From Alphaproteobacteria bacterium (GTDB taxonomy: Bacteria > Pseudomonadota > Alphaproteobacteria > SP197): a stretch of 64,000 nt of DNA. A model generated the notes under the pieces. The model saw nothing but the letters and a program-made list of their open reading frames with translations. It was not told the origin of the DNA and searched no databases. The stretch covers positions 5,280,001-5,344,000 of the forward strand of contig OZ245842.1 of NCBI GenBank assembly GCA_965228895.1, in the 5' to 3' direction. Of this stretch, positions 1 through 64,000 are shown one piece after another (positions within the stretch are counted from its first letter, which is position 1; every line of letters starts with the position of its first letter). A program made the translations under genes and the position numbers.

Positions 1-35
1 GGCTGGGAAGCCGAACTGGAACGCTTCTTGCACTG

Positions 36-587
36 GTGGCACACATGTACCGAATTGCAACATGGTATCGAGAACGCGTACGGCGCTTGGTCAAAGACCG
101 CTCCGGTGTTGCCGCGATGGAGTTTGTTCTCGTGGCACCCGTTTTTTTCTTCCTGATCTTTGCCATTCTGGAGACGTCGCTGCTGTTCCTTACGGCAACT
201 GTGATGAACGGCGAGGTGTCAGCCGCAGCTCGTTCGATCCGTACGGGCAATCTGCAGATGGAAGACGAACCGGAAGACGCTTTCTATGAACTGCTTTGTT
301 CGAACCTCGACAACGTCCTGGATTGCGACAAGGTCATTGTCGATATCCGGACCTATGAGGACTTCGACGACATGACGTTCGACGAGTACTTGAACGAAGA
401 AGGCGAAGCCGAAGGCAACCAGTTCGACATCGGCGAGGCCGGCGAAGTGGTGTTGGTTCGTATCGCCTACAAGTATCAGATCATTACACCGTTCCTCGCC
501 AAGTTCCTGGTCCCGCCGGGTCAGGACACGCTCATGCTGCAGGCTGCGGCAGCGTTCCAGAACGAACCGTTCCAGAGCCTATTCTAG
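36..587 (+). CDS. TadE/TadG-family Flp pseudopilin
   Basis: Prepilin motif DRSG|VAAMEF followed by a hydrophobic helix and AAARSIRTG; C-terminal FQNEPF typical of alphaproteobacterial TadE-like proteins. Start may be the ATG at 45. Confidence 0.88.
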   Translation: MAHMYRIATWYRERVRRLVKDRSGVAAMEFVLVAPVFFFLIFAILETSLLFLTATVMNGEVSAAARSIRTGNLQMEDEPEDAFYELLCSNLDNVLDCDKVIVDIRTYEDFDDMTFDEYLNEEGEAEGNQFDIGEAGEVVLVRIAYKYQIITPFLAKFLVPPGQDTLMLQAAAAFQNEPFQSLF

Positions 588-598
588 GTGGAAGCGAC

Positions 599-1126
599 AT
601 GACAAAAACCAGCAGACTTTTGGCCCTTTGGCGCGACCGGCGCGGCGTCGCTGCATCGGAATTCGCGCTGATCCTGCCGGTCTTGATATTGCTTCTGTTT
701 GGCACAGCAGAGCTTGGGTACTTGCTCCTGTTGGATAAGAAGATTACCTCCGGCGCGCAGACAGCCGCTGACTTGGTTGCGCAACAGAAGTCTGTTTCAC
801 CCGGCGACGTCAACAACATCTTTCGCGCTGTTGACAGCATTCTTGAACCTTACACGTCAGTCGGCGCGGCCTATACCGTCGCCAGTCTGGTTGCCGATGA
901 TGACGGGACCGTCACGATCGATTGGCAGCGCAATCGTGGCGGCGAAGACATTGAAGAGCTTGAACTCCCCGAAGGTTTGTTGAGCGAAAACGACAGTGTC
1001 GTCGTTGCTCTGATTTCCTACAACTACAAGCCGGTGTTCGGTGAGCTGATCCTCGGGCCGTTCACCATCAGTGACATGGCTTATCTGCGCCCGCGCACCA
1101 CAATCGCGGTCGAACTCAACAATTAG
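599..1126 (+). CDS. TadE/TadF-like pseudopilin
   Basis: DRRG|VAASEFALILP motif, TAADLVAQ, C-terminal YLRPR; directly follows the first pseudopilin. Confidence 0.88.
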   Translation: MTKTSRLLALWRDRRGVAASEFALILPVLILLLFGTAELGYLLLLDKKITSGAQTAADLVAQQKSVSPGDVNNIFRAVDSILEPYTSVGAAYTVASLVADDDGTVTIDWQRNRGGEDIEELELPEGLLSENDSVVVALISYNYKPVFGELILGPFTISDMAYLRPRTTIAVELNN

Positions 1127-1140
1127 GCCAGTCAAATGCC

Positions 1141-2568
1141 ATGACCATTCCGATGACGAGTGCAACGGACGCACATAGACAGGATGAGATCATGCTTACT
1201 CACGACAAAGCGACAGTCTTAAGAAACTGGATGACGACGATGACTTGGTTTTGTTGGGTGCCGTGGCGGCACCTGGTCAAAGAGCGCTCTGGCGCCGTAG
1301 CCGTGGTCTTTGCCCTGGCGCTGGTGCCGCTCTGTCTGGCTGGCGGCGCCGCCATCGACATGGGCCGTGCTTACCTCGTTAAGTCTAGGCTGGGTTATGC
1401 GCTTGACGCTGCGGGATTGGCTGCTGGTGGCGCGACCGAGTTGAGCAACGACGAGCTTGAAGAACTGATGTTGTCCTATTTCGAGGCGAACTACCCGGCC
1501 CAGGAGATGGGTGTCGCGGCCGAGCCTGAGATGGACATCTCGGATGATGAAGTCCGGCTAAGCGCGACGGCGACACTCAATACGACACTGATGAGTGTCG
1601 TCGGCATTGATGACATCACGGTTTCCGCGACAACGATCATCGTTCGCGAGTCGAAAGGTCTTGAAGTCGCGCTGGTGCTCGACAACACAGGCTCCATGGG
1701 CACCACGAAGATGAACAATCTGAAGAGTGCGGCACGAAGCTTCCTGGACATTCTGTTTGGCACCAATGCCGAGAGCGACCTGCTCTACATCTCCGTCGTG
1801 CCGTTTGCCGGATCAGTCAACGTCGACACCGGCTTTGGTCACCTCAACAGCGATTATGATGCCGATGACTTTTCGCCGGACTTCTGGCGCGGCTGTGTCA
1901 TGGCGCGTGACAACGGCGAGGACCAGACCGATATGGCGCCGACGAGTGACCCGCTTCGCTGGGAGGCGTACTTGCGCCCGTCCGGTTCCGGTAACTGGTG
2001 GCCGCCAATTTCGGGTAGCTTTGGCCAGGTGAGAGGTCCGAACAAGGACTGCCCGCGGCCTCTACTGGAACTGACTAACGTCAAGAGCACGGTCGAGAAC
2101 AAGATCAATTCGATGCAGTCGCGTGGCATCACGCACATCAACTTTGGTCTGGTTTGGGGCTGGCGCACGCTGTCGAACACCGAGCCGTTCACGACGGCGA
2201 CTGAATATGATGACGACGAGTTTGAGAAAGCCATTGTGCTCATGACCGATGGCGAGAATTACATCGGGTCGTCGTCCTATGGTGCTTACGGTCGCATCTC
2301 CGATGGCAATTTGGGTACGACGTGGAGTTCGAGCACGGCCATCGCCCAGCTGAACCTGCGCACCACGGCTGTCTGCAACGCCGTCAAGGCACAGGGCATC
2401 ATAGTCTACACCATCACGTTCCAGGTCAGTTCCAGCACGGTCAGGAATCTGATGCGCAATTGTGCGACGGATGAGAGCAACTACTTTGACTCGCCCGACG
2501 CGGCCACGCTTGAAGCCTCGTTCCGCGAGATTGGCCGCGAGCTCAGTAACCTGCGTATCGGTGGCTAA
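1141..2568 (+). CDS. tadG: TadG-like pilus-associated protein with vWA domain
   Basis: ERSG|AVAVVFAL leader, ALDAAGLA, vWA MIDAS-type LVLDNTGSM and VLMTDGEN. True start is probably a downstream ATG. Confidence 0.85.
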   Translation: MTIPMTSATDAHRQDEIMLTHDKATVLRNWMTTMTWFCWVPWRHLVKERSGAVAVVFALALVPLCLAGGAAIDMGRAYLVKSRLGYALDAAGLAAGGATELSNDELEELMLSYFEANYPAQEMGVAAEPEMDISDDEVRLSATATLNTTLMSVVGIDDITVSATTIIVRESKGLEVALVLDNTGSMGTTKMNNLKSAARSFLDILFGTNAESDLLYISVVPFAGSVNVDTGFGHLNSDYDADDFSPDFWRGCVMARDNGEDQTDMAPTSDPLRWEAYLRPSGSGNWWPPISGSFGQVRGPNKDCPRPLLELTNVKSTVENKINSMQSRGITHINFGLVWGWRTLSNTEPFTTATEYDDDEFEKAIVLMTDGENYIGSSSYGAYGRISDGNLGTTWSSSTAIAQLNLRTTAVCNAVKAQGIIVYTITFQVSSSTVRNLMRNCATDESNYFDSPDAATLEASFREIGRELSNLRIGG

Positions 2569-2613
2569 GTGATCTCCCGCGGCCTAGGCCGCAAACAAGG
2601 GGCGCAGACAGTT

Positions 2614-2646
2614 CAGCGGGCCGCAATGTATGCGGCCCGCTGTTTC
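2614..2646 (+). terminator. Stem-loop after tadG (probable terminator)
   Basis: CAGCGGGCCGCA-atgta-TGCGGCCCGCTG, 12-bp stem followed by TTT, between convergent genes. Confidence 0.55.
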
Positions 2647-2854
2647 AATGGCAGGCAGGTGCTGGACAATGGTGCCCGACGGGCGTGCGTTAGAGATTTT
2701 GCGGCCCGCAAGGCACTAGGGCATATGGCAAGTCGTCGCCTGCCGGATCAAAGAATCACCACCGGATGCGCTGACGCAACCGTGTGGTGCCACGCATCGG
2801 CCTCTCGCAGAAAGGTCGGCCGGCAAATACCCAGAAAGAATTGAAACTCGTCGC

Positions 2855-3358
2855 CTAGTTGGTGGCGTCCGTGGCGGTCTCCGCAGCGGCATCGCTACCA
2901 CCGGTTCCCGTAATCACCGACGTTGTGGGCGTCGCGCCAGTCGCCGCGCTTGCTGAAGCGGCTGTGCCGGCCGCCGCGAGCTCGGGCACGTTGGTCACGA
3001 CGCACCGTGGCGAACAGCTATAGGTCAGTTCCACGGCATTGCGGTTCACCGTGACTTCGTGATTGTTGTTCGGTGTCACCAACAGATCGGCGTTGATGAC
3101 CTCTTTGCCGTTCGCATCAAGAATGAACAAGCCGGTCTGGCCCGGTGCTCGGCCGACGACAAAAAGAAGCCGGGGGGACTCAACGACCACGTCGGCAATC
3201 GCCGGGTTGGCGATGTGGACAATCTGTGCGTCCGCCTCAAGTCTAATAATTTCGGCCTGATTCACCTCGACCCGAATTGTCTCAGCATTTGCGGCGGTAA
3301 AGGCGGCGCCCACCAAATAAACGGCGACACCGACTGCGACGGGGAACTTCATCATCAT
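2855..3358 (-). CDS. Pilus assembly protein with secretin N-terminal-like (T2SS-T3SS_pil_N) domain
   Basis: Signal peptide (ANA|E), IANPAIADV..L.VVGRAPGQTGLFILD, and YSCSPRC; Ala/Thr-rich tail. Confidence 0.8.
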   Translation of the reverse strand: MMMKFPVAVGVAVYLVGAAFTAANAETIRVEVNQAEIIRLEADAQIVHIANPAIADVVVESPRLLFVVGRAPGQTGLFILDANGKEVINADLLVTPNNNHEVTVNRNAVELTYSCSPRCVVTNVPELAAAGTAASASAATGATPTTSVITGTGGSDAAAETATDATN

Positions 3359-3467
3359 TGCGTTCTTTCCCGGAGTTCTGCCGATCTGCGCTAGAGGCAG
3401 GAAATACCTGAATCCATTCAGAATTATACCGTTTTATTGCCGCGAGGTCACCGATTCGCTTTGATCG

Positions 3468-5036
3468 GTGGATAACTCGCTTGATATAGTGACAGCGGCT
3501 ACTCATCGCAGACTCTGGGTAGGGGAAGGACCTATTTCGACACGTCGACTCGCCTTGGCGAAGGGCCAACGTTGCGTAGCAGTGGCTGGTGCAACAGCCA
3601 TTGGTCTGGTGCTGGCGTCGTGCGAAACGCTGACGAGCCAGAGCCTAAGCGCGAACAACGCGAGCACGGAGCCCACGACAGATACGGAAGTCAAAATTTC
3701 CGATTCCTTCCTTTCCGCGGCACGTGCTTCGGAAAGTGCAGGCGATTACCTGAGCGCCGCCGGCTATTGGCAGAGTCTTCTCGATCGCGATCCATCTGAC
3801 CTCGAGGCAGCGGTTGGCCTGGCGGACAACTTGCGGCGCCTGGGCCAGTACGGCTACGCCATAAACGTTCTGAACGACGCGCTGGGCTACCATCCCGACG
3901 ATCCCCGGCTGCTCAGTCTCCTCGGTCGTGCTCTGGTGGCAGAAGGCAATGCGACGGCGGCGCTTGACCCGCTGCAGCGGTCGGTCGCGATCGACCCCGG
4001 CATATGGGAGACCCAGGCTGCCCTCGCGGTCGCTTACGGCATGCTAGGTGAGCTGGCCAGGTCGAACGAGGCCAACATGCGCGCACTCGCGGCGTCGCCC
4101 GATAATCCCAAGGTCCTGAACAACATGGGCCTGCAGGCCGCGATGCAGGGCGATCTGGACGGTGCGATCGAACTTCTTGAGCGCGCCAGCCGGGGTGACG
4201 AAGCGGACTCGAAAATTCGTCTGAATCTGGCTCTTTTGCTGGCCTACCGCGGCGACATTGATGAGGCCGAGGGTTTGGTGCGTGAGGAATTGAGTGGCGA
4301 AGAGGCAGAGCAGAACATCGCTTTCTTCCGATCGCTGGCCGGCAACGATCTGCAGAACCTTGAGGAGCTGGTCGCGCGATCAAATCTTGATGTCGAAGCC
4401 CAGCCGCTGCCACCGGTCGATGATGGCGGATCGATTGTCTTGAGTCAGCCGGATGTGGCGGTTCAGCCGACCCAGGCATCGACGCAGATCGTCGAACCCG
4501 TCGAGGAAGTCGTGGTGCCGGCTGTGGAGATCGTTGACGTCGAGCCGGCGCCAGTGGTCGAGCCACCGGACGGCGATACGACGGTCGAGGCGCCGGCGAC
4601 GGATGTCGTGACGATGTCCTATGACGATCAGCTTGACGATCTGTCGTCGGCGGAAGCGGGGCGCGATAGCGATGAGTTCGTTTTGCCGCCCGAGACGATC
4701 GTGACCACATCGACTACGGAAGAGACCGTTCTTCAAATAGAAGAAGACGTGCAACCCGCAGGGGGGGCGGAGGCCATTGCTGTCGCGCCCGAGGTCGAAC
4801 CGGAACCGGAACCGGAGGCGGCAGCAATCGATACCGCTTCCACCAGCGACGACGACCTGTCTATCCTGGAAATGATTGGCTCGATTACCGCACCAACGCC
4901 AGGCGAGGGCGGCAGTGGAAGCGCGGCCGATGGGGCACGCTCCAACTCTCGCGATGGTGACCTGCCGACCGATAATGTCTTCGACTTACAGTACTTCGAA
5001 TCATCCGACGAAGCTGAGCCGACCTCGAACGAATAG
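3468..5036 (+). CDS. tadD: TadD-like TPR lipoprotein with long acidic C-terminal extension
   Basis: Lipobox LVLASC, several TPRs (LNNMGL, KIRLNLALLLAYRGD..EAE), convergent with tadC. Start codon uncertain, likely downstream of 3468. Confidence 0.8.
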   Translation: MDNSLDIVTAATHRRLWVGEGPISTRRLALAKGQRCVAVAGATAIGLVLASCETLTSQSLSANNASTEPTTDTEVKISDSFLSAARASESAGDYLSAAGYWQSLLDRDPSDLEAAVGLADNLRRLGQYGYAINVLNDALGYHPDDPRLLSLLGRALVAEGNATAALDPLQRSVAIDPGIWETQAALAVAYGMLGELARSNEANMRALAASPDNPKVLNNMGLQAAMQGDLDGAIELLERASRGDEADSKIRLNLALLLAYRGDIDEAEGLVREELSGEEAEQNIAFFRSLAGNDLQNLEELVARSNLDVEAQPLPPVDDGGSIVLSQPDVAVQPTQASTQIVEPVEEVVVPAVEIVDVEPAPVVEPPDGDTTVEAPATDVVTMSYDDQLDDLSSAEAGRDSDEFVLPPETIVTTSTTEETVLQIEEDVQPAGGAEAIAVAPEVEPEPEPEAAAIDTASTSDDDLSILEMIGSITAPTPGEGGSGSAADGARSNSRDGDLPTDNVFDLQYFESSDEAEPTSNE

Positions 5037-5137
5037 CTCTAGATGATGAACCGGTGAACCGGCACTTGGATTGCCTGTGTCCAGAAACTACGCAGAGCAG
5101 GTTGTAGAAGGACTAGCTCAGCTGTGACCGCTTTGCT

Positions 5138-6103
5138 TCATTTGTCCGAGAACGTTGCTACCACCTGGATGATGGCAGGACCGATCAGGACGATGAAAAG
5201 CACGGGCAAGAAGAACAGAATCATTGGAACGGTCAGCGCGGCGGGCAACGAGCCGGCCTTCTGTTCGGCGCGCGCCATGCGTTCATCGCGATTTTCGCGG
5301 CTCAGCACTCTAAGGGCTACACCCAAAGGCGTACCGTACTTCTCTGACTGGAGCAGCGATACCGTAAGGGCGCGGACAGGTTCGGCGCCGGTACGCGCGG
5401 CAAGGTTCTCAAGGGCACGCCGACGATCTCCAAGATAGGCAAGCTCGGCGGTCGTCAGAGCATACTCCTCAGCGAGGATCGGCGAGATATCGCCAATTTC
5501 CTGCGAGATCCGAGTCAAAGCCGCTTCAAGTGAAATGCCCGCCTCGACGCAGATCACCATCAAATCCAGTGAGTCCGGAAAAGCTCTGATGATCTGTTGT
5601 TGGCGTTTCTTCGCGGTGTTCGCCACCAAGATGCCTGGAATAAAATAGCCAAACGTTGCCGCCAGGCCGCAGATGAGTAGCTTGAGAAGCGGATCGAGTT
5701 CCAGGTTTTTGGACGAGAAGACCAACAGCGCGGCAACCGATGCAAAGACGATCGGCAGCGCAATGCGCATAAACAGGTAGACGACGATGGGGCCTTGACC
5801 GCGGAAACCGGCTTGCATGAGTTTCATGCGCAGCTCGGGCGACCGTGCTTTTTCGATGAGGTTGAGGCGCTTGAGGACCTCGCTCATCCAACCGGCATGT
5901 CGTTGCCGATGCCGCAGGCTAGCCTGTTGCGTCTTCGCGAATCTCTGACGTTGGGCCGACTGCAACTCCTCGCGTCGACGCGAAACGGATTTGAGTCGGC
6001 TGCCGAAGCTGTCACGCTCCAGAAACGGCAGCGCGATTGCCATGATGGCGATGAACGCACCGAATGTGGACAGCACTATGATGATATTCTGGGTCGATAA
6101 CAT
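5138..6103 (-). CDS. tadC: Tad inner-membrane platform protein TadC (T2SSF family)
   Basis: FPDSLDLMVICVEAGISLE, QSEKYGTPL, LTVPMILFFLP. Confidence 0.93.
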   Translation of the reverse strand: MLSTQNIIIVLSTFGAFIAIMAIALPFLERDSFGSRLKSVSRRREELQSAQRQRFAKTQQASLRHRQRHAGWMSEVLKRLNLIEKARSPELRMKLMQAGFRGQGPIVVYLFMRIALPIVFASVAALLVFSSKNLELDPLLKLLICGLAATFGYFIPGILVANTAKKRQQQIIRAFPDSLDLMVICVEAGISLEAALTRISQEIGDISPILAEEYALTTAELAYLGDRRRALENLAARTGAEPVRALTVSLLQSEKYGTPLGVALRVLSRENRDERMARAEQKAGSLPAALTVPMILFFLPVLFIVLIGPAIIQVVATFSDK

Positions 6104-6228
6104 GACTGGCCTAGGTGGTTACCCTATAGGCGTCGGCGCGAAAGCCGGTTGCCCATGTGGAACCACTCTGGTGCATGCGCGGGAGACAACTTGCCTCACG
6201 ATTCAAAGCGGCCTGGCCGTAAGTGGTC

Positions 6229-7221
6229 CTAGATTTCAAAGGAGATCATCCTCCACATGATAAACGTGCCCATCGCGATCAGGGTCGCTCCGCCTGCCAT
6301 CATGTAGTTGCCGAGATCTTCGGTCCACAACAGAGCAATGTACTCGAAACTCGTTAGCGTCATGATGCCGGCCATGCAAAACGGAAGAGATCCGATGATC
6401 ATCGCTGTGGTCCGCGCTTCAGACGTTATCGAGCGGACGGTGTCGGCCATCTTCTTGCGTTCTCTCAACACGCTCGACAAACCTGAGAGTGTCTCGGCGA
6501 GGTTGCTGCCGGTTTGTTGCTGGATGGCAAGGACAATCGCAAAGAACCGATACTCCATTGTCGGAATACGACGAAGGCCGCGTTCCATCACTTCTTCTAG
6601 GGGCCTGCCGACCTTGATGCCCTCGACCAATTGATCAAACTCAGTACACACCGGTTCTGGCGTCTCACGCGCGATAATGCGCAAACACTCGTTCACCGGC
6701 AGGCCGGAACGAACGCCGCGCACAATAACATCAACAGCGTTGGCGAAGTGTTTCGTAAACAGCTTCTGTCGCTTCTTCGCCTTACGCTTCATGTAAAGGC
6801 GCGGCAGGCCAAGAAAAGCAAAAAGCGCCACAGGGACTGCGCCCCAATAAGTGTAGCCCAGCGCGAGATAAACACCGGTGACAACCAAAGCAAAGAGCGC
6901 GCTGAAGAGGTAGAACCTCTTAACGGTCAGGTTCGAACCCGCCTGCAACAGGAGGTCTGCCATTGCCTGTTTGCGCGCGGTCTGTTTGCGCTGATCTTCC
7001 AGCTCCTTGATTTTGCCCTGGATCTGGCGGCGTCGCGCGACGGACGTGTCTTTGCCGCCGCCCCGTTGCCGGCGTTCACGTTGGGCGGCGCCCGTTACCA
7101 TGGCAAGGCGTCTACGGTAGTTGGCCTGGCTTGCACGGGCCACAAAAATACCGCCGCCGACAATGACCGTCAAAAGCAGCAAGGAGCCGACAACAATGAT
7201 CATCAGGACGGTATCGTTCAT
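6229..7221 (-). CDS. tadB: Tad inner-membrane platform protein TadB (T2SSF family)
   Basis: AVDVIVRGVRSGLP, IQQQTGSNLAETL, SEARTTAMIIGSLP; start overlaps cpaF stop (ATGA). Confidence 0.93.
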   Translation of the reverse strand: MNDTVLMIIVVGSLLLLTVIVGGGIFVARASQANYRRRLAMVTGAAQRERRQRGGGKDTSVARRRQIQGKIKELEDQRKQTARKQAMADLLLQAGSNLTVKRFYLFSALFALVVTGVYLALGYTYWGAVPVALFAFLGLPRLYMKRKAKKRQKLFTKHFANAVDVIVRGVRSGLPVNECLRIIARETPEPVCTEFDQLVEGIKVGRPLEEVMERGLRRIPTMEYRFFAIVLAIQQQTGSNLAETLSGLSSVLRERKKMADTVRSITSEARTTAMIIGSLPFCMAGIMTLTSFEYIALLWTEDLGNYMMAGGATLIAMGTFIMWRMISFEI

Positions 7222-8909
7222 TCGACTGCCAACTCCTGAAGCGCTTCAACCAATTCCTGCTCCTTACCGAAGTATCGCACACGGTCGTAGAAATTCGGCC
7301 GCAAGCCCGTGTACTTGTGGCGGCCCACGATACGACCGTCATTCGTCTCGCCTTCGAAGTCGAAAACGATGATGTCCTGCAAGGTGATGACATCACCTTC
7401 CATGCCGATCACTTCGGTGATGTGGGTAATCTTGCGCGAGCCGTCGCGTAAGCGGGTTGCCTGAATAATCACGTTGACGGAGCCGGCAATCTGCTCACGC
7501 ACGGTCTTGGCGGGTAGGCTATAGCCGCTCATCGCGATCATGTTTTCAATACGGCTAAGACATTCGCGCGGGTTGTTGGCGTGGATCGTGCCCATCGAAC
7601 CGTCATGGCCGGTGTTCATGGCCTGCAGCAGGTCGAAGGCCTCCTTGCCACGAACCTCGCCGACGATAATGCGTTCGGGCCGCATACGCAGGCAGTTCTT
7701 GACCAGGTCCGTCATCGTGACCTCGCCGATGCCTTCCAGGTTCGGCGGGCGTGTTTCCAGACGCACGACATGCGGCTGCTGCAATTGCAGCTCAGCAGCA
7801 TCCTCGCACGTGATGATACGTTCATCACCGGCGATGTAACGTGTCAGGCAGTTCAGCAGCGTCGTCTTGCCGGAACCCGTGCCACCGGACACCAGTGTGT
7901 TGATACGGCAATGGCCGATCAGTTTGATGATGTTGGCGCCGGCCGGCGAAATCGAATCGAAATCGACCAAATTGTCCAGGGTCAGACGGTCGCGCTTGAA
8001 CTTACGAATTGTGAGGGCGGCACCGTCGATCGCCAGTGGTGGCGCAATGACGTTGACGCGGCTGCCGTCTAGCAAACGCGCGTCGCAGATCGGACTCGCT
8101 TCGTCGACCCGTCGACCGACCGCGCTAACAATGCGCTGACAGATGTTCATGAGTTGCGCGTTGTCGCGGAAACGGATTGGCGTCAGCTCAATCTTGCCGT
8201 CGACCTCGATGTAGATCTTGTTGGGGCCGTTCACCATGATGTCGGCGATATCGTCGCGCGCGATCAGCGGCTCCAGCGGTCCCAGACCCAGAATATCGTT
8301 ACAGATATCCTCGATCAGATGCTGCTGCTCGGCGGCGCTCAGGACCAGAGCCTTCATGCTGACGATTTCGCTGACCACGTCGCCGATTTCTTCGCGCACG
8401 GTGGCGGCGGGCATCTTGGCCAGCTCGGTCAAGTCGACCGATTCGATCAGCGTATTGAAGACGCTGACCTTGGTATCGTTATGGCGCGCTTCCTCTTCCG
8501 GCGTCATCGTCGGCGCCATGCTGGTCGGCGTGACGCCCCGCCAGTCGACTTCCCTTTCCGGCTCGGGCTTCGGTTCTGAATTTGATTTTGTCGACGGTTT
8601 GGCGTTGGGTTTCGCGGGTTTTTCGGCGACCTCCGACGTAACGTCAGCAATCGGCGTCATATCGATGTCGTCGGGCGCATCTGCGGGCGACGTCTCGCTG
8701 GGCAGGCCGTCCGTCATTTCGCCCAACAGAGCGTCGTCAACCGCTTCACGCGCAACAACCTCATCCGTTTCGACGACGGTTAGCGCGGGTTTTGCCTCGA
8801 TAGGTGCAGATTCAGCCTGCACTTTTGGCTTCGGCATGCCACGAGGCTGCTCATCGACAGCCGGTGGTGGCGCCTTCTTATCGGGTGGGCCTTGTCTGCG
8901 ACCAAACAC
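7218..8909 (-). CDS. cpaF: Tad pilus assembly ATPase CpaF/TadA
   Basis: Walker [47 protein letters not shown]; Pro/Glu-rich N-terminal extension. Confidence 0.96.
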
Positions 8910-8921
8910 GTGGTGCTTTCC

Positions 8922-10121
8922 TTAGGCTTTTTCCTTGTTAAACAGGTTCAAGCCCCCCATGCCCCTTTTGCGCTTCTTAAGCGCTGTTGCGGTGCGTCCT
9001 GTAACGAGCATCGCCAATTCCCCGAACACCTCTACTGCCTTATGTTTACCGCTCGCCTCTCCGATCATCTGACCGTTGTTCAGCGCTTCGCCGAACACCG
9101 TGGGATCATGGGGCAAGACAGCAACTGGCTTGCTGCCGACAGCTTCCTCAAACTCTTTCACCGGCACTTCCGTCTTCTTCGACGCGCCGGCGTGGTTCAG
9201 CACAACACGCACTTTGCTGTCCTCACCGCGACGTGCCTCCACGGCTTCGACAATGTTCTTTGTGTCGCGTAGTGCTGCCAAATCAAGTGTACCGACAATA
9301 ACAGTTTCGTCGGAATCGACCAACAGCTGCTGCACCCAGGCCGACCACATGTGCGGGATGTCCAGCACGACAAAGGCAGCTTGCTGGCGGACGAAACTTA
9401 AGACTTGTTCAAGCGCATCGCCGTCAATATCCGCGACGTTGCCGAGAGATGAGCGCGATCCAAGAATACCGACATGTTCGTTGTGCTGCAGAACAAACCG
9501 CTGATAGAGCTGTTCATCGACACGTTCAGGTGCGGCCAGCATGTCTTCGATGCCTTGGCTTACTTCTTGGTTGTAGGCAAAGGCGGCCGTGCCAAAACAA
9601 AGGTCAAGGTCGACGACGACGACGTCCTCGTTCAGGTCGTTGCCAATCGACCACGCGACGTTGTGCGCGACCGTACTCGACCCGACACCACCTTCGGCGC
9701 CGAAGACGGCAATTGTCTTGCCCATCATCGGCGCGTTGGGATCGACAAAGATACGCTCGACCGCGTCGATGAATGCTCCGATCGTCAGGGGCCGCAACAG
9801 ATAGTCCGACACACCACTGGTGATCAGCGATCGGTATTGAACGATATCGTTTTGCGCGCCAACCAGAAGCACGTGGGTGCCGGCATCACAGTTTTCCGCG
9901 AGTTGATCGAGCTTGCGCAGGAGATCGTCACCTGAATCCTCAGTTTCCGCGAGAATGAGCTGCGGTGTTGGGGATTCGCCATAATACGCTGTCGCCTCAT
10001 CGAGAGAGCCCTCGAACACGTCAATACGGCTCTTCTGTAGCCGGCGATCCTGAGCTGACCTCTCAACAGTCTCCCGGGTTTCCGGGTCCGTCAGGAACGC
10101 GTTGATGGAAACGCGAAGTAT
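8922..10121 (-). CDS. cpaE: CpaE/TadZ pilus localisation protein (receiver-like plus MinD-like); probable ATA start at 10121
   Basis: GAEGGVGSSTVAHN deviant Walker A, VVDLDL.FGTA, LDIPH. The frame is open upstream of the GTG at 10019 and encodes a CpaE-like N-terminus (LRVSINAF...AQDRRLQKS); AGGAG lies 7 nt before ATA. Confidence 0.88.
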   Translation of the reverse strand: MLRVSINAFLTDPETRETVERSAQDRRLQKSRIDVFEGSLDEATAYYGESPTPQLILAETEDSGDDLLRKLDQLAENCDAGTHVLLVGAQNDIVQYRSLITSGVSDYLLRPLTIGAFIDAVERIFVDPNAPMMGKTIAVFGAEGGVGSSTVAHNVAWSIGNDLNEDVVVVDLDLCFGTAAFAYNQEVSQGIEDMLAAPERVDEQLYQRFVLQHNEHVGILGSRSSLGNVADIDGDALEQVLSFVRQQAAFVVLDIPHMWSAWVQQLLVDSDETVIVGTLDLAALRDTKNIVEAVEARRGEDSKVRVVLNHAGASKKTEVPVKEFEEAVGSKPVAVLPHDPTVFGEALNNGQMIGEASGKHKAVEVFGELAMLVTGRTATALKKRKRGMGGLNLFNKEKA

Positions 10122-10151
10122 GGTCTGTCTCCTCTTGTTCTCAGTCGGTTG

Positions 10152-10838
10152 CTAGTCGTCTGACGCTACGTCGAGCGCGGCATCTCCGCCGCCCGTGGGC
10201 CAGCTCGCCTGCGGATTCGCGCCGGCCTGGTAAGCCTGAATAATGTTGACTGTGCGCTGGGCATCGCGGGTTGTGAACGTTCTGGATGCAACCAAGTCGC
10301 CGGGATTGGCGACCATGGCGGCTAGGTTGCGCTGGGACGAGCATCCAAAGTTGGACGTGTTTATGTTGTTGTAATCATGGGCCGATTCGGTCTGGAAGTA
10401 ACCGCAATCCGGCGCAATCGCGGTGTGCACCAAATACGAGACGGTCACCTGTCCGTTCATGGCGGCTTGGGGATCAACACCGACAAGCACTTCGCTCTTC
10501 GCCAAGCTATGCTCAAGCGCGCGGCGTTGAATCTCGCTTGCCAAGTTGGAGTGTTCCAGTGCGCTGCCAGGCATGACGATGAGGATCGGCTTCTGCCCGT
10601 TGGCCAGATAGTCGCTGACCATCATGTCGAGCTGCACAAGTTCGTCCAACGACAGTGTGCCGGTGTCAGTGCCAACAAAGTTGGCCTGAACCAGGTCGCT
10701 TTCAACGCGTATCGGATACTTGGCGCGATAGTCATAATCCGTGAGATTGATGTCTGAGTCTGAATACTGACACGCACCGAGCCCGGCGACGAAGACGGCC
10801 GTCACAACATGGCGCAGAAAGGGGCGAATCTTTGTCAT
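10152..10838 (-). CDS. cpaD: CpaD pilus assembly lipoprotein
   Basis: Lipobox LGAC, YPIRV, NFGCSSQRNLAAMVANPGDL; ATG at 10838. Confidence 0.9.
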   Translation of the reverse strand: MTKIRPFLRHVVTAVFVAGLGACQYSDSDINLTDYDYRAKYPIRVESDLVQANFVGTDTGTLSLDELVQLDMMVSDYLANGQKPILIVMPGSALEHSNLASEIQRRALEHSLAKSEVLVGVDPQAAMNGQVTVSYLVHTAIAPDCGYFQTESAHDYNNINTSNFGCSSQRNLAAMVANPGDLVASRTFTTRDAQRTVNIIQAYQAGANPQASWPTGGGDAALDVASDD

Positions 10839-10848
10839 CTGAATCCTT

Positions 10849-12249
10849 CTACTCCACGATGAAACCGATGGGCCCAGCAATTTCCTCGCCAGTCGGGGTC
10901 GGCAAACGCTCGGAATAGACTGCGTTGATCCGCCCTAGGAAATACATTTCAAGGTCAGTTGCCGGTACCAAGCCATCGGTCGGAAAGGCCGCCTCACTCT
11001 CTTCAATCGGCCGTACCAGATAGGGCGTTACCAGGACCACAAGCTCTGTTTCATCGCGCTGAAAATTGGTGCTGCGGAACAGCGTGCCCAGGACCGGAAT
11101 ATCCTTCAACCCGGGCAGACCCTGAATCGTCGCGTTGATGTCGTTCTGCAGCAGACCGGCAATTACTAGGCTTCCGCCCGACGGCAGGTCGACAGATGTG
11201 TTGGCACGACGGACCACAAGGCTCGGGATGTTGAATCCTTGAATAGTCACCGCGTCTTCCTGACTGGTCGCCGAAACCTCAGCATTGACGCGCAGGCTGA
11301 TCCGCCCATCGCTTAGCACAACCGGCGTGAATTGAAGTGTCACACCAAAGGGCCGAAACTCGATCGTCACCTGGTTGTTCTGGCCGGGCACCGGAATCGG
11401 GAATTCGCCGCCGACCAGAACACTCGCCGGCTCGCCGGAGATCGCAGTCACGCTGGGCTCCGCCAGAATTCGAACCAGATTGTTCTGCTCAAGCGCGTTA
11501 ATCGACGTATCAATGTTGTTGTTGGCGCCACCCTTGAACAGATCAAGCGTGCCGAACGTATTGGCGGACGGACCAAGGCCGGTCGCCAGACCGAACAAGA
11601 AGTTGCCTGAACTCAGATTGAGGTTGGTGTCGAAGCCGAACTCCTTGACCGCCTGACGGTTGACCTCGGCAAAGCGCACCTTAAGCAGAACCTGCTGTTC
11701 GTTACGGATCGTCAGCATATTGACGATGTTGTCATCGGGTACAAAACGCAGCGCGATCTGCTCAGCGCTTGCCGCGACCTCAGGTGTCGAAACCGTCCCA
11801 GTCAGTGCAACGTTGTCGTTGACCGCAACGACGTCGATGCTCTCGTCGGGAATAAGAATGTTGAGCGTCTCGTTCAGTTCCAAAAGATCGATCCCGACCG
11901 AGACATCCAGCCGCGCGATCTGTTGGCCCGCAGCGTTAAGGAACAAGACGTTCGTCGTGCCGATCTCATTGCCGATCAAATACGCCAGTCGCGGTGTCTT
12001 CAAAATGATGTCGGCAACTTCGGCATTGGAGGCCAACACGTCACGCGCATCGACCGGCAAGCTAACCAGCCTTGCCTTGTTCAGCGGCAGACCAACCCGG
12101 ATAAGCGAATCACCGGCTTGCTGAATGACAACCGCGTCTGTCGACTGCCCGTCGATCTGTTCGGCGCGGGCCGAGCCGATGGCGATAGCCAACGCCAACG
12201 CCGCGATCAACGATAGGGATGGAAAGATGGTGAGGAGACGTTCGCGCAT
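10849..12249 (-). CDS. cpaC: Tad secretin CpaC/RcpA
   Basis: QVLLKVRFAEVNR, LAEPSVTAISGE, GGEFPIP, LPGLKDIPVLGTLFRS..FQRDETELVVLVTPYLV. Confidence 0.95.
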   Translation of the reverse strand: MRERLLTIFPSLSLIAALALAIAIGSARAEQIDGQSTDAVVIQQAGDSLIRVGLPLNKARLVSLPVDARDVLASNAEVADIILKTPRLAYLIGNEIGTTNVLFLNAAGQQIARLDVSVGIDLLELNETLNILIPDESIDVVAVNDNVALTGTVSTPEVAASAEQIALRFVPDDNIVNMLTIRNEQQVLLKVRFAEVNRQAVKEFGFDTNLNLSSGNFLFGLATGLGPSANTFGTLDLFKGGANNNIDTSINALEQNNLVRILAEPSVTAISGEPASVLVGGEFPIPVPGQNNQVTIEFRPFGVTLQFTPVVLSDGRISLRVNAEVSATSQEDAVTIQGFNIPSLVVRRANTSVDLPSGGSLVIAGLLQNDINATIQGLPGLKDIPVLGTLFRSTNFQRDETELVVLVTPYLVRPIEESEAAFPTDGLVPATDLEMYFLGRINAVYSERLPTPTGEEIAGPIGFIVE

Positions 12250-12274
12250 ACGTATCTAAGATCCCTCTAGGAGG

Positions 12275-13888
12275 TCATCCCCCTGAGCCGGAAAAGTTGA
12301 GGTCCTGCGGTATTGTCGAGCGATAAATCCGAACTTGTCCGCTGTCGCCGCCGATGGGGTCGTCGAGAATCAGGACACTGTCGTTGGTGTCAAAGCCTTT
12401 TGGTGGTGGCGGCAAAGTAAGGCCATACAGAAGGTCGACCATCGAACGACTCGCCTGAAAGTCAGACGTGTAACCTGCCAGCCTCGTATCGTCGCCGGGT
12501 TCGTCGCCGCGCAAGACCAGTGTCAGTGTACCTTCGGTCAGAGCTAGCGCGATGAGTTCTGCTTCTGCCGGCGTCACTTCAAGTGTTGCACTCGCGCTCT
12601 CTGGATCGATTGCTGGCACGCCGGTCATTGGGCTATGGACGCGCTCGATGTGCAGGACGCGGACGTTCTCCAACAGCATTTCGCTGAACCGGCGCGGGTC
12701 CTTGACCGGATCTTCGGACTCGTCCTCGAGTTCGAGGTTGTAGATCACATCGACACGCGCGCCGGGCATGATGAAACCCGAAACGCCGCGCGTCTCGTCG
12801 ACCGGAACGGTGATGGCGCGCATACCAGGCTCCAGTGCGGTCTCTATGTACCGATCCTCTGACGGCAGGAGCAATTCACCAGGTGTAATCGGTTGTCCGG
12901 CCTTGATATCCGTCATCAACAAACCGCTACGCAGGGCGTCGGGATCGCCATCGCCTTCAACAATCCAGTTAAACTGAATCTGATCTGACGGCATGCTGAC
13001 CCACTGCCAGTCCTGATTGTTAAGCACAGTGCCTTCGTTCAGATCTCTGCTGGCGACCAGAACGCGGCTGCCACCTGGCATGTTTCGGCCCAGGTAGCTG
13101 CTCACCATAAAGTCAGGGCTGAAGCTGCGCGGAATCTCGCTGATCTCGCCTTCTACCCGGCTGCGCAGGGACAAACTCAGCGAGCCCATCTGACTGGCGA
13201 CCGCGAGAGCCTGTGCCTGATTTGGGGTGACTTCCAACGTAACGGTCTCAACGACGTCCGCCAAAGTTTCGTTGGCGCCTTCTTCCCCGGTTCCCAGCGA
13301 AACGACCTGGTCGATGGCCAAGACACGGATGTCTTCAAGGGCTGTCTCACTGACCACACGATCAGCGGTGTCGCCGGTCGTCGGATCCTCGGTCGGAATG
13401 TCGAAAACCATCAGAACATCGACCCGGTCGCCGGGCAAAATGAAACCGGCCGCGCCGCTTCGTTCGTTCACGGCAATCGTGACGGCGCGCATCCCGGGCG
13501 TCAGCACGCCGGACAAGAACCCGGCGTCGCCACGATGAAACACCTTCGATGAAATGACGGGTTCGCCGCTGACCATGGCAACGCGGACCGCTGATCCAAC
13601 GAATTCATCGACCTCGGCGCGGCCGTCATCGCTGCCTTTGGTGATGTAATCGGCGCTAACAGCCTGCTCGGGCCAAGGTTGCCAGCGCAGATCGTCGTCG
13701 CGGACAATTCGCCCGATGGGAAGGCTCTGCGCGGCGATCAGGATGTCTACGGTGGTTTCCGAGACCATCTGAGGTTCGACGTTACGGGCCGCCTCTTCGG
13801 TCTCCGACAGAAAGCGGCTAACCAGAAATGCTACGGTGCCGGCGATCGCCAAGGCGACGACGATCAGGATGATCATGATGGGACGCAT
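12275..13888 (-). CDS. cpaB: CpaB/RcpC with two tandem SAF+RcpC modules
   Basis: PGMRAVTI..GFILPGDRVDV..TLEVTP occurs, then again as PGMRAITV..GFIMPGARVDV..TLEVTP; N-terminal membrane anchor. Confidence 0.92.
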   Translation of the reverse strand: MRPIMIILIVVALAIAGTVAFLVSRFLSETEEAARNVEPQMVSETTVDILIAAQSLPIGRIVRDDDLRWQPWPEQAVSADYITKGSDDGRAEVDEFVGSAVRVAMVSGEPVISSKVFHRGDAGFLSGVLTPGMRAVTIAVNERSGAAGFILPGDRVDVLMVFDIPTEDPTTGDTADRVVSETALEDIRVLAIDQVVSLGTGEEGANETLADVVETVTLEVTPNQAQALAVASQMGSLSLSLRSRVEGEISEIPRSFSPDFMVSSYLGRNMPGGSRVLVASRDLNEGTVLNNQDWQWVSMPSDQIQFNWIVEGDGDPDALRSGLLMTDIKAGQPITPGELLLPSEDRYIETALEPGMRAITVPVDETRGVSGFIMPGARVDVIYNLELEDESEDPVKDPRRFSEMLLENVRVLHIERVHSPMTGVPAIDPESASATLEVTPAEAELIALALTEGTLTLVLRGDEPGDDTRLAGYTSDFQASRSMVDLLYGLTLPPPPKGFDTNDSVLILDDPIGGDSGQVRIYRSTIPQDLNFSGSGG

Positions 13889-14117
13889 TGGGAGAGTCAG
13901 CCGTCCAATAGAATTGTAGGTCTAGTCGCGATTTTGCCCCTATCCATCTAGGTATCTCTCGACTGTCGTTAAGCTACGTCAACCAAACGAGGTACACCAT
14001 TGTGATAGCTGTGACCTCAGTCACTCAGACAGTATGCAACCATTTTTAGTAAACACCCGAAAGCAATATATTGTTACCCACAGCTAATGGCTATGAGTTT
14101 TCCACAAGATATTGGGT

Positions 14118-14669
14118 TCACCCAGGAAAAGCTGTTGAAAAGATCGGCAAGCGAAACCAGACCAACCAACCTGCGATTGCGATAGCGACACCATAAGGCA
14201 GGCCGGAGGATGGGTTGAAAAGTTTGGCAACCCAGCGGGTCTGAAACGTCTGATCGCGTGTCAGTCGGCGGGTCACGAGCAGGGCGGCGGCGATCAAGCC
14301 GCCGGCGAATGCCGTGTAAACCAAGAACGGGACCACCAGCGGCCATCCAACCCAAAGGCTAGCAGCCGCGAGCAGCTTGACATCGCCGCCGCCGATCATG
14401 CCGCGAAAGAAAAGCAGGCTGACGGCCAACAACACGACAAGTCCGACTAAACCGTGCCAGAGCATTGTCGCCAGGTCGGTGCCGGATATCAGAAGCGCGG
14501 GAATGGCGAGCAATGCTAGCCCCAAACAAAGGGTGTTTGGAATTAGGTAACGCAGCACATCGCCGGCGGCGGCCACGCTCAGCAGCGCCGGAAATGCGCA
14601 AGCGATGATGATTACCAAGAGTTGTGGTGCGTCGATTTCCAATGGGTCCTTGGTTGAGGTATGGCGCAC
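14118..14669 (-). CDS. cpaA: Prepilin peptidase CpaA/TadV (A24)
   Basis: GDVLRYLIPN, IGGGDVKLLAA, LPYGVAIA; multi-TM; start uncertain. Confidence 0.92.
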   Translation of the reverse strand: MRHTSTKDPLEIDAPQLLVIIIACAFPALLSVAAAGDVLRYLIPNTLCLGLALLAIPALLISGTDLATMLWHGLVGLVVLLAVSLLFFRGMIGGGDVKLLAAASLWVGWPLVVPFLVYTAFAGGLIAAALLVTRRLTRDQTFQTRWVAKLFNPSSGLPYGVAIAIAGWLVWFRLPIFSTAFPG

Positions 14670-14734
14670 TCAAACAATACGCCGAACAGGGTCGATACTC
14701 GCGAAACGAAGTTTATCTGGTTAACAACGTGGTC

Positions 14735-14775
14735 AAAAAGACAGCGAGGGTGCGCGGTTTTCCGCGCACCCTCGC
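14735..14775 (-). terminator. Rho-independent terminator/attenuator after pilin gene
   Basis: 14-bp perfect stem GCGAGGGTGCGCGG/CCGCGCACCCTCGC (14744-14775), then TGTCTTTTT on the minus strand. Confidence 0.8.
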
Positions 14776-14805
14776 CACATTCACTAGGCAATAGGGCGGT
14801 TAGGC

Positions 14806-15015
14806 TTAGCTGCCTCCCGCGGCGTTAACGTCTTCCAGAGCGGTCTCGACGCTGGTGAACAAGTTAAAAATCTCTTCGCCCATGGACAGAAGGACGGCGA
14901 TAATCGCGACGGCGATGGCGCCGGCGATCAGGCCATACTCGATAGCGGTAACACCCTCTTCGTCCTTACGAAGCGAGTTGAGCTGAGAAACGGCGTAGGT
15001 GTAAAGCTTAAGCAT
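14806..15015 (-). CDS. pilA: Flp/Fap major pilin
   Basis: DEEG|VTAIEYGLIA Flp motif; strong SD AGGAGG. Confidence 0.95.
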   Translation of the reverse strand: MLKLYTYAVSQLNSLRKDEEGVTAIEYGLIAGAIAVAIIAVLLSMGEEIFNLFTSVETALEDVNAAGGS

Positions 15016-15124
15016 ATGTCCCTCCTGAGGGATTGGTTTCGCGGAGAGGCTCGCCGGGACGAGCTGACCGCGTAGATCCTGTACCCAAGCTGGGTTGCCC
15101 TCGTGGGGTCACCCAGCGCCCCGG

Positions 15125-15154
15125 TTAATCGAAAGTATTAATTCGAAAGCTTAA
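15125..15154. promoter_or_regulatory. Candidate regulator-binding array upstream of pilin
   Basis: TTAATCGAAAGTA-TTAATTCGAAAGC-TTAA: three TTAA at 13-bp period in an AT-rich patch ~110 bp upstream of the pilin ATG. Confidence 0.45.
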
Positions 15155-15332
15155 TAAATCGTTACGTTTGGAAAGGTCGAGAGCTGGATCGCCAACAATC
15201 GCTTCGACTGTGACCGCCGCCACATTTGACTAGCCGAAACACAATTCAAGCTTTGTGAGCCGATATTCTGTTTCAACCTAGGAAGAGGCATTCTTGGCCG
15301 ATTGATCGCCGAATCGACAGCATGGCATGGGC

Positions 15333-15635
15333 TCAGTCGGAGGCCGCAGGATCGCTGTTTTCCTGGTCCTTTTTGTGGTTTAGCGCGCGCCGAAGCCACG
15401 ATTCGATTCGTTCGCGCCGCCTGAGAAGCCAGGGTATGTCCTGCGCCAAAACAATCAGGCCGATCGGCAGCATCCAAAGACCCAAAACCGGGAAAAACCA
15501 CAGAAACCCGCCAAAACACAGCAAGACACCGAGGCCGATACGCAACCACTTCGGTTGGCGCGCGACCCAGGCCTCGAACGTGTCCAGGCCATCAAGCAGT
15601 TTTTGCGGATTTAGGAGGGTCTTGATGTCGGACAT
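15333..15635 (-). CDS. Small membrane protein of unknown function
   Basis: WLRIGLGVLL.FGGFLWFFPVLGLWMLPIGLIVLAQDIPWL two-helix hairpin, a pattern I recognise from alphaproteobacterial hypotheticals. Confidence 0.7.
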   Translation of the reverse strand: MSDIKTLLNPQKLLDGLDTFEAWVARQPKWLRIGLGVLLCFGGFLWFFPVLGLWMLPIGLIVLAQDIPWLLRRRERIESWLRRALNHKKDQENSDPAASD

Positions 15636-15753
15636 CGTTTACCGTGGTCTTTCGTCGCCAGCAAATCGGGTTTCACGGCCTGAGTGTCAACCTGCGCTTG
15701 CTTTTCATGGCTGCGCCATGGGATGGAGCACAGGCCGTTTCCTGGAACTTGCC

Positions 15754-16494
15754 ATGTTCTTCGCCGAACTCTTGACCTGGAGTTTAGCCGCTGCTGCCGG
15801 TGTTGCCTTCATGGGCGCCTTGATCAGCGGTTTCGCAGGCTTCGGTCTTAACCTGGTCATGACGCCGATACTGGCCGTCGTGATGAGTCCGGTCGAGGCG
15901 GTGCCGGTGGTGGCGATCCTCGGTCTGGTCAATGCCGCGCGCATGCTGGGTGGCACCTGGCGCTGGATGGACCGGCGCGAGGTCGTCATCATGGGCTTGG
16001 TGTCGGTGTTGACGGTGCCGATCGGCGCCTGGGTTCTCGTTAACGCCGACGCAGTCGTGATGCGCCGCGTCATCGCGGTGGTTGTGATTGTGTTCACGCT
16101 GATCTTGTTGGCCGGCTGGCGTTATCGGGGGGCCAGAACGTCAAAGACCCATGCCGCGATCGGCGCTCTTTCCGGCGTCTTGAACAGCGGTGTCGGTGTC
16201 GGCGGCCCTCCTGTCGTGCTCTACCAGCTCTCGCGCGATGGCGATCCGGCAGTCGGACGCGCCAACTTGGTCGGCTTCTTCACCATCCTGGCGATTGTCA
16301 CCATCACCATGTTCTTCATCAATGGCGCGATGGACAGCATCGCTGTGGGCCGCGCGGCGCTCCTGACCCCGCTCGTCCTTATCGGAACATGGTTTGGCAT
16401 GCGACATTTCAGCACGGCAAGCGCGCCGACCTACCGCCGGATCACGTTGGGTTTTTTGTTGGTTGTCTCGGCCGTGATCGTCGTTTTGGGCTAA
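15754..16494 (+). CDS. Sulfite exporter TauE/SafE family membrane protein
   Basis: ISGFAGFG, GALSGVLNSGVGVGGPP, ~8 TM segments; start moved to the ATG at 15754. Confidence 0.85.
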   Translation: MFFAELLTWSLAAAAGVAFMGALISGFAGFGLNLVMTPILAVVMSPVEAVPVVAILGLVNAARMLGGTWRWMDRREVVIMGLVSVLTVPIGAWVLVNADAVVMRRVIAVVVIVFTLILLAGWRYRGARTSKTHAAIGALSGVLNSGVGVGGPPVVLYQLSRDGDPAVGRANLVGFFTILAIVTITMFFINGAMDSIAVGRAALLTPLVLIGTWFGMRHFSTASAPTYRRITLGFLLVVSAVIVVLG

Positions 16495-16614
16495 GTGCTG
16501 ACCATCGGCGTTCGCACGGTCACTGACGCCACGAACACCATTGTAACGTGCCTCGATTTACGATGGGTCGGGTTTCCTGGACGATTATCGATTTCGGCGG
16601 GACGGGGTTGATAC

Positions 16615-16890
16615 CTAAGCGATACGTTTTACGGCAAACGCCAACACGAGCAGGCCAATCACCGCGCCGATGCCTGTGGCGACATAGACGTCAAGGCCAC
16701 CGATCCAGTTGATCAGGCCATAGACCTCCGCGCGCACGGAGCGCGCCTGGTGCTCGGCGGAAAAAAACATCTCGACGATCAGCACGCCAAGCGCGGTCGA
16801 GCCCAAAATCGTGACGACCGGCACCAGGACGGATTTCGTCGTCGCGAAAAAGCTGCCTATGACCTTGAAAACGAACGACATCTCAAACAA
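16615..16890 (-). CDS. Hypothetical 2-TM membrane protein
   Basis: Two hydrophobic segments; GGAG upstream; follows the 16909 gene by 18 bp. Confidence 0.5.
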   Translation of the reverse strand: MFEMSFVFKVIGSFFATTKSVLVPVVTILGSTALGVLIVEMFFSAEHQARSVRAEVYGLINWIGGLDVYVATGIGAVIGLLVLAFAVKRIA

Positions 16891-16908
16891 CCAGTCAGCG
16901 GAGCCCGC

Positions 16909-17178
16909 TTAGGAGAGCTTCCGCCAAACGTTAAGGTTCATCAGGTAGGAGTCAGACGACACGCCAACGCCGGCAAAGCGGTTTTCGACCATCTTGACGG
17001 TAGGCTCGACGATCAACCCGGCCTTGATCGCATCGTCCATGGCGTCTTGCAGCCGCTTGGCGGCCGTCAGGGCCGCATCGGCCAGCTCGCGATCCGAACG
17101 CCGACGGGTGCTGGAACCGTTAAAACTGACGACATCCGCGCTTGCGGGCATGATTTCGGCGGTCTGGCTCTGTGACAT
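16909..17178 (-). CDS. Hypothetical protein (89 aa)
   Basis: ATG at 17178 after AAAGGA; globular-looking sequence ..AMDDAIKAGLIVEP.. Confidence 0.55.
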   Translation of the reverse strand: MSQSQTAEIMPASADVVSFNGSSTRRRSDRELADAALTAAKRLQDAMDDAIKAGLIVEPTVKMVENRFAGVGVSSDSYLMNLNVWRKLS

Positions 17179-17528
17179 CCTGATCCTTTCAACTCGCGGC
17201 GCTTCATCAAACGCCGTTTCTAAGCTTGATGACCAATATGGCACGCCTCGATCATGCCCGCCGCTCATGCTGGAAGCCAGGCCGCGCAGGATGTCAGATG
17301 ATGAGATGTTCAAGATAAGGACTATGCAGATCGTCGCCTGAGAACTGCTCAAATTGTCGTCAGGCGCAGTCCGAGCGCTATAGAGAATGGCAGTGCTGCC
17401 TGCGTTGCCGCTTCAGGAAGACCTGGAAATCGATGCAAAACCGCGGTTTGCTGCCGCCGAAATGAGACAAACGGCGCGGTCGGTGGCGCCGTACATGCCC
17501 ATCCATAACCGATGTTTATGGATCCTGA

Positions 17529-18116
17529 TTATTGTTCCGTCGTGAGACCGTCGGCGAAGTGCCGTCCCAGTTCGCGCGCCTCGGCGATCATCGCCGCGGG
17601 CCGCTCGCCGCCATCGGTCGAGTGGTGCAGATAGGTGAACCTGCCGTCTTCGATGCCGCAATAGTTGAAAATGCCGGTGACGATCTGGGTCTCGATCGCC
17701 GTGTCGAAGCCTCGCTTGGCATAGGTCGGTTCGTCCGATGCCGATAGTCCGATGGCGAGAGCCCGTTTGTGGGGCAGGAAGGCCGAACTGTAGGCCCAAT
17801 CCTTGTTCCAGACCCGGTCGATCCAGCCCTTCAGCATGGCGGGCATCGACCACCACCAGATCGGAAACACCAGGATAACCGCCTCGTTGCGCTCCATGCG
17901 GGCCATTTCGTCCTGAACAGCGGCGGAATAGACCTTGTCCTCGCGCTCCCAGTCGGGTTCGTCGGGTTCCTTAAGGCCGGGATCGAAACCCTCGCCGTAG
18001 AGATCGGCGAGCTCCGCCTCATGGCCAGCCTCTTGCAGGCCTTCGACAACCGCATCGGCTATCGCACCGGTCAGCGAATCCCTGCGCGGATGACACAGAA
18101 CAACCAAAACCTTCAT
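17529..18116 (-). CDS. Flavodoxin-fold NAD(P)H:quinone oxidoreductase (Flavodoxin_2 / MdaB-KefF-like)
   Basis: VLVVLCHPRRDSLT, DLYGEGFDP, FPIWWWSMPAMLKGWIDRV. Confidence 0.9.
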   Translation of the reverse strand: MKVLVVLCHPRRDSLTGAIADAVVEGLQEAGHEAELADLYGEGFDPGLKEPDEPDWEREDKVYSAAVQDEMARMERNEAVILVFPIWWWSMPAMLKGWIDRVWNKDWAYSSAFLPHKRALAIGLSASDEPTYAKRGFDTAIETQIVTGIFNYCGIEDGRFTYLHHSTDGGERPAAMIAEARELGRHFADGLTTEQ

Positions 18117-18145
18117 GAAACGCCCCCAAGCTACACAGGTGGTCC

Positions 18146-21100
18146 TTATTCGGCTGCCGGCCTCAAGGCCATCTCGCGCAACGAGCGGTCGATCCAGAAG
18201 CGGGTCAGTTTTTCGTGCACGCCGTTTTGCGCGAGCCGCTGGGCCAAGCCAGGAAAGTCGACGCAGTCGAGCTGTTGATCCTGGTTGAAACAGGAGAAGA
18301 CGGGCGGCCGGCGTTCACCGGTCAGCGGATCGACATGGGGCTGCAGGCACTGGGCGCAGACCTCTTTCATCATGCATTGCATCGGACTGTTGATGCTGCC
18401 GATCGCGACGTGATTCTGCTTGAGCCAAGCCGAGAAGGCGCCGAAGCGCGCCGCCTTGACCGCCGCCATCATTTTGTCGGAGCCGATGGCGATGATGCGA
18501 TCGACCTCATTGAGGCTGATCGTGACGTCGCCCAGCTTGCCTTCCTGATAGGCGGTGACGGCATCGACGATGTTGCCGACAAAGCTGCGGTCCTGGGGCC
18601 GGCTTGGTTCGAAACCCGGTTGTTCGTCGCACGCCCAGACAATGGTGTCGGCGGCCTGCTCGATCTCCGCGACCTTGTAGCGGTCCTCGACCTTGCGGTA
18701 GCCGGCGACGTAGAGAACCTGATTCCCGGCTTCGCGCATGGCGCGACCGATGGAGAACAGGACGGCGTTGCCCAGGCCGCCGCCGAACAACAGCACCGTT
18801 TCGCCCGACGGGATCTCGGTCGGCGAACCGGTCGGACCCATGACGATCACCGGTTCGTCCTTGCGCAGGCTGGCCACCAGGTCGGACGATCCGCCCATCT
18901 CCAGAACGATCAGCGACAACAGGCCGCGCTCGGGATCGGTCCAGGCGCCCGTCATGGCGAGCGGTTCCATCGCCAACAACGTGTCGGCGGGCTTGCCGCT
19001 GAAACTCTCGTAGTTCTGCAGGCGGTAGAACTGGCCGGGCTTGAAGTTCACCGCCGCCTCGGGCGCATGAACGACAACCTCGACAATGGTTGGCGTCAAC
19101 CGCTCGACCCAGGCGACCGTTGCGACCAGACGCTTGGTGAGGCTCTCGAAGAAGGCCGACTCGCTTTTGCCAGCCGGGGGATCAAGGCGCTCGAGCATGC
19201 GTGTGATCACCGGATAGGCGCGCTTGGCGCCGCCCATCGCCTTGACCACATTGCCGGCGAAACTTGGATGCAGGTCGCCGTGGAAACTGACCGACCGGCC
19301 GTCCGGCGCGATGTGCATGAGGACGTCGGTCTCGGCCGGCTTGGCGACCTGTTCCGGGGCGACCGGCGCCGCGGATTCGTTGAAGGCCTGGAAGTACTTG
19401 CCGTCGAGCGACACGTGGCCGCTGTCTTCGCGCGCCAGAACCGTGTTCGGCTGGGTGCCGGCAGCGACCAATATCGCGCGCGCCGGCAACGTTACCTCGT
19501 TGCCGTCACTGTCGGCCGTGACCAGCGCGGCGGCGTGACCGTATTCATCGATGTCCACGCGTGTCGGCGACAGGCCGGGCGCAAAGCTGATGCCCTCCTC
19601 CAGCGCTAGCGCGACCTCTTCGTGGTTCAGCCGGTAGCTCGGTGAGTCCGTGATGTCGCGGCGATAGGCGATGGTGACGCCGCCCCAGGACTGCACGAGC
19701 TCGCGGATCCGGGCCTCGCGGCCTTCCGCAGCGGCGGCCTCGCGTTCGGCGCGGATGGCGCGGGCGTGAACCAGGAACTCATCGGCGATTCCGGCTTCTT
19801 CGGCGGTCCACGTCTCGCGCAGCTTGCCTTCCCGTCCGTCGGTGGCGAGCGCCTCGTAACGCGCCAGGAACTTTTCGACCTGCACGGGGTAATAGGCCAT
19901 CGACTCGGTCGCCGTATCGATCGCCGTCAGGCCACCGCCGATGACCACTGCCGGCAGGCGAAGCTGCAGGTTGGCAATCGACGGTTGACGGGCCGCGCCG
20001 GTCAGTTGCAGGGCCATCAGGAAGTCCGACGCCATGCGCACGCCGCGCGCCATCGCGTTCGGCATGTCGATATAGGTCGGCTTGCCGGCGCCGGCGGCGA
20101 GCGCGATGTGGTCGAACCCGGCGTCGAATGCGCTGTCGATGGTCAGCGTGCCGCCGAACCGGACGCCACCGAACATGCGGAAGCTATCGCGCCGCTCAAG
20201 CTGCAGGCGGATCAGCTTCAGGAAGTTTTTGTTCCAGCGCACGGTGATGCCGTATTCGGCGACGCCGCCGAAGCCCGCCATCACGCGGTCATCGAGATCT
20301 TCATAGAGTTGGTTGATGTCGCGGATAGGCCGGAACGCGTGACGGTTGCCCAAGAGGTCGATGCCGGAAATTTCCGGTTCCAACGGTTCGATCTTCAAGC
20401 CGTCGACACAGACCACCGTGTGGCCGTCGTTCATCAGGTGATGCGCCAGGTTGAAGCCGGCCGGCCCGACGCCGACCACCAGCACCTTGCGCCCGGTCTT
20501 TTCGCGCGGCACGGGCCGCTCGATGTTCAGCGGGTTCCAGCGCGACAACAGGCTGTAGATCTCGAAACCCCAGGACAGTTCCAGGATGTCCTTCAAGGTC
20601 CGGGTCTCGATCTGCGGAATGTCGACGGGTTCCTGCTTTTGATAGATGCAGGCCTTCATGCAGTCGTTGCAGATACGGTGGCCGGTCGCCGCGCATAGCG
20701 GGTTGTCGACCATGGCGACGGCGAGCGCCGCCAGCGACAGGCCGGAGGCTTTGAGAAGGTTCATCTCCGATACCTTCTCATCGAGCGGACAGCCGGCCAG
20801 CGTCACGCCGTGCGGGCTCTGCTTGAACGCGCCTTCCTTGTCGGTCAGCCCCGTCGAGCAGCTGTCCTTGCCCTGGTTATGGCACCAGATGCAGTAGTTG
20901 GCGTGATCGAGCGCGGCTTCCAGATCCATGCCGTGATCGGTCAGGGCAAACCCTTCGCGCCGGCGCAGGTCGTGCTCGGGCAGTCGCAGCATGGTGACGC
21001 CGCCGATCTCGATCGTCTCGACCGGCACCAGGTGATCGGGGTTCACCTTTTCCGGCAGATGGAACAGCGGGCTCTTGCGGTAGCGGTGCCGGCCTTCCTC

Positions 21101-21619
21101 CGACAACGCGGCCCAGGCGGCGAACCGGGCGGCGGCGGCAAGCGCCTCGGCGTTGACTTCCTCGTCGTCCAGCCATGCCATCACAGCGCGGGCGAAGGAA
21201 AGCTCGGTCAGCGTCTCGCCGATCAGCGCCTCGACCGCACGGCGCAGCGCGGCGCCGTCGGCCGCCGCCAGCTCGTCGGGCTTGAAGGCCTTGGCGGCGC
21301 GCCGGCGCACGAAGATGCGCTTGCATTCGTAGATCGGATTGAGCCGGTCGCGTTCGCCACGCAGGTTCGCCAGTTCGTCACCGACGCCGAACAGCTCGGT
21401 GACGAAGTCTTCGACCGTTGAACCCAGGTCGGTCAGCAGGTCGGAATGGGTCTTGGCGTCAAGACCGGCGGGTTCGCTGCGCGCCGCCATCAGGCGGTTG
21501 AACAGCTCGGCGTCTGTCTCCTTCAAGCGCTCGACAAAGTCGCGGTCGAGACGCACCAACCCATCACGATCGTAGAGGTCGTCGAAGGAAAACCCGAATG
21601 CCAGGGAAAGCTCGGTCAT
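18146..21619 (-). CDS. Large flavo-Fe-S oxidoreductase: GltD/NfnB-like domain fused to PyrK/NfnA-like domain (~1157 aa)
   Basis: N-part: CIWC..C..GCP and RICNDCMKAC Fe-S motifs, GVGPAG, IGGGLTAID. C-part: KPGQFYRL, MGPTG, GGGLGNA, SPMQCMMKEVCAQC..C [2Fe-2S] motif. ATG at 21619 after AAGGTG. Confidence 0.85.
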   Translation of the reverse strand: MTELSLAFGFSFDDLYDRDGLVRLDRDFVERLKETDAELFNRLMAARSEPAGLDAKTHSDLLTDLGSTVEDFVTELFGVGDELANLRGERDRLNPIYECKRIFVRRRAAKAFKPDELAAADGAALRRAVEALIGETLTELSFARAVMAWLDDEEVNAEALAAAARFAAWAALSEEGRHRYRKSPLFHLPEKVNPDHLVPVETIEIGGVTMLRLPEHDLRRREGFALTDHGMDLEAALDHANYCIWCHNQGKDSCSTGLTDKEGAFKQSPHGVTLAGCPLDEKVSEMNLLKASGLSLAALAVAMVDNPLCAATGHRICNDCMKACIYQKQEPVDIPQIETRTLKDILELSWGFEIYSLLSRWNPLNIERPVPREKTGRKVLVVGVGPAGFNLAHHLMNDGHTVVCVDGLKIEPLEPEISGIDLLGNRHAFRPIRDINQLYEDLDDRVMAGFGGVAEYGITVRWNKNFLKLIRLQLERRDSFRMFGGVRFGGTLTIDSAFDAGFDHIALAAGAGKPTYIDMPNAMARGVRMASDFLMALQLTGAARQPSIANLQLRLPAVVIGGGLTAIDTATESMAYYPVQVEKFLARYEALATDGREGKLRETWTAEEAGIADEFLVHARAIRAEREAAAAEGREARIRELVQSWGGVTIAYRRDITDSPSYRLNHEEVALALEEGISFAPGLSPTRVDIDEYGHAAALVTADSDGNEVTLPARAILVAAGTQPNTVLAREDSGHVSLDGKYFQAFNESAAPVAPEQVAKPAETDVLMHIAPDGRSVSFHGDLHPSFAGNVVKAMGGAKRAYPVITRMLERLDPPAGKSESAFFESLTKRLVATVAWVERLTPTIVEVVVHAPEAAVNFKPGQFYRLQNYESFSGKPADTLLAMEPLAMTGAWTDPERGLLSLIVLEMGGSSDLVASLRKDEPVIVMGPTGSPTEIPSGETVLLFGGGLGNAVLFSIGRAMREAGNQVLYVAGYRKVEDRYKVAEIEQAADTIVWACDEQPGFEPSRPQDRSFVGNIVDAVTAYQEGKLGDVTISLNEVDRIIAIGSDKMMAAVKAARFGAFSAWLKQNHVAIGSINSPMQCMMKEVCAQCLQPHVDPLTGERRPPVFSCFNQDQQLDCVDFPGLAQRLAQNGVHEKLTRFWIDRSLREMALRPAAE

Positions 21620-21684
21620 GGCCACCTTGGGGAACGGAACAATGGCGTCAGGCGTCGAAGGCGCCGGCGCGACGGCCTTATATA

Positions 21685-22458
21685 TCATCCAGCTTGCCGG
21701 GCAACGTCTGGAATGGGTGTATCGGCGGCGACCACCTTCGGTGATTCCATAAGGTGGATGCCGCACTCGGCCTTGTCGTTGCCGGCCCAGCGGCCGTCGC
21801 GGATATCGTCATCGCCGGTCACCGGACGGGTGCACGGCGCGCAGCCGATCGAGACATAGTGGCGTTCCAGCAAGGGGTGCTTGGGGAGCTTCTTGTCGGC
21901 GATGAACTTGAAGACATCGCGCCGGTCCCAATCGGCCAGCGGGTTGATCTTGACCCAGCCATCGGAGGCTTCGACCGGCGGCAGGCTTTGCCGGCCGCCG
22001 CCATGGAAACGCTTTCGTCCGGTAACCCAGGCGGCATAGGGGGTCAGCGCCTGAACCATCGGCGTCACCTTGCGCAGGAAACAGCAGGCGTCGGGATTGT
22101 CGCGCCACAGGGTGCCGCCGGGATCGGTCGCCGCGATATCGACGATGTCGGGACCGGCGGAGCGTACGCCGGTCAGTCCCAGGTGAGCGATCACGTGGTC
22201 GCGGTAGGCAAGAGTCTCCGGGAACAGCTGGCCGGTATCCAGGAAGATCACCGGGATGGCCGGGTCGATCTCGGCGGCGAGCGCCAGGAGCGCGACCGCC
22301 TCGGCGCCAAAGGACGAGGCAACGGCGATCTCGCCGGCGAACGGGCCCTCCACCGCGGCTTGCAACAGGTCGCGCCCCGTCAGATGACCGTGGTCCAGGG
22401 CGAACTCGGCGGCCCGCCGTTTCGCGCGGTCGCGGCGTTGCTGGCGCCAGTCGCTCAT
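21685..22458 (-). CDS. cysH: APS/PAPS reductase CysH (Fe-S, APS-reductase type motifs)
   Basis: SSFG, FLDTG, CC.LRK, KINPL, SIGCAPCT, GRW, ECGIH; start overlaps the upstream stop (ATGA). Confidence 0.93.
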   Translation of the reverse strand: MSDWRQQRRDRAKRRAAEFALDHGHLTGRDLLQAAVEGPFAGEIAVASSFGAEAVALLALAAEIDPAIPVIFLDTGQLFPETLAYRDHVIAHLGLTGVRSAGPDIVDIAATDPGGTLWRDNPDACCFLRKVTPMVQALTPYAAWVTGRKRFHGGGRQSLPPVEASDGWVKINPLADWDRRDVFKFIADKKLPKHPLLERHYVSIGCAPCTRPVTGDDDIRDGRWAGNDKAECGIHLMESPKVVAADTPIPDVARQAG

Positions 22459-23015
22459 CCCAGCCATCCCTGTTCGTCGATGTACCGGTCGGTCCGGCGT
22501 TTGACCGCCGCCATGTCGGCGCCGTCGGCGCGCCAGTCGTTCCTGGCCTCAGCCAGTTCGTTGATCCGTCCGGCCCATTCCGGCCCGAACAGCCGCTCGA
22601 CATAACGGCGCAACGAGCCCGCAAGGCCGGGCGCACGGCCGGCGGTCGAGATGGTCAGTGTCAAATCACCGCGCCGAACCAGGGCGGGCAGGTGAAAGTC
22701 GCAATATGGTTTGCGGTCCTCGACGTTGACCAGGACCTTTAGTGCGCGGCAGGCGTCGGCTATCGGCCCCGCAACGGTGTCGCTTAGACCGGCGACAAAC
22801 ACCACGTCGGCCTCCGCGAGGTCGCGGGTCTCGGGCAGGCGCGCCACCAACCGGTCGCTGGCCACCGCCTCCAGGGCGTCGCCCGTCCGGTCGGAATAGA
22901 CCGTGATATGGCGGGCGCCGGCGTTCTCGCAGAACTTGAGCTTGCGCGCGGCGGCCGCGCCACGGCCGACCACCGCGATCTTCAGGCGTGTCACGTCGAG
23001 CTGAACGGGCAACAT
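22455..23015 (-). CDS. Precorrin-2 dehydrogenase / sirohydrochlorin ferrochelatase (CysG N-terminal, SirC/Met8-like)
   Basis: LPVQL, VVGRGAAAARKL, LVNVED...CDFHLPALVRRGDLTLTISTAGRAPGLA; no methyltransferase domain. Confidence 0.88.
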   Translation of the reverse strand: MLPVQLDVTRLKIAVVGRGAAAARKLKFCENAGARHITVYSDRTGDALEAVASDRLVARLPETRDLAEADVVFVAGLSDTVAGPIADACRALKVLVNVEDRKPYCDFHLPALVRRGDLTLTISTAGRAPGLAGSLRRYVERLFGPEWAGRINELAEARNDWRADGADMAAVKRRTDRYIDEQGWLG

Positions 23016-23199
23016 ATCAAGCCACTCCCGCAAGACGGCGCGCCAATGCCAGGTGGCAGGCAAACCGGCGTTGACGCAGGGACAAGCCAGATTTGGGTGT
23101 CTGGGGGCAGGTCAGGGACATCACCATGGTCGGTCTCCGCAGATCCGTGTCGTTCGTGGCCGGATCTTCTGCTTGCGGGTCGCCGACGGTGGCGCGGGC

Positions 23200-23232
23200 A
23201 AAAAAATGCCGCCCTCTCAAAGTGATGGGCGG
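23200..23232 (-). terminator. Riboswitch expression-platform terminator
   Basis: Minus strand CCGCCCATCA-CTT-TGAGAGGGCGG followed by CA and T7. Confidence 0.8.
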
Positions 23233-23237
23233 TCTGC

Positions 23238-23293
23238 CCACCGCTTTAGCCGTATTTCTAGAGCGCCCGCAAGCTGATGATCAAATCGGCGCT
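23238..23293 (-). ncRNA. SAM-II (SAM_alpha-like) riboswitch aptamer
   Basis: Minus strand AGCGCC-GATTTGA-TCATCAGC-TTGC-G-GGCGCT-CTAGAAATACG-GCTAAA-GCGGTGG: P1 AGCGCC/GGCGCT, conserved GAUUU, UUGC and GCUAAA, pseudoknot pairing possible; upstream of sulfur-assimilation genes. Confidence 0.85.
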
Positions 23294-23421
23294 ATGCACA
23301 CGAATATGCGTGCCTGGCGGCGTGGCCGCAAACGAGAAATGCTAGGGCGATTGATAAGTATTTCTAAGGATAAGCTCTGGGCAGGGTCAACGTCCATGGG
23401 GCGCCAGGCCAACCGTATGCG

Positions 23422-23453
23422 GCTCCCTCGGAGAATGATCTCCCCGAGGGAGC
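23422..23453 (-). terminator. Stem-loop downstream of ALDH
   Basis: GCTCCCTCGG..CCGAGGGAGC inverted repeat ~30 bp past the ALDH stop; no clear U-tract. Confidence 0.4.
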
Positions 23454-23483
23454 GCACGTGGCACGAACAGGGTGCCGTGCAGA

Positions 23484-24917
23484 CTACTGCCAGCCGCTGA
23501 CCGACTTCACCTCGAGAAAGTCCTCAAGGCCCCAGACGCCGCCTTCGCGACCGTTACCGGATTGGCGGTAGCCGCCGAACGGTGAACCGGCTCCGCCCGA
23601 ATGGCCGTTGATCTCCACCATGCCGCTGCGCAGCACACGGGCGGTGCGGCGCGCCTTGTCCAGATCCTGGGTCTGAACATAGTTGGTCAGACCATAGGCC
23701 GTGTCGTTGGCCAATTCGATGGCCTCATCCTCGCTGTCGAACGGCGTGATCGCGAGCACCGGGCCAAAGATCTCCTCGCGCCAGATCGTCATGTCCTGGT
23801 CGACATCGGCGAAAACGGTCGGGCGGGCGAACCAGCCTCGGTTCAACCCGTCAGGTCGGCCGGTGCCGCCGGCCACCAGCCGCGCGCCTTCGTCGATGCC
23901 TTTTTGAATCAGACCCTGGATCTTGTCCCATTGCACTTCCGAGACAACGGGGCCTATCTGGCTTCCATCGATGTCGGCGGCGGCGACCTCGGTCTGCTGG
24001 GCGACTGACTGCGCCGTCTCGACCGCCTTGTCGTAGAGCGACCGCTCCACCAGCATGCGCGTCGGTGCGTTGCAGGATTGGCCGGAGTTGTTGAAGCAAT
24101 GGCGCACGCCACGCGTCACGGCCTTGTCGTCCGCATCGGCAAAGATGATGTTCGCGCCTTTGCCGCCCAGTTCGAGCGTCACGCGCTTGATCGTGTCGGC
24201 GGCGTTCTTGGTGATGGCGCGGCCGGCGCGGGTGGACCCGGTGAAGCTGACCATGTCGACATCGGGATGGACGGAAAGCTGGCTGCCCACGCCCGGGCCA
24301 TCGCCATTGACCAGATTGAAGACACCTGCGGGTATGTCGGCGGCATCGACCATCTCGGCAAACAGGTAGGACGAGAGCGGAGCCACCTCGGACGGCTTCA
24401 AAACGACCGTGCAACCCGCCGCGAGCGCCGGCGCGACCTTGAGAACGACCTGGTTCATCGGCCAGTTCCATGGCGTGATCAGCGCACAGACGCCGATCGG
24501 TTCCATGAGGATGCGATCGCCGGGCGCGTGATCGCCCAGCATGCGGTCGAATTGAAAGCTCTTAAGCGTCTCGATCGCGTCTTTCAAATGACCGATGCCG
24601 GCGCCAACCTGGGCGGTGCGCGCCAAGGCGATGGGCGCTCCCATTTCCTGGCTGATCGCCTGGGCCATGTCCTCCGCACGCGCCTTGTAGGCCGCGAGCA
24701 ACCGCTCCAGCGCGGCCACCCGCTCTTCCTTGGGACATTGCGCCCATGCGGGAAGGGCGGCCTTTGCCGCGGCGACAGCCATGTTCGTATCGGCTTCACC
24801 GCCTAGCGAGATCGTCGCGAACGGTTCCTCGGTCGAGGGATTCAACACGGTCAGGTCCTGACCCTCGATTGGCGCAACCCAGGCGCCATTGATGTAAAAC
24901 TCGCGTGCGTCCTGCAT
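23484..24917 (-). CDS. NAD(P)-dependent aldehyde dehydrogenase
   Basis: ITPWNWP, LKPSE, SFTGST, LELGGK, NSGQSC, EEIFGPV, PFGGYRQSGNGREGG; ATG 24917 after GGAGAG. Confidence 0.95.
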   Translation of the reverse strand: MQDAREFYINGAWVAPIEGQDLTVLNPSTEEPFATISLGGEADTNMAVAAAKAALPAWAQCPKEERVAALERLLAAYKARAEDMAQAISQEMGAPIALARTAQVGAGIGHLKDAIETLKSFQFDRMLGDHAPGDRILMEPIGVCALITPWNWPMNQVVLKVAPALAAGCTVVLKPSEVAPLSSYLFAEMVDAADIPAGVFNLVNGDGPGVGSQLSVHPDVDMVSFTGSTRAGRAITKNAADTIKRVTLELGGKGANIIFADADDKAVTRGVRHCFNNSGQSCNAPTRMLVERSLYDKAVETAQSVAQQTEVAAADIDGSQIGPVVSEVQWDKIQGLIQKGIDEGARLVAGGTGRPDGLNRGWFARPTVFADVDQDMTIWREEIFGPVLAITPFDSEDEAIELANDTAYGLTNYVQTQDLDKARRTARVLRSGMVEINGHSGGAGSPFGGYRQSGNGREGGVWGLEDFLEVKSVSGWQ

Positions 24918-25203
24918 GTCTCTCTCCATTGGCGTGCGGATCAACGGGTGATCCGAGCGTTGGTTGGTCAGAAAGCGGCAGGGCTCGACAGCCCCGCGAA
25001 ACGTCGGGAGAACGATGTGATATGTGGTGCGAATAACTATCAGTTGCAATACTCGAAGTTGGCTTTAGGCCGCCAATCCGCTGGTTTAGTCGATCAATCG
25101 AGATCGCGAGGTCTGGCATCCTCAGTGCGGTTTCCGTCGGTTGCGGGGGGACGGTCGGGCGCAGTAAACTCGGCGCCGCGACCCCCGGACGATAAACTGT
25201 TGG

Positions 25204-27567
25204 ATGACCACCATGGCCTTGGCTGAATCCCAGACAAGCCCGGTCCGGCCGCGACTTTTGTTGCCAGGACTGGCCCGTTGGAAGCCGGGACAAGAACGGT
25301 ATCAGGTCACCGGGGGCGGTTCGGTAACCGTGCCGGTGTTCGCCGGCGACCAGATCCATGTCATGGATCCCGAGGGCCGTCAGGCCTGCGAAATCGTCGC
25401 CGTGACCGCAGACGGCCGTGAGGCACCGGGCCTGTTGGGCGCCGAAGACGGCGGACCCGGGCAGGGTTTGCGACAGATGGTGAAGGCTGGCGGCGACAAC
25501 GCAGCCGGTTTGCTGGCGGCGCTCGACAAGCGTGGCCTCGACATTGGCTTTGAGCGCGCCATTCACTGTTTCGGTCCGGAGACGCCGGCCTTCGAGACGG
25601 CGTCGTTTGCGGTCGACGGCGACGGCATCGTCATCGTGGCGGCGCCGGGCGAGGACATGGCGGTCGATACGCACAATCCGCCGACAGCGCTTGAGCTGAC
25701 GATCGAGCGGGCGGATCCCAAGCAGGCGGCCGAAGCCAACCTGCCCGACCCGCTTGCCGATGTGCGTCACGAGCACCGGATCGTTGCCGGCTCCGCCCAC
25801 GCCTTTGAGGTGCGCGAAGGCGAGTACATCCAGATCCTGGATGTCGAGGGGCGCGAGTGTTCGGACTTTCAGGCTTTCGCGACGCGCCAGCTCGACAAGG
25901 GCATCGAGCGCGACATCGACCCGACGGCGACGCGCACGCTGATGGGCGCGATCTATCCCGGCCCCGGCCTCTTCTCAAAATTCTACGACACCGATCTCGA
26001 GCCGAAGCTGGAGCTGATCCAGGACATGGTCGGGCGCCACGACACGTTCGGCTTTGCCTGTACGGCCAAGTACTACGACGATGTCGGCTATCCCGGCCAC
26101 GTCAACTGCACGGAGAACTTCAACAACGCCCTGGCGCCCTATGGCATCGCGCCGCGCGGCGGCTGGCAGGCGATCAACTTCTTCTACAACACCAATATCG
26201 ACGACAACCATCAGCTCTATCTGGACGATCCATGGTCCAGACCGGGCGACCATGTCATCGTGCGCGCGCTGGAAGACATGGTCTGTGTCGCCTCGGCCTG
26301 TCCCGATGACATTTCCGCCGCCAACGGCTGGAACCCGACCGACATCCTGGCCCGGATCTACGCTCCCGAAAACGTTTTCAAGAAAGCGATTGCCTTCCGC
26401 ATGACGCCCGACGCCGAACCTGAAATGACCAAGGAAACCGCATTCCACGCGCGGACCTCCGAACTCACCCGCAACGTCACCGAATACAACGGCTATTGGT
26501 TGCCGACCCACTACACCAACCACGGCAAGGTCGATGAGTACTGGGCTTGCCGCGAAGGCGTGGTGGCGCTTGACCTCAGTCCCTTGCGCAAGTTCGAGGT
26601 CACCGGCCCCGATGCCGAGGAGCTGATGCAGCGCACCCTGACGCGCAATGTCAGGAAGCTGGCCGAAGGCGAGGTCGTTTATTCGGCCATGTGTTACGAG
26701 CACGGCGGCATGATCGACGACGGCACGCTGTTCCGCATGTCGGACACGAATTTCCGTTGGGTCGGCGGCAGCGACTACGGTGGCAAATGGTTGCGCGAGA
26801 AGGCGGCCGAATGGGGTCTGCGCGCCTGGGTCAAGTCGTCGACCGATCAGCTCCACAACTTCGCGGTCCAGGGACCAAAGAGCCGCGATCTCTTGCGCGA
26901 CGTCATCTGGACACCGCCGGCGCAGCCGTCAATGGACGAGGTCGCGTGGTTCCGTTTCACCATCGGGCGTATCGGTGGTCACAACGGTGTGCCCGTCGTC
27001 GTCTCGCGCACCGGCTATACCGGTGAGCTCGGCTATGAGGTCTGGTGCCATCCCAAACACGGGACAGAGGTCTGGGATGCCGTGTGGCAGGCGGGTGAAC
27101 CCCATGGCTTGACGCCGCTCGGCCTCGACGCGCTCGACATGTTGCGCATCGAAGCCGGCCTTATTTTTGCCGGCTACGAGTTCGACGATCAGACCGATCC
27201 GTTCGAGGCGGGGATTGGCTTTACGGTCGCGCTGAAACACGGCGAGGACTTCATCGGCCGCGACGCGCTCGTTCGGCGCAAGGAGAACCCGCAGAAGAAG
27301 CTGGTCGGCCTGGAGGTCGAAGGCGGCGAGGCTGCCGGCCATGGCGACTGCGTCCACATCGGGCGCGCGCAGATCGGCGTCGTCACGTCCGGCATGAAGT
27401 CGCCAATTTTGAAGAAGAACATCGCGCTTGCCCGGTTGGATGTCGCGCACGCCGAGCCCGGCACCGAGGTCGAAATCGGCAAGCTCGACGGCCATCAAAA
27501 GCGCATTCCAGCGACCGTTCAGCCGTTCCCATTCTATGATCCAAAAAAGGAGCGGCCGCGGTCATAA
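25204..27567 (+). CDS. tdm: Trimethylamine N-oxide demethylase (DUF1989 + GcvT)
   Basis: 787 aa; DUF1989 part with HDTFGFAC, GHVNC, SACPDD, NGWNPTD; GcvT part with DLSPLRKFEV, DDGTLFR, SRTGYTGELGYE, LRIEAG. Confidence 0.85.
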   Translation: MTTMALAESQTSPVRPRLLLPGLARWKPGQERYQVTGGGSVTVPVFAGDQIHVMDPEGRQACEIVAVTADGREAPGLLGAEDGGPGQGLRQMVKAGGDNAAGLLAALDKRGLDIGFERAIHCFGPETPAFETASFAVDGDGIVIVAAPGEDMAVDTHNPPTALELTIERADPKQAAEANLPDPLADVRHEHRIVAGSAHAFEVREGEYIQILDVEGRECSDFQAFATRQLDKGIERDIDPTATRTLMGAIYPGPGLFSKFYDTDLEPKLELIQDMVGRHDTFGFACTAKYYDDVGYPGHVNCTENFNNALAPYGIAPRGGWQAINFFYNTNIDDNHQLYLDDPWSRPGDHVIVRALEDMVCVASACPDDISAANGWNPTDILARIYAPENVFKKAIAFRMTPDAEPEMTKETAFHARTSELTRNVTEYNGYWLPTHYTNHGKVDEYWACREGVVALDLSPLRKFEVTGPDAEELMQRTLTRNVRKLAEGEVVYSAMCYEHGGMIDDGTLFRMSDTNFRWVGGSDYGGKWLREKAAEWGLRAWVKSSTDQLHNFAVQGPKSRDLLRDVIWTPPAQPSMDEVAWFRFTIGRIGGHNGVPVVVSRTGYTGELGYEVWCHPKHGTEVWDAVWQAGEPHGLTPLGLDALDMLRIEAGLIFAGYEFDDQTDPFEAGIGFTVALKHGEDFIGRDALVRRKENPQKKLVGLEVEGGEAAGHGDCVHIGRAQIGVVTSGMKSPILKKNIALARLDVAHAEPGTEVEIGKLDGHQKRIPATVQPFPFYDPKKERPRS

Positions 27568-27599
27568 TGATCCACCCGATTCATCTAGGAGGAAAAAGC

Positions 27600-27737
27600 A
27601 TGAAGGGTATTCTGTCGTTGTTGGCGATTATCGGTTTTGCGCTCGGCATCACCGCGTGCAACACGGTTGAGGGCGCCGGCGAAGATATCGAGGATTCCGG
27701 CGAGTGGATTCAGGATCAGGCGGAAGACGATTCGTAG
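27600..27737 (+). CDS. Entericidin EcnA/B-family lipoprotein (45 aa, not in ORF track)
   Basis: MKGILSLLAIIGFALGITA|CNTVEGAGEDIEDSGEWIQDQAEDDS; SD AGGAGG. Confidence 0.9.
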   Translation: MKGILSLLAIIGFALGITACNTVEGAGEDIEDSGEWIQDQAEDDS

Positions 27738-27752
27738 GCCGCCGCTGGTCGC

Positions 27753-27893
27753 TTAGAGCGGATCATGGTTAGGGGGAACCGCTTGACGGTTCCCCCTAAC
27801 CATGTGAATCCGCTCTCCATCTTTGAGTAGAGCAGATTCACCTGCCTTGAAGGGATCGCGAAGCGATCCCTTCGAAAACAGGATCTGCTCGAA
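27753..27893. repeat. Double-hairpin intergenic repeat, family A copy 1 (MITE/RIME-like)
   Basis: TTAGAGCGGATC..GAATCCGCTCT + spacer + AGAGCAGATTC..GATCTGCTC; matches 41658-41797 in reverse orientation. Confidence 0.85.
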
Positions 27894-27895
27894 GC

Positions 27896-27940
27896 AAAAA
27901 AAGGGCCGGCGCCTGGATGAGGCGCCGGCCCGTTTCTTTT
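27896..27940. terminator. Bidirectional rho-independent terminator
   Basis: A-run, GGGCCGGCGCCT-ggatg-AGGCGCCGGCCC, then GTTTCTTTT, between convergent genes. Confidence 0.85.
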
Positions 27941-27959
27941 GGTACGGATGAAGCGGTTG

Positions 27960-29363
27960 TTACTCGGCCGCTTCGGCGCCCGCTTCGCTCATCAGGCGTT
28001 CGGCCAGCGCCTTCTTCTGACCGGCGTCCATCTTCTTGACTTCGTTGTCGATGGCGCGCTCGTTGATCGCCTGGTTCCAGTAGTCCAGCGAGTCGAAGCC
28101 CAGCAACGCGTACTTACCGACAAACTGACGCAAGACTTCGTTGGTCGGGCCCATGACCCAGCCGGCCTTGCCGTCACGCAGCAGCCGCTCCATGCCGAGC
28201 GAGGCCTTGTAGGCCGAACCGCCGCAGGCATGCAGCATCTTGTCGGAGACCTCGTGCACGTTCTTGGCCGCCTGGAACTTGATCTGCCACATCCAAGGCA
28301 GTAGCTCGGAGCGCGGCAGGGCGGCAATGTCCTTGTGGATCGACCAATCACAGTTGTTGGTCACATCGTCCAGCGCGCGGGCCATGCTGTAGACGAACAT
28401 GCGGCTGGCATTGGTGCTGATGATGGCTTCGCCGACATAGTCCTGAATGGTCGGGTAGTCGCACACGCGCAGGCCGACGTCGACGTGTTTCTTGCGGGTC
28501 GTGTGCTGCTTGGCCAGATCGATCATCGCCATGGAAATGCCGTTCCAGGCGCATGACGAATTGATCAGGAAGAACGGATCGACGGACTCATCGTTAGAAG
28601 CCGCGCCGTCACCGCGGGGTCCGACCATGCGGTCGGCCGGAATCTCCAGGTTGTCGACCAGAAGCGTGCCCGACTGGTTGCCGCGCAGGCCCATGCCGTC
28701 CCACTTCGCCGGCTCGGCCTTCACCTCGTCGGCCATGCACAGGAAGACCGAGAGATCCGAATAGTCGCCGTTAAAGTCCGGGCTGGTCGTCTGCATGATG
28801 TACCAGTCGGCGAAGCCGCCGGAGGTGCACCACGAGGCTTTCTTCAAGACCTTCCAGCCGTTCTCCGTCTTCTCGGCGTTCGACGAGACGGGATACCAGA
28901 AATGCGAGCCGGTCTCCGGATCGGAATACGACAGCGTGCCGATCATGACGTCCTTGTCGACGCGGCTTAAGATGTCGCGCAGCGTATCGTTGTCGTGATG
29001 GCGCAGTGCCGCCGCGGCGACGGCGCCGTAGTGCATGGTCAAGCACATGGCCGTCGAAGGACAGCCGTAACGCGCGACGGCCTCACAGACCATGGCCATG
29101 GTGACGTGGTTCTGACCCATGCCGCCCAGTTCCTTCGGCACCGTCAGGCCGAGCACACCGAGCGAGGCAAGCGCCTCGAAGTTCTTGCGCGGGAAAACAA
29201 AACCCTGATCGGATTCGACGGCGTTTTCGCGCAAGGTCGACGCGCTGAGCGCGATGATTTTTTCCTGAAGTTCCTTCTGTTCGTCGTCGAACAGAAACTG
29301 CGGATCGAATTCATAGCCGAGGCCCTGGAATTCCTCCGAGCCCCACATTTTGGTATCGCTCAT
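27960..29363 (-). CDS. Acyl-CoA dehydrogenase-fold flavoprotein (atypical)
   Basis: LGLTVPKELGG, CPSTAMCLTMH, SYSDPETGSH, WDGMGLRGNQS, GGSAY..ERLLRD; ATG 29363. Confidence 0.85.
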   Translation of the reverse strand: MSDTKMWGSEEFQGLGYEFDPQFLFDDEQKELQEKIIALSASTLRENAVESDQGFVFPRKNFEALASLGVLGLTVPKELGGMGQNHVTMAMVCEAVARYGCPSTAMCLTMHYGAVAAAALRHHDNDTLRDILSRVDKDVMIGTLSYSDPETGSHFWYPVSSNAEKTENGWKVLKKASWCTSGGFADWYIMQTTSPDFNGDYSDLSVFLCMADEVKAEPAKWDGMGLRGNQSGTLLVDNLEIPADRMVGPRGDGAASNDESVDPFFLINSSCAWNGISMAMIDLAKQHTTRKKHVDVGLRVCDYPTIQDYVGEAIISTNASRMFVYSMARALDDVTNNCDWSIHKDIAALPRSELLPWMWQIKFQAAKNVHEVSDKMLHACGGSAYKASLGMERLLRDGKAGWVMGPTNEVLRQFVGKYALLGFDSLDYWNQAINERAIDNEVKKMDAGQKKALAERLMSEAGAEAAE

Positions 29364-29475
29364 TTGTCCCACCCCGATGTTCGTGGCAACCACCCTTTTG
29401 GCCTCGCTTGACGAGGCCTTACTCCCTGCATAGCACCGCATCGGCGAAGCGTGCAACTTGCGCCGCCGCGGTCAA

Positions 29476-29502
29476 AACGGTTAGACCAATTCGATACCAA
29501 TT
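29476..29502. promoter_or_regulatory. Candidate GntR/FadR-subfamily operator(s)
   Basis: GGT-TAG-ACCAATT overlapping AATTCGATACCAATT in the divergent ACAD/SBP intergenic region. Confidence 0.35.
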
Positions 29503-29773
29503 GTGCGCTGCGGCATGCCAATTCGAACGCCTTGCGAATCAAATGTTTGACCGCTTCACGTCCCCGCTGGCGCCTGCATTGGCGGCGGGACGTCGCCCAA
29601 TCGGGGACCTGCCATCGCAATAGGTTCGATTTCCCGAACGGCGCTGCCGGAGTCGCTACCGCCAATTGGTTGGGGTCTGACGGACCCGGCGCAGTTGCAA
29701 AGTCGGAATCGCCAACCAATCAATCTCCTGCCTATAATGACGGCGCTTGGCTTCATGACATCTGGGGAGACAC

Positions 29774-31069
29774 GTGAAAATGGCCATGAGACATTTGAAC
29801 CGACGTCACTTTCTGGGCACGTCGGCCGCCGTCGGCGCCTCGGCGCTGACCGGTCTGGGCCGTCCCGGCAAGGCGAACGCGGACAACGATACAATCAAGA
29901 TCGGTTTTCTGGCGCCGTTGACCGGCGATGTCGCGGCCTGGGGGCTGCCCGGCCTCTATGGTTGCGAGATCTGGGCCGACAACCACAACACCATGGGCGG
30001 CGTCGAGATCGGCGGCACGATGTACAACATCGAGATGGTGTCCTACGACAACGAGTATCTGCCCGATAAGGCGAAGACGGGCGCCACCAAGCTGATCAAG
30101 GAAGACGGCGTCAAGTTCATCCAGATGCTGGGCGGCGATACCTGGCCGGCGGTGCAGCCGATCGCCAACCGCGAGAAGATGCTGGTGTCGACGCTTCTGC
30201 CGTCGGATCTGTCGCCCGACACGCCTTATCTGGTCGCGCCCGCCGAGGTGCATCCGATCTATAACGTGACCGGCGTCTGGTGGATGGCCGAGAACATGCC
30301 GGATGCGAAAACGGCGGTCATCTGCGCCCAGGACGATGCGCTGGGCCGGCCTTCGGTCGCGACCTATCAGGCGGCGTTCGCGGCGCACGACATCGCGGTC
30401 AACGACACCATCTTCTTCGACATCTCGACCACCGACTTCGCGCCGGTCATGACGTCGATGCTGGCGTCGAACCCGGACGTGCTGTGCCTGGATACGGCCT
30501 ATGCCGAATACGTCAACGAGCTCTGCAAGCAAGCCTATGAGCAGGGTTACAAGGGCCAGATCATATCCTGCACGGCGGATTTCTACGCCGACATCATCGC
30601 CAACACGTCGGAAGAATTCATGGAAGGCATGATCTTCCAGTTCCCGGACTTTGACGATCCCGCGCTCAACGATCCGCGCATCAACTTCGGCGATCCAAAC
30701 GGCTTCTTCACGACCTATAACGAAAAACACCCCGGTGAATGGGGTGCGGTGTCGTGGGAGTACGCCTCGATCCTGGATCTCTGGCTCTCCGGTGCGCAGA
30801 AGGCGGGCAGCCCGGAACCGGAAGACGTGCTGGCCGGCATGAAGGACGGCGGCATCGGCGCCCATGCCTTCGGCGAAGCCAACTGGTGGGGCGAAGAGCT
30901 GTTCGGCATCGACAACGCGCTTGTCGGCAACTGGCCGGTGGTGCAGATCCAGAACGGCAAGGCCGTGATCGTGGAGTTCAAGAGCATTCCCGAGTGGTGG
31001 GACAAGCACAAGGACGTCACGATCGAGAAGTTCGAGGCACTCGGCGAGATGTGGTACCAGCGCTCCTAA
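29774..31069 (+). CDS. Liv/HAAT-type ABC substrate-binding protein with Tat signal
   Basis: NRRHFL twin-arginine motif, IKIGFLAPLTG, TTDFAPV. Confidence 0.9.
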   Translation: MKMAMRHLNRRHFLGTSAAVGASALTGLGRPGKANADNDTIKIGFLAPLTGDVAAWGLPGLYGCEIWADNHNTMGGVEIGGTMYNIEMVSYDNEYLPDKAKTGATKLIKEDGVKFIQMLGGDTWPAVQPIANREKMLVSTLLPSDLSPDTPYLVAPAEVHPIYNVTGVWWMAENMPDAKTAVICAQDDALGRPSVATYQAAFAAHDIAVNDTIFFDISTTDFAPVMTSMLASNPDVLCLDTAYAEYVNELCKQAYEQGYKGQIISCTADFYADIIANTSEEFMEGMIFQFPDFDDPALNDPRINFGDPNGFFTTYNEKHPGEWGAVSWEYASILDLWLSGAQKAGSPEPEDVLAGMKDGGIGAHAFGEANWWGEELFGIDNALVGNWPVVQIQNGKAVIVEFKSIPEWWDKHKDVTIEKFEALGEMWYQRS

Positions 31070-31122
31070 GCGCGCCGGCACCGACCTTGCGCAAGGTGAC
31101 CTTGTGTAACTTTTGAACGACG

Positions 31123-31158
31123 AACCCTCCTCCGGTTTTTCGGGGGAGGGTTTGTTGT
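31123..31158 (+). terminator. Stem-loop after SBP gene (attenuator or mRNA stabiliser)
   Basis: AACCCTCCTCCG/CGGGGGAGGGTT then TGTTGT. Confidence 0.6.
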
Positions 31159-31198
31159 TATCGAACCAACACTTTATGCCGGACTATTGTGAAGCCCC

Positions 31199-32080
31199 AT
31201 GATTGATGGCGCGCTTTTGCTTCAGACATGTCTCAACGCGATCTACGCGGCGAGTTACCTGTCGCTGATCGCGGTCGGCCTGGTGCTGATCTTCGGCGTC
31301 ATGCGCGTCATCAACTTCGCCCACGGCGAACTCTACATGGTCGGCGCGTACGCGCTGTTCTGGGTGTTCTCGCAAAACGAATTGCCGTTTTTCCTGGGCG
31401 TCGCCGTGGCGATTGTCGGCGTTGGCCTGATCGGGCTGATCATGGAGCGCGCGCTGTTTCGTCCCATGCGCGACAACCCGTTGGGCGGCCTCATCATGTC
31501 GATCGGCGTGTTGTTGATGTTGCAGGCGCTTGCCGTGCAAGCCTTCGGTGTCCGCAAAAAATCGATCCCCGGTCCCTATCACGGCAGCATCGAGCTGTTC
31601 GGTATAGAGGGTCTGACGATCTCGGCCCAGCGACTGGTTGTCATTATCTTTGCCGTCGTGATCTTGAGCGCGCTTTGGCTGTTCCTGAAGCGCAGCAAGC
31701 TCGGTTGGGCGTTGCGCGCTGTGGCCCAAGACCGCGAAGCCGCGTCGCTGCAGGGCATCTCCATCGGCAAGATATCCATGCTCGCCATGGTGCTGGGCGC
31801 GGCCCTGGCCGGCGCCGCCGGCGCGTTGACCGCGACCATCGTGCCGACCGGACCCTATATGGGGCATTCGGTGATCATCGCCGCCTTCATCGTCATCATC
31901 GTCGGCGGTATCGGCAGTCTGGAAGGCGCGGTGGTCGCGTCGATCCTCTATGCCTTCGTCAGCACCTTCGTCACCACCTTCGCCGACGGCGTGATCGCCG
32001 ACATTGTCGGCCTGCTCTTGATGTTCGCGGTGTTGATCGTCAGGCCTCATGGCCTGTTCGGCAAGCCGGAGCGGGCATGA
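31199..32080 (+). CDS. LivH-type ABC permease
   Basis: GLVLIFGVMRVINFAHGE, GWALRAVAQDREAA, GGIGSLEGA, RPHGLFG. Confidence 0.92.
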   Translation: MIDGALLLQTCLNAIYAASYLSLIAVGLVLIFGVMRVINFAHGELYMVGAYALFWVFSQNELPFFLGVAVAIVGVGLIGLIMERALFRPMRDNPLGGLIMSIGVLLMLQALAVQAFGVRKKSIPGPYHGSIELFGIEGLTISAQRLVVIIFAVVILSALWLFLKRSKLGWALRAVAQDREAASLQGISIGKISMLAMVLGAALAGAAGALTATIVPTGPYMGHSVIIAAFIVIIVGGIGSLEGAVVASILYAFVSTFVTTFADGVIADIVGLLLMFAVLIVRPHGLFGKPERA

Positions 32081-33171
32081 GCTATTTCGTCTGGGCGCTC
32101 CTGATCCTCGCGCCGCTGCTCTTGGCCGGGCTAACCCAGGCCGGTGGCGCGATTGCGGGCAGCGGTCGCCAGCGGACGACGTGGCTGTGGGTCGCCGGTG
32201 TCATCGGTGTCGCGGCCTTGATGATCGCACCGCACCTCGTGACCTATTCCCAGCAGGAACTGCTGGTCTTTCTGGTCATCAACATTCTTATCGTCGCCAG
32301 CTACCGCCTGCTGACGTTGACCGGCGAGTTCTCGTTGGCCCATGTCGTCATCGTCGGCGTCGGCGCGTACGGTTCGGCCATTCTCACCAAACAGGTCGGC
32401 ATACCCGTGCCGATCTCCATGCTGCTCGGCGCGGCCATCGCCGGGTTGGTCGCCTTCATCCTGAGTTTCCCGCTCTTCCGCATGAAGGCGTTTTACTTCC
32501 TGATCGGCTCCTTCGCCGCCGGTGAGGTCATCCGGCTTTTGTGGAAGCGCTTTCGCGAACCGTTCGGCGGACCGAAGGGCATCAAGCTGATCCCGGAGTT
32601 TCCGGGGTTCGAGATCTTCGGCATTCCGTTCGAGTTCTATGAACCCGTGACGTTCTACTACTTCGCGCTGATCGTCGTCGGCCTGTCGCTATGGCTGCTG
32701 TGGCGGATCGAGAACTCACGTATCGGACTGACCTTCCACGCCGTCCACTGGCAGGACCAGCTGGCCGACTCGCTCGGCGTCAACACCCGGCGCTATCGTA
32801 CGCTGGCCTTCGTCATCGCGTCGGTCTTCGCCGGCTTGGCCGGCGCGCTGCTGGCGCATTACCTGGGCACCATCAATCCCAACCGTTTCGACGTCGAGGA
32901 AATGGTCTATGTGCTGATCTGGGTGATCGTCGGCGGCACCGCGACGCTGTGGGGACCGATCATCGGTCTGATCGCGTTGACTGTCGTCAACGAAGTCATC
33001 CTGCGCGAGCTGGAGGTCGATGAACTCCGGCCGCTGTTCTATGGCGCGGTCCTGATCCTGGCCATGCTGTTTCTGCCATCGGGTCTGGAGACCTTGCCGC
33101 GCAAGATCAAGGAGCGTTTCGCCCGTCGTTCGCCGAGAAGCGATGCCGTCGGTACATCGGAACCCAGCTAG
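32077..33171 (+). CDS. LivM-type ABC permease
   Basis: GEFSLAH, VGAYGSA, FGGPKG, VIVGGTATLWGP, FLPSGL; ATG overlaps livH-like stop (ATGA). Confidence 0.9.
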   Translation: MSYFVWALLILAPLLLAGLTQAGGAIAGSGRQRTTWLWVAGVIGVAALMIAPHLVTYSQQELLVFLVINILIVASYRLLTLTGEFSLAHVVIVGVGAYGSAILTKQVGIPVPISMLLGAAIAGLVAFILSFPLFRMKAFYFLIGSFAAGEVIRLLWKRFREPFGGPKGIKLIPEFPGFEIFGIPFEFYEPVTFYYFALIVVGLSLWLLWRIENSRIGLTFHAVHWQDQLADSLGVNTRRYRTLAFVIASVFAGLAGALLAHYLGTINPNRFDVEEMVYVLIWVIVGGTATLWGPIIGLIALTVVNEVILRELEVDELRPLFYGAVLILAMLFLPSGLETLPRKIKERFARRSPRSDAVGTSEPS

Positions 33172-33177
33172 CCGGCG

Positions 33178-33756
33178 TCAAACCGGCCGCTGCATCACCG
33201 TGGCGCTGGTGAAGCCGAACAGACGTCGGCCCAGGCCACCCAGGTTCTCCGTCTTGACCGGCGTAAAACCGAAGCGTTCATAGAGCCGTTTGGCGCTGGG
33301 GTTGGTATCGATCACCGAAAGCTGCACGGCGGTCTTGCCGACATCGGCGGCCAACGCGACCACCGCGTTCAGCAGTTTTGTTCCGATGCCGTGTCCGCGG
33401 AACGGTTCAGCGACCGTGATACCGTCCATCACCAGCAGGTGGTCCTGCTTGTCGCTATCGAGAAACCCCAGGCAGACCATGCCGAACAGCGCCCGCGTCC
33501 AACCGCGGTGTCGCGCCATGTCCGACAGAGACGGCGCGACGAGACCGCGCCCGTCCAGGTTGAACCCGGCAACGCCGGCGACGCTCGTGCCGTCGCGCGC
33601 GACGATAACGCGGTCATGATGCAGTGTCGGGGCGATGATGGCGGCTGCGGTATCGGCGTCGCCGAACGCGGGGCGAAACTTGCGGGCGAAGGCGGCGGCA
33701 TAGAGCGCCGCGACCGCTTCTTCGTCACCAGGCCTCATACCGATCGCGATATCCAT
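33178..33756 (-). CDS. GNAT-family N-acetyltransferase
   Basis: ITVAEPFRGHGIGTKLL acetyl-CoA motif, N..AKRLYERFGF; ATG 33756. Confidence 0.85.
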   Translation of the reverse strand: MDIAIGMRPGDEEAVAALYAAAFARKFRPAFGDADTAAAIIAPTLHHDRVIVARDGTSVAGVAGFNLDGRGLVAPSLSDMARHRGWTRALFGMVCLGFLDSDKQDHLLVMDGITVAEPFRGHGIGTKLLNAVVALAADVGKTAVQLSVIDTNPSAKRLYERFGFTPVKTENLGGLGRRLFGFTSATVMQRPV

Positions 33757-33853
33757 GACTGTAGATATGGGGCGGCCAAGAGGCCGTCGCCAGTCGGTGA
33801 CAAGGAGCAACGGGCAGCGGTCGGCGTTGCCGCCGCTGCCCGTCCGCCACGCG

Positions 33854-34705
33854 TTACGCCTGGGCCGAGGCCTCGATGCGGGCGACCGCTTCGTCGGTCG
33901 TCCACAGGCCGTTGGCGATGTAGCGGAAGTTGATGAGGGCGGCCATGTAGCCGTCGCCTTCCGGCAGTTTCGCCGCCGCGGTCGCATCGCGCACGACCGC
34001 GACCTCGAAACCCTGCTCCAAGAGTTCGTGGAGGTGTGCCTGGACGCACAAATTTGCCGACATGCCGGCCAGGATGACCTTGTCGATGCCGTTCTTGCGC
34101 AACTGCAGCACCAGGTCGTTCTGCTCGGGACCGTAGACCTTGTGCGGCGAGGCAACGATGGTTTTGCCGTCGTTGATGTAGGGTTTGTACTGCGGCATGA
34201 AGTCGGCGCCGGAACCGTCGAAACCTTCGGTGTTCAGCGGGCCGTCACGGTCGAACATGCCGATCGCATGCATCAGTTTTTCGAGCGGGCCTTCGAACTT
34301 CCAGCCGTGATCGGTCGGGTAGTAGTAGTGGGGCGAGATGGCGACGGTCATGCCGGCATCCTTGGCCGCGACCATCAGCCGCTCGATGTTCTCGACGGTG
34401 CCGTGCTCGGTGACGCTCTCGCCGACCACGCCCCAGGTGACGCCGTCCGGGCTCAAGAAATCGATCTGAGGATCGGTGACGACGAGCGCGGTGCGCGACA
34501 GGTCGATCTCGACATCGGTCTGGGGCAGGGCGGGTTCAGCCGGGTCGGCATAGGCCGCCGTGTCAGCCCGGGCGGCGCTTGGCGCAACCGCCGCGGCGCC
34601 GGCGGCAGCGGCGACAAACCCGGCGCTGCCGGTGGTCAGCGCGACGCGGCGCGTGACGCCGTGGTCATGGTCATGACTGTGATCGTGGTCGTGATCTCTG
34701 GGCAT
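33854..34705 (-). CDS. Isochorismatase-family cysteine hydrolase with His-rich leader and Tat-like signal
   Basis: TALVVTDPQIDF, HKVY, GMSANLCV (D-K-C triad), VVRDATA; SD AAGGAGG before ATG 34705. Confidence 0.88.
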   Translation of the reverse strand: MPRDHDHDHSHDHDHGVTRRVALTTGSAGFVAAAAGAAAVAPSAARADTAAYADPAEPALPQTDVEIDLSRTALVVTDPQIDFLSPDGVTWGVVGESVTEHGTVENIERLMVAAKDAGMTVAISPHYYYPTDHGWKFEGPLEKLMHAIGMFDRDGPLNTEGFDGSGADFMPQYKPYINDGKTIVASPHKVYGPEQNDLVLQLRKNGIDKVILAGMSANLCVQAHLHELLEQGFEVAVVRDATAAAKLPEGDGYMAALINFRYIANGLWTTDEAVARIEASAQA

Positions 34706-34826
34706 GGTCTGCCTCCTTGGCTGGAACGGCCCCCCGAAAAAGGGCGGTCCTGCTAAGTTAGGCGGGCTCACGTGTCTTTTTGTCTTCAAGAGGTGCCGGA
34801 TCGTCCAGAATGGCCGTTGCCCATAA

Positions 34827-35753
34827 TTGGAGACCCGCTTGATCCTGCTTGAACGCCTGCTCGCCGGCCTTGATGTCGCACTCGATCCGTTCTCGGTCTG
34901 CCGGGTGCGTCGCGCGACCGGCGCGGATCTCGGACGCCACGACGAGGCCATGCTGCACTATGTGCTGACCGGCAACGGCACCGTGCTGGTCGATGGTTGC
35001 GGTCCCCTGGCGGTCAGCCCGCGCACGCTCCTGATCTCGCCGCCCGGCCAGCGCCAGCGCTTCTATGCCGGCCAGGCGAGCGGCGGCCCGTCGGACCCGC
35101 CGATATGCGATGTCATCCTGCACGCCGGGCCGGTTCTGGCGGAGGAGACTGATGGGTTGCTCATGGTGTGCTCCACCGTCCATGCGACCTATCAGCAGAC
35201 CCGCGGCCTGTTCGATCACCTGCATGAGCCCATCGTTCTACCGCTCGCCGCGGGCGAAAGCCTGACGCTCGCCTTTGACAACCTGCTCGCCGAACTGGCC
35301 GAACCGCAGCCGGGGACCGAAGACATGGTGCAGCTTCTGTTGCGCCAGAGCCTGATCCTCTTGCTCCGGCGCTATTGCGAGGGCGGCGAGTGCCGGCTGC
35401 CGTGGCTGTCGGCGCTTGAAGATCACCGGCTGGGCGCGGCGCTGGAACGTATGCTGGAGCATCCGGATGCACCGCTGACGGTTCAGGATCTGGCTGACAC
35501 CGCGGGGATGAGCCGCTCCGCGTTTTCCCAGCACTTTGCCGAAGCGTTCGGCCAGCCGCCGATGGAAATGTTCCAGGAGCTCCGGTTGCGCCAGGCGGCG
35601 AAACTGCTGCGTGATACCGACATGCCGGTCAAGCAGTTGGCCGCCCGGCTTGGTTATGCCAGCCGCAGCCACTTCTCACGCAGCTTTCGTCATCAGTTCG
35701 GCATGGCGCCGCTGGACTTCCGGGTGGGTCAGGCGAGCGGCAAGCGCCGATAA
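34827..35753 (+). CDS. AraC-family transcriptional regulator (cupin + HTH)
   Basis: LHYVLTG cupin, LADTAGMSRSAF, LGYAS.SHFSRSF; divergent from the hydrolase. Confidence 0.9.
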   Translation: METRLILLERLLAGLDVALDPFSVCRVRRATGADLGRHDEAMLHYVLTGNGTVLVDGCGPLAVSPRTLLISPPGQRQRFYAGQASGGPSDPPICDVILHAGPVLAEETDGLLMVCSTVHATYQQTRGLFDHLHEPIVLPLAAGESLTLAFDNLLAELAEPQPGTEDMVQLLLRQSLILLLRRYCEGGECRLPWLSALEDHRLGAALERMLEHPDAPLTVQDLADTAGMSRSAFSQHFAEAFGQPPMEMFQELRLRQAAKLLRDTDMPVKQLAARLGYASRSHFSRSFRHQFGMAPLDFRVGQASGKRR

Positions 35754-36910
35754 CGTCCGCCGAGCGCGGGGTCGACGTAGTAGCTCAGTGGGCCTTCGTC
35801 GACAAACAGGCGATGGGCGTAGGCAAGCCGGTCGCGGTCAAGCGTCACGCCGAGCCCCGGGCCCGTTGGGACCGGCAGAACGTTGTCGGTCGGCCGGAAC
35901 GGCCCGCCCTCGACGACGTCAAGCGCCTGCCAGGCGAAGATCGACTGGCTGGGTTCGCGGATATGGTGCAGCGCGGCAGCCATGTGCAGATAGGCCGAGG
36001 TCATGATGCCGCTGTCGCCGCTGTAGAACCAGAAGTCGATCCCCATCTCTTCGGCTGCGCCGACAAAACGTTGGGTGCGCGCGATGCCGCCCAGCGCGGC
36101 GATGTTGACGACAACCGCATCCGGCGCGCCGAGCGCCGCCGCACGCCTGAGGTCGGGCAGATGCGCGGAGAACGGAACTGACGTGTGGCGTCTGAGCTTC
36201 GCCATCTCCTCGAAGCTCGCGACCGGTTCCTCCCAGTTGCGGATATCGAGCGGCTCGATCTCGCGCGCAATACGGATGGCCGTGGGCACGGTGTAGGCCA
36301 TGTTGGAATCAAGCCGGATCATGGCGTCGGGACCCAGGCGCTGGCGCAGGGTGCGCACGACGGCGACGGAAAGCGCGGCGTCTTCGAAGGCGACCTTGCC
36401 CTCAAAATAGGTCGAGCCGTGGGCCTCCCGCTTGGCCTGGCAGTAATCGGCGATCGCCTCGGGGCTCGACTCGCCGCCCTTGCTGTCGCGTTCGGCGCGG
36501 TAGGCGAAGTATTCGGTGAACGGGATCTCGTCGCGCACCGCGCCGCCCAAGAGCGTTGCGACCGGTACCCCCCAGAGCTTGCCGCGCAGATCCCAGAGCG
36601 CGATCTCAATGGCACCGAAAGCCCGCAGCGCACCACTGTCGTCGGTGTTGACGCTGGTCCGAACCTCCGGCAGGCAGCGTGCCTCGGCGCCCGCGATATC
36701 GAGAGCGTCCGTGCCGATAAGGCGTTCGGCAAGTGCCTCGATGGCCAGAGCTTCACCATGCGACGGCGATTCTCCCAGTCCGGTCAGACCCTGATCGGTC
36801 TCGACCTCGACGATGGTTTTCGAGAAGCCCGGATGCTCGCCCAGCGCCCAGATATAGGGTGCTTCGAGCGGCAGGTTGACCGGGGTCGCGCGGATGGCGG
36901 TGATCTTCAT
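35729..36910 (-). CDS. Enolase-superfamily (mandelate racemase / glucarate dehydratase-like) enzyme
   Basis: TIVEVETDQGLTGLGE, IEIALWDLRGK..GVPV..LLGG..RD, RLDSN, WEEP, PTGPGLGVTLD. Confidence 0.88.
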   Translation of the reverse strand: MKITAIRATPVNLPLEAPYIWALGEHPGFSKTIVEVETDQGLTGLGESPSHGEALAIEALAERLIGTDALDIAGAEARCLPEVRTSVNTDDSGALRAFGAIEIALWDLRGKLWGVPVATLLGGAVRDEIPFTEYFAYRAERDSKGGESSPEAIADYCQAKREAHGSTYFEGKVAFEDAALSVAVVRTLRQRLGPDAMIRLDSNMAYTVPTAIRIAREIEPLDIRNWEEPVASFEEMAKLRRHTSVPFSAHLPDLRRAAALGAPDAVVVNIAALGGIARTQRFVGAAEEMGIDFWFYSGDSGIMTSAYLHMAAALHHIREPSQSIFAWQALDVVEGGPFRPTDNVLPVPTGPGLGVTLDRDRLAYAHRLFVDEGPLSYYVDPALGGRYRRLPLA

Positions 36911-37557
36911 GGCCGATTGTCCGTTGTTGCGAGAACAGGCGCCAGCAGCGCAGCGGCATAGAGACGGCGTTCATCGTCATGGCGTTGCGGTGGCCGTGCG
37001 ACCCATCGGTCGATCACGTCGGCGTCGACCGGCTCGCCAAGCGCCGACGCCATGGCGGCCGCGCCCGCCTCGCGCATGCCAAAGGCATCGCGCCGCGCCG
37101 CCATCGCCTCGCGCAGGCCGCCGTGGTCGTCGCACAAGAGCGCCATGTTGGCTGCACATCCGGCGCGCCCGGCGGCGGCGGTCTTGAGATGGCGCGTGCG
37201 GGTGATCGCCGGATAAGCGCCGGGGTGTTTTGACTCAAGGCGCAGATGAAACATTGAGCTGCGCGCCGCCTGCGCCGCGCCCATAACCGCGACCCAATCT
37301 TCGGCGGCCTGCCAGGCATGACGTGCTTTATCGAAGAACTGCAATGCCCCATCACGATCACTGTTGGCGGCAGCCAGCGAACCCAGAGCATCGAAGCTCG
37401 CCGCGCGTCGCGGGTCGTTCGGGGCAAAGACCTCCGTCATGTCACAGGCGGCGCACCATAAACGACCGGCATCGTCCAACGCGCCGGTGTTGAGCAGCGC
37501 GCGTGCGCGCACCATCCATTGTTCCCAAAGATGATCGCTCAGCAGCCAGACCATCAA
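36907..37557 (-). CDS. Helical (TPR-like) hypothetical protein
   Basis: Ala-rich helical ORF overlapping livF-like stop and enolase start by 4 nt each; DPRRAAS, ARSSMFHLRLE. Confidence 0.7.
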   Translation of the reverse strand: MMVWLLSDHLWEQWMVRARALLNTGALDDAGRLWCAACDMTEVFAPNDPRRAASFDALGSLAAANSDRDGALQFFDKARHAWQAAEDWVAVMGAAQAARSSMFHLRLESKHPGAYPAITRTRHLKTAAAGRAGCAANMALLCDDHGGLREAMAARRDAFGMREAGAAAMASALGEPVDADVIDRWVARPPQRHDDERRLYAAALLAPVLATTDNRP

Positions 37558-38261
37558 CCACCGAGATAGGCGCGCTTGACGTGTTCGTGCTCGTGCAGTT
37601 CGGCGGCGGGACCTTCAAGCGCGACGCGGCCGGTCTCCATGACATAGGCGTAGTCGGCGATCTTCAGTGCGAGTTCGGCGTTCTGCTCGACCAGCACCAC
37701 CGGCACACCGCGCTGGTGAATCTCAACGACGATCTTGGCGATCTCCTGCACCAGGACCGGCGACAAGCCGATCGACGGTTCGTCGAGCAGGAGAAGTTTG
37801 GGTCCCGCCATCAACGCGCGGCCCATGGCCAGCATCTGCTGTTCGCCACCCGACAGTGTCTTGGCGTATTGCGGACGGCGTTCCTTCAGTCTCGGGAAAT
37901 GATCGAAGACGTCGTCTAGATCGCGTCTGATCTTGTCCTTGTCCTTGCGCAGATAGGCGCCGGTCATCAGGTTTTCGAGCACGGTGAGCTCGGGGAAGAC
38001 GTGACGGCCTTCGGGCACCTGCGCGATGCCGCGCGCGACGATCTTTTCCGGTGCCAGCTTGTCGATGCGTTCGCCCTCGAATCGGATCTCGCCGGCGGAC
38101 GCGCGCACCAGACCGGAAATCGTGCGAAGCGTGCTGCTCTTGCCCGCACCATTCGCGCCGATCAGGGTGATGATGTTGTCGGCGTCCAAATGCAGGCTGA
38201 CGCCTTTGACCGCCTGCACCTTGCCGTAGTGAACCTCCAGGTCGTTGACCTCGAACAGCAT
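37554..38261 (-). CDS. LivF-type ABC ATPase
   Basis: GANGAGKS, VPEGR, LSGGEQQMLAMGRAL, LLDEPS, VEQN, AYLGG. Confidence 0.95.
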   Translation of the reverse strand: MLFEVNDLEVHYGKVQAVKGVSLHLDADNIITLIGANGAGKSSTLRTISGLVRASAGEIRFEGERIDKLAPEKIVARGIAQVPEGRHVFPELTVLENLMTGAYLRKDKDKIRRDLDDVFDHFPRLKERRPQYAKTLSGGEQQMLAMGRALMAGPKLLLLDEPSIGLSPVLVQEIAKIVVEIHQRGVPVVLVEQNAELALKIADYAYVMETGRVALEGPAAELHEHEHVKRAYLGG

Positions 38262-38481
38262 GATCGTTCCAACCGATGTCTTAAGAAGATGATCGCATGC
38301 GCTGTCGATTAGGCGTGATGACCAACGCCAAATCAAGCTCTACGGCGGAGGGCGATGAGAACATGGGGCACCAGCCATCGTGTGCAACCATGAATTTTTC
38401 GTTCTGCGATTGCGTGCTGCCGTTTCTTTGCTCACGATCGCCGCCACGTCAGACGGTCGAAAACGGATGGTTTAGAATCTC

Positions 38482-38853
38482 ATGACATCGGCAGACGAAT
38501 GCTTTCAGACAATCCCCATCTTTCGCATCTTTGATGTCGAGAAGGCACGGGCGTTTTACATCGACTTCCTTGGCATGACGGTGGATTGGGAGCATCGCAT
38601 TGAAGACGGTGGCCCGATCTACATGCAGGTGTCGCGCGGTTCGTTGCGACTACATTTGAGCGAGCATCACGGCGATTGCTGCCCGGGCTCAACCGTCTAT
38701 GTGCAGACGACCGGCCTTGAAGACTTCCACCATGATATCACGGGCAAGGGCTACGCGTTCATGCGGCCTGGCCTTGATGACGCGCCCTGGGGTGAAAAGA
38801 TCATGGAGGTCATCGACCCCTTCGGTAACCGCTTGCGGTTCTGCGGCACCTAG
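38482..38853 (+). CDS. VOC/glyoxalase-family protein
   Basis: IPIFRIFD..KARAFY, LHLSEHHGD, PWG, DPFGNRLRF. Confidence 0.88.
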   Translation: MTSADECFQTIPIFRIFDVEKARAFYIDFLGMTVDWEHRIEDGGPIYMQVSRGSLRLHLSEHHGDCCPGSTVYVQTTGLEDFHHDITGKGYAFMRPGLDDAPWGEKIMEVIDPFGNRLRFCGT

Positions 38854-39605
38854 ACCGGGGTTCCAAGATAGGCCTCGACGACCTCCGGGTTGGCGCGGAT
38901 CGCCTCCGGCGCACCCTCGGCCAACAGGCTGCCGAAGTTAAGGACCGTGATGTGTTCGCACAGCCCCATCACCGCCTGCATGTCGTGTTCGACCAAGAGG
39001 ATGGTGACGCCGGAGTCGCGCACCTGGCGGATCAGTTCCATCATGCGCCGGGTCTCTTCCGGGTTCATGCCGGTGAACGGTTCGTCGAGCATCAAGAGCT
39101 TCGGTCCGGTGGCGAGCGCGACCGCGATGCCCAAGGCGCGTTGCAGGCCGTGGGGCAGGTTGGAGCAGAGCTCGTCTTTGAGATCGCTGAGCTCCATGAA
39201 GTCGAGAATCTCATCGACACGCGCCCGCGCTTTCTCTTCACGATCTTTGTTGAGACCCAACAGCACGCTGAACGCATCGACGCGCGCCGTTAAATGACAG
39301 CCGACCAACACGTTGTCGTAGACTGTGAACTCGTGAAACAGCGTCGTCGCTTGAAACGTGCGGACCAGGCCGAGTTCGGTGATCGCGCTTGTCTTCATGC
39401 CGGAGATATCGCGGCCGTCATAGACGACGCGTCCGGCACTTGGCTTGTAGTAGCCGCTGATGACGTTGAACGTCGTCGTCTTGCCGGCGCCGTTGGGTCC
39501 GATCAGCCCATGAATGGTGCCCGGTTCGATCTGGAAGCTCAGATTGTTGACGGCCGTCAGCCCGCCAAAACGGCGCGTCAGACGATCGACCTCAAGCAGC
39601 GTCAT
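38850..39605 (-). CDS. LivG-type ABC ATPase
   Basis: FGGLTAV, GPNGAGKTT, RTFQ, LDEP, VEHDM, EAYLG. Confidence 0.95.
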   Translation of the reverse strand: MTLLEVDRLTRRFGGLTAVNNLSFQIEPGTIHGLIGPNGAGKTTTFNVISGYYKPSAGRVVYDGRDISGMKTSAITELGLVRTFQATTLFHEFTVYDNVLVGCHLTARVDAFSVLLGLNKDREEKARARVDEILDFMELSDLKDELCSNLPHGLQRALGIAVALATGPKLLMLDEPFTGMNPEETRRMMELIRQVRDSGVTILLVEHDMQAVMGLCEHITVLNFGSLLAEGAPEAIRANPEVVEAYLGTPV

Positions 39606-39705
39606 GATTTTGCCCCTGGCGTTCGGCCAACTTGGAAGGACAGCCGGCGGCCGTTATAGCAAACTTGCATGGCGACGGAACGCAGTGGTTGTCAGGGGCT
39701 TGCGC

Positions 39706-40467
39706 TCAACCCGTGACGATCAGGTTGACGCCGGCGGTTTCGAGCCGGCGGGCATAATCCAGGGGCAATTGCTGGTCGGTGACCAGCACGTCGATGTCCT
39801 CGAAGCCCGCGACCCTGACCGGCGCGCGCCGGTTGATCTTGGCGTGATCGGCGACGACGACGGCGCGTTGCGCGTGACGGATAACGGCGCTGGAGAATTC
39901 GGCTTCGTCGACGTAGTAGTCCATCAGGCCGGCATCCAGATCGACGGCGGCGATCGACAGGATCGCGGTGTGCACCTGGAAGCGTTCGACGAAGCGGATG
40001 GCTTCATGACCGAGCACGGCGCCATCGTCCGCGCGGATCTCGCCGCCGGCGATATAGACACGATTGCCGTTACGCGAGGCCAGCGTGCGTGCGATGTCCG
40101 CGCAGTTGGTGGCGACCAGCAGGTCACGATGGCCGGTCAGCGCCCGCGCCACGTAAGCTGTCGTGGTGCCCGTATCCAGCATGACGGATTCGCCGTTTTC
40201 GATCAGGCCGGCGGTGGCCTCGGCAATCGCGCGTTTGGCCTCGGCATGCTCGTCCATGCGCTGGCGAAACGCGCTTTCGCGCAACGGCTCCGGCAACGCG
40301 ACGCCGCCGTGCACCTTGCGCACCAAGCCGCGCGCGGCGAGCCGGCGAATATCACGGCGGATCGTCTCGTCGGAAACGTGCAAACGCTCTGCGAGATCGC
40401 CAACGCCACACAAGCCGCGTTCGCGAACCGCCGTGACAATGGCCGACTGTCGTTCCGTTGCATGCAT
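39706..40467 (-). CDS. DeoR/GlpR-family transcriptional regulator
   Basis: VSDETIRRD, KVHGG, LDTGTT, ADHAK, LVTD. Confidence 0.93.
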   Translation of the reverse strand: MHATERQSAIVTAVRERGLCGVGDLAERLHVSDETIRRDIRRLAARGLVRKVHGGVALPEPLRESAFRQRMDEHAEAKRAIAEATAGLIENGESVMLDTGTTTAYVARALTGHRDLLVATNCADIARTLASRNGNRVYIAGGEIRADDGAVLGHEAIRFVERFQVHTAILSIAAVDLDAGLMDYYVDEAEFSSAVIRHAQRAVVVADHAKINRRAPVRVAGFEDIDVLVTDQQLPLDYARRLETAGVNLIVTG

Positions 40468-40517
40468 GGAACTTCTCCGAAGAGGCCATTAATCTAGAGA
40501 GTATACCGAGAATCAAT

Positions 40518-40563
40518 ACAAATGCTGACATGTGGAATCAAACCAAGTTTCGTCTGCATTTGT
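40518..40563. promoter_or_regulatory. Inverted repeat in DeoR/SBP divergent promoter
   Basis: ACAAATGC..(30 nt)..GCATTTGT. Confidence 0.3.
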
Positions 40564-40675
40564 GTGGGATGCTGTTGTTTTGTCTTGTTTCATAGGGAAA
40601 TTACCGCTTTCATGGCGACCAGACGGCTGCGTGAAGCTGCTTGGGTTCAACACAACAATACCGGGGAGGTAAGAT

Positions 40676-41632
40676 ATGTTGACAAGTTTGCGTGCGACGG
40701 CGCTGGCGGGTGCGCTCGGCGTCTTTTTGACCGGCCAGGCGATGGCCCAAGCGCCGGAATCAGACGACCCCATCAAACTCACCCTGCACGACTGGACGGG
40801 TCAGTACATCACCACGACCATCATGGGCGAGGTGCTGAAGTCCATGGGCTACAACGTTGAGTACGTCCAGGCCGACTACATCGCTCAGTTCGCGGGTCTT
40901 GAGTCCGGCGATCTGCACATCGCCATGGAGATGTGGGAGACCACGGGCAAGGAAGCCCTGGAAGCCTCGCTCGAAACCGGCAAGACGCTGGACCTGGGCG
41001 AGACCGGCATGTTTGCCATCGAGGAGTGGTGGTATCCGATCTACATGAAGGAGCGCTGCCCGGGCCTGCCCGACTGGCAAGCGCTGAACGATTGCGCCGA
41101 AGAGTTCGCGACGCCCGAGACGGCCCCCAAGGGCCGTTACCTCGGCGGTCCCGTCACCTGGGCCGGGTTCGATGACGAGCGCGCCGAGGCGCTCGGCCTC
41201 GACATCGAGGTCATCCACGCCGGCACGGACGCCGCCCTGTTCGCCGAACTGCAGTCGGCCTATCAGCGCGAAGCGCCGTTCCTGGGCTGGGTCTACGCCC
41301 CGCACTGGGCGCCGACCAAGTTCGAGGGCGAGTGGATCGAGTTCCCGAGCTACACCGAAGAGTGCTACAGCGATCCGTCCTGGGGCATCAATCCCGACAT
41401 GGCTTATGACTGCGGCAAGCCGCGCGGCTGGATCAAGAAGGTCGGCTGGAAGGACGGCGAAGGCAAATGGCCTTGCGCCTACTCGGCCGTGCGCGGGTTC
41501 CACATCGAGAACGATGCCATGGGCAACATGGTTGCCGAGGTCGATCTGGAAGGCCGCGACCTGAATGAGGTTGTCGGCGAATGGATGGACAACAACAAGG
41601 ACACCTGGCAGGCCTGGACGACCTGCGAGTAA
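40676..41632 (+). CDS. Quaternary-amine (ProX/OpuAC, TmoX-like) ABC substrate-binding protein
   Basis: Signal peptide AMA|Q; WWYP..CPGLPDW.ALNDCA..FATPET..KGRYLGGP..W and YDCG as in the TmoX-like clade. Confidence 0.85.
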   Translation: MLTSLRATALAGALGVFLTGQAMAQAPESDDPIKLTLHDWTGQYITTTIMGEVLKSMGYNVEYVQADYIAQFAGLESGDLHIAMEMWETTGKEALEASLETGKTLDLGETGMFAIEEWWYPIYMKERCPGLPDWQALNDCAEEFATPETAPKGRYLGGPVTWAGFDDERAEALGLDIEVIHAGTDAALFAELQSAYQREAPFLGWVYAPHWAPTKFEGEWIEFPSYTEECYSDPSWGINPDMAYDCGKPRGWIKKVGWKDGEGKWPCAYSAVRGFHIENDAMGNMVAEVDLEGRDLNEVVGEWMDNNKDTWQAWTTCE

Positions 41633-41657
41633 GCAAACGATGCTAAGGTGATGGCCG

Positions 41658-41797
41658 TTAGAGCAGGTCCTGTCTTGGTGGAATCGCTTCGCGATTCCGT
41701 CAAGGCAGGTGAAGCTGCTCTACTCATAGATAGAGAGCGGATTCACATGGTTCGGTGGAACCGTCAGACGGTTCCACCGAACCATGATCCGCTCTAG
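41658..41797. repeat. Double-hairpin intergenic repeat, family A copy 2
   Basis: TTAGAGCAG..ATCGCTTCGCGAT..CTGCTCT + spacer + AGAGCGGATTCAC..GATCCGCTCTAG, inside the transporter operon. Confidence 0.85.
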
Positions 41798-41848
41798 GGA
41801 TCGGGGGGAAGATCCTGGCGGCCATCTGTCTTTCCGGGGCCAGCAACG

Positions 41849-42880
41849 ATGACCGGCGACGTGCGTCCGATAAAACTCGCCTGTGAGAACGTTTGGAAGC
41901 TGTTCGGTCAGAACGCTGACGACGTCCTGCAGCGCACCGGCGGTTCGCCCGGCGACGCAGACCTTGCGGCCGCCGAGGTGATCGGCGCGGTGCGTGACGC
42001 GACGATCGCCGTGCGTGAAGGCGAGATCTTCATCATCATGGGACTGAGCGGCTCGGGCAAATCGACGCTGGTGCGCTGCATGTCGCGCCTGATCGAACCG
42101 ACCGCCGGACGGGTCCTTTTCGAAGACAGCAATTTGCTCGACATGAGCGAACGCGAGCTGATGGAACTCCGGCGCCATCGCATGGGCATGGTGTTCCAGC
42201 ACTTTGCGCTGCTGCCCCACCTGACCGTCCTGGGCAACGTCGCCTTTCCCCTGGAGATCCAGGGCATCGGCAAATCCGAACGTCAAGCCAAGGCGCTCGA
42301 GATGGTCGAACTGGTCGGTCTCAAAGGTCGCGAATACTATTACCCGCGCGAACTTTCCGGCGGTCAGCAACAGCGGGTCGGCATCGCGCGCTCGCTCGCC
42401 GTCGAACCGGAGATCTGGTTCCTGGACGAACCGTTCTCTGCCCTTGATCCCCTGATCCGCCGTGAGATGCAGGACGAGTTTCTGCGTCTGCAGAACGTGC
42501 TGCACAAGACGATCGTCTTCATCACCCACGACTTCGACGAAGCCATTCGCTTGGCCGACCGGATCGCCATTATGAAGGACGGCGCGATCATTCAGATCGG
42601 CGCGCCGGAGGAGCTCGTGACCGCGCCGGCGGATGACTACGTCGCCGAATTCACCCGCGACATTCCGCGCGCCAAAGTCTTGTCTGCCGGTGTGGTCGCG
42701 CGGCCTGGTCCCCACGGGGCAACCACGGTGCGGGCGGACGCGCGCATCGCCGAGGTCGCCGCGATGGTGTTCGAGACTGACGAACCGCTGGGCGTTCTCG
42801 ACGCCGACGGCAACATTGTCGGCGCGCTCGGACGCGATGCCGTGCTCGACGTTCTACTCGGCCGCGAGCTCGCGCCATGA
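41849..42880 (+). CDS. ProV/OpuAA-type ABC ATPase
   Basis: MGLSGSGKST, FQHFALLPH, LSGGQQQRVGIAR, DEPFSALDPLIRREMQ, FITHD. Confidence 0.95.
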   Translation: MTGDVRPIKLACENVWKLFGQNADDVLQRTGGSPGDADLAAAEVIGAVRDATIAVREGEIFIIMGLSGSGKSTLVRCMSRLIEPTAGRVLFEDSNLLDMSERELMELRRHRMGMVFQHFALLPHLTVLGNVAFPLEIQGIGKSERQAKALEMVELVGLKGREYYYPRELSGGQQQRVGIARSLAVEPEIWFLDEPFSALDPLIRREMQDEFLRLQNVLHKTIVFITHDFDEAIRLADRIAIMKDGAIIQIGAPEELVTAPADDYVAEFTRDIPRAKVLSAGVVARPGPHGATTVRADARIAEVAAMVFETDEPLGVLDADGNIVGALGRDAVLDVLLGRELAP

Positions 42881-44883
42881 CGGACCTGGCGACCATCGGG
42901 CATGAGCCGCGCCGCGGCCTGACGACGAAAACCTGGGCCTGGCTGATCGTCGTCGTGTCGATCGTTGTTGTGGTGACGGCGGGCGAGGTGCCCGACTGGT
43001 CGATCGACTATCCGCGCGGCTGGATCTGGGATCTTCAGGGCTGGATCTCGGGCGCCATGAACTGGCTGATCAACGATGCGACGTTCGGCCTCTTCACGTT
43101 CAAGGAGTTCACACGGTCCATCGCCTGGCTGCTCGACTGGCTTCTGACCGCGGCCTACGGCTTCCTTGCCATGGGTTTCGAGATCCCCGACGGCTCCGGC
43201 GGCGTGCTGATGGTGCCGCGCATTTCGTGGATCGTGCTGATCGGCGCCCTTACCTTCTTTGCCTGGCGCGTCAGGGATCGCGGTCTCGCCGTTCTGGTTG
43301 GCCTGTGCTTCGGCTATCTCGCGGTGTTCGGCCAGTGGGACAGCGCCATGGTGACGCTGGCCTCGATCGTCATCGCCGTGCCTCTTGGCGCCGCGTTTGG
43401 TCTTCTGCTCGGCATCGCGGCCTACCGGCGGCCGTGGTTCGAGCGTGCGGTCACGCCGCTGCTCGATCTCATGCAGACGGTGCCGGTGTTCGCCTATCTT
43501 GTGCCGATCCTCTTCCTGTTCGGCTTCGGGCCGGTCGCCGCGATGATCGCGACGATGATCTACGCCATGCCGCCGATGGTGCGTATCACTATTTTGGCGC
43601 TGAAGCAGGTCCCCGACGAGATCAGCGAGTACGGCCGCATGGCCGGCTGCTCGTCGCGCCAGCACATCTGGAAGGTCATGGTGCCGGCGGCGAAGCCCGG
43701 CCTGATGGTGGGCTTGAACCAGGTGATCATGCTGTCACTGAACATGGTGATCATCGCCTCGATGATCGGTGCCGGCGGCCTGGGTTTCGACGTGCTGCAC
43801 GCGCTGCGGCGTTTGGCGATCGGCGAGGGCCTGGAAGCCGGTATCGCGATCACGCTGCTCGCCATCGCGCTCGACCGGCTGAGCCAGGCCTATGCCACCA
43901 AACCGCCGCCGCAACATGGCCAGGAACGGCCTGCGTCGTTTGTTCGGCGTCATCCCTATCTTCTGGCGGCCTTGGTTTTGATCGTTGGCTCGATGGCACT
44001 GGGTGCGGTTCTGCCCTTCGTCGAGGCCTATCCCGAGTCCTTGACGCTGACCACCGGCACCTTCTTCGACCGCATTGTCGAATGGATCAACATCCACCTC
44101 TTCGACTCGATCGAGGTCGTGAGGGCTTGGCTCCTGGTCAACGTCATGATCCCGATCAAACGTTTCCTGCTCGCCGTGCCCTGGCCGATCGTTCTGATCG
44201 TGATCGCCATGGCCGGTTGGCAGCTCGGTGCCTGGCGTTTGGCGCTGATCGTCGCCTGCCTGGCCGCCTTCATCCTGGTTACCGGCAACTGGGAAAAGGC
44301 GATGATCTCGGTTTACCTGACAGGCCTTTCCGTTGTCATCGCCTGCATGATCGGGTTTCCCGTTGGCGCCTGGGCGGCCAACAACGCGCGGGTCAACCGC
44401 GCCGTCCAGGTCGTCATCGATACGCTGCAGACGCTGCCGTCCTTCGTCTACCTGATCCCCGTCGTCATGCTGTTCAGGGTCGGTGAATTCTCGGCCATGA
44501 TCGCCATCGTCGCCTATGCCATCGCGCCGGCGACCCGCTACACCATCCATGGGTTGTCGCAGGTACCTGAGCACCTGATCGAAGCGGCGCGTGCGCAAGG
44601 CTGCAGCCGTGGTCAGATCCTGCGCAAGGTGCAGATCCCGCTGGCGTTGCCGGAGATCATGCTGGGCGTCAACCAGACGATCATGATGGCATTGTCCATG
44701 CTGGTGATCACCGCCCTGGTCGGCTCCCGCGACCTGGGCCAGGAAGTCTATATCGCGCTGACCAAGGCCGACACCGGACGCGGCATCGTCGCCGGCGTCT
44801 GCGTCGCCTTTATCGCCATGATCGCCGACCGCCTTATCTCGGCCTGGGCCCGTCGCCGCAAGCAGGAGCTGGGCCTTGCCTGA
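42877..44883 (+). CDS. ProW-type ABC permease, two fused permease modules
   Basis: LDLMQTVP.FAYLVP..GLNQVIM and IDTLQTLPSFVYLIP..GVNQTIM. Confidence 0.92.
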   Translation: MTDLATIGHEPRRGLTTKTWAWLIVVVSIVVVVTAGEVPDWSIDYPRGWIWDLQGWISGAMNWLINDATFGLFTFKEFTRSIAWLLDWLLTAAYGFLAMGFEIPDGSGGVLMVPRISWIVLIGALTFFAWRVRDRGLAVLVGLCFGYLAVFGQWDSAMVTLASIVIAVPLGAAFGLLLGIAAYRRPWFERAVTPLLDLMQTVPVFAYLVPILFLFGFGPVAAMIATMIYAMPPMVRITILALKQVPDEISEYGRMAGCSSRQHIWKVMVPAAKPGLMVGLNQVIMLSLNMVIIASMIGAGGLGFDVLHALRRLAIGEGLEAGIAITLLAIALDRLSQAYATKPPPQHGQERPASFVRRHPYLLAALVLIVGSMALGAVLPFVEAYPESLTLTTGTFFDRIVEWINIHLFDSIEVVRAWLLVNVMIPIKRFLLAVPWPIVLIVIAMAGWQLGAWRLALIVACLAAFILVTGNWEKAMISVYLTGLSVVIACMIGFPVGAWAANNARVNRAVQVVIDTLQTLPSFVYLIPVVMLFRVGEFSAMIAIVAYAIAPATRYTIHGLSQVPEHLIEAARAQGCSRGQILRKVQIPLALPEIMLGVNQTIMMALSMLVITALVGSRDLGQEVYIALTKADTGRGIVAGVCVAFIAMIADRLISAWARRRKQELGLA

Positions 44884-44905
44884 TGCCATGACCGAAGGAG
44901 ATGCC

Positions 44906-45787
44906 ATGTCCGACGAAGCACGCCAAAAAGCGGCGTCGCTGCCGATCTGGAAAGGGAAGGTCGACCCGGTCGCCTTGAGCGGCGGGATCACCAACGTCAA
45001 CTTCAAGGTGGTCGACGGAGACGAGGCCTTCGTCGTCAGGATCGGCGGCAACATTCCCGAACACGGTATCCGGCGCACCGCCGAAATCGCCTGCGCCCAG
45101 GCTGCCCACGCCGCCGGCGTCGCGCCCGAACTCGTGCATACGGAGAAGGGCGTCATCGTCACCCGCTTCATCGACGGGCACACCTATGGCGAGGAGGACG
45201 TGCGTGACCAGGCGAACCTGGAACGCCTGCTGCCGGTCATCAAACGTCTGCACCGCGCGACGCCGGAGTATCTGCGCGGGCGTGCGCCGATGTTCTGGGT
45301 GTTTCATTCCCTGCGCGACTATTTCGGTCGCATGGCCGACGAGAACCACCGCTTGCTGGGGGAGGTTCCGCGCTACCGCGAGATCGCCGGCGAACTGGAG
45401 ACGGCCGTCGATCGTGTGAAGCTGATCTTCGGCCACAACGATCTGTTGCCCGCCAACTTCATCGACGACGGCGAGCGCATCTGGATCATCGATTGGGAAT
45501 TCGCCGGCTTTAACAGTGCGCTGTTCGACTTGGGCGGGTTGGCGTCGAACAACCAGCTCTCCGTCGGTCAGGAACGTTGGCTTCTGGAAGAGTACTACGA
45601 GACGCCCTTGGGCGATCGACAATGGTGGCGCTATGGCGCGATGAAATGCGCATCGCTGCTGCGCGAAGCAGCCTGGAGCATGACCCAGGAGCATCATTCC
45701 GCCCTCGACATCGACTATGTCGCCTATACGGCGGAAAACCTGGCGCGCTTCGAGCGCGCCTATGCCGCGTGGCGGGACGAGACATGA
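44906..45787 (+). CDS. Choline/ethanolamine-kinase-like (APH superfamily) phosphotransferase
   Basis: LSGGITNVNF, HNDLLPANF, IIDWEFAG, FDLG; SD AAGGAG before ATG 44906. Confidence 0.88.
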   Translation: MSDEARQKAASLPIWKGKVDPVALSGGITNVNFKVVDGDEAFVVRIGGNIPEHGIRRTAEIACAQAAHAAGVAPELVHTEKGVIVTRFIDGHTYGEEDVRDQANLERLLPVIKRLHRATPEYLRGRAPMFWVFHSLRDYFGRMADENHRLLGEVPRYREIAGELETAVDRVKLIFGHNDLLPANFIDDGERIWIIDWEFAGFNSALFDLGGLASNNQLSVGQERWLLEEYYETPLGDRQWWRYGAMKCASLLREAAWSMTQEHHSALDIDYVAYTAENLARFERAYAAWRDET

Positions 45788-48228
45788 GCACGCCACCGAC
45801 ACAGGCCCGGGTCGTTATCATCGGCGGCGGCATCATCGGCTGTTCGACCGCCTATCATCTGGCGAAGAACGGTTGGACCGACGTTGTCCTTCTGGAACGC
45901 GCCAAGCTGACCAGCGGCTCGACCTGGCACGCGGCCGGGCTGGTCGGTCAGCTCAGGTCCAGCGCCAACATTACCCAACTCCTGAAATACAGCGTTGAAC
46001 TCTACGACACGCTTGAAGCAGAGACGGGCCAGGCCACCGGTTGGAAGATGAACGGCGGGTTGCGGCTCGCCTGCAACGCCGACCGGCTCATCGAAATCAA
46101 ACGCCAGGCGACCATGGCGCGCAGCTTCGGGCTGGAGATGCACCTGCTGTCGCCGGCGGAGGCCGCGGCCATGTGGCCGATCATGGACGCCTCTGACCTG
46201 GTCGGCGCGGCCTTCCTGCCGACCGACGGTCAGGCCAACCCGTCTGATACCGCCCAGGCATTGGCGCGCGGCGCGCGCAACGCGGGCGTCAGGATCGTCG
46301 AAGACTGTCCGGTCGACTCAATTCAGGTGAAAGACGGCCGCGTGACGGGCGTGACGACGCGCGAGGGCGCAATCGCCTGTGACGTCGTCGTCAACTGTGC
46401 GGGCCAATGGGCGCGCGATGTCGGCCGGCTCGCCGGGGTCAACGTGCCGCTGTGTTCCATGCAGCACCAGTACATGATCACCGAAAAAGTCGAGGGCGTG
46501 GCGCCCGATATGCCGACGCTGCGCGATCCCGACCGCCTGATCTATTTCAAGGAAGATGTCGGCGGCCTCGTCATGGGCGGCTACGAGTTCAATCCCAAAC
46601 CATGGGCCGAGGACGGCATTCCCGACGGCTTCGAGTTTTCGTTGTTGGATAGCGATTGGGGTCACTTCGGCCAGCTCATGGAACAGGCGCTGGCGCGCGT
46701 GCCGGCGCTCGGCAAGGCCGGCGTCAAGCAACTCTTGAACGGGCCGGAGAGTTTTACGCCGGACGGCAACTTCATTCTGGGCGAATCGCCGGAGGTCGGC
46801 GGCTTCTTCGTCGGCGCCGGCTTTAACGCCTTCGGCATTGCTAGCGCTGGCGGTGCCGGGCGGGCGCTGGCCGAATGGATCGTCGGCGGCGCCGCGCCAA
46901 TGGATCTGGGCGCGGTCGATATCCTGCGCTTCGGGCCGCCCCACCACGACATCGACTGGGTGCGCGCCCGCACGGTCGAGGCGTGCGCCAAGCATTACAC
47001 GATGGGTTGGCCGCACGAGGAGGCAAGCGCCGGGCGGCCGAACCGTGTCTCGCCGCTCTATGACCGTCTGAAGGACGCGGGCGCGTGCTTTGGCTCGAAG
47101 CTCGGTTGGGAACGGCCCAATTGGTTCGCCGAACCCGGTGAGAAACCCGAAGACGTCTATTCGTTCGGCCGGCAAAACTGGTTCGACGCGGTCGGTGCCG
47201 AACACCAGGCCTGCCGTGAAGCGGCCGCGTTGTTCGATGCCTCGTCGTTCGCCAAGTTCCTGGTGACCGGCCCGGATGCGGAACGCGCGCTCGGCTGGAT
47301 CTGCAGCAACGATGTCTCGGGTCCGCCGGGCAAGGTGACGTACACCCAGATGCTCAACGACCACGGCGGCATCGAATGCGATCTGACCGTCAGCCGACTT
47401 GACGAATCGACCTACTACATCGTGACCGGCACCGGGTTCGCGACCCACGATGCCGACTGGATCCGCCGCAACATCCCCGACGATGCCGATGCGGCACTGA
47501 CGGAAATCACCGACGACATGGCCGTCCTGACGTTGATGGGCCCCAAGGCGCGCGACGTGCTGGGCGCGGTCACCGAGAGCGACCTCGGCAACGAGGCCTT
47601 CCCGTTCGGCCGCTGCCAGGAGATCACGATCGTAGGCCGCGTGGTGCGCGCCATCCGCGTCACCTATGTCGGCGAACTCGGCTGGGAACTGCACATGCCG
47701 GTCGAAGCCGCGCCGGAGGTGTTCGACGCGCTGGTCGCGGCAGGTGAGCCTCACGGTCTGCGCCTTGCCGGGTACCGCGCGATCGAGAGCCTGCGCCTGG
47801 AGAAAGGTTATCGCGCCTGGGGCAGCGATATCGGCCCGGACTATACGCCGGTCGAGGCGGGCATGACCTGGGCGATCAAACTCAAGAGCAACACGGACTT
47901 CCGAGGCCGCGATGCGGTCACGCGCCAGGCCGAGAACGGCATCGCTAAACGGCTCGCCTGCTTCACCGTCGATGACCCGGATATCGTGCTGCTGGGCCGC
48001 GAGACCATCTATCGCAACGGCGAGCGCGTCGGCTGGCTCTCCAGTGGCGGGTGGGGGCACACGGTCGGCACCAATATCGGCTACGGCTACGTGCGCAACG
48101 CGGACGGTGTTGACAAGGCGTTCCTGGAAACTGGCGACTATCAGCTTGAAGTCGCGACCGAGATGGTGCCGGCCAAACTGCACATGGCCGCACTCTACGA
48201 CCCCAAGAACACCCGGGTTAAGGGCTGA
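45784..48228 (+). CDS. FAD-dependent GcvT-family amine dehydrogenase (dimethylglycine/sarcosine dehydrogenase-like)
   Basis: IIGGGIIG, SGSTWHAAG, NGPESFTPD, GWERPNWF, TYVGELGWEL, SLRLEKGY; ATG overlaps kinase stop. Confidence 0.92.
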   Translation: MSTPPTQARVVIIGGGIIGCSTAYHLAKNGWTDVVLLERAKLTSGSTWHAAGLVGQLRSSANITQLLKYSVELYDTLEAETGQATGWKMNGGLRLACNADRLIEIKRQATMARSFGLEMHLLSPAEAAAMWPIMDASDLVGAAFLPTDGQANPSDTAQALARGARNAGVRIVEDCPVDSIQVKDGRVTGVTTREGAIACDVVVNCAGQWARDVGRLAGVNVPLCSMQHQYMITEKVEGVAPDMPTLRDPDRLIYFKEDVGGLVMGGYEFNPKPWAEDGIPDGFEFSLLDSDWGHFGQLMEQALARVPALGKAGVKQLLNGPESFTPDGNFILGESPEVGGFFVGAGFNAFGIASAGGAGRALAEWIVGGAAPMDLGAVDILRFGPPHHDIDWVRARTVEACAKHYTMGWPHEEASAGRPNRVSPLYDRLKDAGACFGSKLGWERPNWFAEPGEKPEDVYSFGRQNWFDAVGAEHQACREAAALFDASSFAKFLVTGPDAERALGWICSNDVSGPPGKVTYTQMLNDHGGIECDLTVSRLDESTYYIVTGTGFATHDADWIRRNIPDDADAALTEITDDMAVLTLMGPKARDVLGAVTESDLGNEAFPFGRCQEITIVGRVVRAIRVTYVGELGWELHMPVEAAPEVFDALVAAGEPHGLRLAGYRAIESLRLEKGYRAWGSDIGPDYTPVEAGMTWAIKLKSNTDFRGRDAVTRQAENGIAKRLACFTVDDPDIVLLGRETIYRNGERVGWLSSGGWGHTVGTNIGYGYVRNADGVDKAFLETGDYQLEVATEMVPAKLHMAALYDPKNTRVKG

Positions 48229-48236
48229 CCCCGCAG

Positions 48237-49067
48237 CTAACGGTCCGCGGATTTGCCGGTTGAAAGATCGCCTCTGAGCGAGCGGATCTCTTCGCGTAAT
48301 GTGCTGATGTCATGGCGCAACTGCTCGCGTTCGGCATGCGCCTGGTCTTCGGCCTCGCGCGCCATCACGTCCTGTTCCTCCAGATGCAGCCGCTGCATGG
48401 AGTCGACGATGACGGCGATAAAGAGGTTCAGGACCGTGAAGCTGGCAATCAGGATGAACGAGACGAAGAACGCCCAGGCCCAGGGATAGACCTCCATCAC
48501 GGGCCTGACGATGCCCATCGACCAGCTTTCCAGCGTCATGATCTGGAACAGCGAATACATCGACCGGCCGATGGTGCCGAACCAGGCGTCGAACTCGCCG
48601 CCGAAGAGTTTCGTCGCCATCACCGCGAAGACATAGAACAGCAGCATCATGAGAAGCGCGATCGAACCCATGCCGGGTATCGCGCGCAACAGCGTCTCGA
48701 CCACCCGGCGCAGCCGGGGCATGGTCGAAACCAGACGCAGCACCCGCAGGACGCGGAGCGCGCGTAAGACGGAAAAGGCGCCGCTTTCGGGCATCAACGC
48801 GACACCGACGATGATCGTATCGAACAGGCTCCAGGGATCGCGCCAGAACGCCTTGCCGTGGGCGATCATGCGTAGCGCGAGTTCGACGACGAAGACGGCC
48901 AGGATGATCTCATCGAGGGCGTAGATCAGACCGCCCCAATGGGTCATGACGGTCGGTACCGTCTCAAGACCCAGCAACACCGCGTTCAGCACGATGATGC
49001 CGGTGATGCCGCCCGTGAAATAGGGGTGGTCGACCAGGCCGGCCACCCGAAGTCGCCATGATGTCAT
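48237..49067 (-). CDS. Bacterial voltage-gated sodium channel (BacNav/NaChBac family)
   Basis: S4 RALRVLRVLR, filter TLESWSMG, VRP, LNLFIAVIVDSM, C-terminal coiled coil. Confidence 0.93.
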   Translation of the reverse strand: MTSWRLRVAGLVDHPYFTGGITGIIVLNAVLLGLETVPTVMTHWGGLIYALDEIILAVFVVELALRMIAHGKAFWRDPWSLFDTIIVGVALMPESGAFSVLRALRVLRVLRLVSTMPRLRRVVETLLRAIPGMGSIALLMMLLFYVFAVMATKLFGGEFDAWFGTIGRSMYSLFQIMTLESWSMGIVRPVMEVYPWAWAFFVSFILIASFTVLNLFIAVIVDSMQRLHLEEQDVMAREAEDQAHAEREQLRHDISTLREEIRSLRGDLSTGKSADR

Positions 49068-49151
49068 GCGGGCTGTACTCTCGTCGGGATCACGCTTGCC
49101 TAGCTATATGTGAAGTGGGCCAAGCCTTTGAAGAGGTTTGGCCGGCGTGTC

Positions 49152-49961
49152 CTACCGGTTTTTGACATGGGTGCCCAAGAAGTCGATGACGGCCATCGCC
49201 GCGCCGTGATCATAGAGGTCGTTATGGTTGCCGTTGGGCGCCTGCCAGTAGGTCTTGGGCTCTGCGGCGGCATCAAACAGCTCTCGGCCGAGCTTGGCCG
49301 GGACCACGCCGTCATCGTCGCCATGCAGGATCAACAGCGGCGCATCGATCCGGCCGATGCGATCTTCCGAATCATAGCGGTCCAGCACCAGCCATCGGGC
49401 CATCGGGACATACCAGTAGTGGGTCGCCGCAACATCGGCGATCGAGGTGAACGGCGCCTCCAGAACCACGGCGGCGACCGGATGGCGCACCGCCATCTCA
49501 ACGGCGACCGCCGTGCCCAGGGATTCGCCATAGGCAATGACCTCTTCTGGTGCGACGCCGCGCTCGGCCAGGTAGGCAAAACCCGCATCGGCGTCCAGGT
49601 AAAGGCCCTCCTCGGTCGGTTTGCCGGGATTGCCACCGAACCCCCGGTACTCGACCAGCAGCAGGCCGTAGCCGGCTTCCGCCAGTTCGGCGAGCTTGCC
49701 CGTGCGATGGCCAATATGGCCGGCATTGCCGTGGGTAACGACAAAGGTCTGATGGCCATCGGATGCCGGTAGATACCACGCCATGAGATCCAGGCCGTCA
49801 TCGGTTGTCAGCACCACCTCTTCAAATCCGGCGATCTGGGACAGGGTGAGGTCGGGCAGGTCGTCGCCGGGGTGGTACATCATGTGCCGCTGGGCGACGA
49901 ACATGCCGCCCACGAAAATCCCGTAGCCGGCAACGGCAGCGGCGGCTAGGCGCCAGGGCAT
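49152..49961 (-). CDS. Alpha/beta hydrolase (ABHD13-like) with N-terminal anchor
   Basis: HGNAG, EYRGFG, GESLG, HG.DD.VVP, HND. Confidence 0.9.
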   Translation of the reverse strand: MPWRLAAAAVAGYGIFVGGMFVAQRHMMYHPGDDLPDLTLSQIAGFEEVVLTTDDGLDLMAWYLPASDGHQTFVVTHGNAGHIGHRTGKLAELAEAGYGLLLVEYRGFGGNPGKPTEEGLYLDADAGFAYLAERGVAPEEVIAYGESLGTAVAVEMAVRHPVAAVVLEAPFTSIADVAATHYWYVPMARWLVLDRYDSEDRIGRIDAPLLILHGDDDGVVPAKLGRELFDAAAEPKTYWQAPNGNHNDLYDHGAAMAVIDFLGTHVKNR

Positions 49962-50007
49962 GGGCGTCTCATCGTCGGTTTCATCGGATTAGCGGGTTCC
50001 TTTCCGG

Positions 50008-50143
50008 CTAGAGCAGATCCCATTTTGATCGAATCGCTACGCGATGAGATCAAAATGGGATCTGCTCTCCTTCTTTGATATCGATCGGATTCACACGATG
50101 TGATCCAACCACCTTGATTGAATCACATCGTGATCCGATCTAG
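50008..50143. repeat. Double-hairpin intergenic repeat, family A copy 3 (diverged)
   Basis: CTAGAGCAGATC..ATCGCTACGCGAT..GATCTGCTCT + spacer + GATCGGATTCAC..GATCCGATCTAG. Confidence 0.75.
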
Positions 50144-50201
50144 AGCGGGCCGATATGTAGACGACCATGCATGGGATGTCAGGCAAAACAGGCAGTTAAC
50201 G

Positions 50202-50933
50202 TTGAACTGGGAAAATCCGGAAAACGGCCCTGACAAGGGCGATAAAGGGCGTCAACGCGGCCGCTGGTGGCCGTGGATCCTGCTCGGCCTTGGCGCCGGC
50301 GCGGTGGTCCTGGTCGCCGACACGGTGGCTGGTCAGGACGCGCTCAGACTGGTCTATCTGGGATTGCTTCTGGTGTTTGTCGGCGCCGGCGCCTGGTGGG
50401 CCTTTATGCGCGGGAACCTCTCGCGCAGCCTGCGCCATGCGGCCGTATGGACAGCCATTGGTCTGGTTCTGGCCGTTGGCTACAGCCTCCGTGATCAGGT
50501 GCAGTTCATCACCGACCGGGTCATTGCCGACCACGTCCCAGGCTACGGTTTCGACGCCGACGACAACCAAGTCAGTTTCCGCTTGGGGCCCGATGGGCAC
50601 TTCCATGTCACTGCCCTGGTCGACGGCGTGGAGGTCCTGTTCCTTGTCGATACCGGCGCCAGCAATGTCGTCCTGACGGAAGATGACGCCCGGCGCCTGG
50701 GCTTCGATCCGGCTCGTCTCAACTACAGCCAAGTCTTCAGCACCGCCAACGGGCTCGTCCGTGGTGCGCCCGTCCGTCTTGACCGCGTCACTATCGGTCC
50801 GGTGTCGGTGACGAACGTGCAGGCGTCGGTCAACGAGGTGTCGATGGACCGCTCCCTGCTCGGCATGTCGTTCCTGAGCCGTATCGGCGGTTATCAAGTG
50901 CGCGGTGAGGTGCTGACGCTGATGGCGCGGTAG
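50202..50933 (+). CDS. TIGR02281-type clan AA (retropepsin-like) membrane aspartic protease
   Basis: DGHF, FLVDTGAS, TANG, SLLGMSFL after three TM segments; start uncertain (the track start at 50118 lies in the repeat). Confidence 0.88.
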   Translation: MNWENPENGPDKGDKGRQRGRWWPWILLGLGAGAVVLVADTVAGQDALRLVYLGLLLVFVGAGAWWAFMRGNLSRSLRHAAVWTAIGLVLAVGYSLRDQVQFITDRVIADHVPGYGFDADDNQVSFRLGPDGHFHVTALVDGVEVLFLVDTGASNVVLTEDDARRLGFDPARLNYSQVFSTANGLVRGAPVRLDRVTIGPVSVTNVQASVNEVSMDRSLLGMSFLSRIGGYQVRGEVLTLMAR

Positions 50934-50977
50934 CGTTTACGGCTTTGTTGGCCGGCGCCGATTGGCTACGCTCCAGA

Positions 50978-51015
50978 CAAAGAAAGGGCCCGGCTGTTGC
51001 CCGCCGGGCCCTTCG
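50978..51015 (-). terminator. Rho-independent terminator after yccA-like gene
   Basis: AAGGGCCCGGC/GCCGGGCCCTT stem, TCTTT on the minus strand. Confidence 0.75.
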
Positions 51016-51034
51016 ATCCTGTTGGCGACAAGCC

Positions 51035-51790
51035 TTAACGGTTGTTGCCCAGAAGCTGCATCAGCATGATGAACAGGTTGATGAAGTCGAGATAGAGGCG
51101 CAAGGCGCCGTGGACGGCGGTCTTGGTCGTCATCTCGCTGTCCATGCTCGCGCTGTAGGTCTCCTTGATCCGCTGCGTGTCATAGGCCGTCAAGCCAACA
51201 AACACGATTACACCGACCGCGGAGATGATGAACTGGAGCATCGAACTCGCCAGGAAGATGTTCACCACCATCGCGATGATGATGCCGATCAGGCCCATGA
51301 ACAGGAACGAGCCCCATGCCGCCAGCGACCGCTTCGTCGTGTAGCCATAAAGGCTCATCGCGCCGAAGGTCGCCGCGGTGATGAAGAACACCCGCGCGAT
51401 GCTCTCGGTCGTAAAGGCGATGAAGATGGTCGATAGCGACACACCCATTAGCGCCGCGAAAGCCCAGAAGACCATCTGTGCCGACGCTGCCGACATCTTG
51501 TGAATGCGGAACGAGAAGTAGAACACCAAAGCCAGCGGCGCCAGCATGACAACCCACTGAAGCGGACTGCCGAACAGGGTCGCGCCAAACGACGTCAGCC
51601 CGACGATTTCGCCGGACGAACCCGTGACTACGGACATCTGCGCCACCAGATAGGCCAGCACGCCCGTGATAACGAGGCCGCTGCCCATATAGTTGTAGAC
51701 GCGCAGCATGTAGGCGCGCAGACCCTCATCGTAGGCGGCGGTGGTCTGTGTACGGGCCGCAGTGCGCGGATTTGAGCTGCCAAAGGCCAT
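51035..51790 (-). CDS. Bax inhibitor-1/YccA family membrane protein
   Basis: DEGLRAYMLRVYNYM, LYGYTTKR, GLTAYDTQRIK, GALRLYLDFINLF. Confidence 0.95.
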   Translation of the reverse strand: MAFGSSNPRTAARTQTTAAYDEGLRAYMLRVYNYMGSGLVITGVLAYLVAQMSVVTGSSGEIVGLTSFGATLFGSPLQWVVMLAPLALVFYFSFRIHKMSAASAQMVFWAFAALMGVSLSTIFIAFTTESIARVFFITAATFGAMSLYGYTTKRSLAAWGSFLFMGLIGIIIAMVVNIFLASSMLQFIISAVGVIVFVGLTAYDTQRIKETYSASMDSEMTTKTAVHGALRLYLDFINLFIMLMQLLGNNR

Positions 51791-51919
51791 ATTTGGTTCC
51801 CTCTAGGTAGAACTCATGCGGAACGGTAAGCACATCACCGTACCATTCCATGGATATTTGGGGAACCTGAGAGGCGGAATCAAGCGTTCAAGACCCGTCC
51901 AAATCTAGGGTTTTTCGTC

Positions 51920-54439
51920 CTATTCGCTGCGCAGAACCGGGGCCGCCTTGTGTTTCAGGGCCCGCCACGTCGCCCAATAGCCGAAAACCAGGGTGACCAG
52001 GACCGCGATGGCGGCGGTGCCCAGGATCAAAACCGGCTGAAACGACCAGGGCGCCTGGATGACGAAGCTGGTCACGATCCAGCCGATCAGCGTGCCGGCA
52101 CACGCCGCCAGGAGCGCCGTGGCGGTGCCCAGCAGCAGGTGTTCCAGCAGGTAGGCGCGGAACAACTGGCGTCGGGTCGCGCCCAGGACCTTCAGGACCA
52201 CGGCGTCGTAGACCCGGCGGCGTTGCGCGGCGGCGACGGATTCGGCGAGCACGAGCAGGCCCGCGGCCAGGGCCAGCGCGCCGATGCCGCCGACCGCCGC
52301 GTCGATCTTGCGCAGGATCGCGATGACGTCGGTCAGCACGTCGCGCACGCCGATCGCCGACACGTTGGGCAGGGTGTCGGCGATCTCCGCGCGCAGGCCC
52401 GTTTCGGACTCGCGGTCGGCGTGGACTGTCGCGATGAAGGTGTGGGGCGCGGTTTCCAGCAGGCCCGGCGCGAAGACGAGCGTGAAGTTGATGCCCATGG
52501 TCGACCAGTCGACGTCGCGCAGGTTGGCGACGGTCGCGGTGATGTCGCGGCCCATGACGTTGACGGTCAGCGTGTCGCCGACGCCGATGCCGAAGCCCCG
52601 GGCAATGTCGGTTTCGAAGGACAGCAGCGGCGGACCGGTGTAGTCGGCGGGCCACCACTCGCCGGCGACGACCTCGGCATTATCGGGCATCTTAGACGCA
52701 TAGGTGACGCCACGGTCGCCTTCAATGGCCCAGCGCGAATGCGGCTCGATCACTGCCTCGGTGACCGACACGCCGTCGATCGCGGTGATGCGTCCGCGCA
52801 GGCTCGGCACCCGCTCGACCGCGTGGACGCCGTGTGTATCGGCAAGGATGGTATCGAAGGTCGCGACCTGATCGGGCTGGATATCGACAAAGAAGAAAGA
52901 AGGCGCATCGGCCGGCAGATTGTCGCCGATCTCCTCGATCAGGTTGCCCTGGACGGAGACGATGGCGATCAGCACCGTGAGGCCGATACCGAGCGCGACC
53001 ACCACCGATCCGGTCGCCGCCCCGGGGCGCGTCAGGTTGGCAAGCGCCAGGCGAAGGCCTGGACGCTTTGGTCTTCCCACGCGCCGGATCAGCCGGGTGA
53101 AGCCGGCGCTGGCGACGCGGAACAGAAGAAGCGTTGCGGCGGCGCCGACGACAAAGCCTGCCGCCAGATAACGATCGGGCGACGAGAAGATCGTGAGCAG
53201 CGCCAGTGCCGCGATGATCGCACCGGCGATGGCGATCGTCTTGAGCCCCGGCCGCTGTGCGGCCCGGCGCGACACCTGATCGCGGAACAGGGCGGCGGCC
53301 GGTACGAGCCGTGCGCGCGCGAGCGGCCAGATGGCGAAAGCCAGCGCGGTCAAAATGCCATAAGCCGCGGCGACGCCCAGCGGCTGCAGATGAAGCGATG
53401 GTTCGACCGGTACCGGCAGCGCGCCCGCCACAGCCCAGCCGACCACGCCGGGCAGAATCGCGCCGGCGACCAGGCCGATCGCCGTGCCGGCGGTCGCGAC
53501 CGCGGCAATTTCGATCAGATAGGTACGGAAGATCAGCTTGGCCGGCGCGCCGAGGGATTTCAGGATGGCGATCGTCGGCACCTTGCCGCCCAGATAGGCG
53601 TTGACGGCGCTGGCGACGCCGATGCCGCCGATCAGGAGCGCGGTCAGACCGACCAGCGAGATAAAGAGGCGCAGGCGTTCCAGGAAACGTGCGAGTTGCG
53701 GGTTGGCGTTTTCGTAACTTCGGACCCGCCAGGCGGCGAGTGGGAAGGCTTCCTCCAAATCGTCCAGAAAGACCTCGGTGTCGACGTCTTCAGCCAGCTT
53801 CAGCCGGGTGTCGTAGCGGATCATGCTGCCGGGTTGGACGAGTGCTGATCCGTCGAGCGCGTCGATGGCGACGATCAGCCGCGGGCCCAGTTGGAAGGTC
53901 GAGCTGGCGAGGTCCGGCTCGCTGGCGATGACCCCGCGCAGCTCGAACTCCGCTTCGCCCAGGCGGAACCGGTCGCCCGGGTCGATGCCGAGCCGCAGCA
54001 AGAACTCCTCGACAGCGACCGCACCCCAGATGCCGTCGCGTTCGGCCAGTGCCTCGTCGAGAGCGCCACCGTCTTCCAGTCCGAAACTACCGTAGAGCGG
54101 ATAGGCGTCGCCGACTGCCTTGAGGCTGACCAGAAGCGGCTCGCGCCCGTCGGCCTGGGCCATGGCGTTCATGTCGTAGGTGCGGGTGATCTCCGCACGA
54201 TCCGCAAGCCAGTCAACCTGCTCGTCGCTTGGCACCATCATGGTCGTGCGCAAGGTGACGTCGGCGCCCAGAATGACCCGGCCGTTGTCCTTCAAGCCGT
54301 CGACGATGGCCGCGCCGAAGGAGCCGACGCCGGCAATGGTCGCGACGCCAAGCGCCAGACAGGCAAGCGCCAGGCGGAACGCCTTCAGGCTGCCGCGCAG
54401 GTCGCGGCGGGCGAGTTTGAGGCTAAGCGCGGTTAGCAT
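51920..54439 (-). CDS. ybbP: YbbP-like FtsX-family ABC permease
   Basis: LARRDLRG, LKAV..YPLYG, IAILKSLGA, APSFFFVDIQPDQ, LKVLGATR. Confidence 0.88.
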   Translation of the reverse strand: MLTALSLKLARRDLRGSLKAFRLALACLALGVATIAGVGSFGAAIVDGLKDNGRVILGADVTLRTTMMVPSDEQVDWLADRAEITRTYDMNAMAQADGREPLLVSLKAVGDAYPLYGSFGLEDGGALDEALAERDGIWGAVAVEEFLLRLGIDPGDRFRLGEAEFELRGVIASEPDLASSTFQLGPRLIVAIDALDGSALVQPGSMIRYDTRLKLAEDVDTEVFLDDLEEAFPLAAWRVRSYENANPQLARFLERLRLFISLVGLTALLIGGIGVASAVNAYLGGKVPTIAILKSLGAPAKLIFRTYLIEIAAVATAGTAIGLVAGAILPGVVGWAVAGALPVPVEPSLHLQPLGVAAAYGILTALAFAIWPLARARLVPAAALFRDQVSRRAAQRPGLKTIAIAGAIIAALALLTIFSSPDRYLAAGFVVGAAATLLLFRVASAGFTRLIRRVGRPKRPGLRLALANLTRPGAATGSVVVALGIGLTVLIAIVSVQGNLIEEIGDNLPADAPSFFFVDIQPDQVATFDTILADTHGVHAVERVPSLRGRITAIDGVSVTEAVIEPHSRWAIEGDRGVTYASKMPDNAEVVAGEWWPADYTGPPLLSFETDIARGFGIGVGDTLTVNVMGRDITATVANLRDVDWSTMGINFTLVFAPGLLETAPHTFIATVHADRESETGLRAEIADTLPNVSAIGVRDVLTDVIAILRKIDAAVGGIGALALAAGLLVLAESVAAAQRRRVYDAVVLKVLGATRRQLFRAYLLEHLLLGTATALLAACAGTLIGWIVTSFVIQAPWSFQPVLILGTAAIAVLVTLVFGYWATWRALKHKAAPVLRSE

Positions 54440-54452
54440 TTAGCTGACATCA

Positions 54453-54520
54453 CCGGCCCACACCCCCGCCCGACCGCCCCGGGATGATGCCATGGGTGGT
54501 CGGGTGGGGGCGTGGGCTGG
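54453..54520. repeat. GC-rich palindromic repeat, family B copy 1
   Basis: CCGGCCCACACCCCCGCCCGACCGCCC..GGGTGGTCGGGTGGGGGCGTGGGCTGG; close to the reverse complement of 56510-56578. Confidence 0.8.
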
Positions 54521-54556
54521 CGCGGCTGCACGCGCGAGCGTATTGCGACAACTCCG

Positions 54557-55264
54557 TCACGCGGCGACGTCACCGTCCAGGCGGCCGTCGCGCATATGGA
54601 CCGTCCGGTCGCAGCGTGCGGCGAGCGCCTCGTTATGGGTGATCAAGATCAGGCTGGCGCCGGCCTCCTGGGCGTGGCTGAACAGCAGTTCAACCACTTC
54701 GTCACCGGTCGTCGTGTCCAGATTGCCGGTCGGCTCGTCGGCCAGCAGCAGACCGGGTTCGCCGATCATGGCGCGGGCCAGCGCGACGCGCTGCTGCTCG
54801 CCGCCGGAAAGCTGGGCCGGGAAATGCTCGACCCGCGCGTCGAGCCCAACCTCGCTCAAGCCTGCCCGAGCGCGATCGAACGCATCGCCCGCGCCAGCCA
54901 GCTCCAGGGGCAGGGCGACGTTCTCCAATGCCGTCATGGTTGGGACGAGATGGAAGGCCTGAAAGACGATGCCGACGTGATCGCGACGAAAGGTGGCGAG
55001 GTCGTCCTCGTCCATGCCCGAAAGGTCCCGCCCGGCGACCTCGACCCGGCCCGACGTCGCCTGCTCCAGGCCGCCGATCACCGCCATCATGGTCGACTTG
55101 CCGGAGCCGGACGGGCCGACCACCGCCACATGTTCGCCATGGTCGACCTGAAGGCTGACGCCCCTCAAGATATTGACGATGCCCGCCGCGCTTCTCAAAT
55201 TAAGGTGGACGTCGTCGAGTGCGACGAGCGCGTTTTGTGGGGTTTCTGGGGTGGCTTCGGACAT
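54557..55264 (-). CDS. ybbA: YbbA-like ABC ATPase
   Basis: GPSGSGKST, FQAFHL, LSGGEQQRVALARA, ADEPTGNLD; divergent from tesA as in E. coli. Confidence 0.9.
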   Translation of the reverse strand: MSEATPETPQNALVALDDVHLNLRSAAGIVNILRGVSLQVDHGEHVAVVGPSGSGKSTMMAVIGGLEQATSGRVEVAGRDLSGMDEDDLATFRRDHVGIVFQAFHLVPTMTALENVALPLELAGAGDAFDRARAGLSEVGLDARVEHFPAQLSGGEQQRVALARAMIGEPGLLLADEPTGNLDTTTGDEVVELLFSHAQEAGASLILITHNEALAARCDRTVHMRDGRLDGDVAA

Positions 55265-55946
55265 GCAATCTTTCCAGTTCGGGGGACCTCAGCGATATGG
55301 GCCCTGGCGCCGTGTGATCAACGCGGGTCTGTTGTTGCTCGCAGTTTGCCTAGCTTACGCCATTCCGGCCCAAGCCGATCAAATGCGTATTCTGGCGCTC
55401 GGCGACAGCCTGACCGCAGGCTACGGTCTGCCCCAGGGTGATGGTTTTACGGATCAACTTCAGGCAGCCCTACAGGGACAAGGCTATGACGCCGTCGTGC
55501 TGAACGCCGGCGTTTCCGGCGATACCACGGCCGGCGGCCTGGCGCGGCTTGATTGGGCGCTGGCCGATGCACCCGATATCGTGATCGTCGAGCTGGGCGC
55601 TAACGACGCGCTCCGCGGCATCGATCCGGCGTCGAGCCGCGCCAATCTGGCTGCCATCCTTGATGAACTCCAGGCTCGGGGCGTGCCGGCGCTTCTGGCC
55701 GGCATGCTGGCGCCGCGCAACCTGGGCGCCGATTACGTCGATGCGTTCGACGGCATGTATGGCGCGTTGGCTGAAGAATACGATGTCCCGCTTTATCCGT
55801 TTTTCCTGGAAGGTGTCGCTGCCGAGCCTGACTTGAACCAGCCCGATGGTATTCATCCCAATGCGTCGGGTGTCGCGATCATCGTCGAAGGTATCCTGCC
55901 CGATGTCACAGCCATGTTGGATGCGCTGATGGAGGAGGGGTCATGA
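55263..55946 (+). CDS. tesA: SGNH arylesterase / acyl-CoA thioesterase I
   Basis: GDSLTAG, NAGVSGDTT, ELGAND, DGIHPN; signal peptide AQA|D. Confidence 0.92.
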   Translation: MQSFQFGGPQRYGPWRRVINAGLLLLAVCLAYAIPAQADQMRILALGDSLTAGYGLPQGDGFTDQLQAALQGQGYDAVVLNAGVSGDTTAGGLARLDWALADAPDIVIVELGANDALRGIDPASSRANLAAILDELQARGVPALLAGMLAPRNLGADYVDAFDGMYGALAEEYDVPLYPFFLEGVAAEPDLNQPDGIHPNASGVAIIVEGILPDVTAMLDALMEEGS

Positions 55947-56482
55947 GCCTGCCGCTCTTTATCGGTATCGATTTGCCGACGGGCGTGTCGGAACGGCTTG
56001 CCGGTCTGGGCGGCGGCGTGCCCGGCGCGCGCTGGGTGCCGGCCGAGAACATGCATGTGACGCTGCGCTATATCGGCGACGTCGACGGCACCATGGCCGA
56101 CGATATCGCGACCGGCCTGGCGCAGATCGGCGGCACCCCGTTCGAGATCGCCATCGAAGGCGTCGACCGGTTCGGCGGCAAGAACGATACCCGCGTGATC
56201 TATGCCGGCGTCGTGCCGCGCGATCCGCTGAAACACCTGCGCGACAAGATCGAGGCCATGCTGCAGCGCCTGGGCATGCAGGCCGACGAACGCCGCTACA
56301 CCCCCCACGTCACCCTGGCGCGCCTGAAACGCGCACCACAGGACCGGGTCGGCCGATTCCTGGAACATCACGGCATGCTGATGACCGAGCGCTTCGAGGT
56401 GCGCCAGTTCCACCTCTACGCCTCCATGCGCGGCCACGACGGCGCCGTCTACCGCATCGAGCACAGCTACCCCCTGGGGTAG
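55943..56482 (+). CDS. thpR: RNA 2',3'-cyclic phosphodiesterase (2H family)
   Basis: Two HxT motifs: MHVTLRYIG and PHVTLAR. Confidence 0.92.
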   Translation: MSLPLFIGIDLPTGVSERLAGLGGGVPGARWVPAENMHVTLRYIGDVDGTMADDIATGLAQIGGTPFEIAIEGVDRFGGKNDTRVIYAGVVPRDPLKHLRDKIEAMLQRLGMQADERRYTPHVTLARLKRAPQDRVGRFLEHHGMLMTERFEVRQFHLYASMRGHDGAVYRIEHSYPLG

Positions 56483-56509
56483 GGGGTTAGCTCTCTTCGA
56501 GCTGCACCG

Positions 56510-56578
56510 CCGGCCCACTCCCCCGCCCGGCCACCCATGGCAGCATCCTCGGGGTGGTCGGGAGGGGGAGTGGGCCGG
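56510..56578. repeat. GC-rich palindromic repeat, family B copy 2
   Basis: CCGGCCCACTCCCCC..GGGGGAGTGGGCCGG with 15-bp perfect outer arms. Confidence 0.8.
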
Positions 56579-56614
56579 CCCCGGAATTCAGCGGGGCGGC
56601 TAAGAGAAAACCCC

Positions 56615-57013
56615 CTACGCTTCGTCCTCGAGCCTATGCATGTCGTCGTCAGAAAGTCCGAAGTGGTGGCCGATCTCATGAATCAGGACGTTCTTGATGA
56701 TATCTTCAAGCGTATCTTCGCCGGCAGCCCATAGGTCCAGCAGGGGCCGGCGGTAGAGGAAGATACGGTCGACGTCTCCGGGCGCGTCGAGCACGCTTTT
56801 GTGGTCGATCGAGACGCCGTGATAGAGGCCGAGAAGATTGAACGGGTCGTCGATGCCCATGTCGTGCAGTGTGGCGGCCTCGGCGAACTCCTCGATCAGG
56901 ATCGCGACGCCGTCGACCTGACGGCGCAGGCCTTCGGGGATGTCGGCAAAAACCTGCTCGGCGACGCGCTGCATGTCTTCAGCGCTGGGGGCATAGCCAA
57001 ATGCTCTGGTCAT
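56615..57013 (-). CDS. Zincin-like metallopeptidase (Zincin_1)
   Basis: [28 protein letters not shown]; ATG 57013. Confidence 0.9.
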
Positions 57014-57085
57014 GGCGCGAAACCTAGCTTGCCTTGCGCTGCTGTCCAACCGCCGCCACATTTAGGGCTCGGTTTGGCAGCTAAC

Positions 57086-57406
57086 ATGGGCTTTATGGGC
57101 GATAAACTCGATGGTGCGACGCGCGATGACGCAATCATGAGGCTTGACGGGTGGAAGCCGGTCGAAGGTCGTGACGCGATCGTCAAGTCGTTCAAATTCA
57201 AGGATTTTTTGACGGCGTTCGGGTTCATGGGCCGGGTTTCGGTGTACGCCGATGCGGTCGACCACCACCCCGAATGGTTCAATGTCTACAACCGCGTCGA
57301 TATCACGCTGACCAGCCACGATGTCGGTGGCGTCTCGCAGCGCGATATCGACATGGCCCGTTTCATCGATAAGGCAGCAGCCCGCACGGAGAAACAGACG
57401 TCATGA
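57086..57406 (+). CDS. phhB: Pterin-4a-carbinolamine dehydratase
   Basis: [30 protein letters not shown]; start 57086 or 57095. Confidence 0.92.
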
Positions 57407-57846
57407 ACTTCCATGCCACAGCCGGATTTGTTCGCCTGGCCCGCGCCCTGCCGGCCTACGCCATAATCCGCCGCACGGCGCGCGACATCGCCGATGGCAA
57501 ACCCGGCCCCTATGACCGCGATGCCCGCTATGTCGAGCAAGGTTTTTGGGGTAAGGCGAGGCGTTTGGCCGGACGCGTGCCGTTCGTGTTGGACCTGGCG
57601 GCGGCTTGGTATTGCGCCATGGACCGCACGACACCGGTGCACGTCAAGGCAATCCTGATGGGCGCGCTCGCCTACTTCGTGGTGCCCGCCGATATCGTGC
57701 CGGACATGCTGATCGGCTTTGGGCTGGTCGACGACGCGACTGTGTTGGCGACCGCGGTTTCCTCGGTGACCGGCCACGTCAAACCGCTACATTTCGAGAA
57801 GGCGAAGGACGCGCTGGCCTTTCAGGCGGAGCCGTCCGAGAGCTAG
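57403..57846 (+). CDS. YkvA/DUF1232 family protein
   Basis: [22 protein letters not shown]. Confidence 0.88.
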
Positions 57847-57948
57847 GCTCTTCTCTGTGTAGCTGCCGGGCCGACCAATAGGCCATGGACCGAGGTCCAT
57901 GGCGGGCGTAGGTTCCGCGACGTTTCACGACGTCGCCGACCGGGTCCC

Positions 57949-59184
57949 ATGCCGTTTCAATCCTATGTCAGGTTCGCTGCTGCGAACCGGAGGTTCGTCG
58001 CCTTCGGGTTCCTGGTCGCGTTCGGCTCCAGCTTCGGCCAGACTTATTTCATCGGCATCTTCGGCCCCGGCGTCCAGGCGGAGTTCGGCCTGAGCCATAC
58101 CGCCTGGGGCACGATCTACATGATCGGCACGCTGGCCAGCGCGCTGGTCCTGCCGTGGTCGGGCAAGCAGATCGACCGCCTCGACCTGCGGCTCTATACG
58201 GCTCTTGCCGGTCTGCTTCTGGTTGTCGCCTGTGTCGTGATGGCATCCACCGTCGGCCCGATCATGCTGGTTTTAGCGATCTTCCTCCTGCGCCAGTCTG
58301 GCCAGGGCTTGATGAGCCATATCGCGTTGACCAGCATGGCGCGCTACTTCGACATCGGCCGTGGCCGTGCTATCGCCATCGCCACGCTCGGCTTTTCAGC
58401 CGGCGAGGCGTTGCTGCCGTTCCTGGCCGTTGTCGCGATCGGTCTGGTCGGATGGCGCTGGACCTATGGCGGTGTCGCCATCGGCTTCGCGGTATTGTTG
58501 ATCCCCGCCTATCTGTGGCTGCTGAAGGGGCATGGCGAACGCCATCAGGCTCTGGTCCGTCGTCTGGGCGAAGCGGCCGCGACCAAGAGCGCGACGTCGT
58601 GGACACGGGGCGAGGTCATGCGCGACAAGCGTTTTTATATGCTGCTTGTCGGCATTCTGGCGCCGGCGCTGATCTTGACCGCCATGTTCTTCCACCACCT
58701 GAATGTCGCTGCCGCCAAGGGTTGGTCGGACGCCTGGATCACCGGCAACTACGTGGTCTACGCCGCAGCGACGGTCATAACGTCGCTGGCGTCCGGTCCC
58801 CTGATTGACCGGTTGGGCGCGGTGCGTCTGGTGCCTTTCATGATGGCGCCGTTGACGCTGGCCATGCTCGCCATCGGCCTGTTCGACAACCCCCTTATCG
58901 TCTGGCCTTACTTCATCCTCGCCGGCATCAGCACGGGCATCGGCCACACGGCGATCTCGGCCATGTGGGCGGAGGTCTATGGCGTCGATCATCTGGGCGC
59001 GATCAAAAGCCTGGCCGCCGCGCTCGGCGTCTTTGCCTCGGCACTCGGGCCGGTGGCGATGGGCGCCTTGATGGATGTCGGTTTATCGACCGACGCGGTC
59101 TGCCTGATCTTCGCCGGCTACACGGTGATCGGCGCGATCTCGATCGCCATCGGGCTTAGGGGTTATCGATCGTCGCCGGGATGA
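57949..59184 (+). CDS. MFS transporter
   Basis: ~12 TM segments; GKQIDR and GPLIDRLG motif-A-like loops; SSFGQT. Confidence 0.9.
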   Translation: MPFQSYVRFAAANRRFVAFGFLVAFGSSFGQTYFIGIFGPGVQAEFGLSHTAWGTIYMIGTLASALVLPWSGKQIDRLDLRLYTALAGLLLVVACVVMASTVGPIMLVLAIFLLRQSGQGLMSHIALTSMARYFDIGRGRAIAIATLGFSAGEALLPFLAVVAIGLVGWRWTYGGVAIGFAVLLIPAYLWLLKGHGERHQALVRRLGEAAATKSATSWTRGEVMRDKRFYMLLVGILAPALILTAMFFHHLNVAAAKGWSDAWITGNYVVYAAATVITSLASGPLIDRLGAVRLVPFMMAPLTLAMLAIGLFDNPLIVWPYFILAGISTGIGHTAISAMWAEVYGVDHLGAIKSLAAALGVFASALGPVAMGALMDVGLSTDAVCLIFAGYTVIGAISIAIGLRGYRSSPG

Positions 59185-59190
59185 TCCCTT

Positions 59191-60240
59191 TCAGCTTGGC
59201 CAGATGAGATAGCGCAGTAGGACGACCATGATCTCGAAGAGATCGAGGTCCGTGATCCACGCTTCCGGGATGCCGTCGAGGCCGTGGCGCGCGGCCCAGA
59301 TCTGGCCGGCAAGGCTTGCGGTGCTGTCGCTGTCGCCGTCGTGATTGGCTGCGATTTGCAGGGCTTCGCTGAACGATCCGGCGGCGAGAGCCGCGTACGC
59401 CGCGATGGCCAAGGCCTCATCGCCGACCCAGCCTTCGCCGAGCCGCGCAACATGCGTGGCGTGATCATCGGTTGGGCGAGTTGCCAGGCGCGCGGCCTCG
59501 CCAAGAAGTCTGTTGGTTTCGTCGCCGTCGGCGGGCGTACCGAGGTAGTCCCGCGCGTCACCAAGTGCCTGCGCCGGGCTGGCGCCGTTGATCAACGTGA
59601 AGAGCAGGACCGCCATGGCGCCCGCGGGACGGAAACCGCCGGGGTGACCGTGGGTCAGGGCGGCTGCGCGCTCGGCAAGATCGTAGCGCGCTGACGCGTC
59701 GCCCAGGCCCGGCATGACGCCTATCGGGGCGACACGCATGACGCCGCCGCAGCCCTTGCTGTCGTTGGTCGGTAATACCGGCGTGCCACGCCCGCCTTCG
59801 GCCAGGGCCGACAGGCAGGTGCCGCCGGGTGCGCGCTGATGCCACATCGAAGGCTGCGCGCCGAGGCGGCCGTGGTAATCGACCGCTCGCGGGTCGCCGG
59901 TTTGGGTCGCATACCAGTCCAGATAGGCTTCGCGGATCGACTCCAGCACCGTGTCGCTGTCGCCTAGTTGTTTCCGGCTGAGGATAAGTCCTTCCAGCGT
60001 GAACAAGGTCATCTGGGTATCGTCGGAGACAATCAGCTTGCCGTCGTGGCGGACCGGTTCGGTCAGGCCGCTTGCGCCGAACTGAGAGCGGATCGCGTCC
60101 AGCCGGCTGAACTCCACGGCGTAGCCGAAGGCATCGCCGATGGCGCCCGCGACAATGCATGCGACCGCGCGATCGGTCATGCCGCCAGCCGGCGCATCGG
60201 CGAGGCCCAGCGTTTCCCGAACTGATGGACCCCCGGCCAT
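59191..60240 (-). CDS. ADP-ribosylglycohydrolase (ARH/DraG family)
   Basis: GAIGDAFG..VEF, SDDTQMT, DSKGCGGVMR, LTHGH, NHDGDSDST; start 60240 or 60180. Confidence 0.92.
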   Translation of the reverse strand: MAGGPSVRETLGLADAPAGGMTDRAVACIVAGAIGDAFGYAVEFSRLDAIRSQFGASGLTEPVRHDGKLIVSDDTQMTLFTLEGLILSRKQLGDSDTVLESIREAYLDWYATQTGDPRAVDYHGRLGAQPSMWHQRAPGGTCLSALAEGGRGTPVLPTNDSKGCGGVMRVAPIGVMPGLGDASARYDLAERAAALTHGHPGGFRPAGAMAVLLFTLINGASPAQALGDARDYLGTPADGDETNRLLGEAARLATRPTDDHATHVARLGEGWVGDEALAIAAYAALAAGSFSEALQIAANHDGDSDSTASLAGQIWAARHGLDGIPEAWITDLDLFEIMVVLLRYLIWPS

Positions 60241-60244
60241 ACCG

Positions 60245-61201
60245 CTATTTCTTGCCACCACGCGGTGTCTCGGACAACGGCCCGGCGGCACTGGCAGCGG
60301 CGCCGCTGGTCGCCCGCTGGGCGCGGATCTGGGCTTCGCGGTGGGCGACATAGACGGAGCTGGCGGCGATGATCGCCGCGCCGACCCAGGTCCAGATATC
60401 GGTGGCCTCCCCGAAGAAGACCCAGCCGAGCAGGGCAACCATGGGCAGGCGCGTATAATCGAACGGCATCAGGTACGTCGTGTCGGCCATGGAAAACGCG
60501 CGGGTGAAGGCGACATGGGCGATGCTGGCGAAGACGCCGAGCACGATCAGCCACAGCCACATCTCCGGGCTTGGCCAGCTCCAGACAAAGATCGCGGGAA
60601 CGAGCGAGATCGGCGTGATCAACAGCGTCTGCCAGGCGACCAGACTCGCCGATTCATCGGTTCGGGTCAGAACCTTCATGGTGATGATCGAGAGCGCCAT
60701 GGTGGCGGCCGAGGCGATGACCAAAAGCTCGCCTTCGCCGATCGAATCGACGCCGGGCCTTAAGATCACCAGCGTGCCCAGGAAACCGATAATGAGCGCG
60801 GTGATGCGGCGTACGCGGATGACCTCCTTCAAGATCACCACCGCCGCGATGGCCGCGAACAGCGGCGCGGTGAAACTCAAGGCGACGGCGTTCGCCAGCG
60901 GCACGATGGCAAGCGCCGAGAACCACGTCGCCATGGCGAGGAAACCCCAGAACGAGCGCATCAGGATCATGCCGAAACGCTCGGTCTTCATAGCGCCGAG
61001 GCCATGGCTTATCAGCCACGGCATCATGGCGAGGAAGCCGAAAAGATTGCGGAAGAAGACGATCTCCAGTGGATCCACCTCGCTCGCGACGTGGCGGATG
61101 ATCGCGTTCATCGAGGCGAAGAACACGCAGGCGAAGATCAGCAGCCCGGCGGCCTTGACCGGTGGTGAGGGGTTGATCTTGAGGAAGCGCGGGAACCGCA
61201 T
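60245..61201 (-). CDS. DMT/EamA transporter
   Basis: EIVFFR, FTAPLF, LKE, IGFLG.LVILRPG, PFDY, FGE. Confidence 0.92.
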   Translation of the reverse strand: MRFPRFLKINPSPPVKAAGLLIFACVFFASMNAIIRHVASEVDPLEIVFFRNLFGFLAMMPWLISHGLGAMKTERFGMILMRSFWGFLAMATWFSALAIVPLANAVALSFTAPLFAAIAAVVILKEVIRVRRITALIIGFLGTLVILRPGVDSIGEGELLVIASAATMALSIITMKVLTRTDESASLVAWQTLLITPISLVPAIFVWSWPSPEMWLWLIVLGVFASIAHVAFTRAFSMADTTYLMPFDYTRLPMVALLGWVFFGEATDIWTWVGAAIIAASSVYVAHREAQIRAQRATSGAAASAAGPLSETPRGGKK

Positions 61202-61299
61202 CGAGGTTCAAGCTTAGGCCCCGGCGGTGGCGAGGACCAGTGTGGTTCCGTGGACGCAGCCATGTGTGATAGGAGGTCGGTGCGAACTGGCATGGGCTG

Positions 61300-63261
61300 A
61301 TGGTGATGACAGAACCTCTTTGGACCCCCGATCCCGCGCGCGTGGCGGCGACCAATGTCACCGCGTTCCGCAATGTCGTCGCCGACACCTATGGTGTCGC
61401 GCTCGATGACTACGCGGCGCTGTGGTCGTGGTCGGTCGAGAACCGCGCCCCGTTCTGGGAGACGTTGTGGGGTTTCTGCGATATCCGCGCGTCGAAGACC
61501 TGGGATGAGGTGCTGGTCGACGGCGACAAGATGCCGGGCGCCAAATGGTTCACCGGCACACGCCTGAACTACGCCGAAAACCTGCTGCGGCGGCGCGACC
61601 AGAACGAAGCGATCGTATGCTGGCGCGAAAACGGTACGCGCAGCGCCATGACCTATGCCGAACTCTACGACACCGTCGCCGCGTTAAGGGGCTGGATGGC
61701 CGCCAAGGGCATCGGCGAGGGCGACCGGGTCGCCGGTTTCATGCCCAACCTGCCGGAGACCATCGCCGCTATGCTCGCGGCGGCCAGTCTGGGTGCGGTG
61801 TGGTCGTCATGTTCGCCCGATTTTGGCGTGCGCGGCGTGCTCGACCGGTTCGGCCAGATCGAACCGAAGCTGCTGGTGACCGCCGACGGCTACTTCTATG
61901 GCGGCAAAACGTTCGACAGTCTGGCGCGGGTTAAGGAAATCACCGGCGGTCTATCGAGCGTGGCCGACATCCTTGTCGTGCCCTACGTCAACGCCCAACC
62001 GGACTTGACCGTGCTCGCCAACGCCACGTCCTGGGCCGAGGCGACATCGGACGTGCCGGACGACGATATCGACTTCGCCCAGGTGCCGTTCGATCACCCG
62101 CTCTTCATCATGTATTCGTCGGGCACCACCGGCGCGCCCAAATGCATCGTGCATGGTCACGGCGGCACGCTGCTGCAGCATGTGAAGGAACTGCGCCTGC
62201 ACACCGATCTGAAGCCGGGTGAGCGCATTTTCTACTTTTCGACATGCGGCTGGATGATGTGGAACTGGCTCGTCTCGAGCCTGGCCTGCGAAGCGACCGT
62301 CATGCTGTTCGAGGGTAACCCCGCCCATCCCGGCCCGGACATCCTGTGGGAGTTCGCCGAGAAGGAACGCATCAACGTCGTCGGCGTCTCCGCCAAGTAC
62401 CTCTCGGCGATCGAGAAGGCCGGCGTCAAACCGCGCGAGACCCTTGACCTATCCGCCGTGCGCGCGGTGCTCTCGACCGGTTCGCCGCTGGCGCACGAAA
62501 GCTTCGACTACGTCTACCGCGACATCAAGGAAGACGTGCAGCTCTCGTCCATCTCCGGCGGTACCGACATCATTTCCTGCTTTACGCTCGGCAACCCGAG
62601 CGGGCCGGTCTTCAAAGGCGAACTGCAGTGCCGCGGCCTCGCCATGAAGGTCGAGGTGTTCGGCGATGACGGTAAAGCCTTGCCGACCGGTGAGAAGGGC
62701 GAACTCGTCTGTTCGGCGGCGTTCCCCTCGATGCCGATCGGGTTCTGGAACGACCCGGACGGCGCGAAGTATCACGCCGCCTATTTCGATGTGTACGACA
62801 ACGTCTGGCGTCACGGCGACTGGGCGGAGATCACCGAGCACGGCGGCGTCATTGTCTATGGGCGCTCCGATGCCGTGCTCAATCCCGGCGGCGTGCGCAT
62901 TGGGACCGCCGAGATCTATCGCCAGGTCGAACAGTTCGACGAGGTGCTCGATGCGCTTTGCATCGGCCAGGACTGGGACGACGACGTGCGTGTCGTCCTC
63001 TTCGTCGTCATGCGTCCCGGCCACGATCTGACCGACGACCTGATTGCGGCGATCCGCAAGAAGATCCGCGACAACGCCTCGCCGCGCCACACGCCGGCCA
63101 AGGTCATTGCGGTCGCCGACATCCCGCGCACGCGCTCCAATAAGATCAGCGAACTCGCCGTGCGCGACATCGTGCACGGCCGCCAGGTCAAGAACACCGA
63201 AGCGCTCGCCAACCCGGAAGCACTCAAGCTGTTCGAAGGGATCGCCGCGTTGCAGGTGTAA
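61300..63261 (+). CDS. Acetoacetate--CoA ligase (acetoacetyl-CoA synthetase)
   Basis: WSSCSPDFG, YSSGTTGAPKCIVH, GWMMWNW, SISGGTD, GRSDAVLNPGGVRIGTAE, ALANPE. Confidence 0.93.
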   Translation: MVMTEPLWTPDPARVAATNVTAFRNVVADTYGVALDDYAALWSWSVENRAPFWETLWGFCDIRASKTWDEVLVDGDKMPGAKWFTGTRLNYAENLLRRRDQNEAIVCWRENGTRSAMTYAELYDTVAALRGWMAAKGIGEGDRVAGFMPNLPETIAAMLAAASLGAVWSSCSPDFGVRGVLDRFGQIEPKLLVTADGYFYGGKTFDSLARVKEITGGLSSVADILVVPYVNAQPDLTVLANATSWAEATSDVPDDDIDFAQVPFDHPLFIMYSSGTTGAPKCIVHGHGGTLLQHVKELRLHTDLKPGERIFYFSTCGWMMWNWLVSSLACEATVMLFEGNPAHPGPDILWEFAEKERINVVGVSAKYLSAIEKAGVKPRETLDLSAVRAVLSTGSPLAHESFDYVYRDIKEDVQLSSISGGTDIISCFTLGNPSGPVFKGELQCRGLAMKVEVFGDDGKALPTGEKGELVCSAAFPSMPIGFWNDPDGAKYHAAYFDVYDNVWRHGDWAEITEHGGVIVYGRSDAVLNPGGVRIGTAEIYRQVEQFDEVLDALCIGQDWDDDVRVVLFVVMRPGHDLTDDLIAAIRKKIRDNASPRHTPAKVIAVADIPRTRSNKISELAVRDIVHGRQVKNTEALANPEALKLFEGIAALQV

Positions 63262-63336
63262 CGGCGCGGCTGAACGGCTAGTCTGCTCTGCACCAAGGGC
63301 GCTTCGTCACACAGGTATCGCAGGAATGGGGAAACG

Positions 63337-64000
63337 ATGAACGAGCTGACCAAACTCCGTGTCGGCCTGGCCGGGCTATCGAATGATGTCGCTGAGGTGC
63401 AGGCGCCGGTCAACCGCACTCACCTGGCGGCAAAGACGGCCAAGTCGACGCTCGCCAAACCCGGGCAACTCTCCCGGGCGATGAAGGGTTTGATCAGGAA
63501 GGCGGACACGCTCAGCAACTCGGCTGTCGTCCTGACACCCTTTCCGGTGATCGGTACGCTGGCGAGCCGCATCGGCACGATCATGCGCAAGGTCAAATCG
63601 ACGGCGGAAAAATTCAAACGCACCGCCGACCAGATGGACAAGCGCAGCAAGCCCGCGCAGAAGGCCGTCGCCACCATCCTGCCGCCGGTCAGCAAGGCGA
63701 AGATGTCGCTGGACCGGGCGCAGGCGCTGCTGCAGGGCTGGCTCGCGATCGTCACCGAGCTCGAGCGTCGGTTCGGCGAGACGCCGCCGCCCGAAGTCGA
63801 ATCCGCCTGCGCGACCATGAACCTGTCACTGGCGCCCGACATCAAGGCCGTCGCCGCCGCGAAACCCGGTTTGCAAAACAATCTGGACATCGTCAGCGGT
63901 GCGCTCGAGGGCGTCGCGGTTGCGATGAAACCCATCGACCCGGCGCTGAGGGCCGCCAATGACATCGTGCAGAAGCTGCGGCCGCTGGAAGGTCCGTTGA
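63337..64000 (+). CDS. Hypothetical helical protein, truncated by window end (not in ORF track)
   Basis: Open frame from ATG 63337 (MNELTKLRVGLAGLSNDV..) to the end, with GC-rich third positions and a purine-rich upstream region. Confidence 0.7.
   Translation, partial: MNELTKLRVGLAGLSNDVAEVQAPVNRTHLAAKTAKSTLAKPGQLSRAMKGLIRKADTLSNSAVVLTPFPVIGTLASRIGTIMRKVKSTAEKFKRTADQMDKRSKPAQKAVATILPPVSKAKMSLDRAQALLQGWLAIVTELERRFGETPPPEVESACATMNLSLAPDIKAVAAAKPGLQNNLDIVSGALEGVAVAMKPIDPALRAANDIVQKLRPLEGPL

Follow-up and report, generated by a model that had tools for sequence, protein, structure and literature searches.

The 1157-aa NfnB+NfnA-type fusion encoded by the gene labeled big may serve as an NADPH-driven electron-input module for several acceptors, which in this lineage would be SAM-controlled and would feed a sulfite reductase that lacks CysJ; we gave this reading about an even chance of being correct. 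The gene was found on the minus strand of the window (the whole stretch of 64,000 nucleotides that was analyzed), in the order SAM-II-like leader, sirC-like gene, cysH, big, and flav. The sirC-like gene (22455..23015, minus strand) encodes a 186-aa precorrin-2 dehydrogenase of the siroheme synthase N-terminal domain type (PF13241, 3.9e-18; TIGR01470 cysG_Nterm, 78.5 bits, cut-off 62.3). The cysH gene (21685..22467, minus strand) encodes a (phospho)adenylyl-sulfate reductase of 260 aa (PF01507, 2.1e-40; NF002537, 251.7 bits, cut-off 154), or of 257 aa from the alternative, ATGA-coupled ATG at 22458. The product of big (18146..21619, minus strand; start ATG at 21619) was assigned to the RP005/PRK06567 family of iron-sulfur flavoproteins by NF005128, Pfam, and PDB sequence matches, and flav (17529..18116, minus strand) encodes a 195-aa flavodoxin-fold NAD(P)H (quinone-type) oxidoreductase (PF02525, 1e-42; NF007280, 198.6 bits, cut-off 162).

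The layout given in the initial annotation was reproduced at every junction read in the sequence. All operon genes were on one strand at the positions first claimed, the sirC TGA overlapped the second cysH ATG (the ATGA coupling), big was preceded by 65 nt of intergenic sequence containing an AAGGTGG ribosome site, and flav followed big after 29 nt. Over 7.2 kb the terminator scan returned 5 weak sites, where shuffled sequences predicted 5.4, and none of them fell within the 65-nt and 29-nt gaps. This agrees with the earlier statement that no obvious internal terminator was present, and the sirC-like gene, cysH, and big are probably co-transcribed. The nearby TauE/SafE-family membrane protein gene was likewise found, on the plus strand and convergent with the operon (15754..16494; PF01925, 3.4e-23; its ORF is listed from 15322 and the Pfam match begins at residue 159), and such a neighbor recurred in L055, L085, L086, and L122. 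The genes cysI and cysDN lay outside the window, as had been noted, with DUF2849-cysI-DUF934 ending about 1.1 kb before its first base and cysD at 2.31 Mb.

The description of the operon as SAM-regulated rests on an RF00521 match. A SAM-II (SAM_alpha)-like riboswitch aptamer was located at the operon head upstream of sirC (23225..23302, minus strand; RF00521, 31.5 bits, E 3.6e-4), but the match fell under the Rfam gathering score of 36 bits, and the RF00521 search at that threshold gave no match. Both L055 (31.2 bits) and L125 (32.9 bits) had comparable sub-threshold matches, approximately 210-240 nt upstream of sirC, and in a three-way alignment with the window the aptamer core was invariant while the flanks were divergent. 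A terminator-like hairpin (CCGCCC...GGGCGG and a run of 7 T; 23200..23232, minus strand), read from the sequence and present in the MFE fold, is likely the expression platform; its 12-nt loop kept it out of the results of the consensus terminator scan. The hairpin was kept in L055 and L125, and in the latter a G-U pair occupied one stem position, while the overlapping upstream helix had changed in a compensatory manner from GGGC/GCCC to GGAC/GTCC. Aptamer and terminator were kept ahead of all three sirC-cysH-big operons tested (window, L055, and L125) and were absent ahead of both sirC-big operons tested. A conserved upstream ORF of 36 codons (23017..23127, minus strand), with a GGAGA ribosome site, ended a single nucleotide short of the sirC ATG. 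The peptide at its C-terminal end, ...LALARR(I/L)AG(W/V)x, was common to the same three loci, and the mid-ORF length varied. The leader suggests that the operon responds to SAM.

The predicted architecture of Big consists of an N-terminal RP005_N domain (residues ~1-235), a two-[4Fe-4S] domain (~240-340), an NfnB/GltD-like FAD/NADPH module (~375-755) with a ~70-aa insertion at 573-645, and an NfnA/PyrK-like FAD/NAD/[2Fe-2S] module (~835-1115). The proposal that the enzyme joins a GltD/NfnB-type to a PyrK/NfnA-type module was borne out, as its Pfam domains (Fer4_20 and Pyr_redox_2) agreed with PDB sequence matches (4ylf_A, 5jca_S, 5jca_L, and 5vj7_A) that placed residues 451-620 with NfnB-type chains and residues 837-1003 with NfnA/PyrK-type chains. 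The additional N-terminal domain of ~235-270 aa, absent from the earlier description, had no PDB sequence relative and gave an Atlas feature match (score 0.93) to clusters carrying PF27156 RP005_N. Across 25 diverse homologues (alignment A2), seven cysteines (C243, C246, C254, C277, C317, C320, and C324) and E338 were invariant and agreed with the ligand set of T. maritima NfnB, in which seven Cys and a Glu bind the two clusters (PMC7596348). The same alignment retained the GxGPAG and GGG dinucleotide motifs and Y652-R653-R654, corresponding to the “YRR” motif that the same paper describes as holding the NADPH phosphate in NfnB, and C1082/C1088/C1091/C1110 matched the PyrK-type [2Fe-2S] motif. 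All predicted Nfn cofactor motifs were invariant in the RP005/PRK06567 family. The suggestion of an undescribed system did not survive, as the family is already catalogued as NF005128/PRK06567 and as Pfam RP005_N. NF005128 gave a full-length match to Big with an E value of 2.7e-223 and 744 bits (model positions 3-930 and a C-terminal stretch); the curated equivalog threshold is higher, at 1072 bits, and none of 201 sampled genomes reached it. The literature searched yielded no published function for the family. Liang et al. 2019 (PMC6405883) describe a “Pattern C” class of fused Nfn homologues to which the family may correspond; on that description, Big shares its domain order and C-terminal NfnA part.

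The cys linkage of big was not a local accident. The neighborhood survey proposed for it found the linkage to be recurrent, in many independent arrangements, with big as the last, same-strand gene in at least six differently built sulfate-assimilation operons: sirC-cysH-big (this genus, genus g2, G014, and L068), sirC-big (G005, G012, and G020), cysH-DUF2849-cysI-DUF934-big (G004, G006, and G011), cysH-cysD-cysNC-big (L039, G076, G222, G092, and G181), cysI-sirC-cysH-big (L079), cysI-sirC-cysH-cysD-..-cysNC-big (L059 and G149), and cysI-sirC-big (G140 and G164). The survey was mapped on a tree comprising 107 homologues; of the 93 whose upstream DNA extended to at least 3 kb, 21 were cys-linked. 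The cys operons were scattered over this tree, and the cys label required at least 10 changes. Counting against our preferred reading, cys linkage was seen in only 5 of the 60 distant loci whose upstream flank reached at least 3 kb. The existence of sirC-big and cysI-sirC-big operons without cysH made a link to sulfite reductase and siroheme more plausible than one to APS reduction.

Genomes that lack CysJ provided further evidence. The cys operons that end in big include some with a canonical CysI and no cysJ. The cysI genes of L059 and L079 were canonical (NF010029, 645 and 684 bits; cut-off 457), and among 14 canonical-CysI genomes sampled, big was present in one of the five with an adjacent CysJ-like gene and in six of the nine without one; the anticipated anti-correlation with CysJ appeared as a trend, although a weak one on small numbers. 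In an evenly drawn sample of 201 genomes of the class, 54 carried big and 147 did not, and at least 9 of the 26 carriers that have cysH or a sulfite/nitrite reductase (NIR_SIR) placed big in a cys/siroheme operon; a CysJ-like gene was found in none of those nine (E ≤ 1e-60). In the window’s own genome CysJ was absent (the best TIGR01931 match scored 87 bits, where the cut-off is 668, and was in another protein, and Big itself gave none), and no plain Fpr was among its three PF00175 proteins. DUF2849-cysI-DUF934, with no reductase gene beside it, sits 19 kb from the operon of big; that cysI is not part of this operon counts against our reading.

The RP005/PRK06567 family is not dedicated to sulfur, and the view of Big as a sulfur-pathway specialist had to be given up. 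In the class sample, 28 of the 54 carriers showed neither cysH nor NIR_SIR, cysH was present in 18 of the 54 carriers vs 61 of the 147 non-carriers, and most genomes with a CysJ-less sulfite reductase lacked big (64 of 78 of the DUF2849 type). The Caulobacter control had DUF2849, cysI, and cysH and no NF005128 match, and a published survey reported the family in nearly every Rickettsiales genome (PMC3641634).

This breadth also fits a genuine Nfn-type transhydrogenase for balancing the NADPH, NADH, and ferredoxin pools. Its place in cys operons would then reflect no more than the high NADPH demand of sulfate assimilation, and it would not itself donate electrons to sulfite reductase. Big shares with Nfn the NfnB-type module, including its two [4Fe-4S] sites, FAD motif, and NADPH “YRR”, and a second dinucleotide-binding module of the NfnA/PyrK type, and Nfn chains were its best PDB sequence matches; moreover, cysH-cysD-cysNC-big operons contain no sulfite reductase gene. 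Unlike Nfn, Big is a single chain ordered B then A, its similarity to Nfn covers parts of the sequence with E values of only 1e-15 to 1e-18, and its N-terminal domain and 70-aa insertion in the NADPH module are foreign to known Nfn enzymes. The family is mostly found in aerobic proteobacteria, where reduced ferredoxin to drive NADPH formation would be scarce. Linkage to sirC alone and to cysI-sirC points to a siroheme enzyme rather than to general NADPH demand. Among canonical-CysI genomes big was more frequent where no CysJ-like gene was adjacent, and we considered the transhydrogenase unlikely.

The commonest non-cys neighbor of big was the heme A synthase gene ctaA (COX15), divergently upstream in 24 loci, and in six loci (L068, L150, L151, L154, L155, and L156) the cys genes stood exactly between the two. 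The real client could accordingly be heme A synthase, or other ferredoxin-dependent oxygenases or Fe-S/cofactor enzymes, the cys genes having been inserted without functional meaning into an old ctaA-big slot. Yeast Cox15 requires ferredoxin and ferredoxin reductase (PMC7140478), and small genomes without cys genes retain the family. However, separate branches of the tree have different cys gene sets ahead of big, in every case on its own strand, and linkage occurs without a nearby ctaA in the window (90 kb from big), L039, L059, L079, and the g3/g5 genomes. The window operon also bears a candidate sulfur-specific riboswitch, and heme A and sulfite roles are not mutually exclusive; we considered this reading quite improbable. 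That Big and Flav form a redox-stress or quinone-detoxification pair, with a secondary, lineage-specific sulfur context, was very doubtful: flav followed big in 17 of 20 same-family loci, including G009, which has lost cysH and NIR_SIR, a MarR regulator adjoined big in seven distant loci, and a Redoxin gene followed it in L068, but flav followed big in only 2 of 68 distant loci, both from the window’s own family, Flavodoxin_2 enzymes work with NAD(P)H directly and require no partner, and the pair leaves the recurrent cys and ctaA contexts unexplained.

As an electron-input module for CysI, Big would resemble CysJ in role, as an NADPH oxidizer, and it sits in cysI/cysH operons of genomes where no CysJ-like gene was found. 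It is unrelated to CysJ in sequence and cofactors, CysJ combining an FMN-flavodoxin with an FNR-type FAD domain and having no Fe-S clusters. Reductase genes are known as electron sources in other sulfite-reduction clusters, such as Fpr2/CysX in the cys cluster of Corynebacterium glutamicum and the PyrK-like AsrB of anaerobic sulfite reductase, which differ from Big in fold or subunit organization. In bioRxiv 10.1101/072470, CysX is named only in passing. A precedent is DsrL, an NfnB-like protein that, according to PMC7596348, connects dissimilatory sulfite reductase to NAD(P)H. By that description, DsrL shares with Big an iron-sulfur flavoprotein module of the NfnB/GltD type, associated with a siroheme sulfite reductase, and a conserved two-cluster domain at the N terminus; YRR is retained in DsrL-2. 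Unlike Big, DsrL ends in a ferredoxin domain and not a PyrK-like module, and it partners DsrAB in energy metabolism, whereas the proposed partner of Big is assimilatory CysI.

We propose that Big is a soluble single-chain protein in which NADPH would be oxidized at the NfnB-like flavin, with electrons passing to the two [4Fe-4S] clusters and from there to acceptor enzymes, directly or via ferredoxin, while the PyrK-like FAD/[2Fe-2S] arm may provide a coupling to NAD(H). Both this direction of flow and the role of sulfite reductase as an acceptor are inferred. Very low-potential electrons are not required for sulfite reduction, which counts against our reading. The family may serve multiple clients, and in this lineage its gene appears to have come under a SAM-II-type riboswitch, downstream of sirC and cysH, and would therefore be expressed when sulfur amino acids are low. 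The main client here would be the siroheme sulfite reductase without CysJ (DUF2849-CysI-DUF934), so that Big would stand functionally where CysJ stands in E. coli. A large, highly conserved, and uncharacterized protein whose gene ends sulfur-assimilation operons in many unrelated bacteria, Big is a candidate, open to testing, for the missing protein that supplies sulfite reductase with electrons where bacteria lack CysJ.

Four co-directional genes were found on the minus strand of the window, which spans C1:5280001-5344000 of a 5.53-Mb genome (G000) assembled as a single contig. These were a sirC-like gene (22455-23015; PF13241, and TIGR01470 at 78.5 bits vs. a cut-off of 62.3), cysH (21685-22467; NF002537, 251.7 bits vs. 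a cut-off of 154), the gene for a 1157-aa iron-sulfur flavoprotein (18146-21619; NF005128, E 2.7e-223), hereafter the fusion flavoprotein, and flav, encoding a 195-aa flavodoxin-fold NAD(P)H oxidoreductase (17529-18116; NF007280, 198.6 bits vs. a cut-off of 162). The junctions were as the initial annotation had described them: sirC and cysH are coupled through ATGA, in which the sirC stop lies over the second cysH ATG, the cysH-fusion gap is 65 nt and contains an AAGGTGG ribosome site, and the gap before flav is 29 nt. No internal terminator was evident, as had been claimed; a scan returned five weak sites vs. 5.4 expected, with none in the two gaps. The nearby TauE/SafE-family gene was also recovered, and it converges on the operon. 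In the ca. 1 kb between tauE and flav (16500-17500) lie two minus-strand ORFs, 16909-17352 and 16615-16890, neither of which had a match in Pfam or PHROGs; the second resembles a membrane peptide. In two genomes of the same genus (G001 and G002; loci L083 and L084), flav lies ca. 1 kb downstream of the fusion gene vs. 29 nt in the window, so something was inserted between the two there.

Other features of the region were recorded alongside. A Tad/Flp pilus cluster (TadE, TadG, CpaB-F, secretin, and prepilin peptidase) occupies 1-14669 of the window and G000:C1:5276436-5278900 just upstream, with a G+C content of 0.56-0.59, below the operon's ca. 0.65. It stands between DUF2849-cysI-DUF934 and the tauE/flav-fusion-cysH-sirC block; as the corresponding two cys blocks in genomes G076 and G222 are merely ca. 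4.5 kb apart, the pilus genes may have been inserted into a sulfur region that predates them. A 787-aa fusion of DUF1989 (PF09347) with an aminomethyltransferase/GcvT domain (25204-27567, plus strand) adjoins an aldehyde dehydrogenase gene (23484-25049, minus strand) and an acyl-CoA dehydrogenase-like gene (27960-29456, minus strand).

The NF005128 (PRK06567) profile matched the fusion flavoprotein almost end to end (residues 6-978 and a C-terminal stretch) at 744 bits vs. a cut-off of 1072, which was exceeded in none of the 201 sampled genomes. Judged by sequence, the protein is clearly homologous to the RP005/PRK06567 (NF005128) family, estimated at ca. 4700 stretches in the species-genome collection and represented in Azospirillum, among others (L048). 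In sequence searches, the NfnB-type PDB chains 5jca_L, 5vj7_A, and 4ylf_B aligned to residues ca. 450-755, and the NfnA/PyrK-type chains 4ylf_A and 5jca_S to residues 837-1009 (E ca. 1e-16 to 1e-17). When 25 homologues drawn from alpha-, beta-, and other proteobacteria were aligned, the mean column identity was 69%. Invariant in all 25 were C243, C246, C254, C277, C317, C320, C324, and E338 of the N-terminal Fe-S domain, the FAD motif G383-G388, the GGG motif G561-G563, Y652-R653 (with R654 nearly so), and C1082, C1088, C1091, and C1110. The consulted part of PMC7596348 gives seven Cys and a Glu as the cluster ligands of Thermotoga maritima NfnB and YRR as its NADPH-phosphate motif; matched against these, the conserved residues indicated that the NfnB-like half very probably holds an NADPH site and two [4Fe-4S] clusters, the ligand-by-ligand match being drawn from the residue pattern rather than from structure. 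The PDB matches and invariant motifs together upheld the earlier claim that the enzyme joins NfnB- and NfnA-type modules.

The fusion flavoprotein would thus share with NfnAB an NfnB-type module (two [4Fe-4S] clusters on seven Cys and one Glu, FAD, and NADPH bound through YRR) and an NfnA/PyrK-type module (FAD, an NAD(H) site, and [2Fe-2S]). However, NfnAB is built from separate A and B subunits, or from the two fused in A-then-B order, and has no additional domains, whereas the present protein is a single B-then-A chain with an added N-terminal domain of ca. 235-270 aa and a ca. 70-aa insertion at 573-645. A profile of the N-terminal domain found no relative among PDB sequences (best E 1.1). 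In a protein-atlas feature search with residues 1-235, the best cluster scored 0.93 and 82% of its members carried PF27156 (RP005_N); this placement comes from the atlas clusters, the Pfam copy searched having no PF27156, and the NF005128 profile covers the region. The domain set also differs from that of CysJ (TIGR01931), as the FMN-flavodoxin and FNR-type FAD/NADPH domains are lacking. Since the protein falls in a catalogued family, its earlier description as a candidate for an undescribed system was not retained. In the parts of the sources consulted, Liang et al. (2019; PMC6405883) called "Pattern C" fused Nfn homologues from Actinobacteria, Alpha-, and Gammaproteobacteria uncharacterised, and Driscoll et al. 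(2013; PMC3641634) reported PRK06567 in nearly every Rickettsiales genome. No functional study of the RP005/PRK06567 family was found in the literature searched.

Linkage of the fusion gene to sulfate-assimilation and siroheme genes, for which a neighbourhood survey had been proposed, was real and recurred in many arrangements and parts of the tree. One copy was present in all 24 other same-family genomes searched. Among the 24 genomes examined for synteny (the window genome and 23 others, G008 being left out), the gene lay directly behind sulfur or siroheme genes in 13; the 11 without linkage include two (G022 and G024) with at most 1.5 kb of upstream DNA. The order was sirC-cysH-fusion in genera g1 and g2 and in G014, sirC-fusion in G005, G012, and G020, and cysH-DUF2849-cysI-DUF934-fusion in G004, G011, and G006. 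Of 79 distant loci at 53-75% identity, 60 had 3 kb or more of flanking DNA upstream, and five of these were linked: L055 was arranged as in the window, and the fusion gene was preceded by sirC-cysH in L068, cysI-sirC-cysH in L079, cysI-sirC-cysH-cysD-x-x-cysNC in L059, and cysH-cysD-cysNC in L039.

A class sample of 201 evenly drawn genomes, each at least 90% complete, gave presence and absence counts that come from related genomes and are not independent: the fusion gene occurred at E<=1e-60 in 54 (one of them, G057, an unpublished genome), cysH in 79, and both in 18. A NIR_SIR protein (E<=1e-25) was present in 102, matches that take in nitrite reductases, and 25 of these genomes had the fusion gene. 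In at least 9 of the 26 carriers with cysH or NIR_SIR, the fusion gene closes a cys or siroheme operon: the window genome and G005; G076, G222, G092, and G181 (cysH-cysD-cysNC-fusion); G149 (cysI-sirC-cysH-cysD-cysNC-..-fusion); and G140 and G164 (cysI-sirC-fusion). We infer that two genes in a 2-6-Mb genome would fall within 8 kb of each other by chance in on the order of 1% of cases. On a FastTree phylogeny of 107 homologues, the linked label, assigned to 21 of the 93 rows whose flank was long enough, requires 10 or more changes, a count that gives a rough lower-bound picture rather than a dated history, as the tree was built quickly and some of its branches are long. In genome G176 (locus L134), cysD and cysNC lie upstream of the fusion gene on the same strand and neither cysH nor a NIR_SIR protein was found, so this genome appears to carry out sulfate activation without reduction.

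Sulfite reduction of the CysI type without CysJ is common in proteobacteria, and the supplier of its six electrons is unsettled. The initial annotation had proposed that the fused enzyme gives electrons for APS or sulfite reduction in place of Fpr or CysJ. The occurrence of sirC-fusion and cysI-sirC-fusion operons without cysH, and of G005, which has no cysH at all and keeps DUF2849-cysI elsewhere in its genome, makes siroheme sulfite reductase a likelier target than APS reduction. The cysI products of L059 and L079 were canonical CysI (NF010029, 645 and 684 bits vs. a cut-off of 457), while the CysI of the window genome is of the NirA-like, DUF2849-associated type. Among 14 sampled genomes with canonical CysI, the fusion gene was present in one of the five with an adjacent CysJ-like gene and in six of the nine without, so that the anti-correlation with CysJ ran in the predicted direction, in samples that were small and related. 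None of the nine linked class-sample genomes had a CysJ-like gene (E<=1e-60).

In the window genome, no reductase gene adjoins DUF2849-cysI-DUF934. A TIGR01931 search of it did not find CysJ (the best match, at 87 bits, was another protein), and none of its three PF00175 proteins is a plain Fpr; ferredoxin reductases comprise several unrelated types. Its sole partial CysJ-like match (G000:C1:358422-359249, minus strand) is a protein of ca. 395 aa with an N-terminal 2x[4Fe-4S] ferredoxin and an FNR-type reductase, which we take to resemble BoxA. We rejected the idea that flav supplies the flavodoxin-like part of a CysJ divided into two proteins, as flav is missing from all linked operons outside the window's family. 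In an RB-TnSeq study, DUF2849 was proposed to be the alternative source of electrons, with DUF934 in an accessory role; the part of that preprint consulted names no cofactor for the small DUF2849 protein (bioRxiv 10.1101/072470). At least one genome with cysH and cysI and without CysJ or the fusion gene (G037) had no PF00175 protein.

In general, CysJ-less sulfite reduction does not require the fusion flavoprotein, and the enzyme is not confined to that setting. The counts argue against a sulfur enzyme as such. The gene was present in just 14 of 78 DUF2849 genomes, and a Caulobacter control genome with DUF2849, cysI, and cysH had no NF005128 match. Neither cysH nor NIR_SIR was present in 28 of the 54 carriers, mostly genomes of 1-2.5 Mb, and cysH was not commoner with the gene (18 of 54 carriers vs. 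61 of 147 non-carriers). In 20 class-sample carriers, mostly small and without cysH or NIR_SIR, a conserved neighbour was not found. A plain transhydrogenase would fit these carriers and the predicted NADPH and NAD(H) sites; given the linkage to sirC alone and to cysI-sirC without cysH, we regard it as unlikely.

The most widespread conserved neighbour was ctaA, encoding heme A synthase (COX15/CtaA), which lay upstream of the fusion gene in 24 of 126 loci. It was divergent in 23 (L007, L034-L037, L040, L042-L047, L063, L067, L068, L126, L136, L137, L150, L151, and L154-L156) and on the same strand in L148. De novo clustering of neighbouring ORFs at the 79 distant loci gave mostly antisense shadow ORFs in GC-rich DNA; the two largest neighbour clusters without Pfam matches, together with a "165-aa ORF 22 nt upstream", were dropped because they run across ctaA in a different frame or on the opposite strand. 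The cys genes lie exactly between ctaA and the fusion gene in six loci (L068, L150, L151, L154, L155, and L156), an arrangement expected if the enzyme's role centred on ctaA and the cys genes hitch-hiked; in the window genome the distance to ctaA is 90 kb, and we consider that reading less probable still. Yeast Cox15 depends on the ferredoxin Yah1 and its reductase Arh1, according to the consulted part of PMC7140478; with the ctaA pairing, this makes a single electron-input role for both kinds of acceptor, sulfite reductase and heme A synthase, coherent. That the fusion flavoprotein and flav form a stress pair is suggested by their linkage within the window's family and is improbable, that linkage being confined to the one family.

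Regulation of the operon was considered from its leader. At the Rfam gathering threshold, the window leader had no match; a permissive scan returned a full-length SAM-II (RF00521)-like aptamer at 23225-23302 (minus strand; model 1-79, E 3.6e-4). Matches equally far upstream of sirC were present in L055 and L125, from two other genera of the same family, and all three scored below the gathering score of 36 (window, 31.5 bits; L055, 31.2 bits; L125, 32.9 bits). The aptamer core is invariant among the three and the flanks are divergent, one leader helix of L125 shows a compensatory change, and a terminator-like hairpin with a run of 7 T (23232-23200, minus strand, in the window) lies downstream of the aptamer in all three. 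A conserved aptamer core with a likely expression platform, at a fixed 5'-leader position of sulfur genes, was present in three genomes. We read the leader as a real SAM-II variant, predicted to work by termination. A match was absent upstream of sirC-fusion operons without cysH (L110 and L111) and in the distant linked loci L068, L079, L039, and L059. The stretch from the terminator to sirC contains a conserved ORF of 36 codons (23127-23017, minus strand) with its own GGAGA ribosome site and a stop 1 nt before the sirC ATG; its C-terminal peptide, ...LALARR(I/L)AG(W/V)x, is common to the three genera and its middle varies in length. The ORF could code for either a leader peptide or a small protein. 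The SAM-II-like leader would add a regulatory argument for a sulfur role here.

The reading best supported by these findings is that the fusion flavoprotein is a general NADPH-driven electron-input flavoprotein that was recruited, in several lineages including this one, to transcription units for sulfate assimilation and plausibly takes the part of CysJ there. Of the original lead, the real and recurrent linkage stands, while the novelty of the family does not and APS reduction became the less likely target. More tentatively, RP005/PRK06567 could be the long-missing NADPH-linked input for assimilatory sulfite reductase in CysJ-less proteobacteria, also serving heme A synthase: a single-chain Nfn derivative pushing NADPH electrons onto Fe-S or heme acceptor enzymes in aerobes, even in Rickettsiales-like reduced genomes, possibly through flavin-based bifurcation with NAD+ as co-acceptor, and brought here under the control of a SAM-II riboswitch variant that comes with a transcription terminator and a conserved leader peptide. 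This full proposal is possible rather than probable. The fusion gene nevertheless gains a lead on function, as it is repeatedly the last gene of differently built sulfate-assimilation operons, occurs more often in canonical-CysI genomes that have no CysJ-like gene beside cysI, and in this genome is predicted to lie under a SAM-type riboswitch. If Nfn chemistry is retained, bifurcation-type enzymes would be at work in aerobes. The pairing with heme A synthase suggests a wider role, which could explain the retention of this gene in reduced genomes.

Follow-up and report, generated by a model that had tools for sequence, protein, structure and literature searches.

The minus-strand segment 23293-23200 of the DNA analysed here (a single stretch of 64 kb, hereafter referred to as the window) is probably a SAM-II riboswitch that acts as a transcriptional OFF switch on an operon comprising a small ORF, a sirC-like gene, cysH and a flavoprotein gene. 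The assignment is built on a covariance-model match to the aptamer family, on a set of mutually exclusive helices and on the conservation of the leader in front of the same operon in related genomes. An earlier reading made from the letters alone (hereafter the sequence-only reading) had proposed that SAM binding would free a terminator and turn transcription off; the covariance-model match, the conservation and the constrained folds described below support this proposal as a model. The coordinates of the features are compiled in Table 1.

Table 1. Positions of the leader elements and the genes following them, numbered along the window.
Feature	Position	Strand	Details
Putative sigma-70-type promoter	23331-23303	minus	Read from sequence; -35 TTGCGG 23331-23326, 17-nt spacer, -10 CATATT 23308-23303
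SAM-II aptamer	23293-23236	minus	RF00521 match over model positions 1-79
P1 helix	23293-23288 + 23267-23262	minus	AGCGCC with GGCGCU, 6/6 pairs
L1 GAUUUG	23287-23282	minus	Inside the P1 loop
GCUUGC core motif	23274-23269	minus	Inside the P1 loop
Aptamer tail GCUAAAGCGGUGGGC	23250-23236	minus	Holds the 3' strand of the pseudoknot (23246-23238); separated from P1 by a linker
Pseudoknot P2 (H-type)	23280-23271 + 23246-23238	minus	9 pairs, one bulge; GCUU 23274-23271 with AAGC 23246-23243, A23275 bulged, UCAUC 23280-23276 with GGUGG 23242-23238 (two G-U)
Antiterminator hairpin	23247-23219	minus	5' arm AAAGCGGUGGGC 23247-23236, loop AGACC, 3' arm GCCCAUCACUUU 23230-23219; -13.8 kcal/mol
Antiterminator core	23242-23236 + 23230-23224	minus	7 bp
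Intrinsic terminator	23232-23200	minus	CCGCCC 23232-23227 with GGGCGG 23214-23209, inner 3-bp stem 23225-23223 with 23219-23217, then CA and U7 23206-23200; -13.5 kcal/mol
Conserved box CCCGCAAGC	23179-23171	minus	About 20 nt past the U-run; nearly invariant amid a variable stretch
Shine-Dalgarno GGAG	23138-23135	minus	Of the small ORF
Small upstream ORF	23127-23017	minus	36 codons; ATG 23127, stop TGA 23019-23017, one base before the sirC ATG
sirC-like gene	23015-22455	minus	186 aa; PF13241 3.1e-18; TIGR01470 cysG_Nterm 78.5 bits (cut-off 62.3)
cysH, phosphoadenylyl-sulfate / adenylyl-sulfate reductase	22467-21685	minus	260 aa; PF01507 2.1e-40; NF002537 251.7 bits (cut-off 154)
Large ORF	21766-18146	minus	1206 aa as listed; PF07992; NF005128 743.6 bits (below the cut-off of 1072)

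The aptamer was identified with the Rfam model RF00521 (SAM_alpha). A search of positions 22950-23550 at an E-value threshold returned a match at 23225-23302 on the minus strand, which spans the full model and scores 31.5 bits, with an E value of 3e-5 in this 601-base region and of 6.4e-5 when the whole genome is searched. The gathering cut-off of the family is 36 bits, an operational limit for a model that leaves the pseudoknot unscored, and because the score falls under it a standard Rfam scan of the window at gathering cut-offs gave no matches. The covariance-model search recommended in the sequence-only reading was, thus, positive by E-value and negative at the curated cut-off. The P1 helix named in that reading is present on the minus strand with its full complement of pairs, and the strands it named for the pseudoknot, 23280-23269 and 23250-23238, yield the nine pairs of P2. 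The three core motifs GAUUUG, GCUUGC and GCUAAAG of the window copy all align to upper-case consensus positions of RF00521, and they are invariant in 13 leaders of the family as well as in a set of 14 aptamers drawn from four contexts. The element occupies the same-strand 5' leader of sulfur-metabolism genes, a context in keeping with membership of the SAM-II class.

A search of the whole genome with RF00521 returned five matches at E<=1. Besides the window copy, these are a copy before metZ, which is the best of the genome (77.6 bits), a tandem pair in the osmC-metY leader (34.3 and 24.5 bits) and a weak match of 17.8 bits. The copies before metZ, before osmC-metY and in the window together indicate that the genome uses SAM-II, and the window aptamer is close in type to the first aptamer of the metY leader. 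The P1 helix of the metZ copy has a wholly different sequence, yet its strands are complementary, and in the distal half of the pseudoknot the sequence has changed with complementarity kept in the metZ copy and in the copies at two loci of other genomes (L046 and L099), as judged by eye and outside any count. An alignment of the 14 aptamers from different contexts (A2), in which one subtype is one column off-register in P1, was left out of the pair counts given below.

The unconstrained minimum-free-energy structure of 23300-23190 does not recover P1 together with the pseudoknot, and such a fold is uninformative for a pseudoknotted switch; the stability of this 111-nt stretch is not unusual in comparison with shuffled sequences (z -0.94, 28 of 200 shuffles folding as well). 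The same locus also gave a match on the opposite strand to RF02424, the Burkholderia Bp2_Cand287 small RNA family, at 23201-23325(+) with 23.4 bits and E 0.0038. That the conserved element is a plus-strand small RNA of this type has a negligible likelihood, as the score is far under the family cut-off of 70 bits, the same weak antisense match recurs at other SAM-II leaders, and the genes and the terminator lie on the minus strand. The RF02424 (Bp2_287) candidate was rejected as an antisense image, since its aligned consensus reads as the SAM-II core motifs in reverse complement.

Upstream of P1, a putative promoter could be recognised, from which transcription would most likely start a few nucleotides before P1, at about 23297-23295. 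Most of the 13 leaders carry a CAT(A/C)TT-like -10 element and a CGTTTGC -35 element at the same distance from P1, and the placement fits the description of SAM-II leaders given by Corbino 2005 (PMC1273637). A strict consensus promoter scanner found no sites in 22800-23700, its strict hexamers excluding a weak -35 element.

The expression platform consists of two hairpins that compete for shared strands. The sequence-only reading had described an alternative helix for the 3' strand of the aptamer with 11 of 12 pairs and one G-U, and the antiterminator has exactly this composition, the remaining position being a C-A mismatch. It has nine nucleotides (23246-23238) in common with the pseudoknot and four (23230-23227) in common with the terminator. 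The terminator ending in T7, which had likewise been pointed out, was located as a stem followed by a run of seven U residues (Table 1). A simple terminator scanner found no sites in 22800-23700, and it missed this terminator because its loop limit is 3-8 nt and the stem is interrupted.

Folds of the platform (23250-23200 in the window) were ended at the U-run, and longer folds were dropped, as they are dominated by pairings that are impossible at the moment of the termination decision. Under these conditions the window platform folds as the antiterminator when free and as the terminator when the ten nucleotides of the pseudoknot tail are blocked. In the 12 platforms of the family that carry a U-run, blocking of the tail gave the terminator fold in every case; with the tail free, the equilibrium minimum was the antiterminator in six and the terminator in the other six. 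The switch must therefore be kinetic, given that the terminator wins in half of the platforms despite a free tail, and equilibrium folding alone is no proof of it. The polymerase completes the 3' arm of the antiterminator before that of the terminator, an order that would favour the antiterminator as long as the tail is not already held. Such a dependence on the order of synthesis is the usual kinetic scheme.

The following sequence of events is proposed on the basis of these models. Transcription would begin a few bases before P1 from the putative promoter. When SAM is scarce, the free tail would pair with the 3' arm of the antiterminator as soon as the latter is made, and the resulting hairpin would sequester the left arm of the terminator so that RNA polymerase reads through into the operon. 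When SAM is bound, the tail would be locked in the H-type pseudoknot with the P1 loop, which would leave the left arm of the terminator free to pair with its right arm, and transcription would stop at the U7 run.

The distribution of the leader was examined in related genomes. A protein search with SirC gave a match in 23 of 61 genomes. When 18 of these 23 loci were scanned with Rfam, SAM_alpha was found at the equivalent upstream position in 11, all in the family to which the window belongs, and no SAM_alpha match was seen at the remaining seven, all from other families. The scores of the relatives' copies are 36.6, 36.0, 35.3 and so on down to 23.5 bits, two being at or above the cut-off. 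A DNA search detected the leader in 13 of the 33 genomes of the family, and the same 13 are the ones with a SirC orthologue of at least 46% identity. The G003 locus, one of the 13, is situated at the end of a contig. In a fourteenth genome (G008), a SirC-like match of just 32% identity was found where a contig begins.

The operon behind the leader is common to all 13 genomes and consists of the small ORF, the sirC-like gene, usually cysH, and the large fusion gene. By tblastn, the order sirC-cysH-large ORF was found at nine of the 12 other loci of the family, and in the remaining three (G005, G012 and G020) the large ORF directly follows sirC, such that it comes after sirC(-cysH) at all 12.

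In the alignment of the 13 leaders (A1), paired cells amount to 98.7% for P1, 90.6% for the pseudoknot, 89.7% for the terminator stem and 97.8% for the seven base pairs of the antiterminator core, as compared to 33-59% for control helices slid by 1-3 columns. A U-run of at least four residues is present in 12 of the 13 leaders; that of G020 is without any. One leader (G014) has an antiterminator G-C pair replaced by A-U, a compensatory change that leaves the new U able to form a U-G pair in the terminator. This is the one antiterminator pair changed on both sides, a result equalled in 28 of 500 shuffles, and no pair is changed on both sides in P1, P2 or the terminator, for which shuffles equal the paired percentage in 315 of 500 cases. 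Covariation is nearly absent because the leader is almost invariant within the family, and its conservation could in principle follow from sequence constraint alone.

In another explanation, the element would be a decayed or re-purposed SAM-II look-alike that either no longer binds SAM or binds a related ligand, and it would be conserved for another function, such as that of a protein site or of a short, trans-acting terminated small RNA. We regard this as highly improbable. In its favour, the score is below the Rfam cut-off, the P1 loop is one position short of the model, 11 of the 13 leaders have a C-U mismatch at one pseudoknot pair (columns 24-62), which is an A-U pair solely in the genus of the window, and SAM aptamers are reported to have close variants that recognise other ligands (PMC10853860). 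The aligned core motifs are nevertheless intact and do not vary among the 13 leaders, orthologous copies attain the cut-off, a near-identical type of aptamer serves the metY leader of the same genome, and the downstream genes belong to the pathway from sulfur through methionine to SAM. A functional SAM-II aptamer remains the preferred reading.

Beyond the terminator, the leader contains a further conserved element, the box CCCGCAAGC, whose sequence complements the aptamer core GCUUGCGGG (23274-23266) and partly also a UGCGG just 5' of the Shine-Dalgarno (SD) sequence of the small ORF. The nine pairs of the box-aptamer helix are formed in 94.9% of the cells over the 13 leaders and slid controls reach 35-46%, the variation within the family being too small for a covariation test. 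Full-length folds contain this long-range helix in most leaders. In local folds the box pairs with the (C)CUGCGG that runs into the GGAG of the SD in all five leaders of the genera g1 and g2. The box of G003 carries a G-to-A change that is offset by a C-to-U change in the partner on the SD side and that makes a mismatch with the aptamer. The genus g4 differs: there, a hairpin holds the SD, and its 5' arm overlaps with a copy of the 3' strand of P1. When the aptamer was blocked, the predicted unpaired probability of the SD was lower in nine of the 13 leaders, including the window, where it fell from 0.51 to 0.34, and unchanged in four.

It is possible, though doubtful, that one SAM-II aptamer drives two expression platforms in series, the terminator and then a relay from aptamer to box to SD. 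According to this model, in transcripts that escape the terminator the box would pair with the unliganded aptamer core and the SD of the small ORF, which would be translationally coupled to sirC, would stay free. With SAM bound, the core would be locked, and the box would instead pair with the UGCGG beside the SD and damp translation. The effects predicted for the relay are modest. If true, the relay would achieve with a single aptamer the "bi-mechanism" control known so far from tandem SAM riboswitches, and the anti-aptamer box together with the conserved small ORF offers a testable case of one aptamer with two layers of control.

The same observations can be turned against the terminator. 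The aptamer may be genuine while the hairpin with its U7 run attenuates constitutively, or SAM may exert its main control on translation, with the aptamer acting at a distance, via the box, on the small ORF's ribosome-binding site. The complementarity of the box to the aptamer core, its pairing beside the SD in g1 and g2 with one compensatory change, the lower accessibility of the SD upon blocking, and the relatives' platforms in which the terminator is the equilibrium fold whatever the state of the tail all speak for this, as does the precedent of the S. meliloti metA leader, in which a terminator follows a translation-controlling SAM-II riboswitch (described in part in PMC9373788). We nevertheless consider it improbable. 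The pseudoknot tail doubles as the 5' arm of the hairpin that occludes the terminator, and this overlap is kept in 12 of the 13 leaders; termination independent of SAM is disfavoured because the conserved overlap would be hard to explain otherwise. The predicted changes in SD accessibility, moreover, are small, and absent in four leaders. SAM-dependent termination is, thus, retained as the main mode of control in the account that follows.

The small ORF has no Pfam family match. An ORF with a related C-terminus (RRLAxRLALARRIAGW-like) that overlaps the start of sirC or stops one base short of it is present in nine of the 13 leaders. Over the last 17 codons, five synonymous and no non-synonymous changes separate G010 from G007, and seven synonymous and two non-synonymous changes separate G003 from G007, with mixed patterns in more distant pairs. 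From this pattern of codon changes the ORF is probably translated. The sirC-like product corresponds to the N-terminal domain of siroheme synthase (precorrin-2 dehydrogenase / ferrochelatase type). The large ORF encodes a GltD-like pyridine-nucleotide oxidoreductase fused to a PyrK-like FAD/NAD domain, and its true start is probably later than listed. Its constant partnership with the leader marks this 1206-aa flavoprotein as a candidate for a role in sulfite or siroheme metabolism. A gene for a flavodoxin-like NAD(P)H oxidoreductase lies further downstream on the same strand, and the upstream neighbour of the leader is an aldehyde dehydrogenase gene that ends at 23484.

Comparison with the known representatives places the mechanism within the ordinary range of the class. 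The sequence-only reading had regarded transcriptional control of siroheme and APS-reductase genes as a less familiar use than the hiding of the ribosome-binding site of met genes. The siroheme and APS/PAPS-reductase context is indeed the less familiar part, and termination is ordinary for SAM-II (Corbino 2005, Scheuer 2022). Corbino 2005 describes putative intrinsic terminators, acting as OFF switches, in many SAM-II representatives (PMC1273637), passages of the 2005, 2007 and 2022 papers present terminators as the usual SAM-II platform in alpha- and betaproteobacteria (PMC1273637, PMC2258182, PMC9373788), and Scheuer 2022 reports a small RNA, RZ, whose size matches termination at the S. meliloti metZ riboswitch (PMC9373788). 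In view of these papers the mechanism is textbook for the SAM-II class and not new.

As far as these sources describe them (PMC1273637, PMC2258182, PMC9373788), the Agrobacterium tumefaciens metA and Sinorhizobium meliloti metZ SAM-II riboswitches share with the window copy P1 and the H-type pseudoknot, the GAUUUG/GCUUGC/GCUAAAG core, the interface of the 3' pseudoknot strand with the terminator, the OFF logic (proposed for the window copy), an alphaproteobacterial host and a promoter (putative in the window) just before P1. Unlike these terminator-type examples, the window copy scores below the cut-off and controls sirC-like, cysH and flavoprotein genes instead of metA/X/Y/Z, and in its leader the terminator is separated from the first enzyme gene by an anti-aptamer box and a small ORF. 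The S. meliloti metA leader resembles it in having a single aptamer, a leader terminator and a distant SD (Scheuer et al. 2022, PMC9373788), whereas its authors state in the portion consulted that they could predict no antiterminator driven by SAM-II; the antiterminator of the window shares a strand with the pseudoknot. The tandem "bi-mechanism" SAM-II/SAM-II and SAM-II/SAM-V doublets (Sherlock et al. 2022, PMC9481103) likewise begin with a SAM-II aptamer with a terminator, and, as described there in part, their second layer acts on the ribosome-binding site; the window leader in contrast has one aptamer, which any second layer would reuse through the box. Doublets were also encountered here, in the osmC-metY leader of the same genome and at a locus before cysH elsewhere (L048).

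The window copy combines a sub-threshold SAM-II aptamer and the usual terminator platform with a less documented gene context. In the available part of Leyn 2014 (PMC4239095), the SAM-II regulon comprises metY, hom, metA, metX, metC and metW and contains no cys gene. A literature search found no link of SAM-II to cysH, cysG, siroheme, APS/PAPS/sulfite reductase or sulfate assimilation, although the supplementary regulon tables of PMC4239095 could list such genes. It retrieved a Pelagibacter paper that mentions cysH merely as absent and a plant review, both of which leave SAM-II unconnected to these genes. A precedent for the physiological logic, with a different fold, is provided by the Bacillus methanolicus SAM-I (S-box) leader, listed as (SAM)-cysH-sat-cysC-nirA-...-cobA-sirB1-ytnM in the consulted portion of PMC4342826. 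A SAM-sensing RNA is, thus, placed before cysH and siroheme-synthesis genes in both cases, but the folds are unrelated (a four-way junction in SAM-I and a pseudoknot in SAM-II) and the phyla differ, and the likeness is one of convergent regulon logic, not of homology. Firmicutes reach the same logic with the unrelated SAM-I fold.

The metZ and metY genes that stand under SAM-II in the genome of the window encode homocysteine synthases that use sulfide, and the SAM signal would therefore also throttle the supply of sulfide. In this alphaproteobacterial family, the SAM-II regulon would accordingly extend upstream to sulfide supply, that is, to APS/PAPS reduction and siroheme. Since a curated-cut-off Rfam scan misses the window copy, leaders of this kind are likely to be under-annotated.

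A SAM-II pattern scan of species-representative genomes covered at least 80 loci, with 81 pattern matches and 79 longest downstream ORFs. Among the matches listed, these 79 ORFs comprise Cys/Met PLP enzymes (15), metX-type hydrolases (14), S-methyltransferases (6), ABC ATPases (6), NMT1-type binding proteins (5), PAPS_reduct (3), MetQ-type lipoproteins (2), amino-acid kinases (2), CysG-type proteins (2), a HEAT protein (1) and ORFs without a Pfam family (23); one further listed locus has cysH by tblastn. Association of SAM-II with cys and siroheme genes is not unique to the family of the window, as cysH or cysG was found downstream of SAM-II in six of 80 loci among the matches listed, all from other lineages, with scores that exceed the Rfam cut-off for four of the six aptamers.

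Further features of the sirC operon region and of related SAM-II leaders are listed in the table below. A stretch common to most of the 13 leaders of the family lies 5' of the putative -35 element and overlaps it. An inverted symmetry (AGAAAT / ATTTCT) within this stretch was observed, and the stretch is considered a candidate transcription-factor operator; therefore, the operon may be under protein control in addition to that exerted by the riboswitch.

The stop codon of the small ORF that follows the terminator is located one base ahead of the sirC ATG. Its C-terminal motif RRLAxRLALARRIAGW is kept in nine of the 13 relatives, among which the sequence changes are synonymous-biased, and no Pfam family was found for this ORF. 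In each of the 12 family loci examined, the fusion of GltD-like and PyrK-like regions lies 3' of sirC or of the sirC-cysH pair, and it still follows sirC where the intervening cysH is absent. This protein may serve as an electron-transfer partner in the metabolism of sulfite or siroheme.

Features of the sirC operon region and of related SAM-II leaders
Feature	Position	Strand	Remark
Candidate operator, CTAG ... ATTTCTCGTTTGC	about 23368-23326	-	
36-codon ORF	23127-23017	-	between terminator and sirC
GltD-like / PyrK-like fusion, 1206 aa	21766-18146	-	NF005128, 743.6 bits, under its cut-off
RF02424 match	23201-23325	+	opposite strand to SAM-II leader
osmC-metY leader, tandem SAM-II	G000:C1:2137297-2137497 (locus L002 about 1379-1579)	-	own genome, outside window

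Of the two SAM-II aptamers in the osmC-metY leader, which score 34.3 and 24.5 bits, the first precedes a terminator and the second adjoins the SD, making this leader a 'bi-mechanism' doublet of the type described by Sherlock 2022 (PMC9481103). A doublet of the same kind is present upstream of cysH in an alphaproteobacterial MAG (L048). SAM-II aptamers were also found upstream of NMT1-type periplasmic binding proteins in at least five other sampled genomes (L039, L042, L060, L090, L105). These proteins are of the sulfonate/taurine-transporter kind, and such loci represent a further sulfur-acquisition context for the class.

The match to RF02424 (Burkholderia sRNA Bp2_Cand287_SIPHT) in Rfam is weak, as are those antisense to the SAM-II leaders at four other loci (L002, L007, L011 and L020). 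Since segments of the RF02424 consensus are reverse complements of SAM-II core motifs, this family looks like an antisense image of the SAM-II leader.
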